Virus record (IMG/VR): IMGVR_UViG_3300021964_000024
Coordinates: 1 to 64,000 of that record
From: a virus
Length of the DNA stretch: 64,000 nt
Strand: one strand, 5' to 3'
Shown in pieces: positions 1 through 64,000 of the stretch. The notes beneath the pieces are model-generated. The model searched no databases. It saw nothing but the letters and a program-made list of their open reading frames with translations, and was not told the DNA's origin. The translations under genes and the position numbers were made by a program. Position 1 is the first letter of the stretch; the number at the start of each line of letters is the position of its first letter.

Positions 1-3000
1 GCGGGGAAGTTCTGATATAACAAGTTTGATTGATCTGAGTAACGAGGTTGTCCTGCAGCCGCAGTAAATGTCACAACACTATCACGAGTCGATGTACGAG
101 TATATGCACTGACACGGTTTCTTACACTGGTGCGACTGTATGCAGAGAATCTGGTTCTCGTTGAAATACGAGTGTACGCAGAAACTCTGTTACGAGTACT
201 GATTCGAGTGTAAGCACTTACACGGTTTCTAGTATAATCTGTTGCACGAGTTCTACTGTATGCAGAGTATCTTGTTCTCGTTGAAATACGGGTACTGTCA
301 CGAGTATAGGCAGATGGACGAGTACGGGTACTGATTCGAGTATAGTTACCCGTAAAGTTACCCGCATAGAATCCGGTACGCACATAGTCACCCACGAAGT
401 TACCCGCATAGAATCCTATGCGAGTGTAGTTACCCGTGAAGTCACCTGCATAGAATCCTATACGAGTGTATGGTAAAATACGAGTTGACGTTCTTGTACT
501 GATACGAGTATAGTTACCTGTATACGACAGAATTCTAGTATAGTTACCTGTGTAATACAGAATTCTAGTATAGTTACCAGTGTAGTATACAATACGTGAG
601 TAGTTTCCAGTGAAGTTACCTGCATAGTAACCAGTACGCACATAGTTACCAGTATAGTTTACAATACGAGTGTAATTTCCAGTGAAGTTACCTGCGTAAT
701 AAAGAGTACGTGAGTAGTTACCAGTAAAGTTACCCGCATAGTAACCAGTACGCACATAATCACCCGTAAAATAATTACCTGTCTTTGGCCCGAATCGATC
801 ACGAGTATAGTTCAATATACGAGTTGATGTACGAGTCGATATACGAGTGTATGAAGCAGCCGCTGCTCTAGTTCGAGTTGATATACGAGTGTAAGCAACA
901 GTTGCGGGTCTAACACGAGTATATGCCAGAATACGAGTTGACGTTCTTGTACTGATACGAGTATATGCAACAGTTGCAGCACGTGCACGAGTGTACGTTC
1001 CGGTTGCGGTACGTATTCGAGTATAGGTGCCTGTCGCAGTACGAATACGAGTATAGTTTCCAGTGAAGTTACCTGCATAATAACCTGTACGGTTATACGT
1101 CAAAATACGAGTTGACGTGCGGGTAGATATTCTGGTATAATCTAAGATACGTGTACTAGTTCGAGTACTTGTTCTTTGATAGTTAAGAATTCTTGTTGAG
1201 GTACGTGTTGAGATACGAGTATAGTTTCCAGTATAGTTACCTGCAAAGTTACGGGAATAGTTACCTACAAAGTTGCCTGTATAGTTCCCTACAAATCCAC
1301 GTGCATAGTTCCCTACGAAATTACCAATATAGTTACCAACAAAAGTTCTGCTGTAGTTACCCGTATAATTTCCGACAAAAGTTCTAGAATAGTTACCTGT
1401 GTAGTTACCCGCAAATCCACGTGAGTAGTTACCGACATAGTTACCTACAAAGGTTCTAGAATAGTTACCTGCAAAGTTACCAGAGTATGCAAGAATCTCA
1501 TCACGAGTATATGTAGAAATACGACCACGTGTACTAGTTCGAGTATAGGTAGAAAAACGAGTACGTGCAGAAATACGTGTAGAAGTACGTGCGTAGTTAC
1601 CTACGTAGTTTCCTGCAAATCCACGTGCGTAGTTACCGACAAATGTTCTGGAGTAGTTACCGACAAATGTTCTTGAGTAATTACCTACGAAGTCACCCGT
1701 GAAAGTGACAAGACGATCAATTATATATGCAGAAGGACGACCACGTGTGTAATTACCTACAAAGTCACCTGCATAGTTCGAGGGACGTGTTCTAGTGTAA
1801 GTTGACACACGAGTTCTAGTGTAGTTTCCTACAAAGTTACCTGCGTAAGTAGAGTTTCTAGTTCTGGTGTATGTAGATACTCTGGTACGTGAGTAGTTAC
1901 CTATAAAGTTACCCACGAATGTAGTTGTATAATCATCAATATATATTGATGATCGAGTTCTAGTATAAGTCGATACACGAGTTCTTGTACTGTTACGAGT
2001 GTAAGCAGATACACGGTTCCTTGCATAGTTACCTATGTAATCGCCCAAGAATCCTCTGGTACTGGTTCTGGTATATGCACTTGATCTGTTTCGTGTATAT
2101 GCAGAAACTCTGGTTCTACTGTAAGTATCAGAGTAAGTGGACACACGAGTACGACTATAATTACCGACAAAGTTACCAATGTAGTTGCCGATAAAGTCCG
2201 TGGTATATGCAGAAGTACGAGTTCTGGTGTATGAACTAATACGGTTACGTGTACTGTTTCTGGTGTATGTAGAAAAACGAGTACGAGCGTAATTGCCTAT
2301 GAAGTTACCGACAAACGTATTGAGACTATCACGAGTGTAAGTCGAGATACGATTTCTACTGTAGTTACCTAAAAAGTTTCTTGAGAATGTGTTCGTGCTA
2401 TTACGAGTATAAGTTGAGACACGGTTTCTTGAATAGTTTCCAGTATACTCTCCTGCGTAATCTCCTGCAAAACCACGAGTGTAGTCACCAATGAAATTAC
2501 GGGAGAAGTTACCTATGTAATCCCCAATGAAATCACGAGCGAAATTTTGAGTACTGTTTCTAGTGTACGTTGAACCACGAGTACGGGTGTAAGCTGATCC
2601 ACGAGTTCTCGCATATGAGGATGCACGAGTACGAGTATATGCAACCTCAGAAGTTGTTCGTCTGGTATTAGTCGCAGTCCCTTTGGATGCCCAAGTTCCT
2701 GCAGCGGTTGGTGCACCTTGAGTAGCAGAGCGTAACTGATACGATCCAATTGCACCTGATACACCACGCAATGTTTTACAGTGTTGACCCAGTGTAAACT
2801 TGATCTGCGGATCAGTCATCTCTTGAAGACCACCAAATGATCCTGCCGAGTCTGATCCTATGAGACCTACCGATTGGATTTGTGTCGGTGCGGTCATTGC
2901 TGTTCGTTTGTAGATGTTATAAGTCGATATAGTACCATTGGCGGTAGTGTCTTCGAAGACTCCAGAAATGTGAGTTGAGTAATCACCACTTGGAGAAGAA

Positions 3001-3443
3001 GAACCTAATTTATATACGCCTGGGTAATCAGATGTCGCAATACGTGAGTTCAGACGTGTACACAAAGTGTCCATGTCTGAGTCTGTAAACTCATGAAGAC
3101 CTACGTTTCCGGATGCATTCCATCCGGCGGGACGAACGTAATTTGCATTACTCAGATCACCTGCAGTAATGTTACCACCCTTTTGATACAGAGTAGTTGT
3201 AGTTGATCCGGAAGTAATTGCAGATGCGGGATGAGTACCGTCTGGTTCGTTGTAAAAAGTATCAACAAAAGAACCTATGTTGGTTCCTTGAGCATTTACG
3301 TTTAGAGATCCGTTACCTGTAACCCCTGCTTCACCTAACTTTAATCCCGCCTGATAGGCCAAATAGTTCTCTTCCGTAGGAGTCATCTCCTTCAGATCAC
3401 CATTTGTTCCTTCTAATTTTAGTGGGATATTAGACGCAGCCAC
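1..3443 (-). CDS. Self-complementary tetrapeptide-repeat virion fibre protein, paralog 1 (>1147 aa, runs off the left end; absent from ORF track)
   Basis: Hand translation from GTG at 3443 gives MAASNIPLKLEGTNGDLKEMTPTEENYLAYQAG..., homologous to the N-terminus of 3493..6411. The frame is open to position 1. Repeats start at 2639 (YTRT RASS ... FVGN YSRT). A late promoter lies at 3478-3485. Confidence 0.9.
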   Translation of the reverse strand, partial: MAASNIPLKLEGTNGDLKEMTPTEENYLAYQAGLKLGEAGVTGNGSLNVNAQGTNIGSFVDTFYNEPDGTHPASAITSGSTTTTLYQKGGNITAGDLSNANYVRPAGWNASGNVGLHEFTDSDMDTLCTRLNSRIATSDYPGVYKLGSSSPSGDYSTHISGVFEDTTANGTISTYNIYKRTAMTAPTQIQSVGLIGSDSAGSFGGLQEMTDPQIKFTLGQHCKTLRGVSGAIGSYQLRSATQGAPTAAGTWASKGTATNTRRTTSEVAYTRTRASSYARTRGSAYTRTRGSTYTRNSTQNFARDFIGDYIGNFSRNFIGDYTRGFAGDYAGEYTGNYSRNRVSTYTRNSTNTFSRNFLGNYSRNRISTYTRDSLNTFVGNFIGNYARTRFSTYTRNSTRNRISSYTRTRTSAYTTDFIGNYIGNFVGNYSRTRVSTYSDTYSRTRVSAYTRNRSSAYTRTSTRGFLGDYIGNYARNRVSAYTRNSTRTRVSTYTRTRSSIYIDDYTTTFVGNFIGNYSRTRVSTYTRTRNSTYAGNFVGNYTRTRVSTYTRTRPSNYAGDFVGNYTRGRPSAYIIDRLVTFTGDFVGNYSRTFVGNYSRTFVGNYARGFAGNYVGNYARTSTRISARTRFSTYTRTSTRGRISTYTRDEILAYSGNFAGNYSRTFVGNYVGNYSRGFAGNYTGNYSRTFVGNYTGNYSRTFVGNYIGNFVGNYARGFVGNYTGNFVGNYSRNFAGNYTGNYTRISTRTSTRILNYQRTSTRTSTRILDYTRISTRTSTRILTYNRTGYYAGNFTGNYTRIRTATGTYTRIRTATGTYTRARAATVAYTRISTRTSTRILAYTRVRPATVAYTRISTRTRAAAASYTRISTRTSTRILNYTRDRFGPKTGNYFTGDYVRTGYYAGNFTGNYSRTLYYAGNFTGNYTRIVNYTGNYVRTGYYAGNFTGNYSRIVYYTGNYTRILYYTGNYTRILSYTGNYTRISTRTSTRILPYTRIGFYAGDFTGNYTRIGFYAGNFVGDYVRTGFYAGNFTGNYTRISTRTRPSAYTRDSTRISTRTRYSAYSRTRATDYTRNRVSAYTRISTRNRVSAYTRISTRTRFSAYSRTSVRNRVSAYTRTSTRDSVVTFTAAAGQPRYSDQSNLLYQNFP

Positions 3444-3477
3444 GAATCACTCTTTTTATCAAAATTAAACCTATCTC

Positions 3478-3485
3478 TATTTATA
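3478..3485 (-). promoter_or_regulatory. T4-type late promoter TATAAATA
   Basis: Exact consensus 35 nt upstream of the GTG at 3443. Confidence 0.85.
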
Positions 3486-3492
3486 AGTTTAT

Positions 3493-6411
3493 TTAGGCTG
3501 TACGAACATATAACGTATATGTGTCAACGGCAAGTACCGTGTTGCCGATTGTTTGACCTACGTAATCTCCTATAAAGCTTCTTGAATAATTTCCTACAAA
3601 CGTGCGTGAGTAGTTACCAGTATAGTTCCCCGCAAAACCACGAGAGAAATTTTGAGTACTGTTTCTAGTATATGTAGAGACTCTTGTACGAGTAAAGTCT
3701 CTCGTTGATGTACGAGTTGAATCTAAAGTACTGTTTCTAGTGTATGCACTTATACGAGTTCTGGTATAGTTACCAAGGAAGTCGCCAGTGTAGTTACCTG
3801 TATAATCTCCCACATATGCTCTAGCGTAATTGCCGACATACGCAGACGGTCTGGTTCTTGCGAAAGAACTTGTTCTGTTAACCCTTGTGTAATTACTGAC
3901 ATAGTTACCCGTGTAATTTCCTGCGAATCCACGTGTATAATTTCCTACGTAAGCTGCATCAATTGTGTAGGAAGACACTCTGGTTCTATTGTACGAAGAA
4001 AGACGAGTACGAGTCGAGGTTCTTGTACTAATACGAGTATAGTTTCCTATATAGTCACCCGCAAAGTTACGAGTGTAATCACCCACGTAGTTACCTGCAA
4101 AGTTACGAGTAAAGTTCCTTGCATAGTTACCTGTATAGTTGGGTATGTAATCACCTACGTAGTTACCCGTAAAGGTTCTGTTGTAGTTACCCACGAATGC
4201 ACGAGCGTAATTACCAACATACGCACGTGAAAAATCTTGAGTGAAGTTTCCTCCAATATAGTCACCTGTGTACACGTCCTCGTTGATGTAATCACCTACG
4301 TAGTTACCTGCAAAGTTACGAGAGTAAGTAGAAGATCGATTTGCTGTACTATCTCTAGTATAGTCACCAATAAAGAATCCAGTACTATCACGAGTATAGG
4401 CAGAGAACCTAGTTGTGGTGAAGTTACGAGCGAAACCACCGGCACCATAATCACCAATAAAATCACCAGTGTAATAGAATGTAGACGCTCTATCTCTGGT
4501 AAAGACCTGTCCAGATTTAGGTTCTCCTACGTAGTCACCAGTATAGTATACTGTATTGGTACTTGTTGCTGTACGATTACGAGTATAAGAGAGACCGGCA
4601 TAATCACCAATGTAATCAACATTTCTAGTAAATACAGATTCACCTGTTTTTCTAGTAGTCACAAATCCAGTATATTCAAAAACGGATGTTCTGGTTCGAG
4701 TGTAATTAGGTATAAAGAGTCTAGAGAAATTACCTGTAAACGATCTCGAATAATTACCTGCATATTGTACTACCCTATCTCTTGCATACTCACCAATGAA
4801 ATTGCCAGCAAAGTTGCGTGAGTAGCTAGACACTCTAGTACGTGTAGAGGTACGAGTAAAATTCGAAGACCTAGTTCGAGTGTAATTTCTAGAGAAGTTA
4901 CCTGTAAAGTTTCTGGTATAGTTACCCGCATAGTTACGAGTGTAATCACCTGCGTAAGAAGATGGTCTAGTACGTGTTGACGTTCTAGTAAACCCTACAG
5001 TTCTTGTATAATCATCACTGTAGTTTCTAGCATAATTCGATACACGAGTACGTGTAGAAGTACGAGTATAATTCGAGGGACGGGTTCTGGTTGAAGTCCT
5101 CGTGTAATTACCTAAGTAGTTACCGGCAAAATTACCTGCGAATCCACGACTATAGTTACCAATAAAATCCCTAGAGAAGGTAGAAAATCTGTCTCTGGTA
5201 TATGCAGAAGTTCTAGTGCGTGTTGATACTCTAGTAAAGTTACCGGCATAGTTACCCGTATATCCATCAGGGTCAGTATAGTTACCTATGAAATTACGTG
5301 AGTATTCACCTGCAAAATTACGAGAGTAAGTGCCTATGTAAGTGTCTGAAAAAACACTAGTACTATTACGAGTATAATTACCTAAGAAGTTACGTGAGTA
5401 GTTACCAGTAAAGTCTCCGGTATAGTTACCAATATAATCTGCAGTATAGTCACCAATAAAGTTTCTGGTATAGTTACCTGTAAAGTCACCAAGATAATTT
5501 GATGTTCTGGTTCTAGTAGAGACTCTAGTATATGCACTTGATCTGTTTATAGTATACGTAGAAACTCTTGATCGAGTATAGTTCTGTTCGTCTACTAGAC
5601 GAATTGTATTTGTTGCAGTTCCTTTTGATACCCATGTACCTACTGCGGGTGCACCCTGAGTTGCAGTACGAATTAAATAAGATCCAAGGTTATCTTGAAT
5701 CGCTCTACGAGTCTTTGCACGTTGTCCAAGAGTGACCTTAACTTGACGATCAGTTACTTTCTGTAATCCTTGATATGTACCAGACGATCCACTACTTCTC
5801 TTAATCGACATGATAGCAGATTCACCATTCTTATCGTCACGAATAGAAGTGGGTGCGGTCATAGAAGTTCTACGCCAGACACTATAATCGTTGATCGTAA
5901 ATGCACTACCTGAACTGTCTGCACGTTGATCCACAAGAATACTTGGAACCAATATATCCCAGTCAGCACTAGGACGGGTTGCAGAAAGTCTCAGAGAGCC
6001 AGGATACTCAGATTGTGCAATTCGAACGTTTAGATCGTCTACGAGAGTGTTCAGATTAGAACTGTTCATCTCATAGACATCACCGTCAAAGTGTGCTACA
6101 GGTAATCGGAAATCACTATCGGTTTCTGCCGCAGTACCGTTGATCTGATATATGCTTTGTGACGTAGTAACAACAGACTGTTGATCGTATGGGTGAGTTC
6201 CTACAGGTTCAGGAAAGTACGTATCGGTCAGTGTACCAATAAGTCGGTTGCCAGTAGATGTGGTTGTAAGAAGACCGACATCTGAACTATCGGCCACAGC
6301 ATTATGACTACCTACTAAGTATGCAAGGTAGTTTTTCTCTGCAGAGGTGATCTGTTGTAGCTTACCATCACTGTCTTTTAACTTTAACGGTAATGCCTTA
6401 TTATCCGACAT
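3493..6411 (-). CDS. Self-complementary tetrapeptide-repeat virion fibre protein, paralog 2 (972 aa)
   Basis: About 277 aa globular N-domain, then about 670 aa of [YF]xG[ND] / xTRx / RxSx units, then a short C-terminal strand; lies in the tail-fibre region. Confidence 0.85.
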   Translation of the reverse strand: MSDNKALPLKLKDSDGKLQQITSAEKNYLAYLVGSHNAVADSSDVGLLTTTSTGNRLIGTLTDTYFPEPVGTHPYDQQSVVTTSQSIYQINGTAAETDSDFRLPVAHFDGDVYEMNSSNLNTLVDDLNVRIAQSEYPGSLRLSATRPSADWDILVPSILVDQRADSSGSAFTINDYSVWRRTSMTAPTSIRDDKNGESAIMSIKRSSGSSGTYQGLQKVTDRQVKVTLGQRAKTRRAIQDNLGSYLIRTATQGAPAVGTWVSKGTATNTIRLVDEQNYTRSRVSTYTINRSSAYTRVSTRTRTSNYLGDFTGNYTRNFIGDYTADYIGNYTGDFTGNYSRNFLGNYTRNSTSVFSDTYIGTYSRNFAGEYSRNFIGNYTDPDGYTGNYAGNFTRVSTRTRTSAYTRDRFSTFSRDFIGNYSRGFAGNFAGNYLGNYTRTSTRTRPSNYTRTSTRTRVSNYARNYSDDYTRTVGFTRTSTRTRPSSYAGDYTRNYAGNYTRNFTGNFSRNYTRTRSSNFTRTSTRTRVSSYSRNFAGNFIGEYARDRVVQYAGNYSRSFTGNFSRLFIPNYTRTRTSVFEYTGFVTTRKTGESVFTRNVDYIGDYAGLSYTRNRTATSTNTVYYTGDYVGEPKSGQVFTRDRASTFYYTGDFIGDYGAGGFARNFTTTRFSAYTRDSTGFFIGDYTRDSTANRSSTYSRNFAGNYVGDYINEDVYTGDYIGGNFTQDFSRAYVGNYARAFVGNYNRTFTGNYVGDYIPNYTGNYARNFTRNFAGNYVGDYTRNFAGDYIGNYTRISTRTSTRTRLSSYNRTRVSSYTIDAAYVGNYTRGFAGNYTGNYVSNYTRVNRTSSFARTRPSAYVGNYARAYVGDYTGNYTGDFLGNYTRTRISAYTRNSTLDSTRTSTRDFTRTRVSTYTRNSTQNFSRGFAGNYTGNYSRTFVGNYSRSFIGDYVGQTIGNTVLAVDTYTLYVRTA

Positions 6412-6427
6412 TCTACTTCCTACTTTG

Positions 6428-9400
6428 TTAGTTTAGTAGAGTGCCACTCTCATCATAGATTAGGACAGCCCTACTTGCTAGTTCGTTCAACGCATTAACG
6501 ATATTATCATTATTTATACTCGCAGTAGCGAAGAATCCACCGTCCGTACTTGAGTCTAAATTATACAGTTTTCCAACTCTTGAGTCAAGTTCCGCAATGT
6601 CACTGTCATTTGAGACTATATCAGCATGGAGTTCGTTGATACCACCCGCAACATCTTGTGCAGTAGTATCAAGGTTTTCGTCTGTATGAAGAGCACGTCC
6701 ATGAATCTCGACTTTACTTGCAGTCATCTCCACCGCAAGAGTAGATCCAGACCAGATATCTAGTTCACCACTACTGTTCTGTAAACGACCAAACTGAGTT
6801 CCTGCATCCTTGAGGTATATGTCACCACCATCTGCATCAAGAGTGATATCTCCTGCAACATCATATGTCAAGGATCCTACAACATCAATCTCTTGGTTGG
6901 TGCCAAGGTTGTAGGTCAACTTAGTTACTGCATTATCCTTAAAGAATATATCCGCACCGTTTGCATCTAGTACGATGTCACCGTCTGCATCCAATGTGAT
7001 ATTGGATCCTGCAGTGATAGTTGTGTTACCACCTGAAGTGATACTCTGGGTTGTTCCTGCAGTTGATGCAATTGCACCTGTCGCAATCTCTGAGATACTT
7101 GCAGCACTATCTGTTAGTGCACCAGTTATAGTGTTTGCATGGTTTCCTGTGGTTGCAACAGTATTTGTTGTACCTAAAGTATAACCGATACGGGTTGTAC
7201 CCGCATCCTTTAAGGTGATGTTGTCACCACCTGCATCTAATACTATATCACCTGCAACGTCAAGTGTCAAGTTACCAGATGGAACATCAATCTCTTTGTT
7301 TGTTCCTGCAATGAATTCGAACTGAGTAGTACCGTTGTCTTTGATGTAGGTGTTCCCACCATCAGCATCAAGAGTAATGTCTCCTGTTGCGTCTACGATA
7401 AAGTTACCAGATACGTCTACCTCTTGATCAGTACCAAGATTCCAAGTAAGCTTTGTTACACCTGCTTGTTTGAAGTAGATATCATCTCCGTCTACGTCAA
7501 GAGAAATATCTCCGGACGCATCTACTACAAAGTCCCCAGTCACATTGTGGGTTTGCCCCAATGACGTTGTAGTCAAAGTACCTAAAGTAGTACTTGACAT
7601 ATTTCCAGTAGATGTTATACTGTATGTACCATTCGCTGAATCAGAATAGTTACCTGATACTGTACGGTCTAGATTACCAGTGACATCCAGAGTATTCGTT
7701 GCACCCATACCATACGCAAATCGTGTAGTACCTGCGTCTTTGAAATCAATGTCTGCACCGTTTGCATCAAGGACAATATCCCCTTCTGCATCTACAGTAA
7801 AGTTACCCTCTGCATCAATAAGAGCATTACCCCCTGCAGCGATAGTAGCGTTACCATCGGCAGTCATGGCGATTGCACTGTTAGTATATACAGTGAATCC
7901 ATCGGATGCATTTATTGTACGGATACCGGATGCTGAGTCGGTGTGATCACCAGTAACATCCATTGTGTAATTACTAGATACCGTTTGTGCAAGTGATCCA
8001 GTTACATCTAAAGTATTGGCAGCACCCATACCATATGCAAAACGAACAGTCGTACCATCTTTTAGGTCGATGTCACCACCGCCAGCATCTAGAACGATAT
8101 CAGTTTCAACGTCATAGGTCAGAGATCCTGCAACATCAATCTCTTGATCTGCACCTAAGTTATACGTAAACTTGGTCTGACCACCGTCTTGAAAATAGAT
8201 GTCTGCACCGTGAGTATCCAAAGTGATATCATCAGATGCATCTACTTTATAAGTTCCGGTCACTGTATGGAGTTGTGCACCAGACTTAGTGTTGAATGTG
8301 CCAGAAGTGCTAACGTCAGTGTTTCCAGTCGCACCGATATGATACGTACCTGCTGCACTGTCTGAGTAATTACCCGATACGGTTTGTGTTAGGTTTCCAG
8401 TGACATCAAGTGTATTGGAAGCACCCAACCCGTATTCAAAACGAGAGTTTCCATTATTTTTGAAGGTAATGTCGGTTCCACCGGCATCAAGTACAATATC
8501 TTGAGCAACATCAAGAGTATATCCTGTTGCTCCGGACACGGTATGTAAATAGTTTCCTGTGGATGCTAACGTTAATCCCGATCCACCTAATGTGTAGGTT
8601 TGATGATCCCCACCATTCAATTGAAGTTTAAAGACATCATTAAGTTGGAAAGTGACATTGCCCTCAACATCCGCAAGATAGTTTCCACGGACAATATGTG
8701 TCTGACCATAACTAAGAGTATCTAAAGCACCAGTAGCACCAATATGGTAGGTGCCATTTGCACTGTCTGACATATTACCAGATGTGGTCTGAGTAAGATT
8801 ACCTGTAATGTCTAATGTGTTGGTTGTACCAAGTCCATATTCGAAACGAGAAACACCTGCGTGTTTAAAGTCGATATCGTTACCACCTGCGTCGAGAACA
8901 ATGTCTCCCGCAACGTCATAAGTCAAAGAACCTGCTACGTCTACTTCTTGGTTTGTACCCAAGTTGTAAGTAAATTTGGTTGTTCCTGCTTGCTTAAAGT
9001 AGATGTCATCTCCATCTACGTCAAGTGTAATATCTCCTACTGCATCTACGATGTAGTTAGAAGGTGCAGCAATTGTGAAGTCTGCGTTATCTGCAAGAGT
9101 GTGAGTTACAGTATCAGCACCCGCACCGTTCTTAAATACGATGTCGTTGCCGTCTGCATCAAGAGTGATGTCTCCACTTGCATCTATTAATACGTTACCA
9201 GTTACCGTGGCAGTCAGATTACCACCAGAGGTAAAGTCCATGGTGCCAGTTGCGTTCAGATCATATAGACCAGAAACGTCAATATCATAAGCACCAGTTA
9301 CGTTCTGGTAGTTGGTTGTACCTAAAGTAAATGCAATGCGATTGACTGAATCATCAAGGAAATTGATGTTCGATCCACCTGCATCTAAATTGATATCTGC

Positions 9401-9712
9401 GACAGCATCTATGAATGTATCATTACCTGATTTCAGGATGATATCAGTACCACCATTCTGAGCAGTAGAGATTAGGAGTCTAGTGTTAGTTTCATAACTA
9501 GAACCTTCGTCCCATTTACTTCCGTTCTGGGGATAAAGAATTTCACCCGAAGAAGCATCGAATACCAGTTCAATTTCGTTGATAGCAGATACAACATCAC
9601 TATCATTATAGGTATTGAGGTCAACGGGATCGCCTACGTTATAAGAAACCGTATTGAGATTGTCTCTTAGTATCTTGAACGAGTCGCTTAATCTTGTAAA
9701 AGGACGTGCCAT
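6428..9712 (-). CDS. Long tail fibre/spike with beta-helix repeats
   Basis: About 13-14 copies of DI[TV]LDAxGxDIxFK; short helical motifs (VSAINEI, AGGINEL, VNALNEL) at both ends, typical of trimeric fibres. Confidence 0.7.
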   Translation of the reverse strand: MARPFTRLSDSFKILRDNLNTVSYNVGDPVDLNTYNDSDVVSAINEIELVFDASSGEILYPQNGSKWDEGSSYETNTRLLISTAQNGGTDIILKSGNDTFIDAVADINLDAGGSNINFLDDSVNRIAFTLGTTNYQNVTGAYDIDVSGLYDLNATGTMDFTSGGNLTATVTGNVLIDASGDITLDADGNDIVFKNGAGADTVTHTLADNADFTIAAPSNYIVDAVGDITLDVDGDDIYFKQAGTTKFTYNLGTNQEVDVAGSLTYDVAGDIVLDAGGNDIDFKHAGVSRFEYGLGTTNTLDITGNLTQTTSGNMSDSANGTYHIGATGALDTLSYGQTHIVRGNYLADVEGNVTFQLNDVFKLQLNGGDHQTYTLGGSGLTLASTGNYLHTVSGATGYTLDVAQDIVLDAGGTDITFKNNGNSRFEYGLGASNTLDVTGNLTQTVSGNYSDSAAGTYHIGATGNTDVSTSGTFNTKSGAQLHTVTGTYKVDASDDITLDTHGADIYFQDGGQTKFTYNLGADQEIDVAGSLTYDVETDIVLDAGGGDIDLKDGTTVRFAYGMGAANTLDVTGSLAQTVSSNYTMDVTGDHTDSASGIRTINASDGFTVYTNSAIAMTADGNATIAAGGNALIDAEGNFTVDAEGDIVLDANGADIDFKDAGTTRFAYGMGATNTLDVTGNLDRTVSGNYSDSANGTYSITSTGNMSSTTLGTLTTTSLGQTHNVTGDFVVDASGDISLDVDGDDIYFKQAGVTKLTWNLGTDQEVDVSGNFIVDATGDITLDADGGNTYIKDNGTTQFEFIAGTNKEIDVPSGNLTLDVAGDIVLDAGGDNITLKDAGTTRIGYTLGTTNTVATTGNHANTITGALTDSAASISEIATGAIASTAGTTQSITSGGNTTITAGSNITLDADGDIVLDANGADIFFKDNAVTKLTYNLGTNQEIDVVGSLTYDVAGDITLDADGGDIYLKDAGTQFGRLQNSSGELDIWSGSTLAVEMTASKVEIHGRALHTDENLDTTAQDVAGGINELHADIVSNDSDIAELDSRVGKLYNLDSSTDGGFFATASINNDNIVNALNELASRAVLIYDESGTLLN
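6511..6518 (-). promoter_or_regulatory. T4-type late promoter TATAAATA (inside the 3' end of the upstream fibre gene)
   Basis: Exact consensus 100 nt upstream of the 6411 start. Confidence 0.6.
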
Positions 9713-9982
9713 TTATAGTTTCTCTACTAGTTGTGAAAGTAAAGATTTTATATCTCGCATATCATTCTCTAACGAGTCAACCTTTGACTGCAGTACAGAT
9801 TCGTTAGCTTTTCTTTCCGCTTCCTTCATCTGTCTCTGTCTCTTTGCCTCACGTGCAAGATGAATCTCTCTTGTATTTATATTAATAATTGCATTAGATT
9901 CAGGACATCTTCCTAAATCAGGTTCGTCTTTCACTCCAATCAATTTTCTCTGTTTTACTGTCATATTAAATCGCCAGTGCAA
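9713..9982 (-). CDS. Small coiled-coil protein downstream of VrlC
   Basis: LGRCPESNAIINI followed by a coiled coil (LENDMRDIKSLLSQL); usual neighbour of VrlC-like genes in marine T4-like phages. Confidence 0.7.
   Translation of the reverse strand: MHWRFNMTVKQRKLIGVKDEPDLGRCPESNAIININTREIHLAREAKRQRQMKEAERKANESVLQSKVDSLENDMRDIKSLLSQLVEKL
9874..9881 (-). promoter_or_regulatory. Possible late promoter TATAAATA
   Basis: Exact consensus about 160 nt upstream of the fibre gene start; lies within a coding sequence. Confidence 0.45.
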
Positions 9983-12900
9983 TTGCCCTCAAGTCACGGA
10001 ATGATGGTACTTGTGCAGAGTTAGTTGACTGCATAACAAGTTTTAACTGGAACGAAGTGAACTTAGCCAAGTTACCGCCCTCACCACCAATTAGATACTG
10101 GTATTCACGGAATACGTTCTTATTGGAATCCGGAGAATGATTTACTGCAGGTTGTACAAGGTTCCATGCGTTAGTGTGAATTGACTCAGCACCAGTTGAT
10201 GTTCTCCAGTACAATTGGAAGTCACACGCTTTAGGTTTGTTAGCAGCCAAGAAGACTTTCAAACCAACCGCATCGGTTGCCAAAGTGGTCACCTTAGTGA
10301 TATGTTTCGCAGATTCAGTACCCGCATTTGGGTGAGTCTCAGGAACATATGTAAGTGGTACGTTAAATCCTGCAACACTAGTAGATTGTACGTTTGCAGC
10401 TTCACTGATTGTAGTGACATTATCAGTCGATGCGATACTAGTCGCACCGTCTGTTACAGACCATGTACCCGTAGACGAAGAGTGAACACTCACACTAAAC
10501 TGAGATCCATCTGATCTAGAGATAACTAGACCATCGGAATCCCCTTCAACTGAAGAGAATACATAACCTCTTCTGAAGGAAGGATATCCTTGAGGAATAG
10601 TCTGACCACCTACGAAGGACTGATTGAGTCTAACATTACCAATTCTAGTGTTAGTACTAGTCAACAATAGGTTAAGGTTTTCACCACTATCATATCCAGA
10701 GAAGGTCAGTGTCTTAGTAGTTGCTTCAACCCCACTGGTTTGTTTTGAAATCAAGTTATGTACACAGTCAACGTGTGCAGACTGCATATCAATAACAGGA
10801 GATACAAACGGATCAACAGTCTTCATGGTGATCTGCATCGTCAGAGATCTTTCACCATTCAACCCAGCAACAAGATTCTCTGTACTTCTGTTGTAGATAG
10901 CACGAGGAGTCTTGAACGTTGAGTTAGACTTGTTCTCAATGATTTGATACTTAGCATCTTTGACGAATCTAGTCTCACTACCCGCTAGAGATGATTGTGT
11001 AGTTGTCTTAATCGAAGTAGTAGCAGTAGTTCCTCTTGGTATCGTAATCTCAACTTCGGGTCTTAATTGTTCGTAGTTGATATTATGTTGAGAGGTAGCT
11101 GAACTACCACCAAACCATTTTCTGCTAGTTGCGGTTGCATCTGCAGTGTAGGTGAAACCAGAGTTGTCGTGCCTTACTACTGTTCTCTTACCAATTACTT
11201 GGTTACCAGTTAGACCGTTTCCAAGGTTTTCAGCAGAGTCGATACCACGAATCCATGCGATATCTCCAGTACGTAAACCATGACCTTGCATTAGTACACG
11301 AACTTGGTTACTGCCAGAGTCCATAAGTAAAGAATGTCTTCGCAACGGTACAGGAGGAATGTTAACATTCTCTAAGATAGCGTTACCAGAACTTCTAAAC
11401 TGTGCAACGTTAATTCTGTACGCCAGATCTTGGTTACTGGAAGGTTCCCAATGCCTGTTGTTCTGCGACTTAAACAACACACCCATAGTAGGTTGTTGAG
11501 TAATGAACGACTCAGTAGAACCAATTGCATGTTCACCAACAGTTGCGACATAAACATTATAGTTAGTGTCGTTTCTCTCAGGAACCAATACAATCGCATA
11601 CTCACCCTTAGACAAATACTGAGGTGCATCGAAAGTAAATGTAGTACTGTTCTTCAACATCGTTTTGTTGTTAGCACCAGTAGGTACTAGACTTACTTGA
11701 GCAGGAGTAAGTGTCTTCTTACAAATGACCTTTGTTGCAGATGGTACACCTTGTACTGTAGGTCTGATTTCGCAACGAACACCAGCTTCAGAAGACTTAC
11801 TCGCAAAGTAGACTTCAACCGAAGTGATAGTAATACCAGACTTTCTTTCTACTGCGAAAGTCTGAGCGAGAGGATCATGGTGAATCATAGCAACGTCTTC
11901 AGCAGTATGGGCAAACCCCCCTCTTGATGTTCGTGCTACCGTCGGTGATGGATGCGTCGAAGCAAGAACTTCTTGATCTGCTACAGATTGATCAAGTTCT
12001 GCTTGGAACTGTTGAGAACCTTTCTGGTTACCGCCACCACCATTGTCCGGATCACCACCACCTGGCGGTGTAGTATCTTGATTGGTGTCGGTGTGATCAA
12101 CTGGTTGGATACTATTCAGATAACTGTATTCGTAGCTAACTTCACTACCAATAAATTCTTCTGTAGTCTCAGTACCAGTTGTAATAACACTTGTAGTTGA
12201 AGTTGATTTGACATCTTCAGCAACCTCTGTCGTAACAACCGAATCTGTCCAAGTAGTTCTTTCAATTTCAGTATCTCTTGAGACATCGTTAGTGGTTGAT
12301 CCAACTACCTTCAGTACTCTTGTAATGTAGATCTCTTCTTCTCTGTGTTCTAGTACACCAGTAGATTCGAACATCGCTCTAGCGAAAGACATTCCTCCAC
12401 CAATATCAGCAGAGTTTACATCATTGAGTATGAATTCACGTTTACCAGTGTGGAAACGCATTGCTACGTTACTAGGAACTTCGAAAGATCCTTCAAATTT
12501 ACCATCAGCGTCAGCAATTAATTGAGTATATCCCGCACTGTGACCCTGAGTTTGTTTTTGTGTTCCGTTATCATCGCCTTCTCCTGATCTGCCACGAGCA
12601 GCTTCCTTAGAAGTCATGGTTTTAAATGGTTCTTCTCTACAGAAGTTGGAGACATTCGTCTTATCGAAGAATGGGAAGTATTGAGTGTTCGGACGTAATC
12701 CAGTCGCTTTGAACATAATCTCAATAGGTCTCATGAACGGAATCGCACTTACCTCTACGACTTTTTCACCCACCACGTCACGAATAGTTGACTCACTAGA
12801 AATACGGTTTACTGTACTTTCTGTGGTTGTAGTGGTAATGATTTCTGCAAGACCTTCATACTGATTATTAGTAGTAATAGTCTTTGTCTGTTCGTAAGTA

Positions 12901-15900
12901 GACGTATTTGTAGTTCTTACTGTATCACGAGTTTCTGTAGTTACGGTATCCCATTGTTCGGTAGTAACCTCATCAATCAGATATCTGTAATACCAACCAG
13001 TGTAATAACCATTCCATCCCCACCATTGACCGTTATAGTATTCACGGTTCCAATCGGTGTACCACAGATCCATATAATCCCACCATGCATCGATGGTAGT
13101 ACGAGAAACTTCTCTGTATTCACTGTCACGGTTAACTTCTACGGTTTCGGTAGATAGAACTTCAACGTCAGTTGTGTGACCAGTCTCAACCCACTCACCT
13201 TCTTCAACAACAGTTTCAGAACCAAGTAATGTAGGATCCTGTGCATCATAAGTTTGAGTTGTAGACGTACCAGAAATAAAACTACGTGCCTGATCACCGA
13301 CTTCTAGAGTAGAAGGGTCAACACCATACCACTCGTTTTCACTATTATTCCAGTTCAGTGATTGTGATAGATCAAACTCAGTTTTAGTTCCTAAGATCTT
13401 CTCACCTACAATCTCATGATCGTAGAACTTATCAATTTCTGGACTCAGGATTAAGTCACCATGAATCATAGGCACAAAGAACGGTGCGAGGTTTTCTGTA
13501 CCTGAAGCAAGTTCTTGTGATTGGAAAGGTTTTGTCTTGTAGTCCAACATTACGAAATCGTCTCTTAGGACTGTACGTAATTGTTTCGTATTGTCAGAGT
13601 CGTACCACAATCTGATATTGTTTTCTTGATATCTAGGACGTAAGAGTTTTCCTCTCTTATCGATAGCAGCACGGTATGAGTTGTTTTTCTTACCATTAAT
13701 CTTGGTTTGAGAATAAGCATGGTTGGAGAAATTGTCTACAAAGAATCCTGCTTTAGTTCTATCCAAACCGGCAGAGTCTAAAACCTGCAAGAACTTAGTG
13801 TTAAGTTCTAGTAACGACAGGGTAGTCATTTCTTCAAGTCGGTCTAGTTTTTGTTCCAACTTGTTGATGTCTGCCATCGTATAACCCTTACGTGGAATAA
13901 GGGATGTCTTCAGATCACGTGCATGAAGCGTGTTAGGATTCAAACGAATTTTGTACAGATCCATACAATCTTCTGGTACTTCTGGGTACTTCGGATTTAA
14001 TGAAGGCGAACCTTCAAGAAGACGTAATTCACCGTCTCTTGAAATTACAAGTTTGTCTGCACGAGGAAGATAGTATTCTGCCTTTGCCTCTATTGTATTT
14101 GTAGGTACAGGAAGAGGAGGTACGGTTGTAAAACCTCCAGAACCATCTGTAGAGGGACGGAAGTCTAGAGCATCTCTCAGAGATACTTTACCACCATCGG
14201 GTAGTGCTTGTGCAGGAATTTTCAGGTAGTCTAATTGACCACTGTAAGAGTTAACCGCAAAGAACTCACCCGTAGGAGAGTGAGAGAAGTACTTGAATCT
14301 TACAAAGATAGGAATACCATCACTATCAAGACCACCACCAGACCAGATCAAACGTCCGTCATCGTAGTGAGTCATCGTGCCACCGGCATCGAAACTGAAG
14401 TGTGGGAAAATATCATCACCGTTAGAATCGACAGTACGAACTCTATCGATACTGTAAATATCTGATTTACCAAGGTTCAGTACTTGCAATCCATTACCAA
14501 CTTCTTCTAGAGAAGCAGTAACAGTCGCTTCTGTCAACGTCTTAGTCTTAATACTTGCATTTGTCTTATTGATAAAAACGATTACTTCGTATGAAGTGTT
14601 TCCGGTCAGACCACTGAAAATGATCTGCGAGTTACCAGCTTGAATATCTGCACTTGCACCCGAAGCAGGGAATTGTGTACTAGACGCAATGATAATATCA
14701 TTTTCGTTTACAAAAGATTCACCTGCGTCTGTTAGATTTAAAGTGTAAGTAGTCGCTCCAACACCAGTAGTGAAGTTTTCCTTTCTCATGAAAGTATAGG
14801 AAACGTCCGTGAAACTTTTCGGTCTCGCTAATGGAGTATCAAACAACAACGCTGTCTTTCTTGGTTCATGAAGAATCGCTTGATTACCAGTAGTAGGAAC
14901 AAGGTTGATTAAATCATTGTTGGCTGCGGATTTGATAGACCTTACATCTTCAATTGTAAAATTGAAGTTGGTTCTATTCAAATTAAATATGTGTGCCTTG
15001 TAAGGGATATTCCTTTGATACTGTGCCAGTGATCCCGAAGACAGTCTGTACTGTGCACCATTTCTTCCTTCAGTGATTGCACGGATATTACCTACAGCAA
15101 TCTGTGCTCCAGTACCATCGTATCCACTGTAGAGTCGAACTCTTTCTGCAGTATCAATATCCAACATCCCTTGACCACTGTCAAAGAAATAGAAGTTACC
15201 GTAGTCGATACCGACTTGTTCATCTTCATCGACAAACGTATCAATCGCTTTTCTAAGAGGAATACTTTGCGTCATCATAGTTGCTGCTCGATGACCGTCG
15301 ATATAGGCAGTGCCGGGATCGATCTTCATCATCAAGTAGTTTGAATTGATGTTTGCATTTGGTTCGAATCTAAGTTTCCAGTACTTCTTAATGAAGTCAC
15401 CGTTGATTTCTTTGACACGAGTATTGACAAACTTCTTGACTTCGTTATAACCATCTGTAGAAGTTACTTGTCGAATTACTTTACCGTTCTGTACGGTTGC
15501 GAAGTAAACAAAAGACTCACCGATAATAAAGTCAGTTTTCTTAATGAGTATTAATCGGATACGATATCTGTCAGCACCAGGCGAAGAACGGTTAGGTGTT
15601 ACGTTTTGGTTATCGTATAATGCTTCGGTGTCATTAACAGTAACAATGTCTTGTACAAGTTTAAAACCAACGTCCTCAGATCTAAATGCATTGTACTTAC
15701 CAAGGAAGATAGTCTGTTTCGGAACGAATACGAAGTGACCTTTTACATAGAAGGTAGATTCACCAATAGAAATAGTACTACCAAATCCAACTGCAGGGTT
15801 TGCAGTAGTGTTGGTTGATTGAACCGTAAAGTTAACGTTTGACCCATTAGACAAAGTTTCGCCAGGCGTTACTGTAGCAGTAACTTTAAACTTTGTGTTA

Positions 15901-16319
15901 ACAGAGACCGTGGACGGGTTGTCCAAATACTGAACATAAAGTGTGTCAGGATCTCCACCATCAGTTGCGGGTACTGCTTCCAATACCTTAACTTTAATAG
16001 AGGAAGAGGAACCAGTTAAGTTGACACCTACTAGTGCAGTAGGATCACTGAAAGAGTTATTCTGATCTGCTGAAATTTTTACGAATGCATATGAGTTGTT
16101 TACAGAAACCCCACCCGCAGATACAGGAACACCGTCTTTCTGGAAGATGTTGTCAGCAAATCTTGAGATCTCCTTTTGGATGATCGTTTGCATCTGTGTA
16201 AGTTCACGTGCCTGTAGTGCACGACCCGCATTAAATAGAATGCGAGAGTAATTATCACTATCTTTAAAATCGTCCTTGTAGGTCGATCTAAAAGTTTGTT
16301 CAGTAAACGTATTTGGCAT
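9966..16319 (-). CDS. VrlC-like (DUF4815) large baseplate/virion structural protein
   Basis: N-terminal YKDDF...YSRILF..GRALQARELTQMQTI, SPGADRYRI, GFFVDNF, DPLAQTF and C-terminal DLRAIAL motifs. Confidence 0.85.
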   Translation of the reverse strand: MPNTFTEQTFRSTYKDDFKDSDNYSRILFNAGRALQARELTQMQTIIQKEISRFADNIFQKDGVPVSAGGVSVNNSYAFVKISADQNNSFSDPTALVGVNLTGSSSSIKVKVLEAVPATDGGDPDTLYVQYLDNPSTVSVNTKFKVTATVTPGETLSNGSNVNFTVQSTNTTANPAVGFGSTISIGESTFYVKGHFVFVPKQTIFLGKYNAFRSEDVGFKLVQDIVTVNDTEALYDNQNVTPNRSSPGADRYRIRLILIKKTDFIIGESFVYFATVQNGKVIRQVTSTDGYNEVKKFVNTRVKEINGDFIKKYWKLRFEPNANINSNYLMMKIDPGTAYIDGHRAATMMTQSIPLRKAIDTFVDEDEQVGIDYGNFYFFDSGQGMLDIDTAERVRLYSGYDGTGAQIAVGNIRAITEGRNGAQYRLSSGSLAQYQRNIPYKAHIFNLNRTNFNFTIEDVRSIKSAANNDLINLVPTTGNQAILHEPRKTALLFDTPLARPKSFTDVSYTFMRKENFTTGVGATTYTLNLTDAGESFVNENDIIIASSTQFPASGASADIQAGNSQIIFSGLTGNTSYEVIVFINKTNASIKTKTLTEATVTASLEEVGNGLQVLNLGKSDIYSIDRVRTVDSNGDDIFPHFSFDAGGTMTHYDDGRLIWSGGGLDSDGIPIFVRFKYFSHSPTGEFFAVNSYSGQLDYLKIPAQALPDGGKVSLRDALDFRPSTDGSGGFTTVPPLPVPTNTIEAKAEYYLPRADKLVISRDGELRLLEGSPSLNPKYPEVPEDCMDLYKIRLNPNTLHARDLKTSLIPRKGYTMADINKLEQKLDRLEEMTTLSLLELNTKFLQVLDSAGLDRTKAGFFVDNFSNHAYSQTKINGKKNNSYRAAIDKRGKLLRPRYQENNIRLWYDSDNTKQLRTVLRDDFVMLDYKTKPFQSQELASGTENLAPFFVPMIHGDLILSPEIDKFYDHEIVGEKILGTKTEFDLSQSLNWNNSENEWYGVDPSTLEVGDQARSFISGTSTTQTYDAQDPTLLGSETVVEEGEWVETGHTTDVEVLSTETVEVNRDSEYREVSRTTIDAWWDYMDLWYTDWNREYYNGQWWGWNGYYTGWYYRYLIDEVTTEQWDTVTTETRDTVRTTNTSTYEQTKTITTNNQYEGLAEIITTTTTESTVNRISSESTIRDVVGEKVVEVSAIPFMRPIEIMFKATGLRPNTQYFPFFDKTNVSNFCREEPFKTMTSKEAARGRSGEGDDNGTQKQTQGHSAGYTQLIADADGKFEGSFEVPSNVAMRFHTGKREFILNDVNSADIGGGMSFARAMFESTGVLEHREEEIYITRVLKVVGSTTNDVSRDTEIERTTWTDSVVTTEVAEDVKSTSTTSVITTGTETTEEFIGSEVSYEYSYLNSIQPVDHTDTNQDTTPPGGGDPDNGGGGNQKGSQQFQAELDQSVADQEVLASTHPSPTVARTSRGGFAHTAEDVAMIHHDPLAQTFAVERKSGITITSVEVYFASKSSEAGVRCEIRPTVQGVPSATKVICKKTLTPAQVSLVPTGANNKTMLKNSTTFTFDAPQYLSKGEYAIVLVPERNDTNYNVYVATVGEHAIGSTESFITQQPTMGVLFKSQNNRHWEPSSNQDLAYRINVAQFRSSGNAILENVNIPPVPLRRHSLLMDSGSNQVRVLMQGHGLRTGDIAWIRGIDSAENLGNGLTGNQVIGKRTVVRHDNSGFTYTADATATSRKWFGGSSATSQHNINYEQLRPEVEITIPRGTTATTSIKTTTQSSLAGSETRFVKDAKYQIIENKSNSTFKTPRAIYNRSTENLVAGLNGERSLTMQITMKTVDPFVSPVIDMQSAHVDCVHNLISKQTSGVEATTKTLTFSGYDSGENLNLLLTSTNTRIGNVRLNQSFVGGQTIPQGYPSFRRGYVFSSVEGDSDGLVISRSDGSQFSVSVHSSSTGTWSVTDGATSIASTDNVTTISEAANVQSTSVAGFNVPLTYVPETHPNAGTESAKHITKVTTLATDAVGLKVFLAANKPKACDFQLYWRTSTGAESIHTNAWNLVQPAVNHSPDSNKNVFREYQYLIGGEGGNLAKFTSFQLKLVMQSTNSAQVPSFRDLRAIALAI

Positions 16320-16330
16320 TTCTTATAATC

Positions 16331-17707
16331 CTAGATAGTAATTACTATTTTCAAGTCTTCGGTCTGATCATTTGATCGAGTCACCGCAGATCTGTTATCA
16401 ATATATAGCATGTCCCCAGTGTATGGGTTAAACTCTGCACCGACAAGACTAGTAATGTTACCGTTGATACCAGAATTTCCTACAATCTGAATTTCTTCGG
16501 ACGGATCGAAAGGAATGAATCCAGTAGTTTGGTTCTGGTGATACCAGATCCTATCTGAATCATTAGTATCATCGATGATTGCTTTTGCACCAGAGGTCTG
16601 ACCTTCAATCGTTGATTTCTGAACGGTTGCCTTGACAAACCCTGATCCATCATGTACAATTTGTTTTAGTCCATGTGCGGATGCTGAAGTAAGTAAAGTA
16701 CCTTCGGCACTGTCTGTTCTTGGGTTACGGAGTAACAATACTTGACGGAAAATTTCGTCACCTGTAATGAAGTCATCATTCTCTTTACCGTCTGGTTTCG
16801 AGTTGAACATAACACCACTTGCTTTCAAATCAATAACTGGATTTGATCCCAATCCTTTGGGGTTAGGTGTTAGGATTGCACGTCCAGTGGCAGAGTCACC
16901 GCCACCACCAGTGATAACTATATTTGCGTAGTTGTATTCTGATCCGTAGTATGAATTTCCTGAGTTTCCTGCAGAGTCTTCTTTTACTCTAATATCTACG
17001 ATACTTTCACCTGCACGTACTGCATATGCTTGTGCACCTGTACCATCACCTACAACTGTTACTGTAGGTGTAGACGTATAACCCGATCCACCGTTCGTAA
17101 TACGATAACTTAGAATCTGTCCACGTACCGCATTATTCTGTACGATCTCTTGTTGCAGTTCTTCTGCAGGAGAATCTGAGTCAGTTGCCGCAACATACTG
17201 TACTGGTTGATACTGTGAGGACAAGAATTTATCTGCACGAAGTGCACCAATAGAGTAAAGGAACTTCCAAGTGTAACCATCGGATAAGGTAAAAGGAGCA
17301 CCTGTCGTGTTACCTGTAGGCGACACAGTTGACAACTGTGAACTACCGTCCTGTCTCTTACCCTGTTGTAAACATATGTAAACTTCGTTGTTAGAGTTGA
17401 TGGCATAGAATGGGTTCTCTGGGAATCCTACATCGTTGTCATCAAAAGCAGAGTAAATAAGGTTAGCGACCCAAGTTCTACGAGGGATAACGTAAGACAA
17501 ATCCTCAATCAATTTAACAGACTGCATAGAGTTTCTTGCAGTACGCACATCCGCAAAACTATTTGTAGGTACAGTAGCAACGTCTGAATCGTTCCAGTCT
17601 TCTGATCTACCAATAGCAGCGTAGTATCTCACATTATCAGAGTCTCTAAAATCATCAAAGAGATCATCTAGGACTTGTTTTTTAAATTTGTCTGTAATTA
17701 CTGGCAT
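16331..17707 (-). CDS. Baseplate wedge subunit gp8-like
   Basis: VIPRRTW, VYICL, DGYTWKFLYSI, and C-terminal GDMLYIDNR...QTEDLKIVI. Confidence 0.85.
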   Translation of the reverse strand: MPVITDKFKKQVLDDLFDDFRDSDNVRYYAAIGRSEDWNDSDVATVPTNSFADVRTARNSMQSVKLIEDLSYVIPRRTWVANLIYSAFDDNDVGFPENPFYAINSNNEVYICLQQGKRQDGSSQLSTVSPTGNTTGAPFTLSDGYTWKFLYSIGALRADKFLSSQYQPVQYVAATDSDSPAEELQQEIVQNNAVRGQILSYRITNGGSGYTSTPTVTVVGDGTGAQAYAVRAGESIVDIRVKEDSAGNSGNSYYGSEYNYANIVITGGGGDSATGRAILTPNPKGLGSNPVIDLKASGVMFNSKPDGKENDDFITGDEIFRQVLLLRNPRTDSAEGTLLTSASAHGLKQIVHDGSGFVKATVQKSTIEGQTSGAKAIIDDTNDSDRIWYHQNQTTGFIPFDPSEEIQIVGNSGINGNITSLVGAEFNPYTGDMLYIDNRSAVTRSNDQTEDLKIVITI

Positions 17708-17716
17708 CTATCTATC

Positions 17717-18715
17717 CTAAGTATTTAATGTTGCGCCGATATTGCTTATTACTATCCACTGATCAGCAAACCAAGCGAGAGTTACCGCAGAGTTCTGAGG
17801 CATGGTAATACTTGCATATGCGGCAAGGTTGTTACCATCTTCACTGATTGTCTGAGTACCAGCACCTTTATTCACCAGATATTTAATCTCACCGTTCTGA
17901 CTGGTTGTACCGTCTGAAAGAGTAACTGCACCAGCCGAAGCATTATTGAATAATGTGATCGGTTGATTTGAACTGGTCGTACCACCACTATTTAGTCCTT
18001 GAGTTGACAAGACTAATCGGGAATCAATTTTAACACCACCGTTACCAGATCCTCTCAAAGATAGAGAAGAAGTAGATTGTCCGGCAGCTTGTATGTATAC
18101 TGGGTTACCACTCGTTGCGTTCTTAATTCTTACGTAGTTAACTGCGGATGCAGAATCTTGGAACTGTATTAATTCGTTACCCGCACTATCAAGAATATCT
18201 CTTCCGATAATTGGAGAGTTGATAGTCGGATTCTGCAATGTCTTGTTCGTTAACGTTGCAGTGTGATCGTTGAAAACTACTGTGTCATTACCTGTCAATA
18301 GAGGTAGTGTAATTGTTCTGTCTGCCGCTAAATCATTGACCGCAACGATGTATTGATGATTCGAACTAGTGTCGTTGATACTGGGTGTAGTAATCGTAGG
18401 ACTCAATATAGTCTTATTAGACAGCGTTTGAGTTGCAGAGTCCATGACCAAGGCACCGCTATAGTTCGGAATGCGAACTTCACGGTCTGCAGTAGGATCG
18501 TCGGAACGTAGTCTAATCTGGAAGCTGTTTGCAGTTCTTCCTTCAAAAACAATAGCGTCTGAATCGAAATCCATAAGTGTCATCAATGCTTGACCATCAC
18601 CTAATTTAGTGTAGATCTCATCAAAGTTCTGTTGGATTTTCAATGACGCAGTACGGAGTGTATCACCCGTACCATCGTTAGCAATTGTTCCTCTGTTTAA
18701 TACCTGTTTAGTCAT
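17717..18715 (-). CDS. Baseplate gp9/gp10-like tail fibre connector
   Basis: N-terminal GTIANDGTGDTLR...KIQQNFDEIY; TLxNKT repeats. Confidence 0.8.
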   Translation of the reverse strand: MTKQVLNRGTIANDGTGDTLRTASLKIQQNFDEIYTKLGDGQALMTLMDFDSDAIVFEGRTANSFQIRLRSDDPTADREVRIPNYSGALVMDSATQTLSNKTILSPTITTPSINDTSSNHQYIVAVNDLAADRTITLPLLTGNDTVVFNDHTATLTNKTLQNPTINSPIIGRDILDSAGNELIQFQDSASAVNYVRIKNATSGNPVYIQAAGQSTSSLSLRGSGNGGVKIDSRLVLSTQGLNSGGTTSSNQPITLFNNASAGAVTLSDGTTSQNGEIKYLVNKGAGTQTISEDGNNLAAYASITMPQNSAVTLAWFADQWIVISNIGATLNT

Positions 18716-18742
18716 TCTCTTTTACCTAAAGGTTATACTGTC

Positions 18743-18750
18743 TATTTATA
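18743..18750 (-). promoter_or_regulatory. T4-type late promoter TATAAATA
   Basis: Exact intergenic consensus upstream of 18715. Confidence 0.85.
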
Positions 18751-19926
18751 CTAGTAATCGCCATCAATTACGTTTCTTAGTGACAATTCTGAGTCAGAAT
18801 CTCCCACTGGAGTTAATCCAAACGTCAAATTATCAGAATCGATACGACTTACTCTTGGATCCCAATCAAATCTCTCTTGGTCTATTGTTTCCGTACTAGA
18901 GATATCGAATCCGGTCATACCTACACGTGCATTCCATACATCGGAATCTTCTCCGATAGGAGTACTACCAGTCAAGATGCTTGTTCCATCTGAATCATCA
19001 TCCAACGTTGGTGAGTTGGGTGACAAGAACTCTGCCATGCTAGAGTATAGTTTATCCAACTGAACAACAGTTAGATCACCTACGTCATTAAGATCGTTAC
19101 CAGTAAATGTTGGGTAGTCTGTTGACGGGGTTCTACCACCACGTCCAGATCCCATAATCATTCTGAACTGTATACGATCTCCGGTTGGGTCTGTTGGATT
19201 ATTAATATCAAACAATGCAGTGTGTTGTGCGTGTCCCCTTTCATCGAAGTCTGCAGTACCTTCCAATACGATTGGTGGTTTGATTGCTTCGCCTGGATCG
19301 AACTGTAACTCTTCAAATGATCCAGTACCAACGATCTGCGTTAATCCACCAAGGTACATCCCCGCAGGGTGAACCATCAACTTATATGCATCCCTCCATT
19401 GTGCAACCGATAATTCAGAACGAATCTGAATTGCATAGGTCTGGTACAGTTTGTTGTCTGTCAAATATCGAGCAGATTCCGCACCAACCCTAGATTCGTT
19501 TAACTTAAATATATATTGTTTCGTATAAACCACATCTGGTTCAATACCGAAGAAGGTCTTGAAGAACTGACGAATACTATATCGTGTACCCTTAGTTCTG
19601 TAGAGATAACTGGAGTATTTTACTGCAGTTCTCTTATCATCAAATCCTTCGAAATAATTCTGTCCTAGTAGATAGTCATCCTCAAAGTATTGTAAGAGGT
19701 CTAGATCTGTTTGACTTACGTCTCTTGTTTCGAAAACATTATTAAGGAATCTATTTAACGATCCGTCCTGCTCCTGAAGTTCGAAATACTTTTTTAAGAA
19801 GGATACGAACTTAGGATATTCCTGCAGAACGACAGCAGGTAAGAGAGAGTCAATTTGTTGTTCTCTTAAATTGAGGTCTCTACGAATAGTATCCTTTAAC
19901 GTTTTGTCAAGAGTAGTATTAGTCAT
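18751..19926 (-). CDS. Baseplate wedge initiator gp7-like (short form)
   Basis: YPKFVSFLKKYFE, LYRTKGT.YSIRQFFK, YKLMVHPAGM; directly after gp6. Confidence 0.75.
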   Translation of the reverse strand: MTNTTLDKTLKDTIRRDLNLREQQIDSLLPAVVLQEYPKFVSFLKKYFELQEQDGSLNRFLNNVFETRDVSQTDLDLLQYFEDDYLLGQNYFEGFDDKRTAVKYSSYLYRTKGTRYSIRQFFKTFFGIEPDVVYTKQYIFKLNESRVGAESARYLTDNKLYQTYAIQIRSELSVAQWRDAYKLMVHPAGMYLGGLTQIVGTGSFEELQFDPGEAIKPPIVLEGTADFDERGHAQHTALFDINNPTDPTGDRIQFRMIMGSGRGGRTPSTDYPTFTGNDLNDVGDLTVVQLDKLYSSMAEFLSPNSPTLDDDSDGTSILTGSTPIGEDSDVWNARVGMTGFDISSTETIDQERFDWDPRVSRIDSDNLTFGLTPVGDSDSELSLRNVIDGDY

Positions 19927-21944
19927 TAGTTACTGCTCGTTGTACGAAGTCCTTTTGCACTCAGTCGAGTATTATCATATTGCAATATGTATTCACGTTC
20001 TGGAACAATTGCACTTGCGTTCGCAGGAACACACGAAAGTTTAATCACCTTACTTTCATCTGCCTGAAATCCTACTAGATTGACCCTTCCTGTAGAGGCA
20101 ATATAAGACCCCACATTATCTTTTATTTTTTCACCTGTAGCTATATCAACAACCTGCAGTTTAGTACCGGCAGTTAATCCACTTACCGCAGAAACACTAA
20201 CTGTACCATTTACAGAAGCAGTAGATGTTGCAGTGACTAACCCAGTTGCAGTTGTTGTGGTAATAATATCCTGAATGACAATCGGTCTTCCGTAGATATC
20301 GTATTCTATTCGGTTAGAAGAAACACTTGCAGTCGCAGTCGGTTGTACCAACTCATTTCTGATCTTACAGTTCTTACCTCTGAACTTGAATGTAGAACTT
20401 TCAATGATCTGATTCTTATCGTCCGGTGTGGCGATAGGTACAGGGAAACTAAATTTAAAGTCCTGCTCTATTCCGGCAGAAGGTAAAAATCTTTGTTGCA
20501 TCTTGATATCTGCACGAGAAGAAAGAATCGCATTACTGACTTCATCCACATCTGCCAATATCTGAGATCGACGGAATGATTGACCAAACTTACCTGTGTT
20601 TGTAACAAAGTAATTTGTCATAGTGTTACGTACTTTTTCTTGCAACGCATTAATTGACAGGTTAGTATAGTCTGGGTTATACTGGAAGAATACATTTGCC
20701 TCAATAAAAGTCTTAATTGGATCTGTAAACTTCAATCCAAAAGAAGCGATTGACATTTGATCAACGAGTACACGAATGTTGTCTTTGGTTTGATTAATAA
20801 TCGTTTGAGTCAAGTCTGGTTTGAATTCAATCGATAAGAATGCAGTACCATACTCTGGTTCTAGATTGTCTTCTCCACCCCATGCAATAATATCTTTGAT
20901 CAATGCGCCATACGTTCTCAAAATAAGATTCGCATAGTCAACGTGTGTCACCATACGGTTTTGAGTTGCATATCGGAATGGTGCATTCTTTCTAATAGAG
21001 TCTAGTTTCTCTTTGTCTGCACCACCTACAGACTTAGAATTGGTTGATACGATAGGTAGTCTTTCTAGTCCAACACCACTAGGAGGTTCAGTTACCTCTA
21101 CAGTATTTATAGGTTCAAAAATTCTTGCACCGTTTGCGTTAGCACCATCCACTGCCAGATATTCTACAGTAATTTTAGAACCTGCTTTGGGTACTGCACC
21201 AAGTGTAGATCCGTTACCGAATGTTAGTTCGAAGAATCCGTTAGGTGCCTCTTTCAAAATGTATGCAGGTGTAGTAGCAGTGATCTGAGTTGCAGTCTCT
21301 AGATTTGTGTAAGTAGTAAAGTCGGCAGATGTCGCACTTTCAAACACCTTGATGACAGCAGTTGATTTATCCATGTTTTCGTCTGGAATAATATACAACA
21401 TGTTTTCACCAGTACCACCCGCAAAGAATGTCTTAGTACGAGCAATACCCTCATAGATAGGAATGTTTCTGTCACCATTCAGAGTCTTGAATTCGAAGAA
21501 GTTGTTACCATCGTTCAGTGCTTCGATTAATTCTTGTGTCTGGAAGGTATACGATGCATCATCCACTGCAGCAGTAAACTTGTATCCAGAAGAAATCTGT
21601 AATTTCTCTGGGACATTAGGAGTATTCTCTCCCAAGTTAAATGACATATTAATTCTTGCTTGAGATGCAGTTTTACTGCCGGGAATATACCCAAGAGTTT
21701 CTGCATGAGATACTACAGAACTTCTAAGTTGTGCGGTATTCAAGAACGACTCGTTCAGAGCAAAGTTTGCAGTAAGACCGTTGATGTGCGTATTATACGC
21801 AAGTACATCTAACAGGTTAGACAGACCAGATGCCTCAAAATCATAATCCGCAAACTCTTTCTGTTGTTCAAGATACGTCTTTAAATTATTTTTTATAGAA
21901 GTAAAATCTAGAGCAGATGAACTAATAGTTGTGGTTTGTGCCAT
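19926..21944 (-). CDS. Baseplate wedge subunit gp6
   Basis: LDFTSIKNNLKTYL, DYDFEASGLSNLLDVLAYNTH, TQNRMVT..DY. Confidence 0.92.
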   Translation of the reverse strand: MAQTTTISSSALDFTSIKNNLKTYLEQQKEFADYDFEASGLSNLLDVLAYNTHINGLTANFALNESFLNTAQLRSSVVSHAETLGYIPGSKTASQARINMSFNLGENTPNVPEKLQISSGYKFTAAVDDASYTFQTQELIEALNDGNNFFEFKTLNGDRNIPIYEGIARTKTFFAGGTGENMLYIIPDENMDKSTAVIKVFESATSADFTTYTNLETATQITATTPAYILKEAPNGFFELTFGNGSTLGAVPKAGSKITVEYLAVDGANANGARIFEPINTVEVTEPPSGVGLERLPIVSTNSKSVGGADKEKLDSIRKNAPFRYATQNRMVTHVDYANLILRTYGALIKDIIAWGGEDNLEPEYGTAFLSIEFKPDLTQTIINQTKDNIRVLVDQMSIASFGLKFTDPIKTFIEANVFFQYNPDYTNLSINALQEKVRNTMTNYFVTNTGKFGQSFRRSQILADVDEVSNAILSSRADIKMQQRFLPSAGIEQDFKFSFPVPIATPDDKNQIIESSTFKFRGKNCKIRNELVQPTATASVSSNRIEYDIYGRPIVIQDIITTTTATGLVTATSTASVNGTVSVSAVSGLTAGTKLQVVDIATGEKIKDNVGSYIASTGRVNLVGFQADESKVIKLSCVPANASAIVPEREYILQYDNTRLSAKGLRTTSSN

Positions 21945-22393
21945 TATCGTAACCTATTTAATTGTGTGGTAAATTCTACTGATTCATTAGAGTTTACTAC
22001 ATTGAATATAATTGTTACTTCCAAGGTGTTGTTGCCTTCATCAAAAACTGGAAGTACTTTTAAAGTCTTTGGATCAACCCTTGGTTCGAACGTTTTAATG
22101 TTTTGTGTGATTGCATACTTAATATCAGATATTGTTCTCCGATCACCTAATTCAAACAAATACTGTTGAAGGTTCGCACCATGGTACGGAGAAAAAATCT
22201 TCTCTGTGCGGTTAGTCATCAACAATAACTTAATCGATTGTTTGATTGCCGCAAGAGACGTTTTCTTATACACGTCACCAGATCCTTTCTTAGCAAACGA
22301 AAGATCGAGATCTATGTACTCACGGTTCTTGGTGGTCTTGACCGTTGTGGTCTTTCCTGTACCACCATCTTCTATTGAAAACGCACGTGCCAT
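21944..22393 (-). CDS. Baseplate wedge subunit gp25
   Basis: YIDLDLSF, AIKQSIK.L..T...E..F.P..G, FEPRV, C-terminal LNRLR. Confidence 0.9.
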   Translation of the reverse strand: MARAFSIEDGGTGKTTTVKTTKNREYIDLDLSFAKKGSGDVYKKTSLAAIKQSIKLLLMTNRTEKIFSPYHGANLQQYLFELGDRRTISDIKYAITQNIKTFEPRVDPKTLKVLPVFDEGNNTLEVTIIFNVVNSNESVEFTTQLNRLR

Positions 22394-22419
22394 TATGGGT
22401 TCCTGTAATTATACAATTC

Positions 22420-22427
22420 TATTTATA
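22420..22427 (-). promoter_or_regulatory. T4-type late promoter TATAAATA
   Basis: Exact intergenic consensus upstream of gp25. Confidence 0.85.
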
Positions 22428-23054
22428 CTAATTTTCTAGAACTTCGACCAGTTCATTTGCACTAAACAACTGACCATTGTAAAAGGTCTGTACACCCATT
22501 GCGAAATCTACGTCATAACTTTCCGTAACTCTCGGCATAGTGACTGCTATTTGTCCATTAATTACACCACTAGGATCCCACTTATCATACTCAAGTGAAA
22601 GCAGTTCATAGTTCATGTAGTCTTTCCAGTATTCCGCAACGTCGAATGTTCTTTCCAAATCAACTTTACCGAATTCGTCTATTACTTTATAGACTACAAG
22701 TCTGCCTTCTTGTTTGAGTATATTATCACCCCGAATCTCTTTTTCGTTATCTCCAAACCCTTCTTGAGGGCCACCACGGTATACTCCTTCAACAATAACC
22801 AATCGTATATCTTTGAATTGATCAGTTTTACCGTTAATGGATCTAAACAACTCTGCATGGAGATATAGGTTACGTGCGAGTTGTTTTAATTCGTCGTTCT
22901 CGTTCAACCTATATTTTTCAATCGAAGAGATACTGCAGGGATTGCCTGATCCTCCAAAGAACTTGGATAGAGTAACGCCGGGTGCAAGTTTAGTGCCCCC
23001 AGTAATTTTGTCCTGAAAATCTGGATTGAATTTTTGGTCGGGTGCTATAATCAT
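22428..23054 (-). CDS. Baseplate-associated protein, degenerate peptidase M15-like fold
   Basis: KLAPGVTLSKF...NL.LHAELFR...IVEGVYR resembles the M15A scaffold; no Zn-ligand His/Asp visible. Confidence 0.45.
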   Translation of the reverse strand: MIIAPDQKFNPDFQDKITGGTKLAPGVTLSKFFGGSGNPCSISSIEKYRLNENDELKQLARNLYLHAELFRSINGKTDQFKDIRLVIVEGVYRGGPQEGFGDNEKEIRGDNILKQEGRLVVYKVIDEFGKVDLERTFDVAEYWKDYMNYELLSLEYDKWDPSGVINGQIAVTMPRVTESYDVDFAMGVQTFYNGQLFSANELVEVLEN

Positions 23055-24538
23055 CTAAATCTCTTACCTCTATTGTTCACTGAATTACCCAGAGCATTAT
23101 ATCCATACTTTGGACTAATCTCTCCACCCTTCGAAACACGTCCTATTTTGGGCGGGTTAGTACTCTTCCAATCAGCAGCGAGTTTACTGTCAGCAACTAA
23201 CTGATCGATAACTTTAACTTCATAATCATTCATGTGTTCACGGTTTGTCTCATCTCTCATGGTAGATCTAATCTCATTGATAGTCGGATGTTTCTCATAC
23301 AGACCACCATAGTCATCACGCAACAATAGTGTGTTACGCATCTCATCCTCTTCATCAATAACGATGGGTTTGATCGAATGGAATCCAGTCATCAATAGAC
23401 TTGCAACCGCATCTGATCTTGGTACAGGTTTGACTGGTGCAAGGGTCTCTTGTTTTTCAATTGCCTGTAACCAATTATTGATCTGATCTTTTACTGTCGG
23501 ACTTGGTTGGCCAGGCGAAGTAGATGATGCGACTGTTGCAGTATTTGCTTTACCTGCATCCGAAGCATAGTCTGCAAACTGTGCATGGTTTGCACTGTAG
23601 GAACGAATTGCTTCGGTTGATTGTCCATGGAATGATCCATAGAATGCAGCACCGGAGTAGAACGGAACATCTCCCAGTGGCCCCATGTACACTGGCCCTG
23701 TGAACTCAACTGCTTCACCACCAATGAGACCTTTCATGGCAACAATAGACAGTTCCGTTGATTGAATGTTTGCATTGAGTGCAGACATGGTGAGTGCTTC
23801 TTCTGCAGATATTTGGAAATAGTTTCCGGTAAAAAACTCCATCTGAGCACCAACGTTGACCTTATTATATCCTTTAATAATTTGGTCATTATTACCCAGT
23901 ACAACATCAACCTTATGCTCAAGCGTTTTGTTTGTTGCAGTACCCTTGGTTTCATATTGAGTATTTGCACCAACAACAGTCTCTATATTCTTGCGTATAC
24001 TGTTGAACGAATTACCCTGTATGTTTAGGTTGTAGTCACCCCCAACGTTAACATTATAGTCACCTTGAACATCTAGGTTTAGATCTCCCTGATAGTGCAT
24101 CTTACCATTACCTTCAATAATAATGGTTTGATCTCCACCAGTGACTTCTACTCTGTTCTTCAGAGCGGATATAACTACAGAACCATCAGCACGGACTTCT
24201 ACTCCCGCACCCTTACGATGTTTGATGAGAATACGTTCACCGCCAGGCGTATCATCATATGAGATGACGTGACCGGATGAAGTCTCTTTTACTTGGTTGA
24301 ATGGAAAACGAGACGGTTCTTGATCTTCTAGATTCAGATCTAAGTTTTCAACACCACCACCAAGATAAAGGTTCTCTACCTTGAGACCACGAGCGGATCT
24401 ATTGATAGAAGATCCATAGTAGTATTCTCTCTTGGGATACTCACCAGTAGGATCTTGAAACCCATCAATAGGTGCACCTTCGGTGTTTTCTATCGCTTCG
24501 TTGTCACCTATCTTTGTCTTTTTAATCGTCGTTGTCAT
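23051..24538 (-). CDS. gp5 C-terminal part (central spike beta-helix)
   Basis: FQDPTGEYP, ETSSGHVISYDDTPGGERILIKH (compare T4 gp5), VxGDxNxx repeats. Confidence 0.85.
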   Translation of the reverse strand: MTTTIKKTKIGDNEAIENTEGAPIDGFQDPTGEYPKREYYYGSSINRSARGLKVENLYLGGGVENLDLNLEDQEPSRFPFNQVKETSSGHVISYDDTPGGERILIKHRKGAGVEVRADGSVVISALKNRVEVTGGDQTIIIEGNGKMHYQGDLNLDVQGDYNVNVGGDYNLNIQGNSFNSIRKNIETVVGANTQYETKGTATNKTLEHKVDVVLGNNDQIIKGYNKVNVGAQMEFFTGNYFQISAEEALTMSALNANIQSTELSIVAMKGLIGGEAVEFTGPVYMGPLGDVPFYSGAAFYGSFHGQSTEAIRSYSANHAQFADYASDAGKANTATVASSTSPGQPSPTVKDQINNWLQAIEKQETLAPVKPVPRSDAVASLLMTGFHSIKPIVIDEEDEMRNTLLLRDDYGGLYEKHPTINEIRSTMRDETNREHMNDYEVKVIDQLVADSKLAADWKSTNPPKIGRVSKGGEISPKYGYNALGNSVNNRGKRFR

Positions 24539-27066
24539 ACTGGTTTCTTCTTAACTAAGTCCGCTAGTGATACAGATGCGTCCACTAAAAGATTTTCATA
24601 TATTGATTTTTTACCAAACAGATTCTCTACATAAGACCTTACATCAAAATAAGGATCAGGAGATTCAGGATCAATATCATTGTGACCCAACACTTGACCG
24701 CCAGGCACTTTCTGATAAAATGCTTCAAGTAATGCCTCTAGAGTTTTCATCTGTGCTTGTGTGTAAGATGATGCAGACAGATTTAGACTTGGTGCATCTG
24801 CTTCAGTAGGAACATTGATACCACCGACTAGACACACATCAATACAATTTTGTTCATGTCCATTGATTTTACTTGCATCACTAAAATCGTCTATTGGTTT
24901 TCCTCTCTGCAGTCTACCATCACGTCTGATCACGAAGTGATACTGTAATCCATCATGTCCTGCATCGTTGTGTCTGAGGTGAATTTCCTCTGAACCTATA
25001 TTTGCATTTGTGTAGGTATCGGATGCATGGATAATTACTTCAGAAATTTTTCTGGTGATTTGACTGAACTCAAGTCCAAGTTCTTCTTTAGAGTCTACGT
25101 AAGTAAATGATTCTGTCGCAGCACCAATATACCTGTTGACCAGTTCTGCAAGATCTGTATCTTCCGTATAGAAATCTCCTACCTCTGCGGCAATTGATCC
25201 GGAGATAGTAGTATCCACTTTGTCCAGTGCACTTTCTACTTGGGTTATAGTACCTGATACTGCTTCTCTTTCGGCAGCAGGAACACCTTTCTCGATTGCT
25301 TTTTGATCTATCTGTGCAGACAAATCTGCGATATTATCTACATTGTCTAGGTCTACTTCTTGAATCGCTTCACGCATTTCAGGTGATAAGTTTGGATCTG
25401 CACCAAGAATAGCCTTTGCTGCTTTGGCTAGGTTAGCATCACCACCTTCTAGAATATCTTTAATAACACCTTCAACGACATCTCCTGCTATACCAAAGTT
25501 TGGTAGAATATCGTTCAACAGATTACCTACGCTTCCCGTCAGATCTTCGAATAGATCTTGTGCAGCACCAAATCCTGTGTCAATATCAGGTAGGAGACCA
25601 CCGACAAAATCACCAACATCACCTATTAGATCGTCAACAAGGTTACCAAGACCACCTGCTAAATTACCAGTCCCTCCAATCAATGCACCTACAGCCGCAC
25701 CAATGGCAGTATCCGTACCTATACTTGTTGCGTTACCGACAGTTTCGGCAAGAGCAGATGCCCCAGTACTTGCATATTCTGATACTGCAGTAATACCTGT
25801 CAATAGATCAGTGGTTGCAGAGTCTATACCTGCTTCATCTGGTGTATCAATTAATTCTGGTAAATAACCTTCGATATGCCCAATTCGATTTGACCAACCA
25901 TGAGTATAATCAGTGATTGTAAAGGGTGCGTTTGTCCCATCATTAATAGTGTACGGCCCAAACGGTTTGCCAATGATTGCCATGTTAATATAGAGGTTAC
26001 CCATATCTTGAGGTATTCCCCAAATCTTTGTACTTTGCTGATCCGAACCAACCCCTTTTCGTGAAAAGAATTCATCGTCATGAGTCCAAGACCAAGCGTA
26101 TGGATTTGGTTGTTGAGATAACCATACCAAAGGTATCCCAAATAAACCCGTAATTGGTTCAGAGTTAGGAAACTCAGATACCCAACACCGAAAGTATTGA
26201 CCTTCCCAACCCTGTAAGCCTGGCATATTACTCCAGACCCTCATACTACCTGCGACTTTTTTATCTAATTTATCTGCAGGTAGTATGTGTAACATAATAC
26301 TATTCGTAAAGCCAGCAGATGCAGGTAATCGGTAACCATGGACAGCGTGAAAAGCACCGTTTCTTTTAGCATGAGAATTGTATAGTAATGACTTCTGAAA
26401 ATAATCTAGTGTATTTGCATCCGCAAAAGGATTCTGGATTTTGAGTTTTATTGCGTTGACTTGTTTAGTGAATGAAGAAGGTATTCCGCCAGGCTGCTTG
26501 GTTGTTTCTGACGCAGTTGACGCAATACTTTCTATAAGTTCTACTTTTCTATCTGTTGACGTACCAATCGCAGTAGTTAATTGATCCACTGCCGCACCAC
26601 CTAGTGCGACTATTTCAATAGATTCAACTGGCGGTGCGAACCCCGTAATGTCTGTTGAGAGAACATTTCCAGCCTTGGAGTCTTTAGATGCGGGTTCTGG
26701 TTGTGACGTATTCGCAGTACCATCTGAGTCTACAGGATCATAATTACCACTACCGTCAGAATCAGGAGCATTCATTCTACCAGTATGTTCTACACTAACT
26801 AGATCAAAACTAGGAACAAAATCGGATTGGTTTGTTACTTTGACCAACTGTCCTGCTGTGGATTTACCACCCGTGGTTGTCATTTGGTCTAGACTTTGTA
26901 TACCTTTAAGACTAGTGCCAACCTTGATACCAAGAGCAGTTACGTTTTTAGCAGTTTTAACGTCCTGTGCCTTCTTAATTTTTTTCTGAATTTCATTAAG
27001 AGATTGTTCAGACGTTTTTGCCTTTGCTGCTAGTGCCTGATTAATTGTATCAATAGATTTAGACAT
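24535..27066 (-). CDS. Virion-associated protein with a C-terminal T7-lysozyme-like N-acetylmuramoyl-L-alanine amidase
   Basis: VIIHAS, QYHFVIRRDG, IDVCLVGG, YTQAQ, VLGHND..PDPYFDV. Confidence 0.8.
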   Translation of the reverse strand: MSKSIDTINQALAAKAKTSEQSLNEIQKKIKKAQDVKTAKNVTALGIKVGTSLKGIQSLDQMTTTGGKSTAGQLVKVTNQSDFVPSFDLVSVEHTGRMNAPDSDGSGNYDPVDSDGTANTSQPEPASKDSKAGNVLSTDITGFAPPVESIEIVALGGAAVDQLTTAIGTSTDRKVELIESIASTASETTKQPGGIPSSFTKQVNAIKLKIQNPFADANTLDYFQKSLLYNSHAKRNGAFHAVHGYRLPASAGFTNSIMLHILPADKLDKKVAGSMRVWSNMPGLQGWEGQYFRCWVSEFPNSEPITGLFGIPLVWLSQQPNPYAWSWTHDDEFFSRKGVGSDQQSTKIWGIPQDMGNLYINMAIIGKPFGPYTINDGTNAPFTITDYTHGWSNRIGHIEGYLPELIDTPDEAGIDSATTDLLTGITAVSEYASTGASALAETVGNATSIGTDTAIGAAVGALIGGTGNLAGGLGNLVDDLIGDVGDFVGGLLPDIDTGFGAAQDLFEDLTGSVGNLLNDILPNFGIAGDVVEGVIKDILEGGDANLAKAAKAILGADPNLSPEMREAIQEVDLDNVDNIADLSAQIDQKAIEKGVPAAEREAVSGTITQVESALDKVDTTISGSIAAEVGDFYTEDTDLAELVNRYIGAATESFTYVDSKEELGLEFSQITRKISEVIIHASDTYTNANIGSEEIHLRHNDAGHDGLQYHFVIRRDGRLQRGKPIDDFSDASKINGHEQNCIDVCLVGGINVPTEADAPSLNLSASSYTQAQMKTLEALLEAFYQKVPGGQVLGHNDIDPESPDPYFDVRSYVENLFGKKSIYENLLVDASVSLADLVKKKPV

Positions 27067-27926
27067 TACCTACCATCCGAATTTTTGAAATCATTGTATA
27101 CCATTTGTATTGATCCAGCGAAGTCTTCTTTGTGAGGTGCGTAATAACGACTGAGAATATCAGGAAGATTCTTGGGTTTACTCTTATCAATAACATCGCA
27201 ATTTAAAATTCTACTGTTTGCTTCAATGTGTGTAGTATTTAGTTCATATAGAATGAACGACAATTGACTAGTGAATCTTATCCATTCTCCAGTAAACGCC
27301 TTGAGTCTAGCGAGTCTTTCATTATTCCACATCATCAATCCAGTACCTTTCACAAGATCTTCGCCTAGTGTAAATCCGAAGTTCAACTGATTGATTACAC
27401 CAACAATAGCACATGCTTGTTTTAGAGTGTAGTTATTAGACATAAAGAACTTGACAGATGCCGCCAGTCTTGCATCTCGATCACCAAGATTTGGTTCGAG
27501 GTCATCAATTGCAGGATCATCTCTGTCAAGAGCAGCAATCGATAGGTTGTAAAAATCGATATCAGGGTTAACTCTTTCAAGCAGATCTTGGAAAGCAAGA
27601 CTCTGTTGTACCGCACTAGGATACTCTGTTCGAGGAAGAGACCCAAGGACTAAAGGAACTTGAGACTCTTTACCATCCATAAAGAATCCAAACACCAATG
27701 CACCTGCTTCTAGTCTTGGTGATGTACCCAATCCAGATACTCCACCTTCAGTCGATGGCAATACTACTTGTGCCCAAGGTAGGTCATTCTGTTTTACTTC
27801 TCTGGTAGATGGATTGTGTATCCCGTGTATACGCACACGTACACGACCCTCATATCCATACGGAGGAGATGCATCAATCACGTCAGCAATAAACCAACGC
27901 ATTTTGTCACCGTAATAATCAATCAT
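27066..27926 (-). CDS. gp5 N-terminal OB-fold fused to a degenerate phage tail lysozyme domain
   Basis: GRVRVRIHGIH, DLPWAQV, VFGFFMDG..SQVPLVLGS; C-terminal ACAIVG...GLMMW..ER...QLSFILYEL. Confidence 0.85.
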   Translation of the reverse strand: MIDYYGDKMRWFIADVIDASPPYGYEGRVRVRIHGIHNPSTREVKQNDLPWAQVVLPSTEGGVSGLGTSPRLEAGALVFGFFMDGKESQVPLVLGSLPRTEYPSAVQQSLAFQDLLERVNPDIDFYNLSIAALDRDDPAIDDLEPNLGDRDARLAASVKFFMSNNYTLKQACAIVGVINQLNFGFTLGEDLVKGTGLMMWNNERLARLKAFTGEWIRFTSQLSFILYELNTTHIEANSRILNCDVIDKSKPKNLPDILSRYYAPHKEDFAGSIQMVYNDFKNSDGR

Positions 27927-29331
27927 CGTTTGGGCCTTTCTCTAACTTAAAGACTGTCATCGCAACATCGTGTCGAGTGTCTTTAAAGGTATGTCTTGTA
28001 TTGTAAACAATAAAATCTCCACTACGGAATGTATCAAGTTGTGAAGGTGAGTCTGGATCATTATCATCACTCAGAACATTGATTCTAATTCTGTCACCAA
28101 CTGATCCTCCAGATCTAATGAATCCCGGCCCCGGCACAGTTACGTCAATCATGTTTTTAAACATAGCGTTTCGGTATGCCGCTGCTTCAATCTGTTTCAA
28201 GTAGTTGCCACTGTTTACCTCATCGTGTAGACTTTTCTTGTCACCGTATACTCCACGTGAAACTACTTTATGATATGTTTGTGAATCTAGGTTATGCAGG
28301 TAGTCCCCTTCTATGTTCACTGTAGAACCACTTGACAATTTCAAGCTTATATTAGGGGTCTTGTACAGATCATTGTACACGTTTTGTTTGGTGATGTCAA
28401 TCACACCTGCTTCATCTGCCTTACCCAGAGATCTATAGAAACTGTAGTGTTGGGAAGTAGTTCTTCCATTCGAAAGATCGGTGACTGTGTATCTAGCACC
28501 CAGACCACCCGATATCATTTGTTTCATGGTGTTCTGTATTTTAGAGGTCTTCATTGCTTGTACTTGGAAGTACTGCAGTGTAGGATCTGGACTCTCTTCT
28601 TGTTTCTGCGTATTCGATGGTGAGAAAATAAACGGAATGTCTGCGTTCCATGCTTTCTGTTGCAACATCTTTTCGAGCGTACCCAGTCTTAGTCTCTCAT
28701 CGTGAATCGACGCATATAAAAATACAGGCATACCTAACTGTGTTGTAGATTTTTCTACCAACCACTGAGCAGCTTCAAGTGGATGCATGTATGGAATGAT
28801 ACCCTTGAAATTTGTTTTTACAATTGGAGTAGCGGGTGTTTCGTTTGGTGGGGGTGTCTCATCTATATACGATAGATCAATATCCTTACCACACTCGTTA
28901 CCAACCAACTTCAATATCTCAATTTTTAGATCGTCTTTAATCGCTCTTGATACAAGTTTACTCTTACTGACTACTGCGTGTTCGTCTATAAAGGACAATA
29001 CATAGATAGACGATTGTCCGGAGTTAGAGGACTTGAGAGCAGTGTCTATACCTGTTAATATAAACTCTCTGTCCATAACTGTTTCTTCGGATTCTGTATC
29101 CGACAGTTCGGTCATCATTGAGATCTTCAACTTCTCTGTACCGGAAAAAGACAACCCATCAAAGACCGCCTTGTCATCCGATACTGCGATTTGTCCAGTT
29201 ATATAAGGTTTGTCTAGTGCTTCAAAGAACACTAGTTCTACAATCATTGATCTGATATCAATAAAGAAGTCAGTCAATCTAGAGGAAGTTATACTCGCCT
29301 CTTTGTATTTAAACTGTTGCTGTCTTTCCAT
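27919..29331 (-). CDS. Baseplate hub (gp27-like) tail protein
   Basis: FEALDKPYITGQI...GTEKLKI and C-terminal SGDFIVYNTRHTF; sits between gp53 and gp5. Confidence 0.6.
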   Translation of the reverse strand: MERQQQFKYKEASITSSRLTDFFIDIRSMIVELVFFEALDKPYITGQIAVSDDKAVFDGLSFSGTEKLKISMMTELSDTESEETVMDREFILTGIDTALKSSNSGQSSIYVLSFIDEHAVVSKSKLVSRAIKDDLKIEILKLVGNECGKDIDLSYIDETPPPNETPATPIVKTNFKGIIPYMHPLEAAQWLVEKSTTQLGMPVFLYASIHDERLRLGTLEKMLQQKAWNADIPFIFSPSNTQKQEESPDPTLQYFQVQAMKTSKIQNTMKQMISGGLGARYTVTDLSNGRTTSQHYSFYRSLGKADEAGVIDITKQNVYNDLYKTPNISLKLSSGSTVNIEGDYLHNLDSQTYHKVVSRGVYGDKKSLHDEVNSGNYLKQIEAAAYRNAMFKNMIDVTVPGPGFIRSGGSVGDRIRINVLSDDNDPDSPSQLDTFRSGDFIVYNTRHTFKDTRHDVAMTVFKLEKGPNDD

Positions 29332-30395
29332 TACTGTCTCATCAATTCAGCAAATCTATTAGCGATACCTTTAATTGAATTAGGTTTAATCAACTTGATC
29401 TGTCTCAACTCCTCATTCTTTTGAGTCAGATAATCCTTCATAGTGATTTCAATCGCACCCGCCGGTTTCGTTTGACCCAAAGGATTAATGTCGATCCAAT
29501 TACCATCCGCATCTTCGTAGTGATGAGTGCCAAGATATTGTGGCATCTCTCCGTACACAATCATTGACGTTTCTGTTCCTGCAGGGTTGAGGTATGAGAG
29601 TTCTTCCCCTGTTACAAAAGTACCGTCCGTGAGGTTCTTAGTGTTTAAGTAATACGTCAACTTATATGTAGAGGTAGGATTGAAAGGAATATCACTAACC
29701 GTAGCCTTTCTTCCAAATGGATCGATAGTCACTCTGAATGTAGTAACCAGAATATCGTCTTGCAATAAAGACCACAATAAAGGACTTGCAAAAGTCTCTG
29801 CCTCTTGTACGTCTGTTCTTTCCAATTCAACAATACCATTAGAATTTGGTGTGACCACTTGATCTTGAACTACAGATTCAGTAACAACGTTCTCTGTATC
29901 AATAACAAAAGTACCAAGTGCAAGATCACGTTTAATAATACGTCCTCTGGTAGTTGTTTGGTTACCTGTAACTATTGACCCGACTTCAAACTGATCAGGA
30001 TCTTGTCCGACAATTTTAGTTCTAAAGATGGGTTTGTTGTCATCATCGTAGTAATCAACCACGTCCGGTTGTTGCAGTTGTACTGTGACCATACGATGAG
30101 GATATCTTTTCTGAGCAGCACCGTGGACTTCATTTACTGTTAGTGGCCATCCGTTCTCACGTATGTGATCGTTTACTAAGAAGAATGTCCAGTAGTAATC
30201 GGTAGTTCCGTAAATTTTAAAAGAGGTCTGATCAGGTCTCTCATTTACTGGGATAGTATAGTCTTCTAAAAAAAGATCCCTATCCTTGATCTCATCGATC
30301 AAGTCAACATATTGAGTTATGTTGGTAAACAGTGAGTACGAGTTCTCGTTTCCAAACTTATAAAGTACAGGTTTAAAGTTACTGAAGTATGCCAT
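29331..30395 (-). CDS. Baseplate wedge gp53
   Basis: MAYFSNF, ERPDQ.S.KIYG..DYYW, HHYED, NEELRQIKLIKP. Confidence 0.88.
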   Translation of the reverse strand: MAYFSNFKPVLYKFGNENSYSLFTNITQYVDLIDEIKDRDLFLEDYTIPVNERPDQTSFKIYGTTDYYWTFFLVNDHIRENGWPLTVNEVHGAAQKRYPHRMVTVQLQQPDVVDYYDDDNKPIFRTKIVGQDPDQFEVGSIVTGNQTTTRGRIIKRDLALGTFVIDTENVVTESVVQDQVVTPNSNGIVELERTDVQEAETFASPLLWSLLQDDILVTTFRVTIDPFGRKATVSDIPFNPTSTYKLTYYLNTKNLTDGTFVTGEELSYLNPAGTETSMIVYGEMPQYLGTHHYEDADGNWIDINPLGQTKPAGAIEITMKDYLTQKNEELRQIKLIKPNSIKGIANRFAELMRQ

Positions 30396-31456
30396 TAAAA
30401 TCCTTCCTCAATTTTTTCACGAGTGAGTGCTCTTGTCTCTTGGAAATTAAGAGTCATGTCTACTTCCAAGAAGTGACCGTCTGAGTGCATTGCCATTGAA
30501 CTAGCGTTGTACGTAGTAGAAACGTCTCTCAGATAACAGTCTTGAATTTGCATTAGTCCCGGCATAGGATTACCATCGTATTCAAACTCAATTTTAAACT
30601 TGTTAGGAAAACGATAACCAAGAGAGATCTCAGTATCACCTACCGATACCCCAATGTTAGCAGGATACAGTTCGGTTCTGAGAAACTTGATAATGTTCTT
30701 GACTTCATTTGCCTCTCGTTGTGACCGTGCAAGAAACTTAAATGCAAATGCAAACTCACGAATGTTTGGTTGCTTGAATAGAACACGTGAGTTAGGGTTC
30801 AGAGTAACACCACCTGCAAGTTTCTGTGCTGCTTGTGACTCTGCGGCAAACGTACCAAATTTAGATGCAAGTTGAATACCTGCAAGTTTCGCAACGTCTG
30901 CACCCGATCCTCCTGTCAATCCACTTACAAAAGATCCAACCCCTTTTGTCATAGACTCCGCAAATCCCATTCCACCTTCCATCATGGCACCAGTGGCACC
31001 AAGGTCAAAGTTCTCGTAGGTTACGTTATCACGGAATGCTAGACCCGCAGGTAGATAGAGTTCGACTGAATCATTAGATATATCAACAGTTCCACCTTGA
31101 GTAGAAGCTGATTGTTGACCCCTCCAAGTATCGATATTTCCTTGTAGAGTTCTGATTTGGTTTCGAATATCAGCGAGTTGTTCTTTGAACTGAGTTTCAC
31201 TTTGATCTTCGTTCGCTGCTTCTGCCTGAATTTCTTGGTACTGTTTTTCCAATTCCCTAATGTCTGCTTCCGCTCTAGAGATTTTTTCCTTGAACGCATC
31301 TCCCGCCAACTCTCCAGTAGCTTTAGTTTCTACTAAAGAGAAAATCACTCGTGCTTTGTAGTCATCCTCGTTTTCAAAAGGATAATGAAATCTTCTGCCG
31401 CCATTAGCGTTTGTGTTAGGATCGGTGTTTGATGACTGTCCCAGTATATCTGCCAT
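30395..31456 (-). CDS. Baseplate tail tube cap gp48
   Basis: LYLP...DNVTY, NPNSRVLFKQPNIREFAFAFKF, FPNKFKIEF, LNFQETRALTRE. Confidence 0.85.
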   Translation of the reverse strand: MADILGQSSNTDPNTNANGGRRFHYPFENEDDYKARVIFSLVETKATGELAGDAFKEKISRAEADIRELEKQYQEIQAEAANEDQSETQFKEQLADIRNQIRTLQGNIDTWRGQQSASTQGGTVDISNDSVELYLPAGLAFRDNVTYENFDLGATGAMMEGGMGFAESMTKGVGSFVSGLTGGSGADVAKLAGIQLASKFGTFAAESQAAQKLAGGVTLNPNSRVLFKQPNIREFAFAFKFLARSQREANEVKNIIKFLRTELYPANIGVSVGDTEISLGYRFPNKFKIEFEYDGNPMPGLMQIQDCYLRDVSTTYNASSMAMHSDGHFLEVDMTLNFQETRALTREKIEEGF

Positions 31457-31496
31457 GTTAGAGTTCCAATAAATAGATGTATAAAATACCTGAAAC

Positions 31497-31504
31497 TATT
31501 TATA
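31497..31504 (-). promoter_or_regulatory. Late promoter TATAAATA driving the leftward baseplate operon
   Basis: Exact consensus upstream of gp48; a plus-strand variant AATAAATA at 31468-31475 faces gp4. Confidence 0.8.
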
Positions 31505-32016
31505 TGAAAACGTACAAGGGAATATACAAAATTAAAAATCCCCAGAAATATAGAGGGGATGCAGATAATGTTGTCTACCGTTCAGGGTGGGAACAGAAGG
31601 TCATGATCTGGGCAGACACTTCTCCGCAAATAGTGGAGTGGTCTAGTGAAGAGGTTATTATACCATACTTATGCGAAACAGACAAGAGAATGCACAGATA
31701 TTTTGTAGATTTTTTAGTACGGTTCAAAGATGGTCGCACGGTATTGGTCGAAGTCAAACCTGCAAAAGAGACATTACCACCCAAATCAGGTAGGGGTGTT
31801 GCTCGTCAGAGAGTACTCAATGAAGGATTGACATATATAAAGAACGTGTCTAAATGGAATGCGGCAAAAGAATTCTGTAAAGACCGTGGTTGGCACTTCG
31901 AAATCTGGACAGAGAATGAATTACGTAAGATGGGACTACTACCCAAACCCATGGGTAAGAAACCCTTCAAACCATTGAAGAAGATGAAACCCTACAGGAA
32001 ACCTAAGAAAAAGTGA
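31504..32016 (+). CDS. Head completion nuclease gp4
   Basis: YKG.Y..KNPQKY.GD, YRSGWE, WSSEE..IPY, HRYFVDF, EVKP; start taken at MKTYKG. Confidence 0.92.
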   Translation: MKTYKGIYKIKNPQKYRGDADNVVYRSGWEQKVMIWADTSPQIVEWSSEEVIIPYLCETDKRMHRYFVDFLVRFKDGRTVLVEVKPAKETLPPKSGRGVARQRVLNEGLTYIKNVSKWNAAKEFCKDRGWHFEIWTENELRKMGLLPKPMGKKPFKPLKKMKPYRKPKKK

Positions 32017-32591
32017 ATAGAGTATTTTTTATCGGTATGAATCGCATTGCGACAAAATCGTTTTCGCATCTATTTAGAGACTCAGGATACAAATCATTCC
32101 ATTACAGTTGTATGGACACAATGACAGGTCAGTCCATTATACTTGCACAACAGATGCAGAACAATCTGGATGAATTTAGACCCGTCATGCACGGTATGGA
32201 CAAAGCACACGTCTATAGTGACATGTTCTGGCACAGAGAAAATGTCTGGATTGATGGTGTTAAGATGTATCGTGAAATACAGAATCAACACCCAGATGCC
32301 TATTTTATTTTACAAACAAGGGATATGGACGCATGGTTACTTAGTAAAGAAAACCATAAAGGGGGAGCGTACATAAAACGTTGCATGGACTTTCACGGAG
32401 TCAATCAACAAGAAATGATTGATTGGTTCAAGTACGACAGAGAAAAACACGAAAAGGCAGTGCGTAAACATTTCCTTGGATACGATAAGTTCCTTGAGTA
32501 TGACCTTGACAATGACCCTATCACTAAATTGATCGATTTCTTGAAACCAGAATTTTTCTTGCAGGAAAAGTACTGGGGACACTATAAATAA
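32013..32591 (+). CDS. Sulfotransferase-family P-loop protein
   Basis: VFFIGMNRIATKSF, YSD, PDAYFILQTRD..AWL.S. Confidence 0.65.
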   Translation: MNRVFFIGMNRIATKSFSHLFRDSGYKSFHYSCMDTMTGQSIILAQQMQNNLDEFRPVMHGMDKAHVYSDMFWHRENVWIDGVKMYREIQNQHPDAYFILQTRDMDAWLLSKENHKGGAYIKRCMDFHGVNQQEMIDWFKYDREKHEKAVRKHFLGYDKFLEYDLDNDPITKLIDFLKPEFFLQEKYWGHYK

Positions 32592-32602
32592 ACATATAAA
32601 TA
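32583..32602 (+). promoter_or_regulatory. Tandem late promoters (TATAAATA x2)
   Basis: Exact copies at 32583-32590 and 32595-32602 upstream of gp2. Confidence 0.8.
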
Positions 32603-32628
32603 AAAGAAGAGTTTTTAAGGGATAGTAG

Positions 32629-33213
32629 ATGTCAGACATCTTTAACAGATTAAGTATTCAAGCGTTTCGTTCGGGGATTACTCCACGTACCGAAGAATCA
32701 CGTAAGTGGTTCTTGAAGAAAGCGCAGAATATGAGAAGCATCAATCGTGAAGCGTTGATGCAAGAAGATCCTCTCAAGTCGAGATCTAAACAGATCGTTG
32801 GCGGGATGTTCATGTTCGGATATGATCCCAAACACAAAGACACACTACCATACTATGATGTGTTTCCGTTAGTGATAGTACTTGGCCCGGCAGAGGGAGG
32901 ATTCTTAGGATTGAATCTACATTACCTACCTCCAAAGTTGCGTCTTTTATTCTTCTCTAACTTGATGGATATTCAGGGTAGTAAGTTGAGTGAAAATGAT
33001 AAGTTCAGTTTGACTTATCGTACACTAAAGAAAGCGTCAAACTTGAGATACTTTAAACCGTGTATTAAGCACTATTTGAATGCTCAAGTAACAAGTAAGT
33101 TCGCAGAAGTACTTGCACCAGAGTGGGAGATTGCAGTGTTCTTACCAACCGCACAGTTCCGTAAACGTTCTAGTGCAAAAGTATTCTCAGATAGTAGGCA
33201 GATGATAGGATGA
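32629..33213 (+). CDS. DNA end protector gp2
   Basis: YDPKHKDTLPYYDVFPLV, FLGLNLHYLPP, FKPCIKHYL, FLPTAQF. Confidence 0.92.
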   Translation: MSDIFNRLSIQAFRSGITPRTEESRKWFLKKAQNMRSINREALMQEDPLKSRSKQIVGGMFMFGYDPKHKDTLPYYDVFPLVIVLGPAEGGFLGLNLHYLPPKLRLLFFSNLMDIQGSKLSENDKFSLTYRTLKKASNLRYFKPCIKHYLNAQVTSKFAEVLAPEWEIAVFLPTAQFRKRSSAKVFSDSRQMIG

Positions 33214-33941
33214 GTTTTAGTATAGAGACACTGAAGGCACAGATTACTCAGTCGGGTGGTCTTGCAATGAAGAATCAGTTCATGGTAGAACTACCACAAC
33301 TTGAGTCGTTCCCTATGGACATTCGTGAACTGGATGTCATGTGTCTGACTACATCATTGCCTGGCAGACAGGTAATGTCGCAAGAAGTTACCGTGGGTAC
33401 GACACAAAGAAAAATTGCAAATGGTTTTGCAACCACAGATATGCAGATGACTTTCTTAGTTGCAAATAACCACATGATACGTCAATACTTCGAAGCATGG
33501 CAAAACGAAGCACATAACCAAACAGAGAAAACTGTAGGGTACTTCGAAGATTATACATATGACGTGAAGATACATACAATAGAAAGAGGACTGAGACTTG
33601 CCTTGTTTAAAAAACAACTGGGTTTCATGGACAACGTACCTAGTGTTATCAAGAATAGACTTCCTGATCTAGGGCCGATTGATCTTTCTCAGGGTGAGAT
33701 AGACTTAGGTGCATCTTTCCCTATGAAACAAACATACACGTGTACACTATTTGAGTGTTACCCGACTTCGTTACAAGAACAAGCGTTGAGTAGTTCGGAT
33801 GAAGGATACATGGAACTCACCGTCCAACTCTCTTACACTGATTTTGAAAGTAAAGCAGGTGAATTTACTAGTGAAGGTGAATCTTTTGGTCGAGGCGTTG
33901 CTGGCGCTGTAGGCGGTTTGATTGGCAGAGCACTTGGTTAA
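33210..33941 (+). CDS. Tail tube initiator gp54 (gp19-like)
   Basis: GGLAMKNQFMV, SLPGRQ, IRQYFEAWQ, LFECYPTS, LTVQLSY. Confidence 0.75.
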   Translation: MSFSIETLKAQITQSGGLAMKNQFMVELPQLESFPMDIRELDVMCLTTSLPGRQVMSQEVTVGTTQRKIANGFATTDMQMTFLVANNHMIRQYFEAWQNEAHNQTEKTVGYFEDYTYDVKIHTIERGLRLALFKKQLGFMDNVPSVIKNRLPDLGPIDLSQGEIDLGASFPMKQTYTCTLFECYPTSLQEQALSSSDEGYMELTVQLSYTDFESKAGEFTSEGESFGRGVAGAVGGLIGRALG

Positions 33942-33972
33942 ATTTAATTATTAATATATTGGAGAACACATT

Positions 33973-34680
33973 ATGGCATTACCCAAGTTAAACGAGTCCC
34001 CGAATTACAGTACGACAATTCCGTCTACGGGGCAAAAGGTGACGTTCCGTCCATACCTAGTCAAAGAAGAAAAGGTATTGATGATTGCGTTTGAGACAGG
34101 AGATCAGAACCAATCGCTTCAGGCGATTTGTGATACACTAGAAGCGTGTATCTCTGAGGAAATTGATGTAAAGAATCTTTGCACATTTGACATTGAGTAT
34201 CTGTTCACACAGATTCGATCTAAGTCAGTGGGTGAGACAGCAACCATCACTCTTCCTTGTTCTGAATGCGACAAGAGAACAGAGGTTGGTGTTTCATTAC
34301 AGGATATCAATATCGATGTGGGTGACGTTGAAAACACAATTCAGTTGACCGACAGTATTAGTATTCAGATGAAATACCCTTCGTATGCACAGGTTCTCAG
34401 TCTAGATCTCGCTAATGCGAACGACACTGAAGTAGGATTCAACATGATTGCAAAGTGTATCTCTGCAATTTTGACTGAAGAGGAAAGGATTGATACCAAA
34501 GATGTCAAGGAAGATGAAGTCATGTCATTCATCGAACAGATGACTGCGGATCAGTTCAAGAATGTGACACAGTTCTTGCAGGACATTCCAACGTTGAACC
34601 AAGACGTTGAATATATCTGTAACAGTTGTGGTCATGAAAACAAAACCAGACTTAAAGGGATTAACGATTTTTTATCATAA
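33973..34680 (+). CDS. Baseplate hub assembly chaperone gp26
   Basis: MALPKL...FRPYLVKEEKVLMIA, FDIEYLF..IRSKSVGE, two CxxC motifs. Confidence 0.92.
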   Translation: MALPKLNESPNYSTTIPSTGQKVTFRPYLVKEEKVLMIAFETGDQNQSLQAICDTLEACISEEIDVKNLCTFDIEYLFTQIRSKSVGETATITLPCSECDKRTEVGVSLQDINIDVGDVENTIQLTDSISIQMKYPSYAQVLSLDLANANDTEVGFNMIAKCISAILTEEERIDTKDVKEDEVMSFIEQMTADQFKNVTQFLQDIPTLNQDVEYICNSCGHENKTRLKGINDFLS

Positions 34681-34871
34681 ACCTTTCTCACGATAATTTG
34701 GTCAATTACTATAAGACCAATTTTTCGTTGATGCAACACCACAATTATAGTTTGGCAGACATTGAAACAATGATGCCGTGGGAAAGGGAGATTTATGTCG
34801 CTATGTTAGTTGACTGGGTGAAGGAAGAGAATGATCGTATAAAACAAGAACAGATGAAACACGGACATTAA
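34668..34871 (+). CDS. gp51-like ORF, probably expressed by -1 frameshift from gp26
   Basis: Frame reads ...NLSHDNLVNYYKTNFSLMQHHNYSLADIETMMPWEREIYVAML...; the first ATG is at 34731, inside the conserved region. Confidence 0.8.
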   Translation, partial: FFIINLSHDNLVNYYKTNFSLMQHHNYSLADIETMMPWEREIYVAMLVDWVKEENDRIKQEQMKHGH

Positions 34872-34874
34872 GAA

Positions 34875-37040
34875 ATGGCAGATAACGAAAAGTTACTTCA
34901 GGCAATAGATGCGTTAAGGTTTGAGAATGCTCAGTACCATGACGAAAACTATCTGAAGCAAGGTAAGCAAGTAGCTAACTCAGAGGTTACCGTCAAACTT
35001 ATGGCGGAACTTGTTGATGAGTTTCGTCAGGGCAGAGCTGACGATAAACTTGATGCCGAAGAACGAAGACGTGACGCTGCAAAAGATCAAGGATCTGGAG
35101 GGCCAAAACCACCCGAAAGAAGTAATCGAGATGACACTGACGTTGATTTCGGACTCAGTGGAATCCTTGCTACTGTTGCAGGAATTGGTGCCGCAGTTGC
35201 AGGATTTGCAGTAGGTCTAGTTCAGGGTGTTTCAAATATCTTCAAACTTGCCACTGCAGCTTTCCGTACACGTCTTACCGCCATCTTTGCACCAGTGACT
35301 AGATTCGTCGATGCAATTACAGATGTATTTGGTAAACGTGGTTCGTCACAATTCCTCAAAGGAAACACCTACAAAACTCTAGGGAATCTGACCAAGTACT
35401 TCCGTGGTTTCGCAGATATCATCAAAAGCGTTGAGACTCGTTTCGCTAGAATAGGTACTCAGATCACACAGTTCAGTAGAACTGTTCGTTCGTATGCAGG
35501 AATGCTTACAAACGTTGTTAAGGATTTTGGTAAATTAAAACTCAATCAAATCGGGGCGGCGTTCTCCAGATTCACACAAGGTATTGTAAACTTCCAGAGA
35601 TCTGTTGTTAAATATATGACGTTCGGTGAGAACAGAGCGCTAACCGGACTCTTAGAAAAGATAACCAAACCAGTCAAGAATTTCATAAACGGTTTACGTG
35701 GTGTTGGTGAAAGCACCAGTAAAATTGCTAAGACCATGAAATCTTTCTTTGGTGCGTTCAAAGTGATTGGACGATTCGTTGCATTCCCTCTTACTGTAGT
35801 AATGGGTTTGATCGATTCCTTCAAGGGCGCAAGAGACAATATGGAAGGCAGAGTTGGTGCATTCGATAAAATTCTTTCTGGTGCAATCGGTGCAATCGCA
35901 GGACTTATTAAAGGTCTTATTCTAGTACCGATTGATCTACTCAAATCTGGTATCTCTTGGGTCGCCAAAAAACTAGGGTTTGAGAACTTTGCTAACTTAC
36001 TTGACTCGTTCAGTTTCGCAGACTCCTTTATGGAATTCACTTCACGATTGACAGATGGGTTCATATACACTTTCAGAAATGCCATTGACAGTATTATGAA
36101 ACCTTTCGAAGATGGTGTAGACTTGGGTTCTATTTTTGAGTTTGTGGTCACCCTACCCTATAAGATAGTAACTAGTCTTCTTGATTTAACTAAGTCTGCT
36201 GTCGGTTCATTGTTAGGTTTGTTTGGTGCAACAGATGCAGAAGAAGCACTAGGATCATTTAGTTTCACAGACATGTTTGATAGTCTGATCCAGTTCGTAA
36301 AGGAACTACCGACCAGATTGGCAAATGCATTGTTAAGTTTCTTCGAAGATCCAATAGGTGCCATCAAAGACGGTCTTCAGATTGCGGGTAACTTTGCAAG
36401 TATGGCAGGGGCAAAAATTAAAAGTCTATTAGTAGGTCTGTTACCAGACCCAGATAGTCTTGTAGCAAATCTAGTACCGGACGCTCTTTATGAATGGGCA
36501 AATGAACCACCACCTGCTCCACCTGAACCTGTAGTTGCAGACGTACCTGCTACTGAGACACAAAATCCAATATCCAGATCAGAAGAACCACAAGAAATTC
36601 GTGGGGTAGATGAAGATGGTTTTGAATACATCGAACGTAGAAGACCCGCTTCTATGGATAGACCCGCCAGTACTGCGATTGCAGGTACTAGGGATATTTA
36701 CGGTGAAGAGTTTATTGATCCGGTAACAGGAGAGTCAAGAAGACAGAAGGTCTTTGAAGCGGATCCAATGATTGCCGCAAAACTGCAGAAGGACAATGAT
36801 GAGTTCTTTGCAGAGATGGATCGACTTGAGGCGGCAAAAAACACTAGGGGTCAAGACTTAGATCAGATGTCTAGAACGAATGCTCAGTCAGCTTCTTCAG
36901 GAATGAATGTTGTGGTGAGTGCACCAAATCAGACAAGTACGACTACAAACAATTCAAATACTGCAGCCATAATAGACCAAAACCTGCCAACCGTAGATAC
37001 GAATGACAGGTCTTGGGGTTTAGGTGGATCTTTCGGTTAA
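34875..37040 (+). CDS. Tape measure / baseplate hub gp29-like
   Basis: Long amphipathic helical G/A/F-rich protein directly after gp26/gp51; C-terminal VVVSAP..STTTNNS. Confidence 0.7.
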   Translation: MADNEKLLQAIDALRFENAQYHDENYLKQGKQVANSEVTVKLMAELVDEFRQGRADDKLDAEERRRDAAKDQGSGGPKPPERSNRDDTDVDFGLSGILATVAGIGAAVAGFAVGLVQGVSNIFKLATAAFRTRLTAIFAPVTRFVDAITDVFGKRGSSQFLKGNTYKTLGNLTKYFRGFADIIKSVETRFARIGTQITQFSRTVRSYAGMLTNVVKDFGKLKLNQIGAAFSRFTQGIVNFQRSVVKYMTFGENRALTGLLEKITKPVKNFINGLRGVGESTSKIAKTMKSFFGAFKVIGRFVAFPLTVVMGLIDSFKGARDNMEGRVGAFDKILSGAIGAIAGLIKGLILVPIDLLKSGISWVAKKLGFENFANLLDSFSFADSFMEFTSRLTDGFIYTFRNAIDSIMKPFEDGVDLGSIFEFVVTLPYKIVTSLLDLTKSAVGSLLGLFGATDAEEALGSFSFTDMFDSLIQFVKELPTRLANALLSFFEDPIGAIKDGLQIAGNFASMAGAKIKSLLVGLLPDPDSLVANLVPDALYEWANEPPPAPPEPVVADVPATETQNPISRSEEPQEIRGVDEDGFEYIERRRPASMDRPASTAIAGTRDIYGEEFIDPVTGESRRQKVFEADPMIAAKLQKDNDEFFAEMDRLEAAKNTRGQDLDQMSRTNAQSASSGMNVVVSAPNQTSTTTNNSNTAAIIDQNLPTVDTNDRSWGLGGSFG

Positions 37041-37255
37041 AGAACAGTTAGCAACTCTTCAATCAGGGTTGCTTTCTTCTTACGTCTATCCAACTCTACT
37101 CCGTTCTCTCTACCCAACTTCTCAAGTTGTGCCTTGGTGAGTTTTCCTAGAGACTCGGCAGTGTGGGTTGGTTCGGAAACTTCATCAAAGATAGTTTTCC
37201 CGAAGTCACCCTCTGCTGAGACAGGAGCAAAGATTTTCTTAAGCCAATTAAACAT
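37037..37255 (-). CDS. Small Rho_N/HeH-like domain protein
   Basis: LTKAQLEKLGRENGVELDRRKKKATLIEEL. Confidence 0.6.
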   Translation of the reverse strand: MFNWLKKIFAPVSAEGDFGKTIFDEVSEPTHTAESLGKLTKAQLEKLGRENGVELDRRKKKATLIEELLTVL

Positions 37256-37266
37256 AGTGTATCTCC

Positions 37267-38187
37267 TTAGTCTTCTTGGGCCATTTTAGCGAAGTAGGAC
37301 AGAGTGTCCTCTTCATCATCTGTTGCTCCAACTGAAGGTTCAGGGGCGGCAACAATTTCAGGTTCAGGTGCAGATTTACCTACACTTGACTCTGCAGTCT
37401 GAGTCAAAGACTCATTCTTCGCAGTCACATTAGATCCTACCGCAGTACCTAGTACTAGACCAAGACGTGCTTCCAGATCAGTGTATGACTTAAAGTTTGC
37501 AGGATCGATGAACTCATTCAGATCGTACTGTTGATTGTACGTTGCTTCGAGTTTAGTCTCATCCGCATCGAACAATGCAGAAGTAGATTTGAACTCCGAC
37601 TTATCGTAGTTACGATAACCGGCAACGTTACGGATCTTCAGTTCGAAGTCTGCACCATTCCAAAAGTCGAATGGATTGATGGGTTCTTCGCCCGGAAATT
37701 GTGGTTGCATAAGATCCATGATCTTATCAAAAATCTTCTTACCAAATTCATAGTAGAAGACTTTACCGTTATTGGCAGGGTTAGCAGGATCGTTCACAAC
37801 AAGGATGTTGGACACGTAGTGTAACCTACGCTTCTGCTTACGAGCAGTTTCCTTATCTTCTTCGAGTCCTGTGTTCCATAGACGTGAGTTGAGTTCGGAT
37901 ACAGGATCCTTCTGACCAATGGTAGTCAAAGATTTCTCAATGTACCACTGACCTTGAGGGCCTTTGAATCCATGATCCCAATAACGTACCCATGGAGTTT
38001 CCATACCTTCCACTGCAGGAAGGAAACGAATAACAGCATAACCATTACCGCTTTCATCGACGGTTGGTTTCCACTGACGTTCGTCTACGTACTTATTGGT
38101 TTGTTGTTTCTGACCAGACGCTTCTTGTGCAGCGTTGACCAATTTTGAGATGTCGGCAGACCGACTTTTTAGGTTAGCAAAAGACAT
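37267..38187 (-). CDS. Single-stranded DNA-binding protein gp32
   Basis: GNGYAVIRFLPA, HGFKGPQGQWYIE, GKKIFDKI, PFDFWNGADF.LKIR, acidic tail. Confidence 0.96.
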   Translation of the reverse strand: MSFANLKSRSADISKLVNAAQEASGQKQQTNKYVDERQWKPTVDESGNGYAVIRFLPAVEGMETPWVRYWDHGFKGPQGQWYIEKSLTTIGQKDPVSELNSRLWNTGLEEDKETARKQKRRLHYVSNILVVNDPANPANNGKVFYYEFGKKIFDKIMDLMQPQFPGEEPINPFDFWNGADFELKIRNVAGYRNYDKSEFKSTSALFDADETKLEATYNQQYDLNEFIDPANFKSYTDLEARLGLVLGTAVGSNVTAKNESLTQTAESSVGKSAPEPEIVAAPEPSVGATDDEEDTLSYFAKMAQED

Positions 38188-38262
38188 ATTTTTTCTCCAG
38201 TATGTGCAATATATGCAGTTTATTTACAATTGTTTTCAGCGTATTTTCACTTCAACATAATC

Positions 38263-38291
38263 AGTATAACTTATTTATACTCAAATGTCAA
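38263..38291 (-). promoter_or_regulatory. Nested promoters for gp32: sigma70 TTGACA-17-TATACT with late TATAAATA in the spacer
   Basis: -35 at 38286-38291, -10 at 38263-38268, TATAAATA at 38272-38279. Confidence 0.8.
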
Positions 38292-38550
38292 GCGTATTTT
38301 GTTTTTCTAGAAAATTTAGCGACATTGCTTCACTCTCTAGACGTTCCACAATTGAGGGTGTAAGATACTTCTTAACATCCTCAACTTCCATTTTGTTCTC
38401 TTCACATAAGTGAACAATGGTATCTATATAATTCAGACCGCTACGTCTGACAGTCATCTCCACCATCTTCGAGAACCTCTTCCGGTTCATAAAGTTCTCC
38501 TCCTGTTCGGGGGTTTCCTTTTGGTTCGGAAGCGTAAACTCTATCGTCAT
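38281..38550 (-). CDS. Late transcription coactivator gp33
   Basis: FSKMVE...NYIDTIVHLCEEN.ME.E...L.SEAMSLNFL. Confidence 0.88.
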   Translation of the reverse strand: MTIEFTLPNQKETPEQEENFMNRKRFSKMVEMTVRRSGLNYIDTIVHLCEENKMEVEDVKKYLTPSIVERLESEAMSLNFLEKQNTLDI

Positions 38551-39022
38551 GTTCTTTCATCTCCTTTGTGTACTCGCCACAGTCAGAGTAGAAATGTCCT
38601 ATAGTTCTTTTGGGGCGACCATTCGCATCGTAAGCCATGGTGTACACAAAGGTATTCATCTTACCCTCTTTGTGTCTACCATAACGATGGTCTAACCAAA
38701 TACTACTCTCAAGGTAACGTTTCATATTAGAAAGATAGACTTCTAATACTTGATATTCCAACCTCTCCTTCGAATCTTTGGAAAGGCGCTGTTGTTTCTT
38801 AGCACGAAGTTCTTCACCAACTTCTTTGATCCATCCCTTCACCTTTTTCCAGTGTAGGGGATGATCTTCGTCCATCTCTCTAAGAATAGGATGAACTGAC
38901 TTTGAACCGTCATGTCCACGAGCGAGTCGTGCTTTGGCAAGTCTTTCACTTGCCGCCGCACGTTGTTCATCACTCATTGGTTTGCGTTTTTTACGCAAGG
39001 TAGGATTTTTCTTTAAACCCAT
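38441..39022 (-). CDS. Basic hypothetical protein, conserved T4-like
   Basis: RKPMSDEQRAAASERLAKAR, C-terminal AYDANGRPKRTIGHFY. Confidence 0.6.
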   Translation of the reverse strand: MGLKKNPTLRKKRKPMSDEQRAAASERLAKARLARGHDGSKSVHPILREMDEDHPLHWKKVKGWIKEVGEELRAKKQQRLSKDSKERLEYQVLEVYLSNMKRYLESSIWLDHRYGRHKEGKMNTFVYTMAYDANGRPKRTIGHFYSDCGEYTKEMKEHDDRVYASEPKGNPRTGGELYEPEEVLEDGGDDCQT

Positions 39023-39327
39023 GACTCACACCGATACTCCACTAAATTTTCGACTCGAAACGATCTCCAGTCGTTGACCTCAAGATCAAACAGAACAACG
39101 ATGGTTTCGTTCTGTTCACGTTTGTCTTCGGTCTTAGGATGTTTCTCTTCAGGGATTATATCAAACTTACGAGTCCCACGCATATTGCGTAAGTCTCCGT
39201 TGACTTTCTTAAACTGAAGATCTACGATCCCGTCTTGGAGTGCTTCAAGAATTCCTTGCCTCTTCGATTCTAGCGACTTCGCCTTCATCATCTCCGGAGT
39301 CATCTCCGAGTCCATCACTTGTTCCAT
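39013..39327 (-). CDS. WYL_2/SH3-like domain protein
   Basis: FKKVNGDLRNMRGT...FDLEVNDWRSFR. Confidence 0.75.
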   Translation of the reverse strand: MEQVMDSEMTPEMMKAKSLESKRQGILEALQDGIVDLQFKKVNGDLRNMRGTRKFDIIPEEKHPKTEDKREQNETIVVLFDLEVNDWRSFRVENLVEYRCESWV

Positions 39328-39565
39328 TATCTTCTCCTTTAGCTTGAGCATCTGCATGAAGTTCTTTGACCCACTGGTCACCCTCATCGTAGTAGACGAT
39401 CATACGCTCATTCGCAATGATCAACTCTTCGATATTCTTCAATTCCTCTTCCGGAGCCTTATCCTTCATTCGTTCTTGAATGTAGATAATGTTCTGGACA
39501 TAGGTATCTTTCAGAACCGCCTTAGTCTTTTCTAAAGCTTCTTGAAATTCTTTTTCGGTGTACAT
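39245..39565 (-). CDS. Hypothetical protein
   Basis: GAGG SD upstream; acidic helical ORF. Confidence 0.6.
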   Translation of the reverse strand: MYTEKEFQEALEKTKAVLKDTYVQNIIYIQERMKDKAPEEELKNIEELIIANERMIVYYDEGDQWVKELHADAQAKGEDNGTSDGLGDDSGDDEGEVARIEEARNS

Positions 39566-39685
39566 AAACTATCCTCAATTTGTTGGAGTTCTTTCTCCAA
39601 TTCAATGTTAAGACGCTTCTGTCTTCGTTTTGCATTAGATTTCTCTACCGCACTACGAATCATTTGAAATCGCAATCTTTTATCC

Positions 39686-39714
39686 ATTATATATGATTAT
39701 CCTTAACTTGTCAA
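39686..39714 (-). promoter_or_regulatory. Consensus sigma70 (early) promoter TTGACA-17-TATAAT
   Basis: -35 at 39709-39714, -10 at 39686-39691. Confidence 0.8.
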
Positions 39715-39924
39715 GTACTCGTGTACTTTATTTTCAAAATCCTTAACAGAGAATGACTGCAGAGCAATTTTCTCAAGATCTCGTGCGAGATCCATGTTAG
39801 GGGTATAGTGGACTCCACTCAATCGAAACTTTTTCAGATTCTCATAGAGTGCAGATTCCATTCCTTCATCACCCTCGAAGGGTGCGTGTCCTGCATACGC
39901 AAGATCATAACCAAGTCTACTCAT
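39703..39924 (-). CDS. Hypothetical protein
   Basis: ATGA-coupled to the denV-like gene. Confidence 0.55.
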   Translation of the reverse strand: MSRLGYDLAYAGHAPFEGDEGMESALYENLKKFRLSGVHYTPNMDLARDLEKIALQSFSVKDFENKVHEYLTS

Positions 39925-40445
39925 GATGCTTCCTTAAACCATGATGGGGGTTGACGTTTAGTCCACTTCATTTCAAAACGAGACTGTTTAGTCTGGTAGA
40001 AGTTCCGGTAGGACGCAACCGGATCTCCTTCAACAATACACTCAGGGTAATCCTTGAATGCAAGTTTGAAAGGGGTGATAGTACCCATCGGAATGTTCAC
40101 GGGTGGAACACACAGACGTGCACGGAACTTTTCTTCAGACTTGTGTACCTTACCATATCGGTAGGTATACTCTTCGCACAATGCAATCCAGTGTGCATAA
40201 TGCCAGTTGTAGTTACCCATGGACTCCATAGTCCACAAGGTAGATGGGTGTCGAGGATGTGCGATCTTGTACAGATCTTCGTTACCTTCGTCACCGTCTA
40301 AAATTCTATGTGCAGTACACAACATCTGGCAAGACTCCAACGGCATCTTGACCACGTGCTTATCGCATTGCGATACTGCAGACTCGACTGCTTCAGGGAA
40401 CGGGTTCTTGCGTTCCGGATCATACTCAATTGCGAAGATGTTCAT
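39921..40445 (-). CDS. denV: Pyrimidine-dimer DNA glycosylase (DenV-family)
   Basis: MNIF...CDKHVVKMPLESCQMLCTAHR, HPRHPSTLW, LCEEYTYRYGKVH. Confidence 0.75.
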   Translation of the reverse strand: MNIFAIEYDPERKNPFPEAVESAVSQCDKHVVKMPLESCQMLCTAHRILDGDEGNEDLYKIAHPRHPSTLWTMESMGNYNWHYAHWIALCEEYTYRYGKVHKSEEKFRARLCVPPVNIPMGTITPFKLAFKDYPECIVEGDPVASYRNFYQTKQSRFEMKWTKRQPPSWFKEAS

Positions 40446-40591
40446 TGTCCGATCCTATTTTTTAGTTTCTCTATATTGTCGTAGGCTTCCTCAAGAGCAG
40501 ATACCATGTAAGAAACATCTTCAGGTCTTAACTGACCGCCATTCACCACATGATGATAAAAACGTCTTGCTTGTGCTAGCACTTCACTCAT
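40442..40591 (-). CDS. Small hypothetical protein
   Basis: MSEVLAQARR..., preceded by a GGAG SD. Confidence 0.5.
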   Translation of the reverse strand: MSEVLAQARRFYHHVVNGGQLRPEDVSYMVSALEEAYDNIEKLKNRIGQ

Positions 40592-40727
40592 CTCTCTCCC
40601 CTTTATGTTTTTTGTATCCATCTTTGTCCCGCTTCTTACGATCAACGTGAGTAGCGGGACGGTTGAACTTATTCAAGTTCTTTGCGACAGGGTTACTCCT
40701 CTTCGGAGTTTTTGGTGTATTTGCCAT
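40584..40727 (-). CDS. Small basic protein (NPVAKNLNKFNRPATHVDRKK)
   Basis: Hand-translated 47 aa; motif is common in small phage proteins. Confidence 0.6.
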   Translation of the reverse strand: MANTPKTPKRSNPVAKNLNKFNRPATHVDRKKRDKDGYKKHKGERDE

Positions 40728-41067
40728 GGAACGTCTTACCAAACATTCGGTAAGCCTCCTTCTCTTTGACTACGTAGACTTCCTTGAGTCTACCATTCTG
40801 ACCAACCTGAACGATAGTATCCATATCCACGATACCGTCACGCAACATCATGTTGAGCATCAGGTCATACTTTAGACCAAAGTCAGACTTCATGAGTTCA
40901 CCGACAGTAAACTTCTTCTTCTCACGTTTGATCTCTTTGTCGATCACAGGTTTCTCACCCAATGCATGTGCAACACGCATATCACATGTCAGATCCATAC
41001 CCATGAACATACTACGTTCACCAGTAGAACCATAGACAACGTTAACAGTTTGACGTGTACCAATCAT
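40693..41067 (-). CDS. Hypothetical protein
   Basis: AAGGAG SD upstream. Confidence 0.6.
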   Translation of the reverse strand: MIGTRQTVNVVYGSTGERSMFMGMDLTCDMRVAHALGEKPVIDKEIKREKKKFTVGELMKSDFGLKYDLMLNMMLRDGIVDMDTIVQVGQNGRLKEVYVVKEKEAYRMFGKTFHGKYTKNSEEE

Positions 41068-41069
41068 AA

Positions 41070-41231
41070 TTACTCCTTACCAAATTGAAATTGCTCAGTC
41101 CAAGCGATAAACACGTTCATCGCCTCGACCTTGCTCATATTAAAAACATCCATCAAGACTCGTGGTGCACCAAACATGTTGATGTCACCAGACTCCCGTA
41201 GATCATCCAAAAATTCAAAGTAGGTCTCCAT
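41070..41231 (-). CDS. Small protein with an LRESGxxNMFGA motif
   Basis: Hand-translated 53 aa METYFEFLDDLRESGDINMFGAPRVL... Confidence 0.7.
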   Translation of the reverse strand: METYFEFLDDLRESGDINMFGAPRVLMDVFNMSKVEAMNVFIAWTEQFQFGKE

Positions 41232-41524
41232 TAGACCTTTCCTCCATAACCAAGTTCACGCATTGCCTTCACAGGACTAGATGCTTTTTCCAACGCAACG
41301 TATTCTTCAACAGAAACGTTCTTGACAAGGAAGTTGACCCATGCCTTCCAAGGTTTGTACTTACCGTACTTGAACCTTGCGATAAACTCAGGTTTGGGTT
41401 TACCGACCCAAGATGGGTGGCAGTCTGGGTGAACATCTTCCATGTTCCTAGAGTTCTCGTGGGCACCTCTGTACATCAAGTACATACCGTCCCAAACAAA
41501 CTCTTCTTTAATAAATGCAGTCAT
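41231..41524 (-). CDS. Early hypothetical protein
   Basis: First gene behind an early promoter; FIARFKY motif. Confidence 0.7.
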   Translation of the reverse strand: MTAFIKEEFVWDGMYLMYRGAHENSRNMEDVHPDCHPSWVGKPKPEFIARFKYGKYKPWKAWVNFLVKNVSVEEYVALEKASSPVKAMRELGYGGKV

Positions 41525-41555
41525 AATTTATATCCTCACTCTCAATTACGTAGTA

Positions 41556-41629
41556 ATTATAACCCATTTTTAGGATCTTGCCAAGCTTTTTTTGAAAAAA
41601 AGTTCACTTTTTTTAGACTTTTTTGCTAT
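41556..41629 (-). promoter_or_regulatory. Early sigma70 promoter TTGGCA-17-TATAAT with A/T tracts and a conserved upstream box
   Basis: -35 at 41579-41584, -10 at 41556-41561; leader TAATTGAGA..GTGAGG shared with other early promoters. Confidence 0.8.
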
Positions 41630-41776
41630 TAGAATCCTTGATTCTATTACCATAATAGTCGTGAGTACCCTCTTTCATACCCTTTCTGCGGAACTTTTTG
41701 TCCTCATCTACGACTATCGAAGACATAACCGCAATCCATCCCGCAATACCGATAACAATTGCATCTCTCAGAAATT

Positions 41777-41956
41777 CTAGTAGTTCCATCCAAATTCCCT
41801 CTGTGCAGTTGCGATCATATCTTTAACCCAAGATGACGGGGTGCCGGGTATCCTGGCCTCGACCTCTTTGATGATGGCTTCCTCAGAGAAACCCTCATAT
41901 ACCATAGGATCGACAATATCCTGCAGATCCATAACATAACTTCCAATTTTACTCAT
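41777..41956 (-). CDS. Small early protein (59 aa, MSKIGSYVMDLQD...)
   Basis: GAGGAG SD; own promoter. Confidence 0.65.
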   Translation of the reverse strand: MSKIGSYVMDLQDIVDPMVYEGFSEEAIIKEVEARIPGTPSSWVKDMIATAQREFGWNY

Positions 41957-41968
41957 AATAGTCTCCTC

Positions 41969-42021
41969 ACTGATCTTAGATCAGTATATCAGAATTTTGG
42001 GAGGTTGTCAACATATAAATA
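41969..42021. promoter_or_regulatory. Divergent control region: leftward sigma70 promoter with a palindrome; rightward late TATAAATA
   Basis: TTGACA 42006-42011, TATACT 41983-41988, ACTGATCT-T-AGATCAGT 41969-41985; TATAAATA (+) 42014-42021. Confidence 0.75.
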
Positions 42022-42050
42022 AAAGAAAATTGAACAAAAAGGGTATAAAT

Positions 42051-42314
42051 ATGAGTGACGATCTATTTGATTTTGGTTTCTCCTTTGCGGATGAATCAGA
42101 AATAGAAGCAGTCCAACAGGCAACCCAAAAGGTTGAAACTGTATCGACAGATGCCCAGTCTACTCAAGAGAGACTGGACAGACTATTCAATGCGATACAA
42201 CCCCTGTTGAACAACTTAAAACAGAATCCTGAAAAGGAATATATTTTGTGGCCAAACCGACTAGATAAGATAGAACAGTTTGAAGACCACATACAAAACA
42301 TCTATCAAGGGTAA
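42051..42314 (+). CDS. Late hypothetical protein, conserved T4-like
   Basis: FDFGFSF...PLLNNLKQNPEKEYILWPNR. Confidence 0.7.
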   Translation: MSDDLFDFGFSFADESEIEAVQQATQKVETVSTDAQSTQERLDRLFNAIQPLLNNLKQNPEKEYILWPNRLDKIEQFEDHIQNIYQG

Positions 42315-42317
42315 TCC

Positions 42318-43190
42318 ATGAATTACAGACAGCGCAACGAGTTGATCGTAACCACACCCAGATCTCCTACGGATACTTCGATTGGGAAGTACATCCATAA
42401 AGAAAAGAAGCAAACTGAGTGGGGAAGACTTAACTACACTATTGGTGGTGAAGTCAGACAGAATGATCTAGTCTTGAGATGGAAAGATTTTTGGTCACAT
42501 ACAGTCAATGATGTGTTCAACTACTGTCCTATGTTCCTCAACTATTTGGCGATCAAAGGATACAAGAAGATACTCTTCGTTGGTCACTATAACGCTGCTC
42601 AGACTACATGGACTATCAACCGCAAGATGGACAGGGTAGTACACAAAACTCCAAGTTATCATTCTTTGGATGAGACTATGGTTGACCCTAACATCTGGTT
42701 ACAGTTTCTACCTATTGTCCGTATGGCATATGGGTACATCGATTTCGAAATGCATACAGTGTCTCCTCCGGAATCACGTCACCGTAAAGTCATGAATGCA
42801 CTGTACAAGAGATATGACGTTGATCTAGTGAATTCGGACAAGCAGTACAAGAAAGGTAGAGATGTTCAAATCACAACGCCACCTGATACCCAATATGATT
42901 GTGTAGTACTAGCAGGTGTTCCTAAAGATAGAGATGACTTAGATATCTCTCATCATCACATTCGTTCTGCATTTGCAGGAGTCTGTACTTCAGATTTTGA
43001 TATCGTGGATTTCTACTATAGTGCTCTTCCGTTACAGACTGGTGTATCAGAAGACAACGCCTATTACTTGAATGAAGTGTTTGCGTTGCGTAATGTATGG
43101 GATCAGAGATTCAGAGATGAAAACCCTGAAGACAAGGCAATCCAGTACGCAATTCTAAACGATTCGATTCACTGTTATAAGGGAAGTTAA
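42318..43190 (+). CDS. Hypothetical protein (possible Rossmann-like fold)
   Basis: 290 aa ORF; KKILFVGH and YDCVVLAGVP segments. Confidence 0.6.
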   Translation: MNYRQRNELIVTTPRSPTDTSIGKYIHKEKKQTEWGRLNYTIGGEVRQNDLVLRWKDFWSHTVNDVFNYCPMFLNYLAIKGYKKILFVGHYNAAQTTWTINRKMDRVVHKTPSYHSLDETMVDPNIWLQFLPIVRMAYGYIDFEMHTVSPPESRHRKVMNALYKRYDVDLVNSDKQYKKGRDVQITTPPDTQYDCVVLAGVPKDRDDLDISHHHIRSAFAGVCTSDFDIVDFYYSALPLQTGVSEDNAYYLNEVFALRNVWDQRFRDENPEDKAIQYAILNDSIHCYKGS

Positions 43191-44059
43191 TTCCACTCTA
43201 CGTTCTTAGGTACGTAGTCTTTAATTTTGCGTCTTATCTCTTTATCGAGCGACAGAATCGGAGTAGGTTGTTTTCCTGCTCGTTTGACGTAGAAGTAGTT
43301 TGCGTCCTTAACATAGGAACCACCCTTACCAGACTTAACTAGAGTTGCGTCAACACCAACCTTATTGAATGCAAACACGATGTCTCCGTCGATGTACTTC
43401 TTGAGTTTCTTACCCATGTTGATGATGTCACCCATCGTATTAGCGGCACCACGGTGAGTGTTGATTAGAATCTCTGACGGTACAGTACGTGCACGTTTTG
43501 CATTTTGTTGTTTCGCAACTTCGATGTCGTTAACTACCCATACGATGTGAACGTTCTTTTTATCGTAACCCAACTTAGCGGCATCCTTTGCGATCTTGTC
43601 AAGTTTGTCCAGTGACTTCAGAGTCATGTCAAATATGATGTTCGGTTTACGATCTGGATCTGCGGCAAGGACACCACGATAGAACGCACGTTCTTTTCTC
43701 TTATCGACCCCCAAGTAGTTACCCATGATGTCATGGAGTTTCTCTACGTTCTTGGGATCTTTAAGGTTCTGTGCAAGGTCTTCGATATCAACACCAAGTT
43801 CATCTGCTACACGCTTCTTGATAGCAGGAGTCTTTGATGCCAACGTTTTGAGTTCGTCAACATCAAAGACTTTACCTTCTAGTCCTACTAGATTGGACAA
43901 TACAAATCCTTTCCCAGATCCCGCACCCCCTGCCATGAGTACGATGTTTCCAAACTTAGGATACGCCTCGCCACCAAAGGTGATGAGTTTCTCCATAAGG
44001 ATATTGAATTCCTCTTGTAGAAAGAGGTCTTCTTTTAAAAATGAGTTAAAGGACTGCAT
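43187..44059 (-). CDS. Zeta-toxin/AAA_33-like P-loop kinase with a capsid-targeting-like N-terminus
   Basis: LMAGGAGSGKG, DVDE, IIFDMT, NAKRARTVP; begins MQSFNSFLKE; late promoter. Confidence 0.75.
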   Translation of the reverse strand: MQSFNSFLKEDLFLQEEFNILMEKLITFGGEAYPKFGNIVLMAGGAGSGKGFVLSNLVGLEGKVFDVDELKTLASKTPAIKKRVADELGVDIEDLAQNLKDPKNVEKLHDIMGNYLGVDKRKERAFYRGVLAADPDRKPNIIFDMTLKSLDKLDKIAKDAAKLGYDKKNVHIVWVVNDIEVAKQQNAKRARTVPSEILINTHRGAANTMGDIINMGKKLKKYIDGDIVFAFNKVGVDATLVKSGKGGSYVKDANYFYVKRAGKQPTPILSLDKEIRRKIKDYVPKNVEWN

Positions 44060-44092
44060 GTGTCAGTATAGATCCTGTTAGGTTAATAACAG

Positions 44093-44100
44093 TATTTATA
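44093..44100 (-). promoter_or_regulatory. T4-type late promoter TATAAATA
   Basis: Exact consensus 34 nt upstream of the kinase start. Confidence 0.85.
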
Positions 44101-44251
44101 CAAATAAGGCTACTAAGATAATGCATCCCATGATAATCATTACATTTGGATAGACTGACCAACAGTGTTTGAAGTCTTTCCATGTCTCTTGACCAAACCT
44201 TTTTAAGTCAGTACCTAATCCGGCAAAAGATTCTTTTATTTGTTTTTTCAT
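44096..44251 (-). CDS. Small membrane protein (51 aa)
   Basis: Hand-translated; C-terminal hydrophobic helix. Confidence 0.55.
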   Translation of the reverse strand: MKKQIKESFAGLGTDLKRFGQETWKDFKHCWSVYPNVMIIMGCIILVALFV

Positions 44252-44880
44252 TTTTTATCCTTTACTATTATTGTTACGTTATCTCCGATAGGAAACTTGA
44301 TCCTATCATGACTATGATATAAGAAGAATTTAGTGTCACTGAACTCATCAAACATCTTAGGCCAGATCGGTCTCCAATTATTTGCTAATCGGTGAGTGTT
44401 CTGTGGACTCCTGTCTGATGCTAGTAGTAGATCTGTGTAACTACGTAGCGTAGTATCAAACATTGAGTCAAATCCATAGATGTGCACTTCACTCGCTTTT
44501 TGCACTCTACATGCATAGTCAACCGCCATGTGACCGCAACTGTAGTTTGTTGCAGCTTGTCTTGCCGACTGTCCCGGCAACTGTGCATACGCAGGTATAT
44601 GTGTATGCATAGCTTTAATTTTCTGGGCGTACTTCAGATAAAACATTGGTTGCATATCCATCCAGTGTCTAGGACGGGTTCCAAGTATCCAATCGTACAT
44701 GTCCAATTTGATCATACCTTCAGCAAGTGCCATCATCATTTTGAAATCAACCATACAGGTTGCAAACACTTCTGTGTTAGGTATATCAAAAGGTGGCATG
44801 TTGCATATCAACAACCTGCCTGGCGATCCCCTCTCAAATTGGTGGGCATGATCACCGTTTCCAAGAACATTCCATCTCAT
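44248..44880 (-). CDS. Sialyltransferase/MAF-like (GT29/DUF115-type) fold protein
   Basis: VLGNG...ICN, SCGHMAVDYA, VHIYGFD. Confidence 0.5.
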   Translation of the reverse strand: MRWNVLGNGDHAHQFERGSPGRLLICNMPPFDIPNTEVFATCMVDFKMMMALAEGMIKLDMYDWILGTRPRHWMDMQPMFYLKYAQKIKAMHTHIPAYAQLPGQSARQAATNYSCGHMAVDYACRVQKASEVHIYGFDSMFDTTLRSYTDLLLASDRSPQNTHRLANNWRPIWPKMFDEFSDTKFFLYHSHDRIKFPIGDNVTIIVKDKK

Positions 44881-44895
44881 TGTAAAAGCACCCTA

Positions 44896-45378
44896 CTATC
44901 GGTTCCGCATCATATGTAACGCTTTCTCGTAATCTTCCTGCGTCACGACACCCTCTTGAAGTAACTTCTGACGATTCCTCATATGCTTACCAACAAGTTC
45001 GTCTTTAGATCCACCAAAGTAAGGTACTGCATGTCCCTCTTCAATAAGGACTTCAGTGACTTTCTTTCCGTCCGGTAGACGGAAGTCACCAAGGATACGA
45101 CCAAACTTACCTTTCATATCTTCACCATGTTTGTCTTCGGTGGTGATAAGTTTAGCACCTGATTCCATTAGTTCCTTGAGACGTTTCTTTGCCGCCTCAC
45201 CAAATAAGTCTTCTACTCTGTCACTGGTGCGTGACTCCGGAGTATCAATACCAACAATTCTGACTCGCTCATCAGTGAGTACAACATTGAATCCTAAGTC
45301 AATGTCTACGTCCACTGTGTCACCGTCTACTACTTTAATGACCGTAACGTCATACTCGTTTGAGACAATACGTCTCAT
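44896..45378 (-). CDS. Thermonuclease (SNase) family nuclease
   Basis: VVDGDTVDV, RIVGIDTPE, GKFGRILG. Confidence 0.9.
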   Translation of the reverse strand: MRRIVSNEYDVTVIKVVDGDTVDVDIDLGFNVVLTDERVRIVGIDTPESRTSDRVEDLFGEAAKKRLKELMESGAKLITTEDKHGEDMKGKFGRILGDFRLPDGKKVTEVLIEEGHAVPYFGGSKDELVGKHMRNRQKLLQEGVVTQEDYEKALHMMRNR

Positions 45379-45518
45379 AATCTTACCCTCTTTTCTAGTG
45401 TTTCGATCATACGATCTTTATTCTTCTGCCACGCCTCTTGTGTGCGGGTTCCTTTCTCAAAGAACTGTGATTCCTTGAGTCTCTCTAACGCAGACTCACG
45501 TCTACGCTTCTTCGCCAT
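45375..45518 (-). CDS. Small basic protein
   Basis: GAGGAG SD then MAKKRRRESALERL. Confidence 0.55.
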   Translation of the reverse strand: MAKKRRRESALERLKESQFFEKGTRTQEAWQKNKDRMIETLEKRVRL

Positions 45519-45526
45519 TGCTCCTC

Positions 45527-45727
45527 TCATTCGAAGTGCTTCTCCAATACAAACAGTTGATCTTCCCACTCTGCAATTGAGTGAAGTTCTTTTTGAACCG
45601 CTTCCATTACATCGGGATGTTCTCCGATACCTGCAGGGTTCTTTAGATACACTTCCACGTTTACCTTGTGTAGTGCAATCTGTCCTTCTGCATACTGACG
45701 TAGTGCAGCTAACATTTTAGTCCTCAT
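45527..45727 (-). CDS. Hypothetical protein, conserved T4-like
   Basis: YLKNPAGIGEHPD motif. Confidence 0.7.
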   Translation of the reverse strand: MRTKMLAALRQYAEGQIALHKVNVEVYLKNPAGIGEHPDVMEAVQKELHSIAEWEDQLFVLEKHFE

Positions 45728-46148
45728 TACCTTCTTCCTTGACTGGTTCTTCTTCCTCGTTGGTGTTGATAGTGCGGTAGTACACCACCACTTCTTTCAA
45801 CTGAGTTATATATCTACGAATTTCTTGCATGTTATATGCCATGAGTTCGTAGTCACCTACTGACATCGCCATAAAAACCAACTGTCCCTCATGACGTTTC
45901 TGGATATCTTCCATGAAAGTATCCACGTTCTTGTCCGATACAACATACCACTGAGGATCACGTAGTTTGATACCACGAGGCATTGCGGGATGTGTAATCG
46001 GTATCTGTACTTCTACAGTACGGATCTCTACTGGAATTGGTGCAGGTGGTTCCTTCTTACCAAAGAAGGGAATACCCATAGTGGAACAACCACTAATCGT
46101 CAATAGCATCAATGTCAGCAGTATCTTGTTCGATAGTTCTGAAAACAT
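45717..46148 (-). CDS. Outer-membrane lipoprotein, o-spanin (Rz1-like)
   Basis: Lipobox ISGC, Pro-rich linker, overlaps the 3' end of the i-spanin. Confidence 0.7.
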   Translation of the reverse strand: MFSELSNKILLTLMLLTISGCSTMGIPFFGKKEPPAPIPVEIRTVEVQIPITHPAMPRGIKLRDPQWYVVSDKNVDTFMEDIQKRHEGQLVFMAMSVGDYELMAYNMQEIRRYITQLKEVVVYYRTINTNEEEEPVKEEGNED

Positions 46149-46497
46149 CCTTAGTCCCCTTGTTTACTCGTGTTTCAATTAACCCCGGCTTTGCAGCAGC
46201 AAGTTTAGATAAGTTGTGTCTCGCAAAGATAGAGAGGTATCGATTCATCTCACCTTCGATCTCAGCGTTACGTGCAGACTGTGTTTGCAGTGCTTCGGTA
46301 GTCTTTTTCAGGTTACCCTGAAGTGCTTCGATAGTCCTTACCTGCTCTTCCTGTCTGGTTTCAAATGCAGTAATAACCCCTGCTTGGGTTTGTAATTGTG
46401 CTTGCATATCTGCCATCTTGGATTCGGTTGTCTGGAAATAAATGTATCCAACACCCGCACCCGCAACGATAAATGCAAACAGTAGTTTACTCAACAT
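46093..46497 (-). CDS. i-spanin (Rz-like)
   Basis: N-terminal TM helix followed by a coiled coil, AKPGLIE. Confidence 0.7.
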   Translation of the reverse strand: MLSKLLFAFIVAGAGVGYIYFQTTESKMADMQAQLQTQAGVITAFETRQEEQVRTIEALQGNLKKTTEALQTQSARNAEIEGEMNRYLSIFARHNLSKLAAAKPGLIETRVNKGTKDVFRTIEQDTADIDAIDD

Positions 46498-47188
46498 CGT
46501 GCCAATTCTCCTTTATATATTTTAAGTTACCCAGATCGTGTGGTTTTGGTCTTCCACCACAATCGACAATTTTACATTTAGGAGTAACGTAAGAGGGAAA
46601 CTTCCATTGTCCTAGTACCTTACTACTTAGGTGAAACTTTAAGTTCAGTTTCACACTGGGAAACGTCTCATCTATGTAAAACACTTTCTTACCCAAACGT
46701 TCAATCAAGTGTCCGGTGTACACCTGATCCCCACCATCATATCCAAACTGAGGGTTGTTAACAAACATGTCCCACACGTCTTGCATCTTACCCTTCTCTA
46801 AAATCATCATTGACGAAGAGTATTTATTATTTTTCCACATTATGGCATCGGAAACACACGCAACATCGTATCCACTTTTTAGTTGTTGGATCGAATAGTC
46901 TATCTCCTCATCAAAGTTACGTTGTAAAACGTTGTCGATGTCTAAGTATACCACATACTGTTGCGGAATGTCAAGGTCATATGCCTTCATCTTATTCCAC
47001 CATCCATATCCTTTACCAAAAGGTGGTTGGATAGGAGCACTGAGGTTACTCAGTTCGCCAGGCCGATCAGTAATACAATATGAAAAGACGTTGTATTCTG
47101 TCAGATCCACAAACCTTTTTACGATCTTGTTCGCATACTCCATGGGGTAATTGTCTGTGCAGACTGTAAGTAATGCAATCTCTTTCAT
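46487..47188 (-). CDS. GT-A (GT8-like) glycosyltransferase
   Basis: CITD, GWWNKM, YLDID, SSSMM, GGDQ, GRPKPH. Confidence 0.8.
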   Translation of the reverse strand: MKEIALLTVCTDNYPMEYANKIVKRFVDLTEYNVFSYCITDRPGELSNLSAPIQPPFGKGYGWWNKMKAYDLDIPQQYVVYLDIDNVLQRNFDEEIDYSIQQLKSGYDVACVSDAIMWKNNKYSSSMMILEKGKMQDVWDMFVNNPQFGYDGGDQVYTGHLIERLGKKVFYIDETFPSVKLNLKFHLSSKVLGQWKFPSYVTPKCKIVDCGGRPKPHDLGNLKYIKENWHDVE

Positions 47189-47835
47189 ACCACCACCAAC
47201 TCAATACCTTTCTCGTAGTTATGTTTTGCAACACATCCTCTCTCGTATTGAATCGTAGTGAACGAGTCATCTGCCTTTGCAACCCATGGATAACACTCTT
47301 GCAACCAAGGGAAGTTTAAAACGTTCAGGTAGATATCAGTAGGACGTGAATAATGTTCGATCTTGTTCAGTAACTCTTGTGCACCTTTTGGTTTTACGAT
47401 GTACGCATGTGCACCCTTGAAATAGTCTGCCTGCGTCAAAGGATTGACACCAAGAGTCATAGGGGTGTTGTACTTACCGTAACTGGGTTGTCCGATTGTA
47501 AGACACCTATCAAATGACAGGGGTGGAAGACGATCAAAGAAAACAGTATCATGTTCAAGGATCATCACATTCTCGTTGTTCTGAACACTATAGTTCCAAA
47601 GGGATTTGTGCGATAGGAAACACGCTAGCGCATTGTCTGCTCTAGAGTATTGACTCTCAAACATGTGACGTTGTAGTTTGGCGTTATCACACTGCAGTGC
47701 GAAATCCGAATCTCTGGGTGTAGTCGCTTTCCATTTATCTACGTGAATTCCGTACCTCTTCGCAGAAGTGATACACCTGTCTGCCGCACGTTGAGAAAGA
47801 TCGTTGTCAAAAATAGTAATTACAAAACTTTTCAT
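47185..47835 (-). CDS. GT25-like glycosyltransferase
   Basis: ACFLSH..LW, ILEHD, GAHAYIVKPKGA. Confidence 0.8.
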   Translation of the reverse strand: MKSFVITIFDNDLSQRAADRCITSAKRYGIHVDKWKATTPRDSDFALQCDNAKLQRHMFESQYSRADNALACFLSHKSLWNYSVQNNENVMILEHDTVFFDRLPPLSFDRCLTIGQPSYGKYNTPMTLGVNPLTQADYFKGAHAYIVKPKGAQELLNKIEHYSRPTDIYLNVLNFPWLQECYPWVAKADDSFTTIQYERGCVAKHNYEKGIELVVV

Positions 47836-48542
47836 TATGTCGTTGTTGTGGATTCGTCTCCACTAACCCTCGTGTAGTATGGGTGTATTACCCTAAGCCA
47901 TGGGAACAGTTCCCGACACATGTATGCGTCATTAGGAAACATTCCATAATCTCTAACTCTATCTAGTAGTTCTTTAGCACCCGCAGGTTCGATGTAGTAC
48001 GCAGAGTTACCCGCAAGTCCTTGTGGTACAGGATCCTCTCCTGCTTCAACTACTCTTGGTACTGGTTGAATACCACCCAACATTTGACTATGATATTGGT
48101 ATGATCTTCGAGTCGCACCACGTGGATCATTCAGTCCTATGACTTTATGTCCCTTGAACGTCTCTAGGTCATCATCGGGTCTACGAATAAACCTTGCATC
48201 TGCTTCACATACGATTCTAGGTTCGTCCTTAGTAACACAGTCATCCCACTGCAACATGTGACTGAGTGAACATGCAACCTTTTTCTTTTGGTCTGCAGCC
48301 CTGTATGCGAACTTGTATAGTCCTGTTTGTAAATCAAGACCGTTCTGATCTTCGGACACCGGCCAGTTCCATCTGAAATTTGACCGATTGAAGTATTTGA
48401 ATTCCATCATCGATGAGTCAATGGTATCTGGTACAACCGCATCAACTACAACAGGTGTCAGTCCACTCTTAACGGCGAACAGACTATTGATTAGAAATTT
48501 TTCAGTTTGGATCTTAGGGATCCTTATGATGTAGACATTCAT
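47835..48542 (-). CDS. GT25-like glycosyltransferase
   Basis: ACSLSH..W, VCEAD, GNSAYYIEPAGA; start taken at MNVYIIRI. Confidence 0.75.
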   Translation of the reverse strand: MNVYIIRIPKIQTEKFLINSLFAVKSGLTPVVVDAVVPDTIDSSMMEFKYFNRSNFRWNWPVSEDQNGLDLQTGLYKFAYRAADQKKKVACSLSHMLQWDDCVTKDEPRIVCEADARFIRRPDDDLETFKGHKVIGLNDPRGATRRSYQYHSQMLGGIQPVPRVVEAGEDPVPQGLAGNSAYYIEPAGAKELLDRVRDYGMFPNDAYMCRELFPWLRVIHPYYTRVSGDESTTTT

Positions 48543-49330
48543 ATAGACTTGAATAGTTCCTCTACGTTCTCGCCTTGTTCTGGTAACAAGTCTTTCAAAA
48601 AGAAGTGCACGAAGTGACACTCTTCAATTTTAGTATTCGCACCGTACAGACCATTCCATTTCCAGTCCATATGTTGTACAGGTACGTCATACTTCTTGAG
48701 GAAGTAGTTCAATAAAGTCTGATCAGTAGACCACTTCCATGCACCAATACCATCCACAAAGTCCTTGAACTCCATGCGGTTAATAAATTCTTTTGCAGTA
48801 TCGTCTTTCAGATACGGTTTGAAGTTTTGACAGTTGATCACCATCATTCCCATGTTCGCAAACTCAAACCCAAGGTTAGTGGGACTGAAGTCTGTCTGGT
48901 TCGAGTGAAGTTGTCCATACTGCATACGAGAGTAGGTGACTATCTTCTGTTGGTACGCAGGAGTAATGGGCATCTCCCTTTCGTACACACACCCAAACGC
49001 AACGTCTGGATCGATTGCATCAAAGATGTTAGGTGCATCCGGACGAATGTAGATATCCGCATCGATGATTGCGATCTGATCAAACTCATCTAGTAAATTG
49101 AACGCATTCTCTTTCTCGTAGATAGGGAGAAACCCACCATGCTTCATCCAACTATCCGTTGAACGATTGCTAGTGAAAGGATCGGGTTTGATCTTGAGAA
49201 TCCCGTTGCGTTGTACATGTTGCTTCAAGTTGTGCTTCTTAGAATAGTCGCACACACTATCGATGCACTTCTTGTACAATTTACTGTCGCCCTGTCTACC
49301 CAGAGCGACCTGATATATTAATCGTCGCAT
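48539..49330 (-). CDS. GT-A glycosyltransferase (GT8/GT34-like)
   Basis: IIDADIYI, NMGMMV, DQTLLN, WKWN, FVHF. Confidence 0.8.
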   Translation of the reverse strand: MRRLIYQVALGRQGDSKLYKKCIDSVCDYSKKHNLKQHVQRNGILKIKPDPFTSNRSTDSWMKHGGFLPIYEKENAFNLLDEFDQIAIIDADIYIRPDAPNIFDAIDPDVAFGCVYEREMPITPAYQQKIVTYSRMQYGQLHSNQTDFSPTNLGFEFANMGMMVINCQNFKPYLKDDTAKEFINRMEFKDFVDGIGAWKWSTDQTLLNYFLKKYDVPVQHMDWKWNGLYGANTKIEECHFVHFFLKDLLPEQGENVEELFKSI

Positions 49331-49560
49331 TAGTGGATCTTTTCTATCTGATAGTCAAATGGGGCAACAGTCTTGATTTCAAAACTATTACCGTCCGTCT
49401 TCACTCCAACTAAGTGAGTGGGTTTCTTCGTGGTGATCTTCTTCAGATGATAGACACGCTTGGTTGTCTTAGGATCAAACTGCGTTCCACCCTTGTACCA
49501 AACGGTTACCACAAACTCTTCAGTGAACCAGTCCAACCATAACTTGCGTAACCAACCCAT
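49330..49560 (-). CDS. Hypothetical protein
   Basis: 76 aa with a GAGG SD. Confidence 0.55.
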   Translation of the reverse strand: MGWLRKLWLDWFTEEFVVTVWYKGGTQFDPKTTKRVYHLKKITTKKPTHLVGVKTDGNSFEIKTVAPFDYQIEKIH

Positions 49561-49651
49561 GATTCAGTCCTCTGAAGTTAATGCAACATACATCATTGTA
49601 ATTGCTGCACATACAGATACCACTAAAATACCAGCTAAAACAGTTTCCATG

Positions 49652-49897
49652 TTATCTCCTACTATATTTACTTCTACCCTCGTTCAGTAGTTTGAACTTG
49701 GATAGTTTCTTCTTTCTCTTTAATTTAGCGTTTGCAGTATTCTTGATTTCGTTCGGTTTGACATGGAACTGTCTCTTCCTACACTCTGTCACGACTCCCG
49801 CTCTATTTACTGCACGAGACCATCTTCTTAACATCTTGTCAAACGATTCCTCGTACTTCCCTTTATATCCAACTCTTTTTGGTTCTACTCTTGGCAT
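49652..49897 (-). CDS. rpsU: Ribosomal protein bS21 homolog
   Basis: ESFDKMLRRWSRAVNRAGVVTECRKRQFHVKP matches the bS21 core. Confidence 0.85.
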   Translation of the reverse strand: MPRVEPKRVGYKGKYEESFDKMLRRWSRAVNRAGVVTECRKRQFHVKPNEIKNTANAKLKRKKKLSKFKLLNEGRSKYSRR

Positions 49898-49908
49898 GTT
49901 CCTCCTAG

Positions 49909-50910
49909 TTAAAGTGCATTAATATCTCTATAATCATTGAGATCGAACGCAGTGCCGATCATCTTATGGAGATCTCTATTATGATTAGTATACACTAAAA
50001 CTTCGGGATCGTCAAGCAAAAAGTCACAACTTTTACAATAATCTGGATAATTCTTAGTTCTGTGTCCCTCTCTTAGTGCAGAGTATTCAGGGCCACGAAT
50101 GATTTCTTCTATGGTATTGACTGACGTATGACCAAGTACAGCTTCTTCATCACGCCCCAAGACTTGACAACAAGGATGAACAGCACCACGGTGACCGTCC
50201 ATTCCGCCAGCACGTATAACAACGTCTGGACTAAAAGGTCTTCCACAAGTTTTTACCTCTCCCTTTCTGGCGTTCTTGCCGATATCCCATGCACCAGACC
50301 AGTTATGCATTTTCCATATCTCAGTCTTAACACCTAGTTCCTCGACCAACGCTTTGTATTGTTCTAGTTCTTGTTCTATGTTATCGTTATCAGTTATGAG
50401 ATGATACGTCTCTACAACACAATCAGATCCAGACTCCTTGACATACGCAACCATCTCTTCGATGTTCTTCTTGATCAAATGATAGTTACTACCTCTTGTG
50501 TTGTGCATCCATTTGTCATAGAGTTCTGGGGTGGGGCCAATGAAAGAGAATCTAAAAAAGTCTAGTCCTGCATCAACACAATCTCTCATGAACTGACCCT
50601 GCATCTTGAATCCGTTCGAGAAGATGACCGCCTGTGCATTGTACTTCTTTACGATCTTGATGTATTCGGGTAGGTTACGATTGATCGTTGCCTCACCAGA
50701 ACCATCTAGGTTAACTACTCGCAGTCCGTGTTGTGCACAGTCTGCAACGTTATCCTCGAAGTCCAATAGGTTCATCTTACCTATAAAGTTCTTGTGTCTT
50801 CCTCCAGTTCGTTTGTCCTGTGGACACATTGTACAATCGAAATTACATCCCCCTTGTATTTCGATAACTGCTCTATCTATCTTGATAGAATTGTCTACAC
50901 CTTTGCTCAT
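49909..50910 (-). CDS. Radical SAM enzyme with a SPASM/twitch domain
   Basis: CNFDCTMC; C-terminal CGRPF...HPCC...CKSC. Confidence 0.88.
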   Translation of the reverse strand: MSKGVDNSIKIDRAVIEIQGGCNFDCTMCPQDKRTGGRHKNFIGKMNLLDFEDNVADCAQHGLRVVNLDGSGEATINRNLPEYIKIVKKYNAQAVIFSNGFKMQGQFMRDCVDAGLDFFRFSFIGPTPELYDKWMHNTRGSNYHLIKKNIEEMVAYVKESGSDCVVETYHLITDNDNIEQELEQYKALVEELGVKTEIWKMHNWSGAWDIGKNARKGEVKTCGRPFSPDVVIRAGGMDGHRGAVHPCCQVLGRDEEAVLGHTSVNTIEEIIRGPEYSALREGHRTKNYPDYCKSCDFLLDDPEVLVYTNHNRDLHKMIGTAFDLNDYRDINAL

Positions 50911-51736
50911 ATTCTATTGCTCGTTTTTTACTTGAACCTAACATCTCAGATAGGTTGTTCATCCAGTAATATATATTACGTGGGTTATCCTCTTCTGCGT
51001 CAGTCTTAACGCAGTGTGGTGTATGGTAATTAGTAATACCCTCAGTACTCAAAATCACCATCGGTGTTTGAAAGTTACGGGCAATGTAATGCCACATACC
51101 ATCATAACACACTACTTGTCTACACGTTGATATGTGATAGAACGCTTCTGATATAGGTGTTCTATATGTCAGTTCAACGGTATATAATCCTGCCTGACGC
51201 ATTAAGCTTATTATATCATCCCATTGCTCATGTGTCAAGACCCTTTTCCAAGTTCTTGGTTGTTCTGCATTGAAGGTAGGTCTCCAGACTACTACCTTTC
51301 TTTTGTCTATTACTCTAGGGACATCTCGAAAGATCCAGTCGGGGAATGGTGCGTTACCACCCTCTCTATCGTCGTATACCCCTGACTGAAAAAAGAATCT
51401 ATTTTTATGACCACGATTGATTGCTGCTATACGTAAGGTTCCATCATCTTCTCTTACGAAGTCATCTGCAAATTTCCAATCACTGTATCGTGTAGTTTGT
51501 CCATATACATGCCTCACCTGAACATCATCTTTTCTATAATAGAAATTGTGCATGTACTCCAATCGTTCTATGATTGTTTCCGGATCTTCGAAGTGGTGTA
51601 GGTGATGCTCGTCGTGTTCCCAGTGAAACTCCAGTACTACTTTCTTCTTGTATTCATAACAATAGTTATGGACACAGTTAAGTGCCCACATGAAGTCACC
51701 TACACCAGGCGTACCTCTCCAAGTTACATATTCCAT
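50873..51736 (-). CDS. GT-B-like (GT9/GT11-type) glycosyltransferase-like protein
   Basis: GVGDFMW, RTWKR...W, CYDGMWHYIA..FQTP. Confidence 0.5.
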   Translation of the reverse strand: MEYVTWRGTPGVGDFMWALNCVHNYCYEYKKKVVLEFHWEHDEHHLHHFEDPETIIERLEYMHNFYYRKDDVQVRHVYGQTTRYSDWKFADDFVREDDGTLRIAAINRGHKNRFFFQSGVYDDREGGNAPFPDWIFRDVPRVIDKRKVVVWRPTFNAEQPRTWKRVLTHEQWDDIISLMRQAGLYTVELTYRTPISEAFYHISTCRQVVCYDGMWHYIARNFQTPMVILSTEGITNYHTPHCVKTDAEEDNPRNIYYWMNNLSEMLGSSKKRAIEYEQRCRQFYQDR

Positions 51737-51744
51737 TCATCACC

Positions 51745-52215
51745 TTATACACTGGTTATCAACACTACGGTTCCTCCGATAATAAACGCAGAAATTACCA
51801 CCGCCGCCAGTATTGCAATACCATCTTCAAATGCCGCTTTACGATCCGCAGCTTCTTTTGCCGCTTGGATCCTCCGTTGACGTATCACACGTCTCTCTTT
51901 CATCATCTCATCGTAGAAGTCTGATTGTCCGGTATAGATTAAGAAATCCTTGAGTTCCTGTTCCATTTGTGCAATTTTACGTCGAGCAGCAGTCACTTGT
52001 AGTGCTTCTGCTTCGACACTGTTACCGGCAAACAACTTCTTTACTCTTGAGTGTGTTGCACCTTTTATCGCTTCCTCAGATATCTGCTCTTTTGCGTCAA
52101 AGAATCGGGCGAAATAGTTATATAGGTCTTCTGCTTCTCGACCTGACTCTACCGCCCTTTTAATCATGTTAAATGCAGATCCGGCAAGCGACAATGCCGC
52201 TCCGATCTCTACCAT
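51745..52215 (-). CDS. Membrane-anchored helical protein
   Basis: C-terminal TM segment. Confidence 0.6.
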   Translation of the reverse strand: MVEIGAALSLAGSAFNMIKRAVESGREAEDLYNYFARFFDAKEQISEEAIKGATHSRVKKLFAGNSVEAEALQVTAARRKIAQMEQELKDFLIYTGQSDFYDEMMKERRVIRQRRIQAAKEAADRKAAFEDGIAILAAVVISAFIIGGTVVLITSV

Positions 52216-52225
52216 GATTATTTAC

Positions 52226-52555
52226 CTACTTTTTACCTGACCATGCTTGAGCACCAAAGAACGCTGCTACGATACCTGCAACTGCAATGAAGTAAACTCC
52301 TGCCATGTCACCCAGTATGTCTGCCGCTTTCTCTAGACCTGTTAAATTTGCACTCACCACGAGTACGGGATACAATAACATACCCCACAGCGAGAACCAT
52401 GCCATGGAACGCTGTGCGTCACGCATTGCATCTGCGTCTTCGAGTTCTTTACGTTTAAACTCCAAGTACATCGCCTCTTCTTCTTTAGAGACTTTACCGT
52501 CTCCGTTTGTGTCAGCAGGGTGGTGTCCCGCTGCCTTGATCTCTTCTTCTGACAT
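52226..52555 (-). CDS. EF-hand plus two-TM membrane protein (holin candidate)
   Basis: DTNGDGKVSKEE loop; two hydrophobic helices. Confidence 0.55.
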   Translation of the reverse strand: MSEEEIKAAGHHPADTNGDGKVSKEEEAMYLEFKRKELEDADAMRDAQRSMAWFSLWGMLLYPVLVVSANLTGLEKAADILGDMAGVYFIAVAGIVAAFFGAQAWSGKK

Positions 52556-52584
52556 ATTGAATATCCTTTGTAATTTTGATTATA

Positions 52585-53106
52585 CTATTCATTATGTAAA
52601 AGACTGCCTGACATATTCAAATTGAATCCTATAACAATTTTGTGTCCTTGGCAGTTTGGCCCTCTGTGTGGTAACATTGATGGAAAAACCACCAAGTCAC
52701 CTATGTGCAAAACCATGTCTACAAACCCCATCAACTGTGTTGAGTTCTCTGGTAACCCATGAACTTGTAACACTGCAGACAAATTCGTTCCCTCATGTGT
52801 ATGCCACTCAAAGTTGTTCCCCTCGTTGTACTCGGCAAACCACATACTTTCAACCTTAATCCTAGAACATTGCCATTGGTTAGCATAGTTCGTAAGGGCA
52901 GGTTGTATTAATTTAATAGCCTCATCCCAATACGGTGGTCTATAATTAATACCTTCCTTCCATGGAAGTTTGTAATCAGAGAATTGCATGTTCGCAAATG
53001 AACAATCATGCTCTGACTTCACCTTCGTCATTTCCTTCGTCAGATGTTCCTTGAATGCAAAGAACTCTCTTGGTGGAAATGTATAACGTTTAATAAACTG
53101 ATTCAA
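52585..53106 (-). CDS. 2OG-Fe(II) oxygenase-like (HxH type)
   Basis: WHTHEG.NLSAV, VFPSMLPHR. Confidence 0.7.
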   Translation of the reverse strand: MNQFIKRYTFPPREFFAFKEHLTKEMTKVKSEHDCSFANMQFSDYKLPWKEGINYRPPYWDEAIKLIQPALTNYANQWQCSRIKVESMWFAEYNEGNNFEWHTHEGTNLSAVLQVHGLPENSTQLMGFVDMVLHIGDLVVFPSMLPHRGPNCQGHKIVIGFNLNMSGSLLHNE

Positions 53107-54602
53107 AATACTTTAACACCGTATTTATTTTCAAACAATTCAGCATCATGTTCGTCGTTGACCATAGGTCTTCCACGAATGTTCAAACTGGTATTTAGTA
53201 ACATCGGAACCCCTGTACGTTCGTAGTATTCCTCAATTACCTTCCTAAAGACCGATTCACAGTCCTGACGGACTATTTGTACTCGTGCAGTTCCATCTAC
53301 GTGAGTAACCGAATCATAGTCATGAAGTGCCTTTGACGTGTACTGCATGTACTCGTTCATTGGCCCCTCGAAGTATTTATACGCATATTCTTCTAGAACT
53401 GCAGGTGCAAAGGGACGATATTTTTGTCTGCGTTTGATCTCATTCACAGTGTCCTGTACATCATAACGTACATCTGCGATCAGAGATCTATTACCCAGTG
53501 CACGTGGCCCAAACTCTGCCTTACCGTTCGCTATACCACATACCCTATGTTCTAAGAGGTGATCAACTACTTCTCTTGGATTGATCTCTCGTTCAATGTT
53601 GTAACCCATGTAAGGTGTCCAAATCAACTGATCTTGATCGGTCAACCTTGACCAAGACAGTGCGGCAGCACCCAGAGAAGATCCTGCGTCTGTAGGTGAG
53701 ATTGCAATGTGAACGTCTTCGAACAATTCGAAGAGTCTTGAATTGATAACAACATTTTGTGCACATCCACCAGAGTAGACCAGTTTCTTACCATAAAGTG
53801 ATGCGGTTCTCATGATCTGCATGATGGCATATTCTGCGAACTTTTGTACCCCTGCCGCAAAGTCTTCTTTACTGTATTTCGTAACGAAGACTTTTAACAT
53901 GGAACGAAGGTTCTCATACTCCGGATTACCTTTATCGGGAAAGTCGATTTTCTGCTTCTTTTCAATACGAGGATTAATGTCACCTGTATGTTCCCACCAG
54001 TTGACTAGTTTTGACCAGATCTCTTCGGGTGCTTGACCATAGGAAGCAAGTCCCATAGTCACGTATTCGTCTTCTAGTGGACGTAAACCTAACAGACGTG
54101 TTGCGGTAGTGTACACCAACCCTACTGACTTAGGGTAGTGATATTCTTTGATGAGGTTGAAATTGTTGTCGTAGATAGTTGCGGTTTGGAATTCACCTAC
54201 ACCATCGATAGACACCATGACAGTCGTATCACGGTCTTTCCATGGACGGGTAAAGAATGCGGATGCACAATGACTCTTATGATGTTCATAATTGGCATCA
54301 TAATAGATACTATCATAGACAGGGATCTGTTCGTGTGCGGTAATAGAATTCCCTGTGTGTAGGGGATTCTTAGTTTGATCCTTTCTATAGGTCTTCTTCC
54401 ACTCTACGTTTTCGTAGAATGAGAAGTGATCATCATTAGTAGTATAATCCCAGAGATTTTCTGGAATCACCGGATCATTTTTCTTCTTAGTAAATCTCTC
54501 TGCATGAGAGGCAAACTCTATCGTACCGTCCGAATTGACAATAGATAAAGCTGCATCGTGATAGTATTCACTAAACCCAACGTACCTCATAAAAAACTCC
54601 AC
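53103..54602 (-). CDS. Carbamoyltransferase (NodU/CmcH family)
   Basis: YHDAA, EHHKSH, DGVGE, SGGCAQN, EFGPRALGNRS, RPFAP, HVDGTARVQ, LLNTSLN. Confidence 0.93.
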   Translation of the reverse strand: MEFFMRYVGFSEYYHDAALSIVNSDGTIEFASHAERFTKKKNDPVIPENLWDYTTNDDHFSFYENVEWKKTYRKDQTKNPLHTGNSITAHEQIPVYDSIYYDANYEHHKSHCASAFFTRPWKDRDTTVMVSIDGVGEFQTATIYDNNFNLIKEYHYPKSVGLVYTTATRLLGLRPLEDEYVTMGLASYGQAPEEIWSKLVNWWEHTGDINPRIEKKQKIDFPDKGNPEYENLRSMLKVFVTKYSKEDFAAGVQKFAEYAIMQIMRTASLYGKKLVYSGGCAQNVVINSRLFELFEDVHIAISPTDAGSSLGAAALSWSRLTDQDQLIWTPYMGYNIEREINPREVVDHLLEHRVCGIANGKAEFGPRALGNRSLIADVRYDVQDTVNEIKRRQKYRPFAPAVLEEYAYKYFEGPMNEYMQYTSKALHDYDSVTHVDGTARVQIVRQDCESVFRKVIEEYYERTGVPMLLNTSLNIRGRPMVNDEHDAELFENKYGVKVF

Positions 54603-54619
54603 TTAGTTAGCGAAGTTAT

Positions 54620-55195
54620 TTATCCAGTAATTATCTCGTAGAGTTCTTTCCAGTTCTTGACTCTAGGGATACCGTGATCTCCTGTATTGAAGTCGTGTGC
54701 AATCAAGTGTGAATTGAGACCCAAGTTCTTACCAACTGTTGCGTTCTCAACTTTATCTTCGATCCAGTAACAACCCGTACCTTCGTACTCTTTGAGGATC
54801 TCATCCTTGTCTGCACCAGTATCTAGGTACACATATCTCTCGAACGCAGTCTTACCGAATAACTCAGTAAGGTTCTTGCATCTTAGATACTGTGCGTACT
54901 GGTCATTACTAAGACTGGTGATTGCGTGAAACACGTAACCATGTTCCTCATGAAGTTTTTTAATATACTTCATTGCGTCTCTGAGAGGTGGTATCTTTCT
55001 GATCCACGCACTCTCGTTGAACAATCTTACTAGTCTTTTTGCATAGGGTCTCTCTAACCCGTACTGGTCTGCGACATCATAGACAGTATCATCTACAATC
55101 TCGAAACCTTGTCTGTGCATCCACCCTCTCCAAGAGTGTTGCCAGTCTAGGACTACACCATCGCAGTCCGTAAGTATTACTTTTTCTTTCATCAT
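54620..55195 (-). CDS. HAD-family 5'(3')-nucleotidase-like
   Basis: LTDCDGVVLDW, ITS, WIEDK..N. Confidence 0.8.
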   Translation of the reverse strand: MMKEKVILTDCDGVVLDWQHSWRGWMHRQGFEIVDDTVYDVADQYGLERPYAKRLVRLFNESAWIRKIPPLRDAMKYIKKLHEEHGYVFHAITSLSNDQYAQYLRCKNLTELFGKTAFERYVYLDTGADKDEILKEYEGTGCYWIEDKVENATVGKNLGLNSHLIAHDFNTGDHGIPRVKNWKELYEIITG

Positions 55196-55404
55196 ATAGG
55201 TAATTCCATTTGTTTAGTATAACCTGCAATGGTGTCAGAGATGTTCTTCAGAACAATCTCTTTCTGTGCATCCCCTGCAAGTGCCCAATCTAGTTGGGTC
55301 TTCAAAACTCCATAACAGTACGCATAGTTCTTCGTACCGTTACCTTCCAACGAATGAGTCTTTGACTCTTCTTCAATTATTTCAAAATACTGATCTAAGC
55401 ACAT
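55192..55404 (-). CDS. Hypothetical protein
   Basis: 70 aa ORF within the operon. Confidence 0.55.
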   Translation of the reverse strand: MCLDQYFEIIEEESKTHSLEGNGTKNYAYCYGVLKTQLDWALAGDAQKEIVLKNISDTIAGYTKQMELPI

Positions 55405-55781
55405 AACGTCAATCCTGCATCAAGTTTCTCTGCAATCTCTATGATTGCTTTGGTGTGTTCCTCTCTGTAAGCAACCCATTCATGGTACTGACCAATCGGG
55501 TATTTTGCAGGAGGGGTTATTCCAGTAACATCGTTACTAGTCTCAAACTCTTCATAGTTTGAATACGGGTAGATGGCAAAGGTATCTGCCTTATCCTTGT
55601 GAACAAAGTCTTTAGGTCTGTCGTAACCAACCTTACTGTTTCCTCTGTACCTGACAGTGAACAATCTAGTCCTCATTAGTTCTTGGACTTTAGGGTGGTT
55701 TCTGTATTCCATTGGAATACCCTTGTAGAGACCTGACTCATAGTCGGGACATCTATAATCTTCTAATATCAAATTTTTCAT
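55395..55781 (-). CDS. Early hypothetical protein
   Basis: Start re-set to the ATG after the GTGAGG SD. Confidence 0.65.
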   Translation of the reverse strand: MKNLILEDYRCPDYESGLYKGIPMEYRNHPKVQELMRTRLFTVRYRGNSKVGYDRPKDFVHKDKADTFAIYPYSNYEEFETSNDVTGITPPAKYPIGQYHEWVAYREEHTKAIIEIAEKLDAGLTLCA

Positions 55782-55812
55782 AATTAACCTCACTTTTCTC
55801 AATTACATGTTA

Positions 55813-55860
55813 AGTATACATGTTTTTGAAACAAGTGTCAAGGGTTTTTTGAAAAAAAGT
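55813..55860 (-). promoter_or_regulatory. Early sigma70 promoter TTGACA-17-TATACT with UP-like tracts
   Basis: -35 at 55836-55841, -10 at 55813-55818; near-copy of the promoter at 63363-63410. Confidence 0.85.
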
Positions 55861-55884
55861 ATATATTTTTTATATATAATTTGA

Positions 55885-56709
55885 CTAAGCAAGTATCTTA
55901 AATTTACCTTCTTTGGCATGGCGTAACATATCGATTTTCCAACCACCACCAGTGTAGTGACACATCTTTGCCTTCTCAAAGAACTCATCTTCAGTGGCAT
56001 AATGGGGGGAGTCGTTCCATGTCTGATCCAGTGCTTCGGTGTTTAGATCGAAGTCGTGTTTGATCAACTGTCCAGATATGTACGGTTGATCATTCATCAC
56101 CGACATATGGAACTCTGGTTTTGCGTAGAACCATTCTGTCCAGTCCATGAATACCTCACGTGCACGTAGACGTGCCTCACGTGTCCATACGACAATACCT
56201 GTATTCAGGACAGTTAACTTAGATGGTCTACTAGGTGGTAGTGATGGGACAATAGGAATGTCGTGCATAGAGAACTTTGCAACAAAGTCTTGATATGTCT
56301 TTTCCTTGTAGTCCCAAGAGTTATACCCACCACCATTCGATGTGACGATATCACTCTCAAGTACACCAAAGACATCTCCGTCTTCACACAGATCAAAGAT
56401 GTTCTCTTCGGTGTTTACTACAATGTCGGTATCGGCAAATAACACCTTGTCATACTGGTCAAACATAGGATCATAGATAACCCTCAAACACTCAAACAAA
56501 AGAGCGTTTGCATGGTCATGTCCTGCAGTGTACACTTGCTCATCTGAGTAGAAGTACTCTGCATCAATAATATCAGCATACTCTAGAAAGGAACGTCGAG
56601 ATAAATCTGCTACCTCACGATAGACTTGACTTCTCTGTCTTCCCTCAATCTCTCCCCTTTCGTCTACATTAGGGTTGAGTACCATGTATTGAAATATCGC
56701 ATTTCTCAT
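55885..56709 (-). CDS. GT-A glycosyltransferase (GT8-like)
   Basis: LFADTDIV, LNTGIVV, NDQPY, WND, CHY. Confidence 0.8.
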   Translation of the reverse strand: MRNAIFQYMVLNPNVDERGEIEGRQRSQVYREVADLSRRSFLEYADIIDAEYFYSDEQVYTAGHDHANALLFECLRVIYDPMFDQYDKVLFADTDIVVNTEENIFDLCEDGDVFGVLESDIVTSNGGGYNSWDYKEKTYQDFVAKFSMHDIPIVPSLPPSRPSKLTVLNTGIVVWTREARLRAREVFMDWTEWFYAKPEFHMSVMNDQPYISGQLIKHDFDLNTEALDQTWNDSPHYATEDEFFEKAKMCHYTGGGWKIDMLRHAKEGKFKILA

Positions 56710-56839
56710 TGACAATCCTTTTATCACGGGATCTATTGTAATCAGATCCTCTCATTTTATACCCAGAATCAAACTTGGTTCGATTCTTATGACTGTTACG
56801 TTTCTTGTTTCTTGAATCGTGACGGGTGTATTTCGCCAT
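56669..56839 (-). CDS. Small basic protein (MAKYTRHDSRNKKR...)
   Basis: Hand-translated 56 aa. Confidence 0.5.
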   Translation of the reverse strand: MAKYTRHDSRNKKRNSHKNRTKFDSGYKMRGSDYNRSRDKRIVNEKCDISIHGTQP

Positions 56840-56850
56840 ATATTTAGACG

Positions 56851-57300
56851 TTAACTAACGTTCTCCAATCTAACCATTAACCGTTCTGCACGGTTAGTTA
56901 CCTGCCTGTGCCAGCGTGAATCACGTCCTTCCACGGCAGCCCTTTTCCAGTCACCCTCTTCGAGAGCGGCACGGAAATTCTTGAAACCACCCAGACGGGT
57001 GCGTCCCATGTTAAACATCATGTTGACCAATACCTGCTGGACTTCATCGGGCCATCCTTCAAACATTGAATCTCCGAATAAAGCATTGCACTCTGATATT
57101 GCAAGGTCAAGGTCGAGTTCGAAACACTCTCTGACTCTATCTTCTGATACGGGCGTTCCAACTGGTTCTCCGTGTTCAGGATCCGATTCAAGCACCAAGT
57201 GCCCGACTCCGAAAGTTTCATATCCAAGATGATCTTTGTATACTTCATATACAACCCCCTCATCTATCTTGAGTTGTTCAAATACTGCTTCTCTGTTCAT
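56851..57300 (-). CDS. T4-type lysozyme (GH24 endolysin)
   Basis: LKIDEG...YKDHLGYETFGVGH with the E/D/T catalytic triad; NMMFNMG; SRWHRQVTNRA. Confidence 0.92.
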   Translation of the reverse strand: MNREAVFEQLKIDEGVVYEVYKDHLGYETFGVGHLVLESDPEHGEPVGTPVSEDRVRECFELDLDLAISECNALFGDSMFEGWPDEVQQVLVNMMFNMGRTRLGGFKNFRAALEEGDWKRAAVEGRDSRWHRQVTNRAERLMVRLENVS

Positions 57301-57302
57301 TT

Positions 57303-59012
57303 TTATATTTTCCTATAATTGAGTTTTTGTTTCTTGTATTTAGCAATTATGCTACCGTAAGTAGATACGTCCGAATGATTTAGTACAGGTGGGTCGCCTG
57401 AGTATACACGATTCAAATCGTATCCTAGTTGACTGTACCAACCCATATGCCAACCACTCTGACTCTCTGGTTTCTTTCTTAGTTTGATCCTGTCAGAAGT
57501 AAACTCTGCACACCAAGTAATCATGTCAACTTCGTCATAGTCTTTACTAGGATGAACCCATACTTGTTGGAAAGTCTTGTCTTGACGATCTTTTGAGTCC
57601 TCTTCGAATAGTTTTTTCTTAGCTTTATCACTTATGTTGTCTACCAGTGATTGTATGTCAACATTGTCTGGTAAGACTCCATGTTTTCTCCACACGAAAT
57701 CATAGAATCCTATGGTTGCCCGATCAATTATATTTTTTGATCTGAAACTATATCCCCACTTTTTAGGATTCGATTCTATCTCTGATACAGCGTCAATCCC
57801 ATCGTGACCTACATGCTGTGATATGTATAACGAATGTATAGTTACCTGATTCTTCCAATATCTATTCAACCAATCTGCAGTGTTATCCAAAGTCTCAAAC
57901 GTCTCGTGAGGTAATCCTGCTATCATTGACAGGGTTCCGTTATAGTGGTTGCCTGGCAACTTGTTCTTACGGAAGTATTCCTCTCCTTGTAGAAGACCTT
58001 CTTGTATGATCAGAGGCGACATACCTTTCCGTATTGATTTAGCAGAAGCGTGATTGAAAGACTCAAGACCCATTGAATGACTTGTGAATCCCATGGTGAT
58101 CATGTTGTCCCAGTCTTCTCTGGATCGTTTTACAAACAAGTCTCCTCGAATGAATCCATGAAACTGTGGTTGAAAGTCTAGTCGTTTAGTTGCGTTTGCA
58201 AACTTCTCAATTTTTTCTGATCTATCGTTGCATGTCTCATCTGCCAATAGGTAACGAGTTACTCCCCACTTGTCATAGTTCTCCCTGAGTTCTTCTTCGA
58301 AGTCTTCCGCATCTCTTGTGTGATCACCCTTGACTCCCAGTGGAGCGTAGTCGCAGAACGAACATTTAAACATACACCCTCTTGACAGTTCTGTGGTCAA
58401 CACTTCATTCGATCTTATAAAGTCCCTCTCTTCGTATGAAGTCTTTGCCTTCCTATGCGGATAGGCAGGATAGTCTCTAAAACAGTCAATGATTGTATAC
58501 TCACGATGCAGTGATCCATCTATTGATTGAAAAGGATTGAACACCCTTTTTACTTTAGGTTCAGGTGCATCACCTGCAAGATAATCGCACAGTGCAACAA
58601 TCCCATGTTCACCATTACCGATACAATAGTAGTCAACGTTTCTGTGTCGTATCACATTGACCAGTTTGTTAGCACCCACCACGGTCTTGATGTGGGGATA
58701 CTTGTTCTTAATATAAGACAGGATCTCGTTTTGTTTCTGAACGATTTCACCTTCACCATGTATTGAGTACGTAAAGAAAGTGCTAAACCCGATCCATTTG
58801 GTGTGACTACTCACTCGACTGTCTACAAAGTCTTTGAGTTCTTGCACACCCCATGCACTGAAGAAGTCTAAGACTTCTACGTCCCAGTCTCTTGTCTTCC
58901 TTATATGAGATGCAATTCTGTGAGCACCATGACCACGAACCGCAACTTCTATTCCAGTGTATCCAACTGGATACATCACATCTGCTCCAGTTAGGATAAG
59001 AGCATGATTCAT
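57303..59012 (-). CDS. B12-binding-domain radical SAM protein
   Basis: SRGCMFKCSFC, IGFSTFF, VVGA, GLESFN, IAGLPHET. Confidence 0.85.
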   Translation of the reverse strand: MNHALILTGADVMYPVGYTGIEVAVRGHGAHRIASHIRKTRDWDVEVLDFFSAWGVQELKDFVDSRVSSHTKWIGFSTFFTYSIHGEGEIVQKQNEILSYIKNKYPHIKTVVGANKLVNVIRHRNVDYYCIGNGEHGIVALCDYLAGDAPEPKVKRVFNPFQSIDGSLHREYTIIDCFRDYPAYPHRKAKTSYEERDFIRSNEVLTTELSRGCMFKCSFCDYAPLGVKGDHTRDAEDFEEELRENYDKWGVTRYLLADETCNDRSEKIEKFANATKRLDFQPQFHGFIRGDLFVKRSREDWDNMITMGFTSHSMGLESFNHASAKSIRKGMSPLIIQEGLLQGEEYFRKNKLPGNHYNGTLSMIAGLPHETFETLDNTADWLNRYWKNQVTIHSLYISQHVGHDGIDAVSEIESNPKKWGYSFRSKNIIDRATIGFYDFVWRKHGVLPDNVDIQSLVDNISDKAKKKLFEEDSKDRQDKTFQQVWVHPSKDYDEVDMITWCAEFTSDRIKLRKKPESQSGWHMGWYSQLGYDLNRVYSGDPPVLNHSDVSTYGSIIAKYKKQKLNYRKI

Positions 59013-60124
59013 TTTAGTTGAAACATCTTTATTTCGTTGTACTTGGTTCTACCCACAGTCTTCCAAGAAGGGTAGGGTTCTATGCACTCTACTTCTTTAA
59101 AACAATCTACTTTGTCCCATCCAGTTTTTGCCCAGAAATTTTCCATAGCAGGAAACGATGCAATAAGATATCCATTAGGTTTCAGACTCTTTACAATTGC
59201 AGGTACACATTCAGCGGTCAACAAACCAAATGCAAATACACCACACATGAAAATTACATCATAGGTCTTAGGTAGTTCACTATAACATATGTCGTGTTGA
59301 GTCACACTCTTATAGAACGGACGTGATTGATTACACATGGTTTCGGAGATGTCATACGCATCCCAAGGTGCAACACCATCCGGATAAAGTTCTTTTGCAA
59401 GTAGACCACTACCCTGTCCTATCTCAGCAACATCAAGTTCGTCAAGGTTGAGATCCAACCTGTTAACCAACTCTGCCATCTTTACATGACTGGCACTGTA
59501 GAATTGTTTGACGTTCTGTTCGTAGGATCCCCAGTTATCATAGAGAGATTGAATCTTCTCCATCTGAGGATGGATGTTCGCCTTCGCCTTTTTCTCCATG
59601 TAGGTTTCTTTTGGTAAGGATTGAATTGGAATGTGATTAGAATTTTCTCCGTGCATATTCCAATTGAATCCTATGATAATTTTTCTACCCGTAACAACAG
59701 GTGATCTGTGGGGTAACATAGAAGGGAACAGTACCACACTACCTACTGGCAACTGAAGACCACTACCAAATATCTGAGTCGCTTCTTCGGGTCTATTCAG
59801 ATCAACCGTAATCACTCCAGTTAAATTTGCACCTGTGTGAGTATGTGATGGATAGTCACCACCCTCATTATATGCATGGAACCACATAGATTCGATATTG
59901 TAATTCTCGCATCCCCAAGTCCTACAGTAGTCTTTCAGTATAGGGTGGATCCTTTTCTTAACAAGCTTATAGTAAGGTTTTCTTTCTGGACGAAACTGAG
60001 ACGGAGAGTCGCTGATATCGTAATCAGATTGTGCAGGCCAGTTACTACTAATAGTAACCGTATCTAAAAACTCTTCTCTAAACTCATCGAAGTTCTTTAA
60101 GTGGAATACCTGTATATAATTCAT
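59009..60124 (-). CDS. 2OG-Fe(II) oxygenase fused to a class I SAM methyltransferase
   Basis: N-half SHTHTG...FPSMLPHR; C-half EIGQGSG, YDIS, YDVIF, LKPNG. Confidence 0.75.
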   Translation of the reverse strand: MNYIQVFHLKNFDEFREEFLDTVTISSNWPAQSDYDISDSPSQFRPERKPYYKLVKKRIHPILKDYCRTWGCENYNIESMWFHAYNEGGDYPSHTHTGANLTGVITVDLNRPEEATQIFGSGLQLPVGSVVLFPSMLPHRSPVVTGRKIIIGFNWNMHGENSNHIPIQSLPKETYMEKKAKANIHPQMEKIQSLYDNWGSYEQNVKQFYSASHVKMAELVNRLDLNLDELDVAEIGQGSGLLAKELYPDGVAPWDAYDISETMCNQSRPFYKSVTQHDICYSELPKTYDVIFMCGVFAFGLLTAECVPAIVKSLKPNGYLIASFPAMENFWAKTGWDKVDCFKEVECIEPYPSWKTVGRTKYNEIKMFQLK

Positions 60125-60795
60125 CTCATCATTTCTTTGGTCATGATATAGTCACGTACAAAGTCAGACCTCACAATGTCTGCCCAAGTGAATTCTACCA
60201 TCGTAAATTTTTTCATCAATTCTAATATCGCAGTAAACTGATTTACTCCTGCTTTATCCTGCGTCTTAGTAAAGTCAGACTGGTAGTAATCACCACAGAA
60301 GATGATTCTACAATTATGTCCAACACGAGTAATTATACTATCTAGTTCGTGGAATGTCAAGTTCTGCATCTCATCTACGATGATGATTGAGTCACTGATC
60401 GTCGTTCCTCGAATGTGTGATGTGGATATGAAATCAATCACTCCGCACTTCGATAGTTTCTCGTATGCACCACGGTCTTCAAACAACTCAGTACATATCT
60501 GTCGATATGGCCCCGTGTATGCATCTATCTTTTCTTCGAGTGTGCCTGGCAGAAAACCGATCTCTCGTGTAGGTACGATGGATCTGACAATGGTAACGTT
60601 CTCGAAAGTATTGCCCTTGTCAAGGGTATCTTCTAGTGCAAGGTACATTGCAAGAAAGGTCTTACCTGATCCTGCAGTACCAGACATAACTATATGGTTA
60701 CCTTCGTCCCATGCTTTGAAAACAACTTCCTGAGACATAGTAAGAGGTTCAATCGTCCGGAGATGATCGATCTTTAAAATCTGTGGTTTGGTCAT
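60121..60795 (-). CDS. phoH: PhoH-like protein
   Basis: GTAGSGKT, IGFLPG, IRGTT, IIVDEMQN, TRVG, GDYYQSD, DIVRS. Confidence 0.93.
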   Translation of the reverse strand: MTKPQILKIDHLRTIEPLTMSQEVVFKAWDEGNHIVMSGTAGSGKTFLAMYLALEDTLDKGNTFENVTIVRSIVPTREIGFLPGTLEEKIDAYTGPYRQICTELFEDRGAYEKLSKCGVIDFISTSHIRGTTISDSIIIVDEMQNLTFHELDSIITRVGHNCRIIFCGDYYQSDFTKTQDKAGVNQFTAILELMKKFTMVEFTWADIVRSDFVRDYIMTKEMMR

Positions 60796-60799
60796 TTGA

Positions 60800-61036
60800 T
60801 TAGGTCTTAATCGTATTCCCTCTACCGGATCCTTTTTTGATTCGGTTAAGGTGGTCTTTCCATCCGTCACCTGCCGTACTCAATGCGGATTTACCGGCAG
60901 ACACAAGAGCAGGGGTGCTCATAAAGTGTCGGGTTAAATGTGGGTTATCCTTTAAGAAGTTATCGTAGTCTGCGATCTTTACATTCACTTCTATAACTTC
61001 ATCGGTCTCTTTGTTTTTAAAATCATAAATCGGCAT
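60800..61036 (-). CDS. FmdB-like small protein
   Basis: MPIYDFKNKET...; GWKDHL..IKK.SG. Confidence 0.7.
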   Translation of the reverse strand: MPIYDFKNKETDEVIEVNVKIADYDNFLKDNPHLTRHFMSTPALVSAGKSALSTAGDGWKDHLNRIKKGSGRGNTIKT

Positions 61037-61056
61037 AATATGTCCTTTCCATACGA

Positions 61057-61076
61057 CACCCCGCTTAAGCGGGGTG
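61057..61076. repeat. Perfect 20-bp palindrome CACCCCGCTTAAGCGGGGTG
   Basis: Self-reverse-complementary; no U-tract on either side. Confidence 0.9.
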
Positions 61077-61092
61077 AAGAGATATGGATCAC

Positions 61093-61260
61093 CTACCTTA
61101 GTTGAGTCACTGTTTGGTCAACAATTGTTTGATTGAGAAACGCTTGTTTTTTCGTTAATTTGTAAACAAGATCGTCCCGGCCTTTTTTCTTCAACCGTTG
61201 GATATAGTGATCCAACTCATGACTATCCCTTTTAAGTCTTTCTAATTGTTTTTCTGACAT
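61093..61260 (-). CDS. Small hypothetical protein (55 aa, MSEKQLERLKRD...)
   Basis: GAGGTG SD; hand-translated. Confidence 0.65.
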   Translation of the reverse strand: MSEKQLERLKRDSHELDHYIQRLKKKGRDDLVYKLTKKQAFLNQTIVDQTVTQLR

Positions 61261-61291
61261 CAACACCTCATATGTTTGTTAATCGGAATGG

Positions 61292-61726
61292 TTAGGTTTT
61301 TATTAGGTTTGGAAAGGTCTCCTCCGTTAGTTTTTTAGTTAAGTATTTCACTGGTGGTTGCTTATTCACCATTGACAAAACGAGTTCCGCATCTGCGGGA
61401 TGGATTGCTTCCAACAATCGGATGAACATGTTCTCCCTTTTGTACGCTGGCATGTTATCGCCGGGCCCGCCTTTCACAAAGTATCCAAACTCTTTGTGTT
61501 TTTTCAGTAGGGTAGAGGGAACAGATTCCTCCCGATTAGGAGTGAATGGGGGTTTTCCTTCGGGGAGAAGGAATTGTAGAGAGTCATCAAATGTGCCTCT
61601 CAGTATGTCTTTAAATGCAGGAACGTCTGCGTACTTCAATAGTACTTCCTTCCTTTTCGCTTTACTTGTTTGTTGTTCAAATTCTTCAAAGATCTCGAAG
61701 ACCTGTTTCACAGTATAGTGTACCAT
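61292..61726 (-). CDS. Hypothetical protein, conserved T4-like
   Basis: LLPEGKPPF, KRENMFIRLLEAIHP.DAE. Confidence 0.75.
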   Translation of the reverse strand: MVHYTVKQVFEIFEEFEQQTSKAKRKEVLLKYADVPAFKDILRGTFDDSLQFLLPEGKPPFTPNREESVPSTLLKKHKEFGYFVKGGPGDNMPAYKRENMFIRLLEAIHPADAELVLSMVNKQPPVKYLTKKLTEETFPNLIKT

Positions 61727-61793
61727 ATTATTTCACCTTTAATGTATATAGGGTTTTGAGGTTGTCTAATGTATATATTCCTCAAATAAAATT

Positions 61794-61825
61794 AAAAAAA
61801 ACCCACCACCCCGAAGGATGATGGG
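61794..61825 (-). terminator. Intrinsic terminator with a UUCG tetraloop
   Basis: CCCATCATCC-TTCG-GGGTGGTGGG followed by T8. Confidence 0.9.
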
Positions 61826-61871
61826 AAAGGGGGTTCATCAACTATCCATAGGAATCATTACCAATTTTCGT

Positions 61872-62012
61872 CTAGTCAACTTCCCATTCTATCACTTGAT
61901 AGTTATTCATTCCGTTCGCTTCTGCATACTCTATCGCAGCTTCCTCACTCTCGAAACACAACTCAGGTAGGAACTCTCCGTTCTCCTCTAAGTAATAAAC
62001 ACAATCATCCAC
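61872..62012 (-). CDS. Small acidic protein (46 aa)
   Basis: GAGGTG SD, GTG start. Confidence 0.5.
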   Translation of the reverse strand: MDDCVYYLEENGEFLPELCFESEEAAIEYAEANGMNNYQVIEWEVD

Positions 62013-62029
62013 AACACACCTCTAAAAAC

Positions 62030-62575
62030 TCACGCATACCAACTTCGGTAAAAATCCTTTCCTTCTTCCGCAGGACTCGCATATCGAACATCATCGATGT
62101 TGATCCCACGACCAGTGATTCGCTTCTTGAACTCTTGTCCAATGAACGCATCTTTGACAGGGACAACACGGTCACACATGAATCCCTCACTACCATCAAT
62201 ACTTTGAAGAGCAATCTCACGAAGGACAACACTCGCACCCTTCTTCTCAACTACTTGGTAGGCATCGACATTAGTCTGTTCCCAACCCCAAGAAGCAACA
62301 AAGATATCACCCTCTTTCACACTCTCCTGTGCCTTGACACGGGCAGCAGCACGAGCAATTTTGCGTTCCTCTTTGACTTTCTTCGCACGTTCAATACCCG
62401 CAAGAAACTCTTCAAGATACTGGTTCATTCGTTCGAAACTACCGAACACATAGTTGAACTCAATCTTGTAACCCAGACGGGCACGAGGTGAAGGACGCAC
62501 ACACATCGCAACAGGACGTTCCGCATCAACAGTCAACTCAAAACCTTCCGCAGCAAACTTCTCAATAAATTTCAT
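62030..62575 (-). CDS. Early hypothetical protein
   Basis: GDIFVASWGWEQTNVDAYQV motif; GGAGA SD. Confidence 0.75.
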   Translation of the reverse strand: MKFIEKFAAEGFELTVDAERPVAMCVRPSPRARLGYKIEFNYVFGSFERMNQYLEEFLAGIERAKKVKEERKIARAAARVKAQESVKEGDIFVASWGWEQTNVDAYQVVEKKGASVVLREIALQSIDGSEGFMCDRVVPVKDAFIGQEFKKRITGRGINIDDVRYASPAEEGKDFYRSWYA

Positions 62576-62590
62576 AATCATCTCCAAAAC

Positions 62591-62661
62591 AAAAAGGGGG
62601 GGAGAAGCAGTGAACCCCGAAGGTTCCTAGTCAATTGTGACACCAGATCTCCCCAATCAAC
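62591..62661 (-). ncRNA. Candidate structured small RNA or 5' leader (three-way junction plus U-tract)
   Basis: Directly after the promoter: a GGGGAGA/TCTCCCC stem encloses the GTCA-CAAT-TGAC and GAACC-TTCG-GGGTTC hairpins. Confidence 0.5.
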
Positions 62662-62667
62662 AAAGAC

Positions 62668-62721
62668 ATTATCTCATAGTTATTTCATGGTGTCAACACT
62701 TTTTTTAGACTTTTTTGCTAT
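62668..62721 (-). promoter_or_regulatory. Early sigma70 promoter TTGACA-17-GATAAT with a conserved upstream box
   Basis: -35 at 62691-62696, -10 at 62668-62673. Confidence 0.8.
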
Positions 62722-62729
62722 ATTAATCA

Positions 62730-62981
62730 CTATTTGACCCACACATGGTTATATCTCTCAGGTAGGTTGTCACAGGTATATGCGTCATCTGGATGATAAT
62801 TGATCACCTCGACACATTCCCCTGTAGAATTAGACATATGAACATCAGGCATATCGATCACACTCAATAACCCCTGTCCCACCGCAGTGAGGTAAATAGT
62901 CCCCACTACAACGACGAAGATCAACGAGAACCACATCTCGTTAACCTCCATTTGGTGTTTATCTTTTCTTATAGGATTCAT
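62730..62981 (-). CDS. Small membrane protein
   Basis: TM helix followed by a Cys pair. Confidence 0.55.
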   Translation of the reverse strand: MNPIRKDKHQMEVNEMWFSLIFVVVVGTIYLTAVGQGLLSVIDMPDVHMSNSTGECVEVINYHPDDAYTCDNLPERYNHVWVK

Positions 62982-63331
62982 TATGCCTCCACTCTGTCGT
63001 GAATTGCAACCGCACCGTAGAAAGAACCACCAAGTAGTTTATCACAAAGTCTTGAGAACCTTGAGTCACTCGTACCCGCATAGTTCCCACCGAACATAGT
63101 CCACTTGTCTTTCTTAGACACTGGAATCAATCTGAGGATCTTTCTTCCACCGATTGGTTCTGCCATCACAAGTTCTGCGGCAGGATAGTCCTCGCACGGT
63201 TCAAAAGGCCCTTCTGCGTTCACCACAGTGAAACCCTTTGCGTAAGATGACTCACCACCTGCAGTACAGTCCACGTCACCAAAGAACGAATCAGTCCTGT
63301 CCTGCTTGTATATGTTTACATGAATTCCCAT
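62981..63331 (-). CDS. Early hypothetical protein
   Basis: MFGGNYAGTSDSRF...AVAIHDRVE. Confidence 0.75.
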   Translation of the reverse strand: MGIHVNIYKQDRTDSFFGDVDCTAGGESSYAKGFTVVNAEGPFEPCEDYPAAELVMAEPIGGRKILRLIPVSKKDKWTMFGGNYAGTSDSRFSRLCDKLLGGSFYGAVAIHDRVEA

Positions 63332-63362
63332 AATTTACCTCACTTTTCTCAATTACAAGGTA

Positions 63363-63437
63363 ATTATCTCATAATCAAAACAAGATGTCAAGGGTTTTTT
63401 GAAAAAAAATTAAACTTTTTTTAGATCATTTTGCTAT
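63363..63437 (-). promoter_or_regulatory. Early sigma70 promoter TTGACA-17-GATAAT
   Basis: -35 at 63386-63391, -10 at 63363-63368; same leader as the 55.8 kb promoter. Confidence 0.85.
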
Positions 63438-63836
63438 ATGTTTCGAGTGGATTTTGCACCCAATGAACTCGTTATAGTAATCATCTTTTAATAGGACATC
63501 CCGTTCAAACTGTTCCTTTGCCTCATAGTAAGAACACTCTCCCTTGGTCTTGCATAGTCTCAGGATCTCACGGTAGTAGTTGTCAACACCTCTTTCCTCT
63601 ACAAGGGTCTTCAGATCCTCTGAGGATCCGTAGTAGGTCTTCCAATCACTTTCTGATATTTTAATACGCTTACGGGTCTTTCCTTTCAATGGCGGGAGTC
63701 TCCTGCGACTCCAGAAGAATTTTTTACCGATATACTTCTTGTTAGATGACCTTTCGGTAATCATGTAGACGAACCCCTGCCACTGAGATAGTTCTTCTTC
63801 TGTAGGTTCGAATGGTACGTTCTGATAATGCCACAT
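63426..63836 (-). CDS. GIY-YIG domain protein
   Basis: GFVYMITE...KKYIGKK, YYGSS, YYEAKEQF, YYN. Confidence 0.8.
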   Translation of the reverse strand: MWHYQNVPFEPTEEELSQWQGFVYMITERSSNKKYIGKKFFWSRRRLPPLKGKTRKRIKISESDWKTYYGSSEDLKTLVEERGVDNYYREILRLCKTKGECSYYEAKEQFERDVLLKDDYYNEFIGCKIHSKHIAK

Positions 63837-63850
63837 ATTACTATGTAGCT

Positions 63851-64000
63851 TTAGATTACCTCGTTGTTTTCGTCAACCTTAATTTGAGTAGGTTTGGGAC
63901 ACCTGAATCGTGTCGTAAGATACGTGCACATGTGAACTATGTCGCCTGGCATACACAGTCGAGCGCCTGGCCCCCTTACGGAGATTTCACGGGAACCTCT
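63851..64000 (-). CDS. panD: 3' end of an aspartate 1-decarboxylase (PanD)-like gene (partial)
   Basis: RGSREISVRGPGARLCMPGDIVHMCTY...PTQIKVDENN versus the PanD pattern RGSxxIxxNGAAAxxxxxGDxVI...PxxxxVDxxN. Confidence 0.65.
   Translation of the reverse strand, partial: RGSREISVRGPGARLCMPGDIVHMCTYLTTRFRCPKPTQIKVDENNEVI

What the first reader, a model, noticed from the sequence alone, without database searches (positions are those of the whole stretch)
1488..2639. Unpaired 96-tetramer arm predicts the sequence beyond the window
From 2639 to 1488, paralog 1 runs 384 aa in unbroken 4-residue register with no turn motif and no partner in the window. After the inner hairpin closes (EILA opposite SVVT), a non-repeat insert begins (FTAAAGQPRYSDQSNLLYQNFP). 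The code predicts roughly 385 more residues off-window. They should start approximately G R G G R G G G, then T T S T S T S T T, and end in a YxLYxR-like strand. That would give a protein over 1500 aa with arms of about 600 residues.
Basis: inference. Interest (0 to 1): 0.75.

Follow-up and report, generated by a model that had tools for sequence, protein, structure and literature searches.

The report
Self-pairing fold-back phage fibre protein

Summary
Observation confirmed and prediction supported. Window 1488-2639 (minus strand) is residues 269-652 of a 3'-open ORF (3-3443), 96 tetrapeptides in one register with no partner in the window.

The contig starts inside this gene, so there is no adjacent window. 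A metagenome contig (L022) carries a 98.7%-identical copy and reads straight through the window's last residues. That protein has 1758 aa.
- Then come 95 tetrapeptides, then ...ETYTLYVRTA.
- 78 of 95 rungs are complementary without a gap at one register; the 60 other registers average 24% (max 40%).
- About one mirror axis, all 182 Arg face Tyr, Phe or Gly, and 83% of Tyr face Arg.
- In 20 relatives both arms have the same length (368-672 aa, outside L001's inner stem).

Best reading: a fibre of an uncultured T4-like marine phage, folded as one ~613-residue antiparallel hairpin whose register is set by a cross-strand code. The fold is inferred: AlphaFold2 failed on the paralog.

No Pfam, PHROG, PDB or paper match was found. 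This scan has already noted the same family on at least 12 other genomes.

The parts
3..3443 (-). Paralog 1 (P0001): the first 1147 of about 1758 codons of the fold-back fibre-like protein. It is cut by the start of the contig.
   Evidence: The full length comes from L022 and L023 (both 1758 aa).
2640..3443 (-). N-terminal globular domain (residues 1-268), the conserved family signature. It ends in a ...GSYQLRS... strand.
   Evidence: No Pfam or PDB match. Conserved in over 120 metagenomic protein clusters.
1485..2639 (-). Outer ascending arm (residues 269-653, 96 tetrapeptides). This is the finding. Its partner lies off the window.
786..1484 (-). Inner ascending arm (residues 654-886): 22-24 tetrapeptides, then 10- and 14-residue units.
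774..785 (-). Turn K-T-G-N (residues 887-890) inside the loop RFGPKTGNY. The mirror axis i+j = 1777 passes between T888 and G889.
75..773 (-). Inner descending arm (residues 891-1123). It mirrors residues 654-886; 70 of 70 Arg face Y, F or G.
   Evidence: the last line is computed on the window's own sequence
3..74 (-). First 24 residues (1124-1147) of the 230-aa beta-sandwich insert. The insert bulges out of the descending strand.
3493..6411 (-). Paralog 2 (P0002, 972 aa, complete). It has the same architecture on a smaller scale and ends ...DTYTLYVRTA.
   Evidence: stems 279-350/879-950 and 393-460/768-837 share i+j of about 1229-1230. Its orthologs score 24-52 antiparallel against 13-24 parallel.

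Best explanation
What it is. The ORF at 3-3443 (minus strand) is the N-terminal 65% of a roughly 1758-residue virion fibre-like protein. It belongs to an uncultured T4-like marine myovirus and sits at the end of the baseplate and fibre gene module.

How it is built.
- A 268-aa N-terminal domain comes first.
- The chain then runs out for 613 residues as a repeat arm (residues 270-882).
- It reverses at a tight K-T-G-N turn.
- It runs back for 614 residues.
- The return path is interrupted once by a 230-aa carbohydrate-binding-module-like beta-sandwich.
- It ends in a conserved YTLYVR strand. I infer that this strand rejoins the N-terminal domain.

How the arms pair. Each four-residue unit on one arm faces a complementary unit on the other arm, in antiparallel order:
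- xG[ND]Y faces TRx[S/R].
- xRxF faces xSxY.

At residue level, Arg always faces Tyr, Phe or Gly. Tyr mostly faces Arg. Phe mostly faces Ser. Gly mostly faces Arg or Ser.

The finding itself. The 96-unit arm at 1488-2639 is the outer ascending strand. Its partner is the last 95 units of the protein, beyond the contig start.

What the code does. The order of unit types is not periodic, so only one register gives a good match. It acts like a barcode that stops two very long, nearly uniform strands from slipping against each other.

Shown and inferred. Shown:
- the sequence complementarity;
- its unique register;
- the equal arm lengths across relatives;
- the fold of the insert.

Inferred:
- that the complementarity is physical antiparallel beta pairing within one chain;
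- that the product is a host-binding fibre;
- the oligomeric state, which is unknown.
For: The off-window part exists as predicted.
- L022 is 98.7% identical over the 1147 window residues and continues to 1758 aa. L023 (95% identical in the N-terminal domain) has the same length.
- The L022 gene upstream is the paralog-2 ortholog, so the synteny is the same.

Unit-level complementarity.
- Allowing gaps, the reverse complement of the N arm matches the far arm at 78 of 96 columns. A thousand unit shuffles give a mean of 46 and a maximum of 56. Block shuffles reach 66, the parallel reading 59, and other pairing codes 29-57.
- Without gaps, 78 of 95 rungs (82%) match at one shift. The 60 other shifts average 24% and reach 40% at most.

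Residue-level rule.
- About the axis i+j = 1777 (inner) and 2007 (outer, which equals 1777 plus the 230-aa insert), 182 of 182 Arg face Y, F or G.
- 83% of the 150 Tyr face Arg.
- Any other axis gives at most 81% for Arg, with a mean of about 30%.
- On the window's own inner hairpin, 70 of 70 Arg follow the rule.

Relatives.
- In 20 distinct full-length relatives (1279-3347 aa) the two arms of the best stem have equal length.
- In 19 of them the best stem begins at residue 259-270 and ends about 22 residues before the C-terminus. Their arm lengths range from 368 to 672 aa.
- In L001 (3347 aa) the best stem is an inner 244-aa one.
- L032 is one plain hairpin with a 43-aa loop. L008 lacks the insert and has a continuous 118-rung stem.
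- Where both sides of a rung differ between relatives, 63 cases keep complementarity and 21 lose it.
- Best antiparallel scores are 56-113 in the paralog-1 relatives tested, against 21-36 for the parallel reading and at most 15 for shuffles.

Other support.
- There are no DNA inverted repeats.
- The neighbouring genes are gp5-, gp25-, gp6- and gp8-like baseplate proteins and a fibre-connector-like protein.
- The insert folds with pLDDT 93 into a beta-sandwich. It resembles CBM4, CBM16 and CBM22 modules and phage tail-fibre, tailspike and tip-attachment domains.
Against: - There is no structural evidence for the arms. AlphaFold2 on the complete paralog 2 gave a mean pLDDT of 28.6, and its low-confidence strands form local hairpins, not the long-range ones proposed here.
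- The far arm was read from a 98.7%-identical contig, not from this genome.
- 17 of 95 rungs are not canonical under the four-class code.
- In more distant family members with other repeat flavours, the four-class code scores no better than controls.
- The arms carry 181 Arg against 49 Asp plus Glu. That is a very large net positive charge for a compact ribbon.
- Virion location and oligomeric state are untested.
Confidence: 0.8

Rival explanations
1. The complementarity is real but is satisfied between chains. Two or more copies lie antiparallel, head to tail or domain-swapped, so that arm 1 of one chain pairs with arm 2 of another.
For: A self-complementary palindrome fits a duplex as well as a hairpin, as in nucleic acids. 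Phage fibres are oligomers. No tool result separates the two readings directly.
Against: - The inner arms are joined by a four-residue turn lying exactly on the mirror axis.
- L032 has only a 43-aa loop between its arms.
- The conserved N-terminal domain and the C-terminal YTLYVR strand always occur together at the stem base.
- A head-to-tail fibre would have no distinct base and tip.
Confidence: 0.08
2. The arms do not pair strand to strand. They form some other repetitive fold, for example a beta-solenoid or an intertwined beta-helix with a 12-residue superperiod. The mirror relation would then reflect packing of layers or co-duplication history.
For: - Runs such as GGR GGR and TTS TTS have a 12-residue period, the coil size of the smallest known beta-helices (own knowledge).
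- AlphaFold2 did not find the long hairpin.
Against: - The superperiod is not constant: TS/GR pairs, triplets, and 10- and 14-residue units all occur.
- A solenoid needs neither antiparallel order nor equal arm lengths nor a single sharp register, yet all three are observed.
- Protein sequence cannot be inverted by duplication, so history alone cannot produce a mirror order.
Confidence: 0.08
3. Artefact: two low-complexity periodic arrays look complementary by chance or through composition.
For: Both arms use a small alphabet with period 4. Any G/R-rich run can be mapped onto a T/S-rich run.
Against: - Shuffles, block shuffles, 60 other shifts, the parallel order and three other codes all score far lower.
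- The 100% Arg rule holds at one axis only.
- A prediction made from the window alone was fulfilled on independent DNA.
Confidence: 0.01

Closest known systems
Receptor-binding tip of the T4 long tail fibre protein gp37 (collar D10 plus needle D11)
   Same: - It is a fibre protein of a T4-like phage whose chain goes out to a tip and comes back.
- D10 is made of residues 811-881 together with 1010-1026, and the elongated D11 of residues 882-1009 (PMC6957217, read).
- An N-side and a C-side segment therefore meet at the base, as proposed here.
   Different: - D11 is about 128 residues; here each path is about 613.
- The gp37 needle is held by His-coordinated iron (PMC6957217); these arms contain no His.
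- There is no sequence similarity.
- gp37 has no tetrapeptide units and no unit-by-unit complementarity.
- The trimeric state is known for gp37 and unknown here.
Short-repeat beta rods of phage tails (the gp5 C-terminal triple beta-helix with its octapeptide repeat; the triple beta-spiral of adenovirus fibre)
   Same: - Short sequence repeats build long beta-rich rods in baseplate and fibre proteins (PMC3004832).
- The neighbouring gene at 6428-9712 is of the gp5 type.
   Different: - Those rods are parallel, intertwined trimers without fold-back, with periods of 8 or about 15 residues.
- They show no mirror complementarity between the halves of one chain.
CBM4/CBM16/CBM22-type beta-sandwich modules and the distal domains of phage tailspikes and fibres (applies to the 230-aa insert only)
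   Same: - The AlphaFold2 model (pLDDT 93) matches CBM4, CBM16, CBM22 and CBM11 modules.
- It also matches the Klebsiella phage K2-2 tailspike, the Kp7 fibre gp52 and a phi812 baseplate protein (E 2.5e-5 to 1e-3).
- In BFVD it matches tail, tip-attachment and CenC-like proteins, with TM up to 0.87.
   Different: - No Pfam family reaches its threshold.
- Identity to the solved structures is 7-16%.
- Sugar binding is untested.
- Here the domain is inserted into one strand of a hairpin rather than placed at a terminus.
Nucleic-acid stem-loop (analogy only)
   Same: - A reverse-complement rule and a unique register.
- Bulges and an inserted domain on one strand.
- Arms that lengthen together, and paired changes in relatives.
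   Different: The pairing is between side chains across beta strands. The rule is degenerate (Arg faces Y, F or G), and nothing is templated or copied.
Single-layer beta-sheet rods (Borrelia OspA central sheet; staphylococcal SasG G5-E repeats). From my own knowledge, not tested here.
   Same: Long, thin beta structures that lack a conventional hydrophobic core.
   Different: Those are meanders of short strands within folded repeats, not two strands hundreds of residues long. No pairing code has been described for them.

Membership tests
T4 gp37/gp12-type fibre tip (collar plus needle) | Sequence homology to the collar or needle domains | tested here: not met
   Pfam and PHROGs give no fibre family for P0001 or P0002. 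A PDB sequence search with the N-terminal domain finds nothing.
T4 gp37/gp12-type fibre tip (collar plus needle) | His-x-His iron sites along the needle | tested here: not met
   There are 0 His in the 1227 arm residues.
T4 gp37/gp12-type fibre tip (collar plus needle) | Out-and-back chain topology, with the N-side and C-side segments meeting at the base | tested here: inconclusive
   The sequence mirror symmetry and the equal arm lengths fit this topology. No structure is available, because AlphaFold2 failed.
T4 gp37/gp12-type fibre tip (collar plus needle) | Homotrimer | not testable with these tools
   No multimer prediction or experiment was available.
Triple beta-helix / beta-spiral fibre repeats | A repeat of 8 residues (VxGxxxxx) or about 15 residues in a parallel trimer | tested here: not met
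   The period here is 4, with 10- and 14-residue units. The arms relate in antiparallel order, not parallel.
Carbohydrate-binding-module-like beta-sandwich (insert domain) | Beta-sandwich jelly-roll fold similar to CBM4/16/22 | tested here: met
   The model has pLDDT 93.2. Foldseek probability is 1.00, with TM 0.5-0.66 normalised by target length.
Carbohydrate-binding-module-like beta-sandwich (insert domain) | Membership of a curated CBM or lectin sequence family, and sugar binding | tested here: not met
   No Pfam family reaches its threshold. Binding was not tested.
T4-like baseplate and tail-fibre gene module | Position among the baseplate wedge, hub and fibre-connector genes | tested here: met
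   PHROG hits for gp5-, gp25-, gp6- and gp8-like proteins and a fibre-connector-like protein lie at 16334-24538. A gp5-type beta-helix protein lies at 6428-9712. The homologue in phage C48C1 follows a tail-fibre gene and a chaperone gene.
The fold-back repeat-arm family itself (undescribed) | N-terminal domain, two mirror-complementary arms of equal length, and a C-terminal YxLYxR strand | tested here: met
   - P0001 has the N-terminal domain and the arms.
- The near-identical L022 supplies the second arm and the YTLYVR end.

The most novel reading that the evidence does not exclude
A natural protein family uses a residue-level cross-strand code that writes the register of a two-stranded beta ribbon more than 600 residues long into the order of its four-residue units.
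- The rule: Arg opposite Tyr, Phe or Gly; Phe opposite Ser; Gly opposite Arg or Ser.
- The shaft can then be lengthened, shortened or given side domains by paired changes on both arms, much as an RNA stem evolves.
- That would make it a length-tunable, programmable fibre scaffold with no described equivalent.
Probability: 0.6. Interest if true: 0.9.

Novelty: categorically new. Interest (0 to 1): 0.85.

Why it matters
- **A new way to build a long fibre.** If the arms pair as the sequences imply, this is a very long, thin protein fibre of a new design. It would be a rare case where long-range tertiary contacts can be read directly from the sequence.
- **A testable pairing rule.** It gives structural biology and protein design a natural, testable rule for beta strands.
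- **A register mechanism.** It explains how register can be kept over hundreds of near-identical repeats.
- **Marine phage biology.** It marks a widespread, unannotated fibre family: over 120 clusters at 90% identity in metagenomes, but only one of 50,697 deposited phage genomes. Its shaft length and its lateral or tip domains vary between relatives, which makes it a plausible determinant of host recognition.
- **Assembly.** It also explains why assemblies break inside these genes.

Tried and rejected
1. Looked for the adjacent sequence in the window's own genome. The contig starts inside the gene, a circular join gives a nonsense tail, and no other period-4 ORF exists on the 105.8-kb contig.
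2. An exact 45-nt search of viral contigs found nothing. A megablast against deposited phages found nothing.
3. AlphaFold2 of the complete paralog 2 with a nine-sequence alignment gave mean pLDDT 28.6 and is unusable. Only residues 241-270 and 961-972 exceed 50, which is at most a faint hint that the C-terminal strand meets the end of the N-terminal domain.
4. These searches gave no informative match:
   - Pfam and PHROGs on the whole proteins;
   - Pfam and PDB on the N-terminal domain;
   - Pfam and PDB on the insert;
   - the protein atlas on paralog 2's N-terminal domain.
5. A DNA palindrome as the cause is rejected: there are no inverted repeats.
6. The four-class unit code applied to 83 more distant family members is informative only in the clades near paralogs 1 and 2. 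Other repeat flavours need their own rules.
7. Mutual information on a reduced alphabet located the mirror axis only weakly, because the periodic background is high. The Arg-partner count was far sharper.
8. The first mirror layout assumed a symmetric 9-residue loop (axis 1774) and was off by three. The axis is 1777.
9. Literature searches found no description. The terms covered cyanophage fibres with tetrapeptide repeats, cyanomyovirus cryo-EM, T4-like cyanophage fibres with beta-hairpins, and C48C1.
10. Calling the phage a cyanophage is rejected. The nearest gp6 relatives are C48C1 (40%), Methylophilales phage Melnitz (34%), S-PM2 (35%) and Pelagibacter phage HTVC008M (33.5%), so the host is unknown.
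Full report
**What is at the coordinates**

The minus strand of window 3-3443 is one open frame of 1147 codons that runs off the window start. It has four parts:
- Residues 1-268 form a non-repetitive domain.
- Residues 269-741 form an array of four-residue units in one unbroken register.
- A stretch of 10- and 14-residue units follows, around the loop RFGPKTGNY (residues 883-891).
- The 24 residues before the window edge begin a non-repeat sequence ending ...LLYQNFP.

The finding's interval, 2639 to 1488, is residues 269-652, which is 96 units. I sorted units into four classes:
- G = xG.[YF]
- R = x[RK].[YF]
- S = x[ST].[YF]
- T = xR.[STRN]

Under that rule, residues 654-749 pair with 1027-1122 at 23 of 24 units. 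The 96-unit arm finds nothing in the window. Its best scores are 18, 14 and 19 against the rest of the protein, itself and paralog 2. The observation therefore stands.

**There is no adjacent window**

The window is bases 1-64000 of a single 105,814-bp contig. The contig begins inside this gene and ends inside a DNA polymerase gene. Joining the two ends gives a short nonsense tail. No other ORF on the contig has the period-4 signature. The assembly simply broke inside the repeats.

**Finding the missing part**

A scan of metagenome contigs with the N-terminal domain returned two useful loci.
- L022 (9670 bp) is 100% identical in that domain. Over all 1147 window residues it is identical at 1132 with no indel, and at 3402 of 3443 bases.
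- L023 is 95% identical in that domain.
- L022 reads on through ...LLYQNFP without a break.
- The gene upstream in L022 is the ortholog of paralog 2, so the locus is the same.

Both copies encode 1758 residues. Beyond the window edge come three things:
- the rest of a 230-aa globular domain;
- 95 tetrapeptides in unbroken register (residues 1357-1736);
- 22 residues ending ETYTLYVRTA.

**Testing the prediction**

- The far arm begins G R G G R G G G, T T S T S T S T, exactly as predicted for 16 units. The 17th is ITDY rather than a T unit.
- Allowing gaps, the reverse complement of the N arm matches the far arm at 78 of 96 columns with one gap. A thousand unit shuffles give a mean of 46 and a maximum of 56. 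Shuffling whole blocks reaches 66, the parallel reading 59, and the other pairing codes 29-57.
- Without gaps, one shift gives 78 of 95 rungs (82%). The other 60 shifts average 24% and never exceed 40%.
- The total ascending path is 613 residues and the descending path 614.
Off-window sequence is 611 residues, not about 385.

**A residue-level rule**

I took mirror partners as i+j = 1777 for the inner hairpin and 2007 for the outer stem. The two differ by exactly the 230 residues of the insert.
- All 182 Arg of the arms face Tyr (69%), Gly (25%) or Phe (6%).
- 83% of the 150 Tyr face Arg.
- Phe faces Ser most often (48%).
- Gly faces Arg or Ser (70%).
- At every other axis tried, the Arg figure is at most 81% and averages about 30%.
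- On the window's own sequence alone, 70 of 70 Arg in the inner hairpin obey the rule.

The axis passes between T888 and G889. The reversal is therefore a two-residue turn closed by K887 and N890. This is the geometry in which i+j stays constant along a beta-hairpin (inference from standard hairpin geometry).

I tested the rule here myself.

**Relatives**

- Twenty distinct full-length relatives from viral and metagenome contigs (1279-3347 aa) all end in YxLYxR.
- In 19 of them the best stem starts at residue 259-270 and ends about 22 residues from the C-terminus.
- In the 3347-aa C48C1 protein (L001) the best stem is an inner one, 877-1120 against 1545-1788.
- In all twenty the two arms have the same length. 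Outside L001's inner 244-aa stem, that length ranges from 368 to 672 residues.
- L032 is a plain hairpin with a 43-aa loop. L008 lacks the insert and has one continuous stem of 118 rungs.
- Between relatives, rungs that differ on both sides keep complementarity in 63 cases and lose it in 21. One-sided changes number 101. These pairwise counts are not independent events.
- The best antiparallel score under the code is 56-113 in the paralog-1 relatives. The parallel reading gives 21-36 and shuffles at most 15.
- The relation is not a DNA palindrome, because the gene has no inverted repeats.

**Paralog 2**

The gene at 3493-6411 shows the same plan with shorter stems. Both stems share i+j of about 1230. 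Its orthologs score 24-52 antiparallel against 13-24 parallel.

**Context and the insert**

The upstream genes match baseplate hub, wedge and fibre-connector families. The neighbouring gene is a gp5-type beta-helix protein.

The only deposited phage with this family is C48C1. There a 3347-aa homologue follows a tail-fibre gene and a chaperone gene.

The phage is a divergent T4-like marine myovirus of unknown host.

The insert has these properties:
- It belongs to a large unnamed family: 1453 representatives at E up to 1e-3 and 284 at E up to 1e-30.
- It folds with pLDDT 93 into a beta-sandwich.
- It resembles CBM4, CBM16 and CBM22 modules and the distal domains of phage tailspikes, fibres and tip-attachment proteins.

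A glycan-binding side domain about 380 residues up the shaft is a reasonable inference. It is untested.

**Mechanism proposed**

The chain folds back on itself into one very long two-stranded antiparallel ribbon.
- One face would carry alternating Tyr-Arg and small-small (Gly-Ser or Gly-Arg) cross-strand pairs.
- The other face would carry Thr, Val, Ile and Asn.
- The non-periodic order of unit types fixes a single register.
- The N-terminal domain and the C-terminal strand would form the base.
- The turn, or a tip domain in other family members, would form the far end.
- If fully extended at about 0.33 nm per residue, the shaft could reach about 200 nm. That is an upper bound from geometry, not a measurement.

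**Weaknesses**

- AlphaFold2 failed on paralog 2 (mean pLDDT 28.6).
- The oligomeric state is unknown.
- The arms have 181 Arg against 49 acidic residues.
- My four-class code is uninformative in distant family members with other repeat flavours.

**Known relatives and novelty**

- The nearest described design is the T4 gp37 tip. There the chain also goes out and back, and the N-side and C-side segments share the collar (PMC6957217). It is far shorter, is held by iron-histidine sites, and has no unit code.
- No Pfam, PHROG or PDB relative and no paper was found.
- Notes from this same scan describe the same family on at least 12 other genomes, and follow-up agents there reached the same reading. 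Those are unchecked AI notes and I do not count them as evidence.

**Verdict**

The fold-back reading is strongly supported by sequence statistics but is still structurally unproven.

Noticed in passing
window 6428-9712 (-): A 1094-aa protein made of gp5-type beta-helix repeats (DITLDADG... motifs). It hits DUF2345 and PHROG baseplate assembly and hub families. It lies directly upstream of the two fold-back genes.
   Followed up: partly
window 9966-16319 (-): A 2117-aa protein matching phrog_358 (unknown function, E 2.9e-302). It sits between the baseplate wedge genes and the fibre genes.
   Followed up: no
L022:5004-5693 (residues 1124-1353 of the full-length protein): - The 230-aa insert belongs to a large family with no Pfam model (1453 representatives).
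- Many members are proteins of about 450 aa with this domain at the N-terminus. The one of these that gave a Pfam hit (P0127) carries a Laminin_G_3 domain at its C-terminus.
- The family also includes a 2518-aa protein (P0142) with PKD repeats and a Por_Secre_tail C-terminal sorting domain.
   Followed up: partly
proteins P0005-P0123: - The family has other repeat flavours between the same N-terminal domain and the YTLYVR end.
- One flavour uses FAGTR-based 6-, 10- and 11-residue units (P0029, P0030).
- Another has Tyr every fourth residue without Arg (P0014-P0017).
- Another has acidic or Phe-rich units (P0013, P0025).
- Their pairing rules were not worked out.
   Followed up: no
L001:9001-19044 (phage C48C1, OQ984149.1): A 3347-aa homologue with several inserted globular domains. 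It contains a duplicated block of about 60 residues. The same CBM-like domain appears to occur within it.
   Followed up: no
arms of the full-length protein (L022 residues 270-882, 892-1125, 1357-1736): - The composition is extreme: T 17%, R 15%, Y 12%, G 10%, with no His, Cys, Lys, Met or Trp.
- There are 181 Arg against 49 Asp plus Glu.
- First-reader notes list many glycosyltransferases and a sulfotransferase on this contig.
- Whether the Ser-, Thr- and Tyr-rich arms are modified is an open question.
   Followed up: no
orthologs L011, L013, L014: In these clades, xGTY units in runs of xGTY-T-S triplets lie opposite xGNY-type units. These are G:G rungs, a fifth pairing that the four-class code counts as a mismatch.
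   Followed up: no
window 1 and contig end 105814: The contig breaks inside the repeat gene at one end and inside a DNA polymerase gene at the other. The genome held is therefore incomplete.
   Followed up: yes

Follow-up and report, generated by a model that had tools for sequence, protein, structure and literature searches.

We found that a 972-residue protein encoded in the tail-fiber gene block of an uncultured T4-like marine phage contains two roughly 280-residue runs of four-residue repeats that match each other in mirror order. The most likely reading is that the chain runs out to a tip and back as one very long, thin two-stranded stalk, of a kind for which we found no solved structure or published description. 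The window analyzed is a 64,000-nucleotide stretch (positions 1 to 64,000) of IMG/VR virus record IMGVR_UViG_3300021964_000024, and the ORF, which we term paralog 2, lies at 3493-6411 on the minus strand, stop codon included. The initial annotation, made from sequence alone, had noted this mirrored matching at 3565-5580 (aa 278-949), and our analysis confirms that observation, including its coordinates and quoted strings. Its interpretation, a fold-back fiber with bulges, a forked tip and both ends anchored in one domain, is partly supported.

Mirror-complementary repeat arms

The ORF begins with an N-terminal globular domain (aa 1-276; 5584-6411, minus strand) that ends in the conserved motif GTW..KG.A.NT, followed by an outgoing repeat arm (aa 277-555; 4747-5583, minus strand), a tip region of degenerate repeats (aa 556-669; 4405-4746, minus strand), a returning repeat arm (aa 670-950; 3562-4404, minus strand), and a C-terminal closing strand (aa 951-972, ending GQTIGNTVLAVDTYTLYVRTA; 3496-3561, minus strand). 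A second copy, paralog 1 (at least 1147 aa; 3-3443, minus strand), is cut by the start of the contig and shares the same N-domain and repeat grammar. To test whether the two arms of paralog 2 match by the same rule as paralog 1, we trained a pair log-odds matrix only on the hairpin of paralog 1, and used it for a gapped antiparallel alignment of paralog 2. This gave one dominant solution, from outer pair 277:950 to inner pair 555:670, with 270 pairs and a score of 121.8, even though the order of units differs between the two paralogs. Shuffling the units gave scores of 70.4 +/- 9.5 (maximum 105.8), and none of 250 shuffles reached the observed score (z 5.4, unchanged with harsher gap costs), while shuffling within each arm gave z 4.4. 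Shuffled sequences thus reach 58% of the observed score on average, so the grammar alone yields partial matches, and reversing the unit order of one arm still scores 95. The pairing begins at the first repeat unit and ends at the last, starting exactly at the domain boundary on both sides, which none of 80 shuffles did. The match of the first 17 to the last 17 tetramers, as initially described, is an ungapped 69-pair stretch that needs no offset search and scores best of 301 offsets (55.5 versus 24.2 for the next best). Sliding one arm by whole units reduced the score from 67 to 13 or less per 100 pairs.

The pairing is residue-specific. Gly faces Thr in 33 of 50 cases (8.1 expected), Tyr faces Asn/Asp (29 Tyr:Asn pairs, 7.8 expected), Arg faces the small residue at position 2 of a Gly unit, and Gly never faces Gly; Gly counts on the two arms are anticorrelated (r = -0.67). 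At the unit level, Gly units are faced by Arg units in 32 of 46 cases and by Gly units in 4, and Arg units are faced by Gly (23) or Ser (14) units in 37 of 44 cases. The fit is imperfect: about 15% of the aromatic-led Gly and Arg units face a unit of their own type in the best alignment (10 of 90), and several stretches, around aa 372-390 against 843-866 and around aa 486-500, fit poorly.

The initial annotation had also proposed bulge-like inserts and a forked tip with two turns. YTDPDG (aa 381-386; 5254-5271, minus strand) lies in a stretch that is poorly matched on both arms, and YINEDV (aa 709-714; 4270-4287, minus strand) faces a gap in the outgoing arm, but these are simply poorly matched or gapped spots of the alignment, and calling them bulges is inference. 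The turn motifs RKTG (aa 587-590; 4642-4653, minus strand) and PKSG (aa 631-634; 4510-4521, minus strand) are at the proposed positions, and both xKxG turn motifs are kept in the homologous tip of the closest full-length relative (L011), where they align with GPKG and QEKG, respectively. The [PR]K[ST]G motif is not, however, a family-wide turn signature, and the small hairpins around the two motifs scored negative or within the shuffled null with this sparse matrix. The fork and the bulges are plausible but unproven.

We next asked whether the symmetry arises at the nucleic-acid level, since Gly GGN and Arg CGN/AGR codons are reverse complements of Thr/Ser/Ala-type codons. Codon position 2 of paired residues is complementary in 38.5% of pairs versus 24% for random pairing, and Gly:Thr and Arg:Thr are reverse-complement-compatible at the middle base. 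In contrast, positions 1 and 3 are at or below random (0.27 and 0.29 versus 0.31), GGT pairs mostly with ACT rather than ACC, Tyr:Asn pairs are not reverse complements, and no inverted repeat longer than 19 nt was found. We therefore reject a DNA or RNA palindrome. A search for recent tandem DNA duplication found only degenerate 60-80% direct repeats, which cannot produce mirror order.

A large family in the baseplate and tail-fiber block

Pfam and PHROG searches with the ORF returned no family, and neither phmmer nor a family profile matched any PDB sequence. The N-terminal domain is shared by 64 relatives in the protein database and 234 in IMG/VR, although a close-relative search of IMG/VR with the single protein found none. 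A hit to an S-RIM2 "structural protein" is only a run of (V/L)TG(N/D) units and not a relative, and ESM Atlas returned only unnamed viral clusters at 0.81. Family members are named, where at all, only "hypothetical protein", and literature searches on tetrapeptide repeats, phage fibers, hairpins and phage C48C1, a cultured carrier, found no description of the family. Phage C48C1 (OQ984149.1), which encodes a 3347-aa homolog, is the one record of this family in the phage genome collection searched. The gene sits downstream of gp6-, wedge- and gp5-like genes; synteny holds in 41-65 of 79 loci, and 55 of 78 loci carry a tandem pair of paralogs.

To determine whether relatives share the mirror pattern, we ran those of 524-1227 aa through the same alignment and shuffle-tested ten of the longer-stemmed ones. 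Nine gave z 6-13.5, while L011 gave 2.9. The outer pair 277:950 of paralog 2 corresponds to N-domain end +8 and length -22, and eight relatives have the outer pair within 1 residue of these offsets (six exactly). In 10 of 21 strong cases the two arms, over a range of 111-410 residues, are equal in length within 2 residues. Some relatives carry a globular domain of about 170 aa between the arms, as expected for a distal tip. Many distant relatives show no significant signal with this matrix. In a residue-level comparison with five orthologs, for which repeat alignments are unreliable, 11 double changes kept the pairing rule and 11 broke it in the closest relative.

The C-terminal strand (ETYTLYVR-type) is nearly invariant across relatives 524-3347 aa long (T964, T966, L967 and Y968), and is conserved together with the N-terminal domain. 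We performed an AlphaFold2 prediction with a 54-sequence alignment, which folded only the base: the N-terminal domain was mostly above pLDDT 90 and the C-terminal strand was placed with it at pLDDT 81-96, with two long strands (260-286 and 942-970) lying next to each other and leading out of the domain. This agrees with the initial proposal that the C-terminal strand returns to the N-terminal domain, though in a predicted model only. The repeats were at pLDDT around 30, no helices were predicted, and a separate prediction of aa 497-730, containing the tip, gave pLDDT 28. Foldseek searches against PDB and BFVD gave nothing below E 0.09. VIA-align gave weak matches of the base domain, with alignments spanning model residues 44..972, to MABP/perforin-type beta domains (Z 5-7; beta-prism/MABP-like fold, Z 5.7-6.9), below the level we would trust, and a gp10-C/collar-like identity for the base was not supported by sequence profile search.

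A proposed fold-back stalk

These data suggest, with moderate confidence, that the gene encodes a fiber-like protein of the baseplate or tail-fiber module, whose presence in virions is inferred from gene context only. In this model, the chain leaves the N-terminal domain, runs about 280 residues outward as an extended strand of four-residue units, turns in a roughly 115-residue tip, runs about 280 residues back antiparallel to the first arm, and ends in a conserved strand that inserts into the N-terminal domain, closing the stalk at its base. Register would be set by side-chain complementarity between facing units: a [YF]xG[ND] unit faces an xTRx unit, with Gly opposite Thr, Arg opposite the small residue at position 2 and the aromatic opposite Asn/Asp, while [YF]xRx units can alternatively face RxSx units. 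Which arm carries the Gly unit changes aperiodically along the stalk, so that only one register would fit and the arms would have to gain or lose units together. The middle of the gene would then be the distal tip and the likely host-contact site. What our analysis shows is the mirror complementarity, its anchoring at the domain boundaries, its recurrence in relatives and the gene context; physical beta pairing, the shape and length of the fiber and the function of the tip are inferred, and there is no structural evidence for the stalk. The initially proposed length of about 100 nm for a free fiber is arithmetic (280 residues x about 0.33 nm) rather than an observation.

A self-complementary mirror pattern cannot distinguish a hairpin from an antiparallel duplex, just as with a nucleic-acid palindrome, and AlphaFold2 gives no confident fold-back of the repeats. 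The arms could therefore pair between chains, with two or more molecules lying antiparallel, the outgoing arm of one against the returning arm of another, and the C-terminal strand swapped into the N-domain of a partner, to give a rod or network twice as long with base domains at both ends. We consider this unlikely, as short turn-like centers with Gly/Pro/Lys motifs occur here and in relatives (loops of 19-70 residues), relatives carry a compact globular domain between the arms, AlphaFold2 places the C-terminal strand in cis with high confidence, and both termini are conserved as a unit. Also unlikely, though compatible with the fold-back model and perhaps simply an extension of it, is that the arms do not touch directly but line a third element or belong to a larger trimeric beta assembly, such as a six-stranded needle or prism, where neighbors are mostly from other chains and the mirror pattern reflects alternating inward and outward faces. 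Phage fibers are usually trimers, a neighboring gene encodes a gp5-like triple beta-helix protein, and a lone two-stranded ribbon about 90 nm long seems fragile and is unlikely to be stable alone. On the other hand, complementarity at i+j = constant is what direct cross-strand neighbors in an antiparallel pair would show, and out-of-phase slides are strongly penalized.

The low pLDDT and the partial scores of shuffled sequences could also be read as a disordered low-complexity Tyr/Gly/Arg/Asn/Thr segment, such as a flexible linker or a phase-separating or adhesive tail, with the mirror match a by-product of repeat grammar and regional composition. We judge this very unlikely given the shuffle controls, the anchoring at both boundaries here and in relatives, and the equal arm lengths over a four-fold length range; the repeats also lack Pro/Gln/Ser-rich disorder signatures and show the strict alternation typical of beta strands. 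A nucleic-acid origin is, as described above, rejected.

A further possibility, which we hold only tentatively, is that the arms embody a genuine protein pairing code, in which a degenerate, position-specific complementarity (Gly unit against Arg unit, Arg unit against Ser unit) is written as an aperiodic barcode that alone fixes the register of a two-stranded beta stalk hundreds of residues long. Such a code would let length evolve by matched insertions and allow internal loops, branches and inserted tip domains, much as RNA secondary structure does, and would represent a new class of fibrous protein architecture and a natural template for programmable beta-strand pairing. If the fold-back stalk itself is real, it is an undescribed way to build a long, thin fiber, with register dictated by a simple unit code rather than by a hydrophobic core. 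It would explain a large family, usually present as two copies per genome, that has no Pfam or PHROG match; would locate the probable host-recognition tip in the middle of the gene, which matters for predicting host range in uncultured marine T4-like phages; and would give protein designers a natural rule set for specifying strand register over hundreds of residues. It also marks a class of proteins on which current structure predictors fail completely.

Comparison with known repeat and fold-back architectures

The triple-stranded beta-helix of T4 gp5C and relatives (PMC3004832) is likewise a long, thin beta structure formed by a short Gly-containing peptide repeat in a T4-like baseplate protein, and a gp5-like repeat protein is encoded directly upstream of paralog 2. 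In gp5C, however, the chains run parallel and intertwine, so that no mirror complementarity between gene halves is expected or needed, and the repeat is an octapeptide (VxGxxxxx) with Val/Gly signature positions rather than a period of 4 with an aromatic at position 1. The gp5_C/DUF2345 models do not hit paralog 2, while the neighboring ORF P0003 hits DUF2345 and phrog_430. Pentapeptide (A[DN]LxX) and collagen-like repeats are similarly not matched, as the period is 4, Gly occurs at position 3 of only about half the units, and there is no Pfam hit.

RNA stem-loops with internal loops and multi-branch tips provide a conceptual analog only. There too, two arms match in reverse order under a pairing rule, register is defined by an aperiodic barcode with apparent internal mismatched stretches, and relatives keep pairing while the sequence changes. 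Here the rule is degenerate and steric or chemical between side chains rather than based on hydrogen-bonded bases, and clean compensatory covariation could not be demonstrated.

The needle domain of the T4 long-tail-fiber tip protein gp37 (PDB 2XGF) is reportedly a thin all-beta stalk built from three chains that go out to a distal receptor-binding tip and return, so that both ends sit at the proximal collar and the tip is encoded mid-sequence (Bartual et al, 2010); a needle with seven irons is described in PMC6957217. Paralog 2 shares the location in the baseplate/tail-fiber module and, in the predicted model, the meeting of both termini in the base domain. The gp37, gp12 and gp10 C-terminal modules were not found by our PDB sequence and profile searches or listed by Foldseek or VIA-align, which does not exclude a distant fold relation. 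There is no His among the 674 repeat-region residues and thus no HxH iron sites, the stalk would be several times longer, and gp37 is not known to have the four-residue grammar with Gly-unit/Arg-unit complementarity.

In overall logic, the proposed architecture resembles the antiparallel intramolecular coiled-coil arms of SMC/Rad50 proteins, in which N- and C-terminal segments join in one head domain, two equally long arms from the two halves of the chain pair antiparallel, a specialized apex lies in the middle of the gene, and arm lengths co-vary in evolution. Those arms are alpha-helical heptad coiled coils in ATPases; the stalk proposed here would be a beta-strand counterpart, with a strictly alternating beta-type four-residue repeat, no predicted helices and no enzymatic head.

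Mirror complementarity of the repeat arms

The ORF at 3493-6411 on the minus strand comprises 972 codons, and the coordinates 3565-5580 of the initial annotation correspond exactly to residues 278-949 of its product. All strings cited in that annotation were found where it placed them, including the two turn motifs RKTG (aa 587-590) and PKSG (aa 631-634). The protein has three parts: a non-repeat N-terminal part (aa 1-276), about 670 residues built almost entirely of four-residue units ([YF]xG[ND], [YF]xRx, STRT and RxSx), and a 22-residue non-repeat end, ...GQTIGNTVLAVDTYTLYVRTA, that closes the chain. The repeat region contains no His, Cys, Trp or Met and has a net charge of +46.

We first examined the neighboring paralog 1 (3-3443, minus strand). 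The sequence analyzed is the first 64 kb of a 105.8-kb IMG/VR virus contig, so this ORF is cut by the contig end and its outer arm has no partner in the data. Written antiparallel around RFGPKTGNY (aa 883-891), the two sides of paralog 1 show identical series of unit lengths, with STR-rich 14-mers facing Gly-rich 14-mers and one place where the two types swap sides. From these 232 pairs we built a log-odds pair matrix, which contains G:T 38 times (8.3 expected), N:Y 20 times (5.2 expected), and R against T, A or V.

To test whether the 972-codon ORF (paralog 2) follows the same rule, we used this matrix as an independent probe. A gapped antiparallel local alignment of paralog 2 gave one dominant solution, with outer pair 277:950, inner pair 555:670, and 270 pairs with few gaps (score 121.8). 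Shuffling the natural units, which keeps composition and grammar, gave 70.4 +/- 9.5 (maximum 105.8), and 0 of 250 shuffles reached the observed score (z 5.4). Harsher gap costs gave the same z, and shuffling within each arm separately still gave z 4.4. The match of the first 17 tetramers to the last 17 proposed in the initial annotation is an ungapped 69-pair run that needs no offset search; it scored 55.5, the best of 301 possible offsets, with the next best at 24.2. Sliding one arm along the alignment by whole units dropped the score from 67 to 13 or less per 100 pairs, and out-of-phase slides were strongly negative. In 80 shuffles the best alignment never reached both ends of the repeat region, whereas the real one starts at both. 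These data show that the observation made in the initial annotation is real and statistically solid.

Pair counts in paralog 2 follow the rule of paralog 1. Gly faces Thr 33 of 50 times (8.1 expected) and never faces Gly, Tyr faces Asn 29 times (7.8 expected), Arg faces T, A, I or V 50 of 72 times, and Ser faces Ser 20 times (6.7 expected). At the level of units, Gly units are faced by Arg in 32 of 46 cases and by Gly in 4, and Arg units are faced by Gly or Ser in 37 of 44 cases. The arm that carries the Gly unit changes aperiodically along the stem, with run lengths of 5, 7, 3, 1, 1, 3, 4, 5, 8 and so on, and this is what makes one register unique.

Because Gly and Arg codons are partial reverse complements of Thr codons, we next examined the codons of paired residues for a nucleic-acid origin of the symmetry. 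Only the middle base is enriched (0.385 against 0.24 for random pairing), as the amino-acid rule itself forces, while positions 1 and 3 are at or below random, and GGT pairs with ACT rather than ACC. We found no inverted DNA repeat longer than 19 nt, and direct DNA repeats are old and degenerate, at 60-80% identity. The symmetry is therefore in the protein. A 194-codon ORF lies antisense to the repeat region (4237-4821, plus strand), but gives only a weak, stop-ridden self-match and is most likely a by-product of the codon pattern of the repeat, not a gene.

Relatives of the 972-codon ORF

In searches with the N-terminal domain, we identified 64 clusters in the protein database, 544-1604 aa long, most of them unnamed and the rest carrying only "hypothetical protein" or a gene-call label. 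A family profile identified 234 relatives in IMG/VR, from which we retrieved 79 loci (designated L011-L089). In the phage genome collection searched, only phage C48C1 carries a member (CDS0201; locus L001, 11992-22035, plus strand). This 3347-aa protein has the same base domain and an ETYTLYVRVA end, an Arg/Ser-rich first third and a Gly-rich last third, at least six globular inserts, and an internal exact duplication of about 75 residues (…KTRHRSYLYYSTDTSTNQQFFEPRVDD…). Nearly all full-length members end in ETYTLYVR[TVI]A, and T964, T966, L967 and Y968 are invariant. A structural protein of Synechococcus phage S-RIM2 (locus L010, 1396-7134, plus strand) contains about 150 residues of pure (V/L)TG(N/D) tetrapeptides with no Arg units and no partner arm; it is not a relative, and represents a different use of a similar four-residue Gly unit in a cyanophage fiber protein.

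We performed the same alignment on relatives. The outer pair lands exactly at the base in three relatives, P0005 (277:702 of 724), P0006 (281:854 of 876) and P0012 (277:764 of 786). Among 41 distinct IMG/VR ORFs, it lands at exactly N-domain end +8 and length -22 in six, and within 1 residue in two more. Some relatives have very long stems, with 353-373 pairs, scores of 153-193 and z of 7-13.5, while distant relatives with Lys/Gln-type units are not detected by this matrix.

We also measured arm lengths from the domain boundaries to the innermost pair, a measure that uses only one alignment coordinate. In 10 of 21 ORFs with a score of 50 or more, the two arms are equal within 2 residues, over arm lengths of 111-410 residues (r = 0.90); in paralog 2 they are 279 and 281. 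The remaining ORFs have an extra stretch in one arm, possibly a branch or an insert. In family ORFs of loci L045, L050, L021, L020, L024 and L069, one arm is 64-178 residues longer than the other, suggesting side branches or one-sided inserts in the stalk. Some members carry a non-repeat domain of about 170 residues exactly between the arms. In locus L047, two tandem family members (10537-13365, plus strand, and its paralog L047_2_2663) each carry such a domain (…GRNVVITFQF…RLDVWYIDDPDDD…) between perfectly complementary arms, making it a candidate receptor-binding tip domain.

Structure prediction, tip region and gene context

We performed an AlphaFold2 structure prediction with a 54-sequence alignment. 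The prediction models aa 1-280 mostly above pLDDT 90 and the last 22 residues at 81-96, with two long strands (260-286 and 942-970) leading out of the domain, but everything between is at about 30. Structural alignments of the confident part run from residue 44 to 972, so the C-terminal strand is part of the base domain in the model. Contact between the N- and C-terminal parts, whose absence had been named beforehand as grounds for rejecting the initial interpretation, is thus predicted. The structural matches themselves (Mp2Ba1 and perforin-2 beta domains, MABP; Z 5.2-6.9) are too weak to name a fold. A single-sequence prediction of the tip alone (aa 497-730) gave pLDDT 28.

The initial annotation had proposed a forked tip and bulges in the stems. 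The closest full-length relative, the ORF in locus L011 (64% identity over the best tblastn segment), has a homologous tip in which both turn motifs are retained, with RKTG aligned to GPKG and PKSG to QEKG; the two-turn layout is therefore conserved between these two proteins. However, the stems we could draw around the two turns score negative or within the shuffle null with the sparse trained matrix, and [PR]K[ST]G is not a family-wide motif, leaving the fork plausible but not shown. The YTDPDG and YINEDV inserts coincide with gapped, poorly matched stretches of the alignment, and calling them bulges is an interpretation.

Upstream on the same strand, read from the baseplate end towards this gene, lie a gp6-like wedge protein and other wedge or connector proteins, a 2117-aa protein (phrog_358), an 89-aa virion protein, and a 1094-aa gp5-like beta-helix repeat protein. 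The last of these (6428-9712, minus strand) is made of about 40-residue repeats (…DITLDADG.DI.FK…), hits DUF2345 and the gp5-like PHROGs 430 and 9992, and is probably a very long triple beta-helix spike or fiber encoded directly upstream of the two mirror-arm genes. This gene order recurs in relatives: the large protein is present in 65 of 79 loci, the small one in 47, and the gp5-like one, upstream on the same strand, in 41. Fifty-five of 78 loci carry two copies of the N-terminal domain within 8 kb, and the tandem pair of mirror-arm genes is therefore the rule in this phage group rather than a peculiarity of this contig. By gp6, the nearest sequenced phage is C48C1 (40% identity), followed by Methylophilales phage Melnitz, Pelagibacter phage HTVC008M and S-PM2 (about 34%).

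A proposed fold-back stalk and comparison with known systems

The simplest model that accounts for all of these data is a fold-back stalk, in which the chain leaves the base domain, runs out as an extended strand, turns in the tip and returns antiparallel, with facing units complementary in size and chemistry, and the last strand then closes the base domain. Facing positions obey i+j = constant with alternating residues, as direct neighbors in an antiparallel beta pair would. In this model, the aperiodic barcode would prevent slipped registers in an otherwise monotonous repeat, and would also force matched length changes, which relatives show. While the mirror pattern itself is established by our analysis, the fold-back reading rests on sequence logic and on relatives, which support it well, and has no structural proof; fiber length (about 90 nm if fully extended), oligomeric state, attachment site and receptor binding at the tip are all inferred. 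The interpretation put forward in the initial annotation is thus supported in part, with the details of the tip remaining hypothetical.

The main alternatives are that pairing occurs between chains instead of within a chain, or that the arms are embedded in a larger, probably trimeric, beta assembly, which would extend rather than contradict the model. A disordered segment with a chance pattern is much less likely.

Our literature searches found no paper describing this protein. It is not a gp5C-type helix, a pentapeptide repeat or a collagen-like repeat. The nearest precedent in topology is the gp37 needle of the T4 long tail fiber, an out-and-back chain with a distal tip, but we found no sequence relation to it, the His-iron motifs are absent, and the unit code has no counterpart there. 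In its logic, the protein resembles SMC/Rad50 arms, but in beta form.
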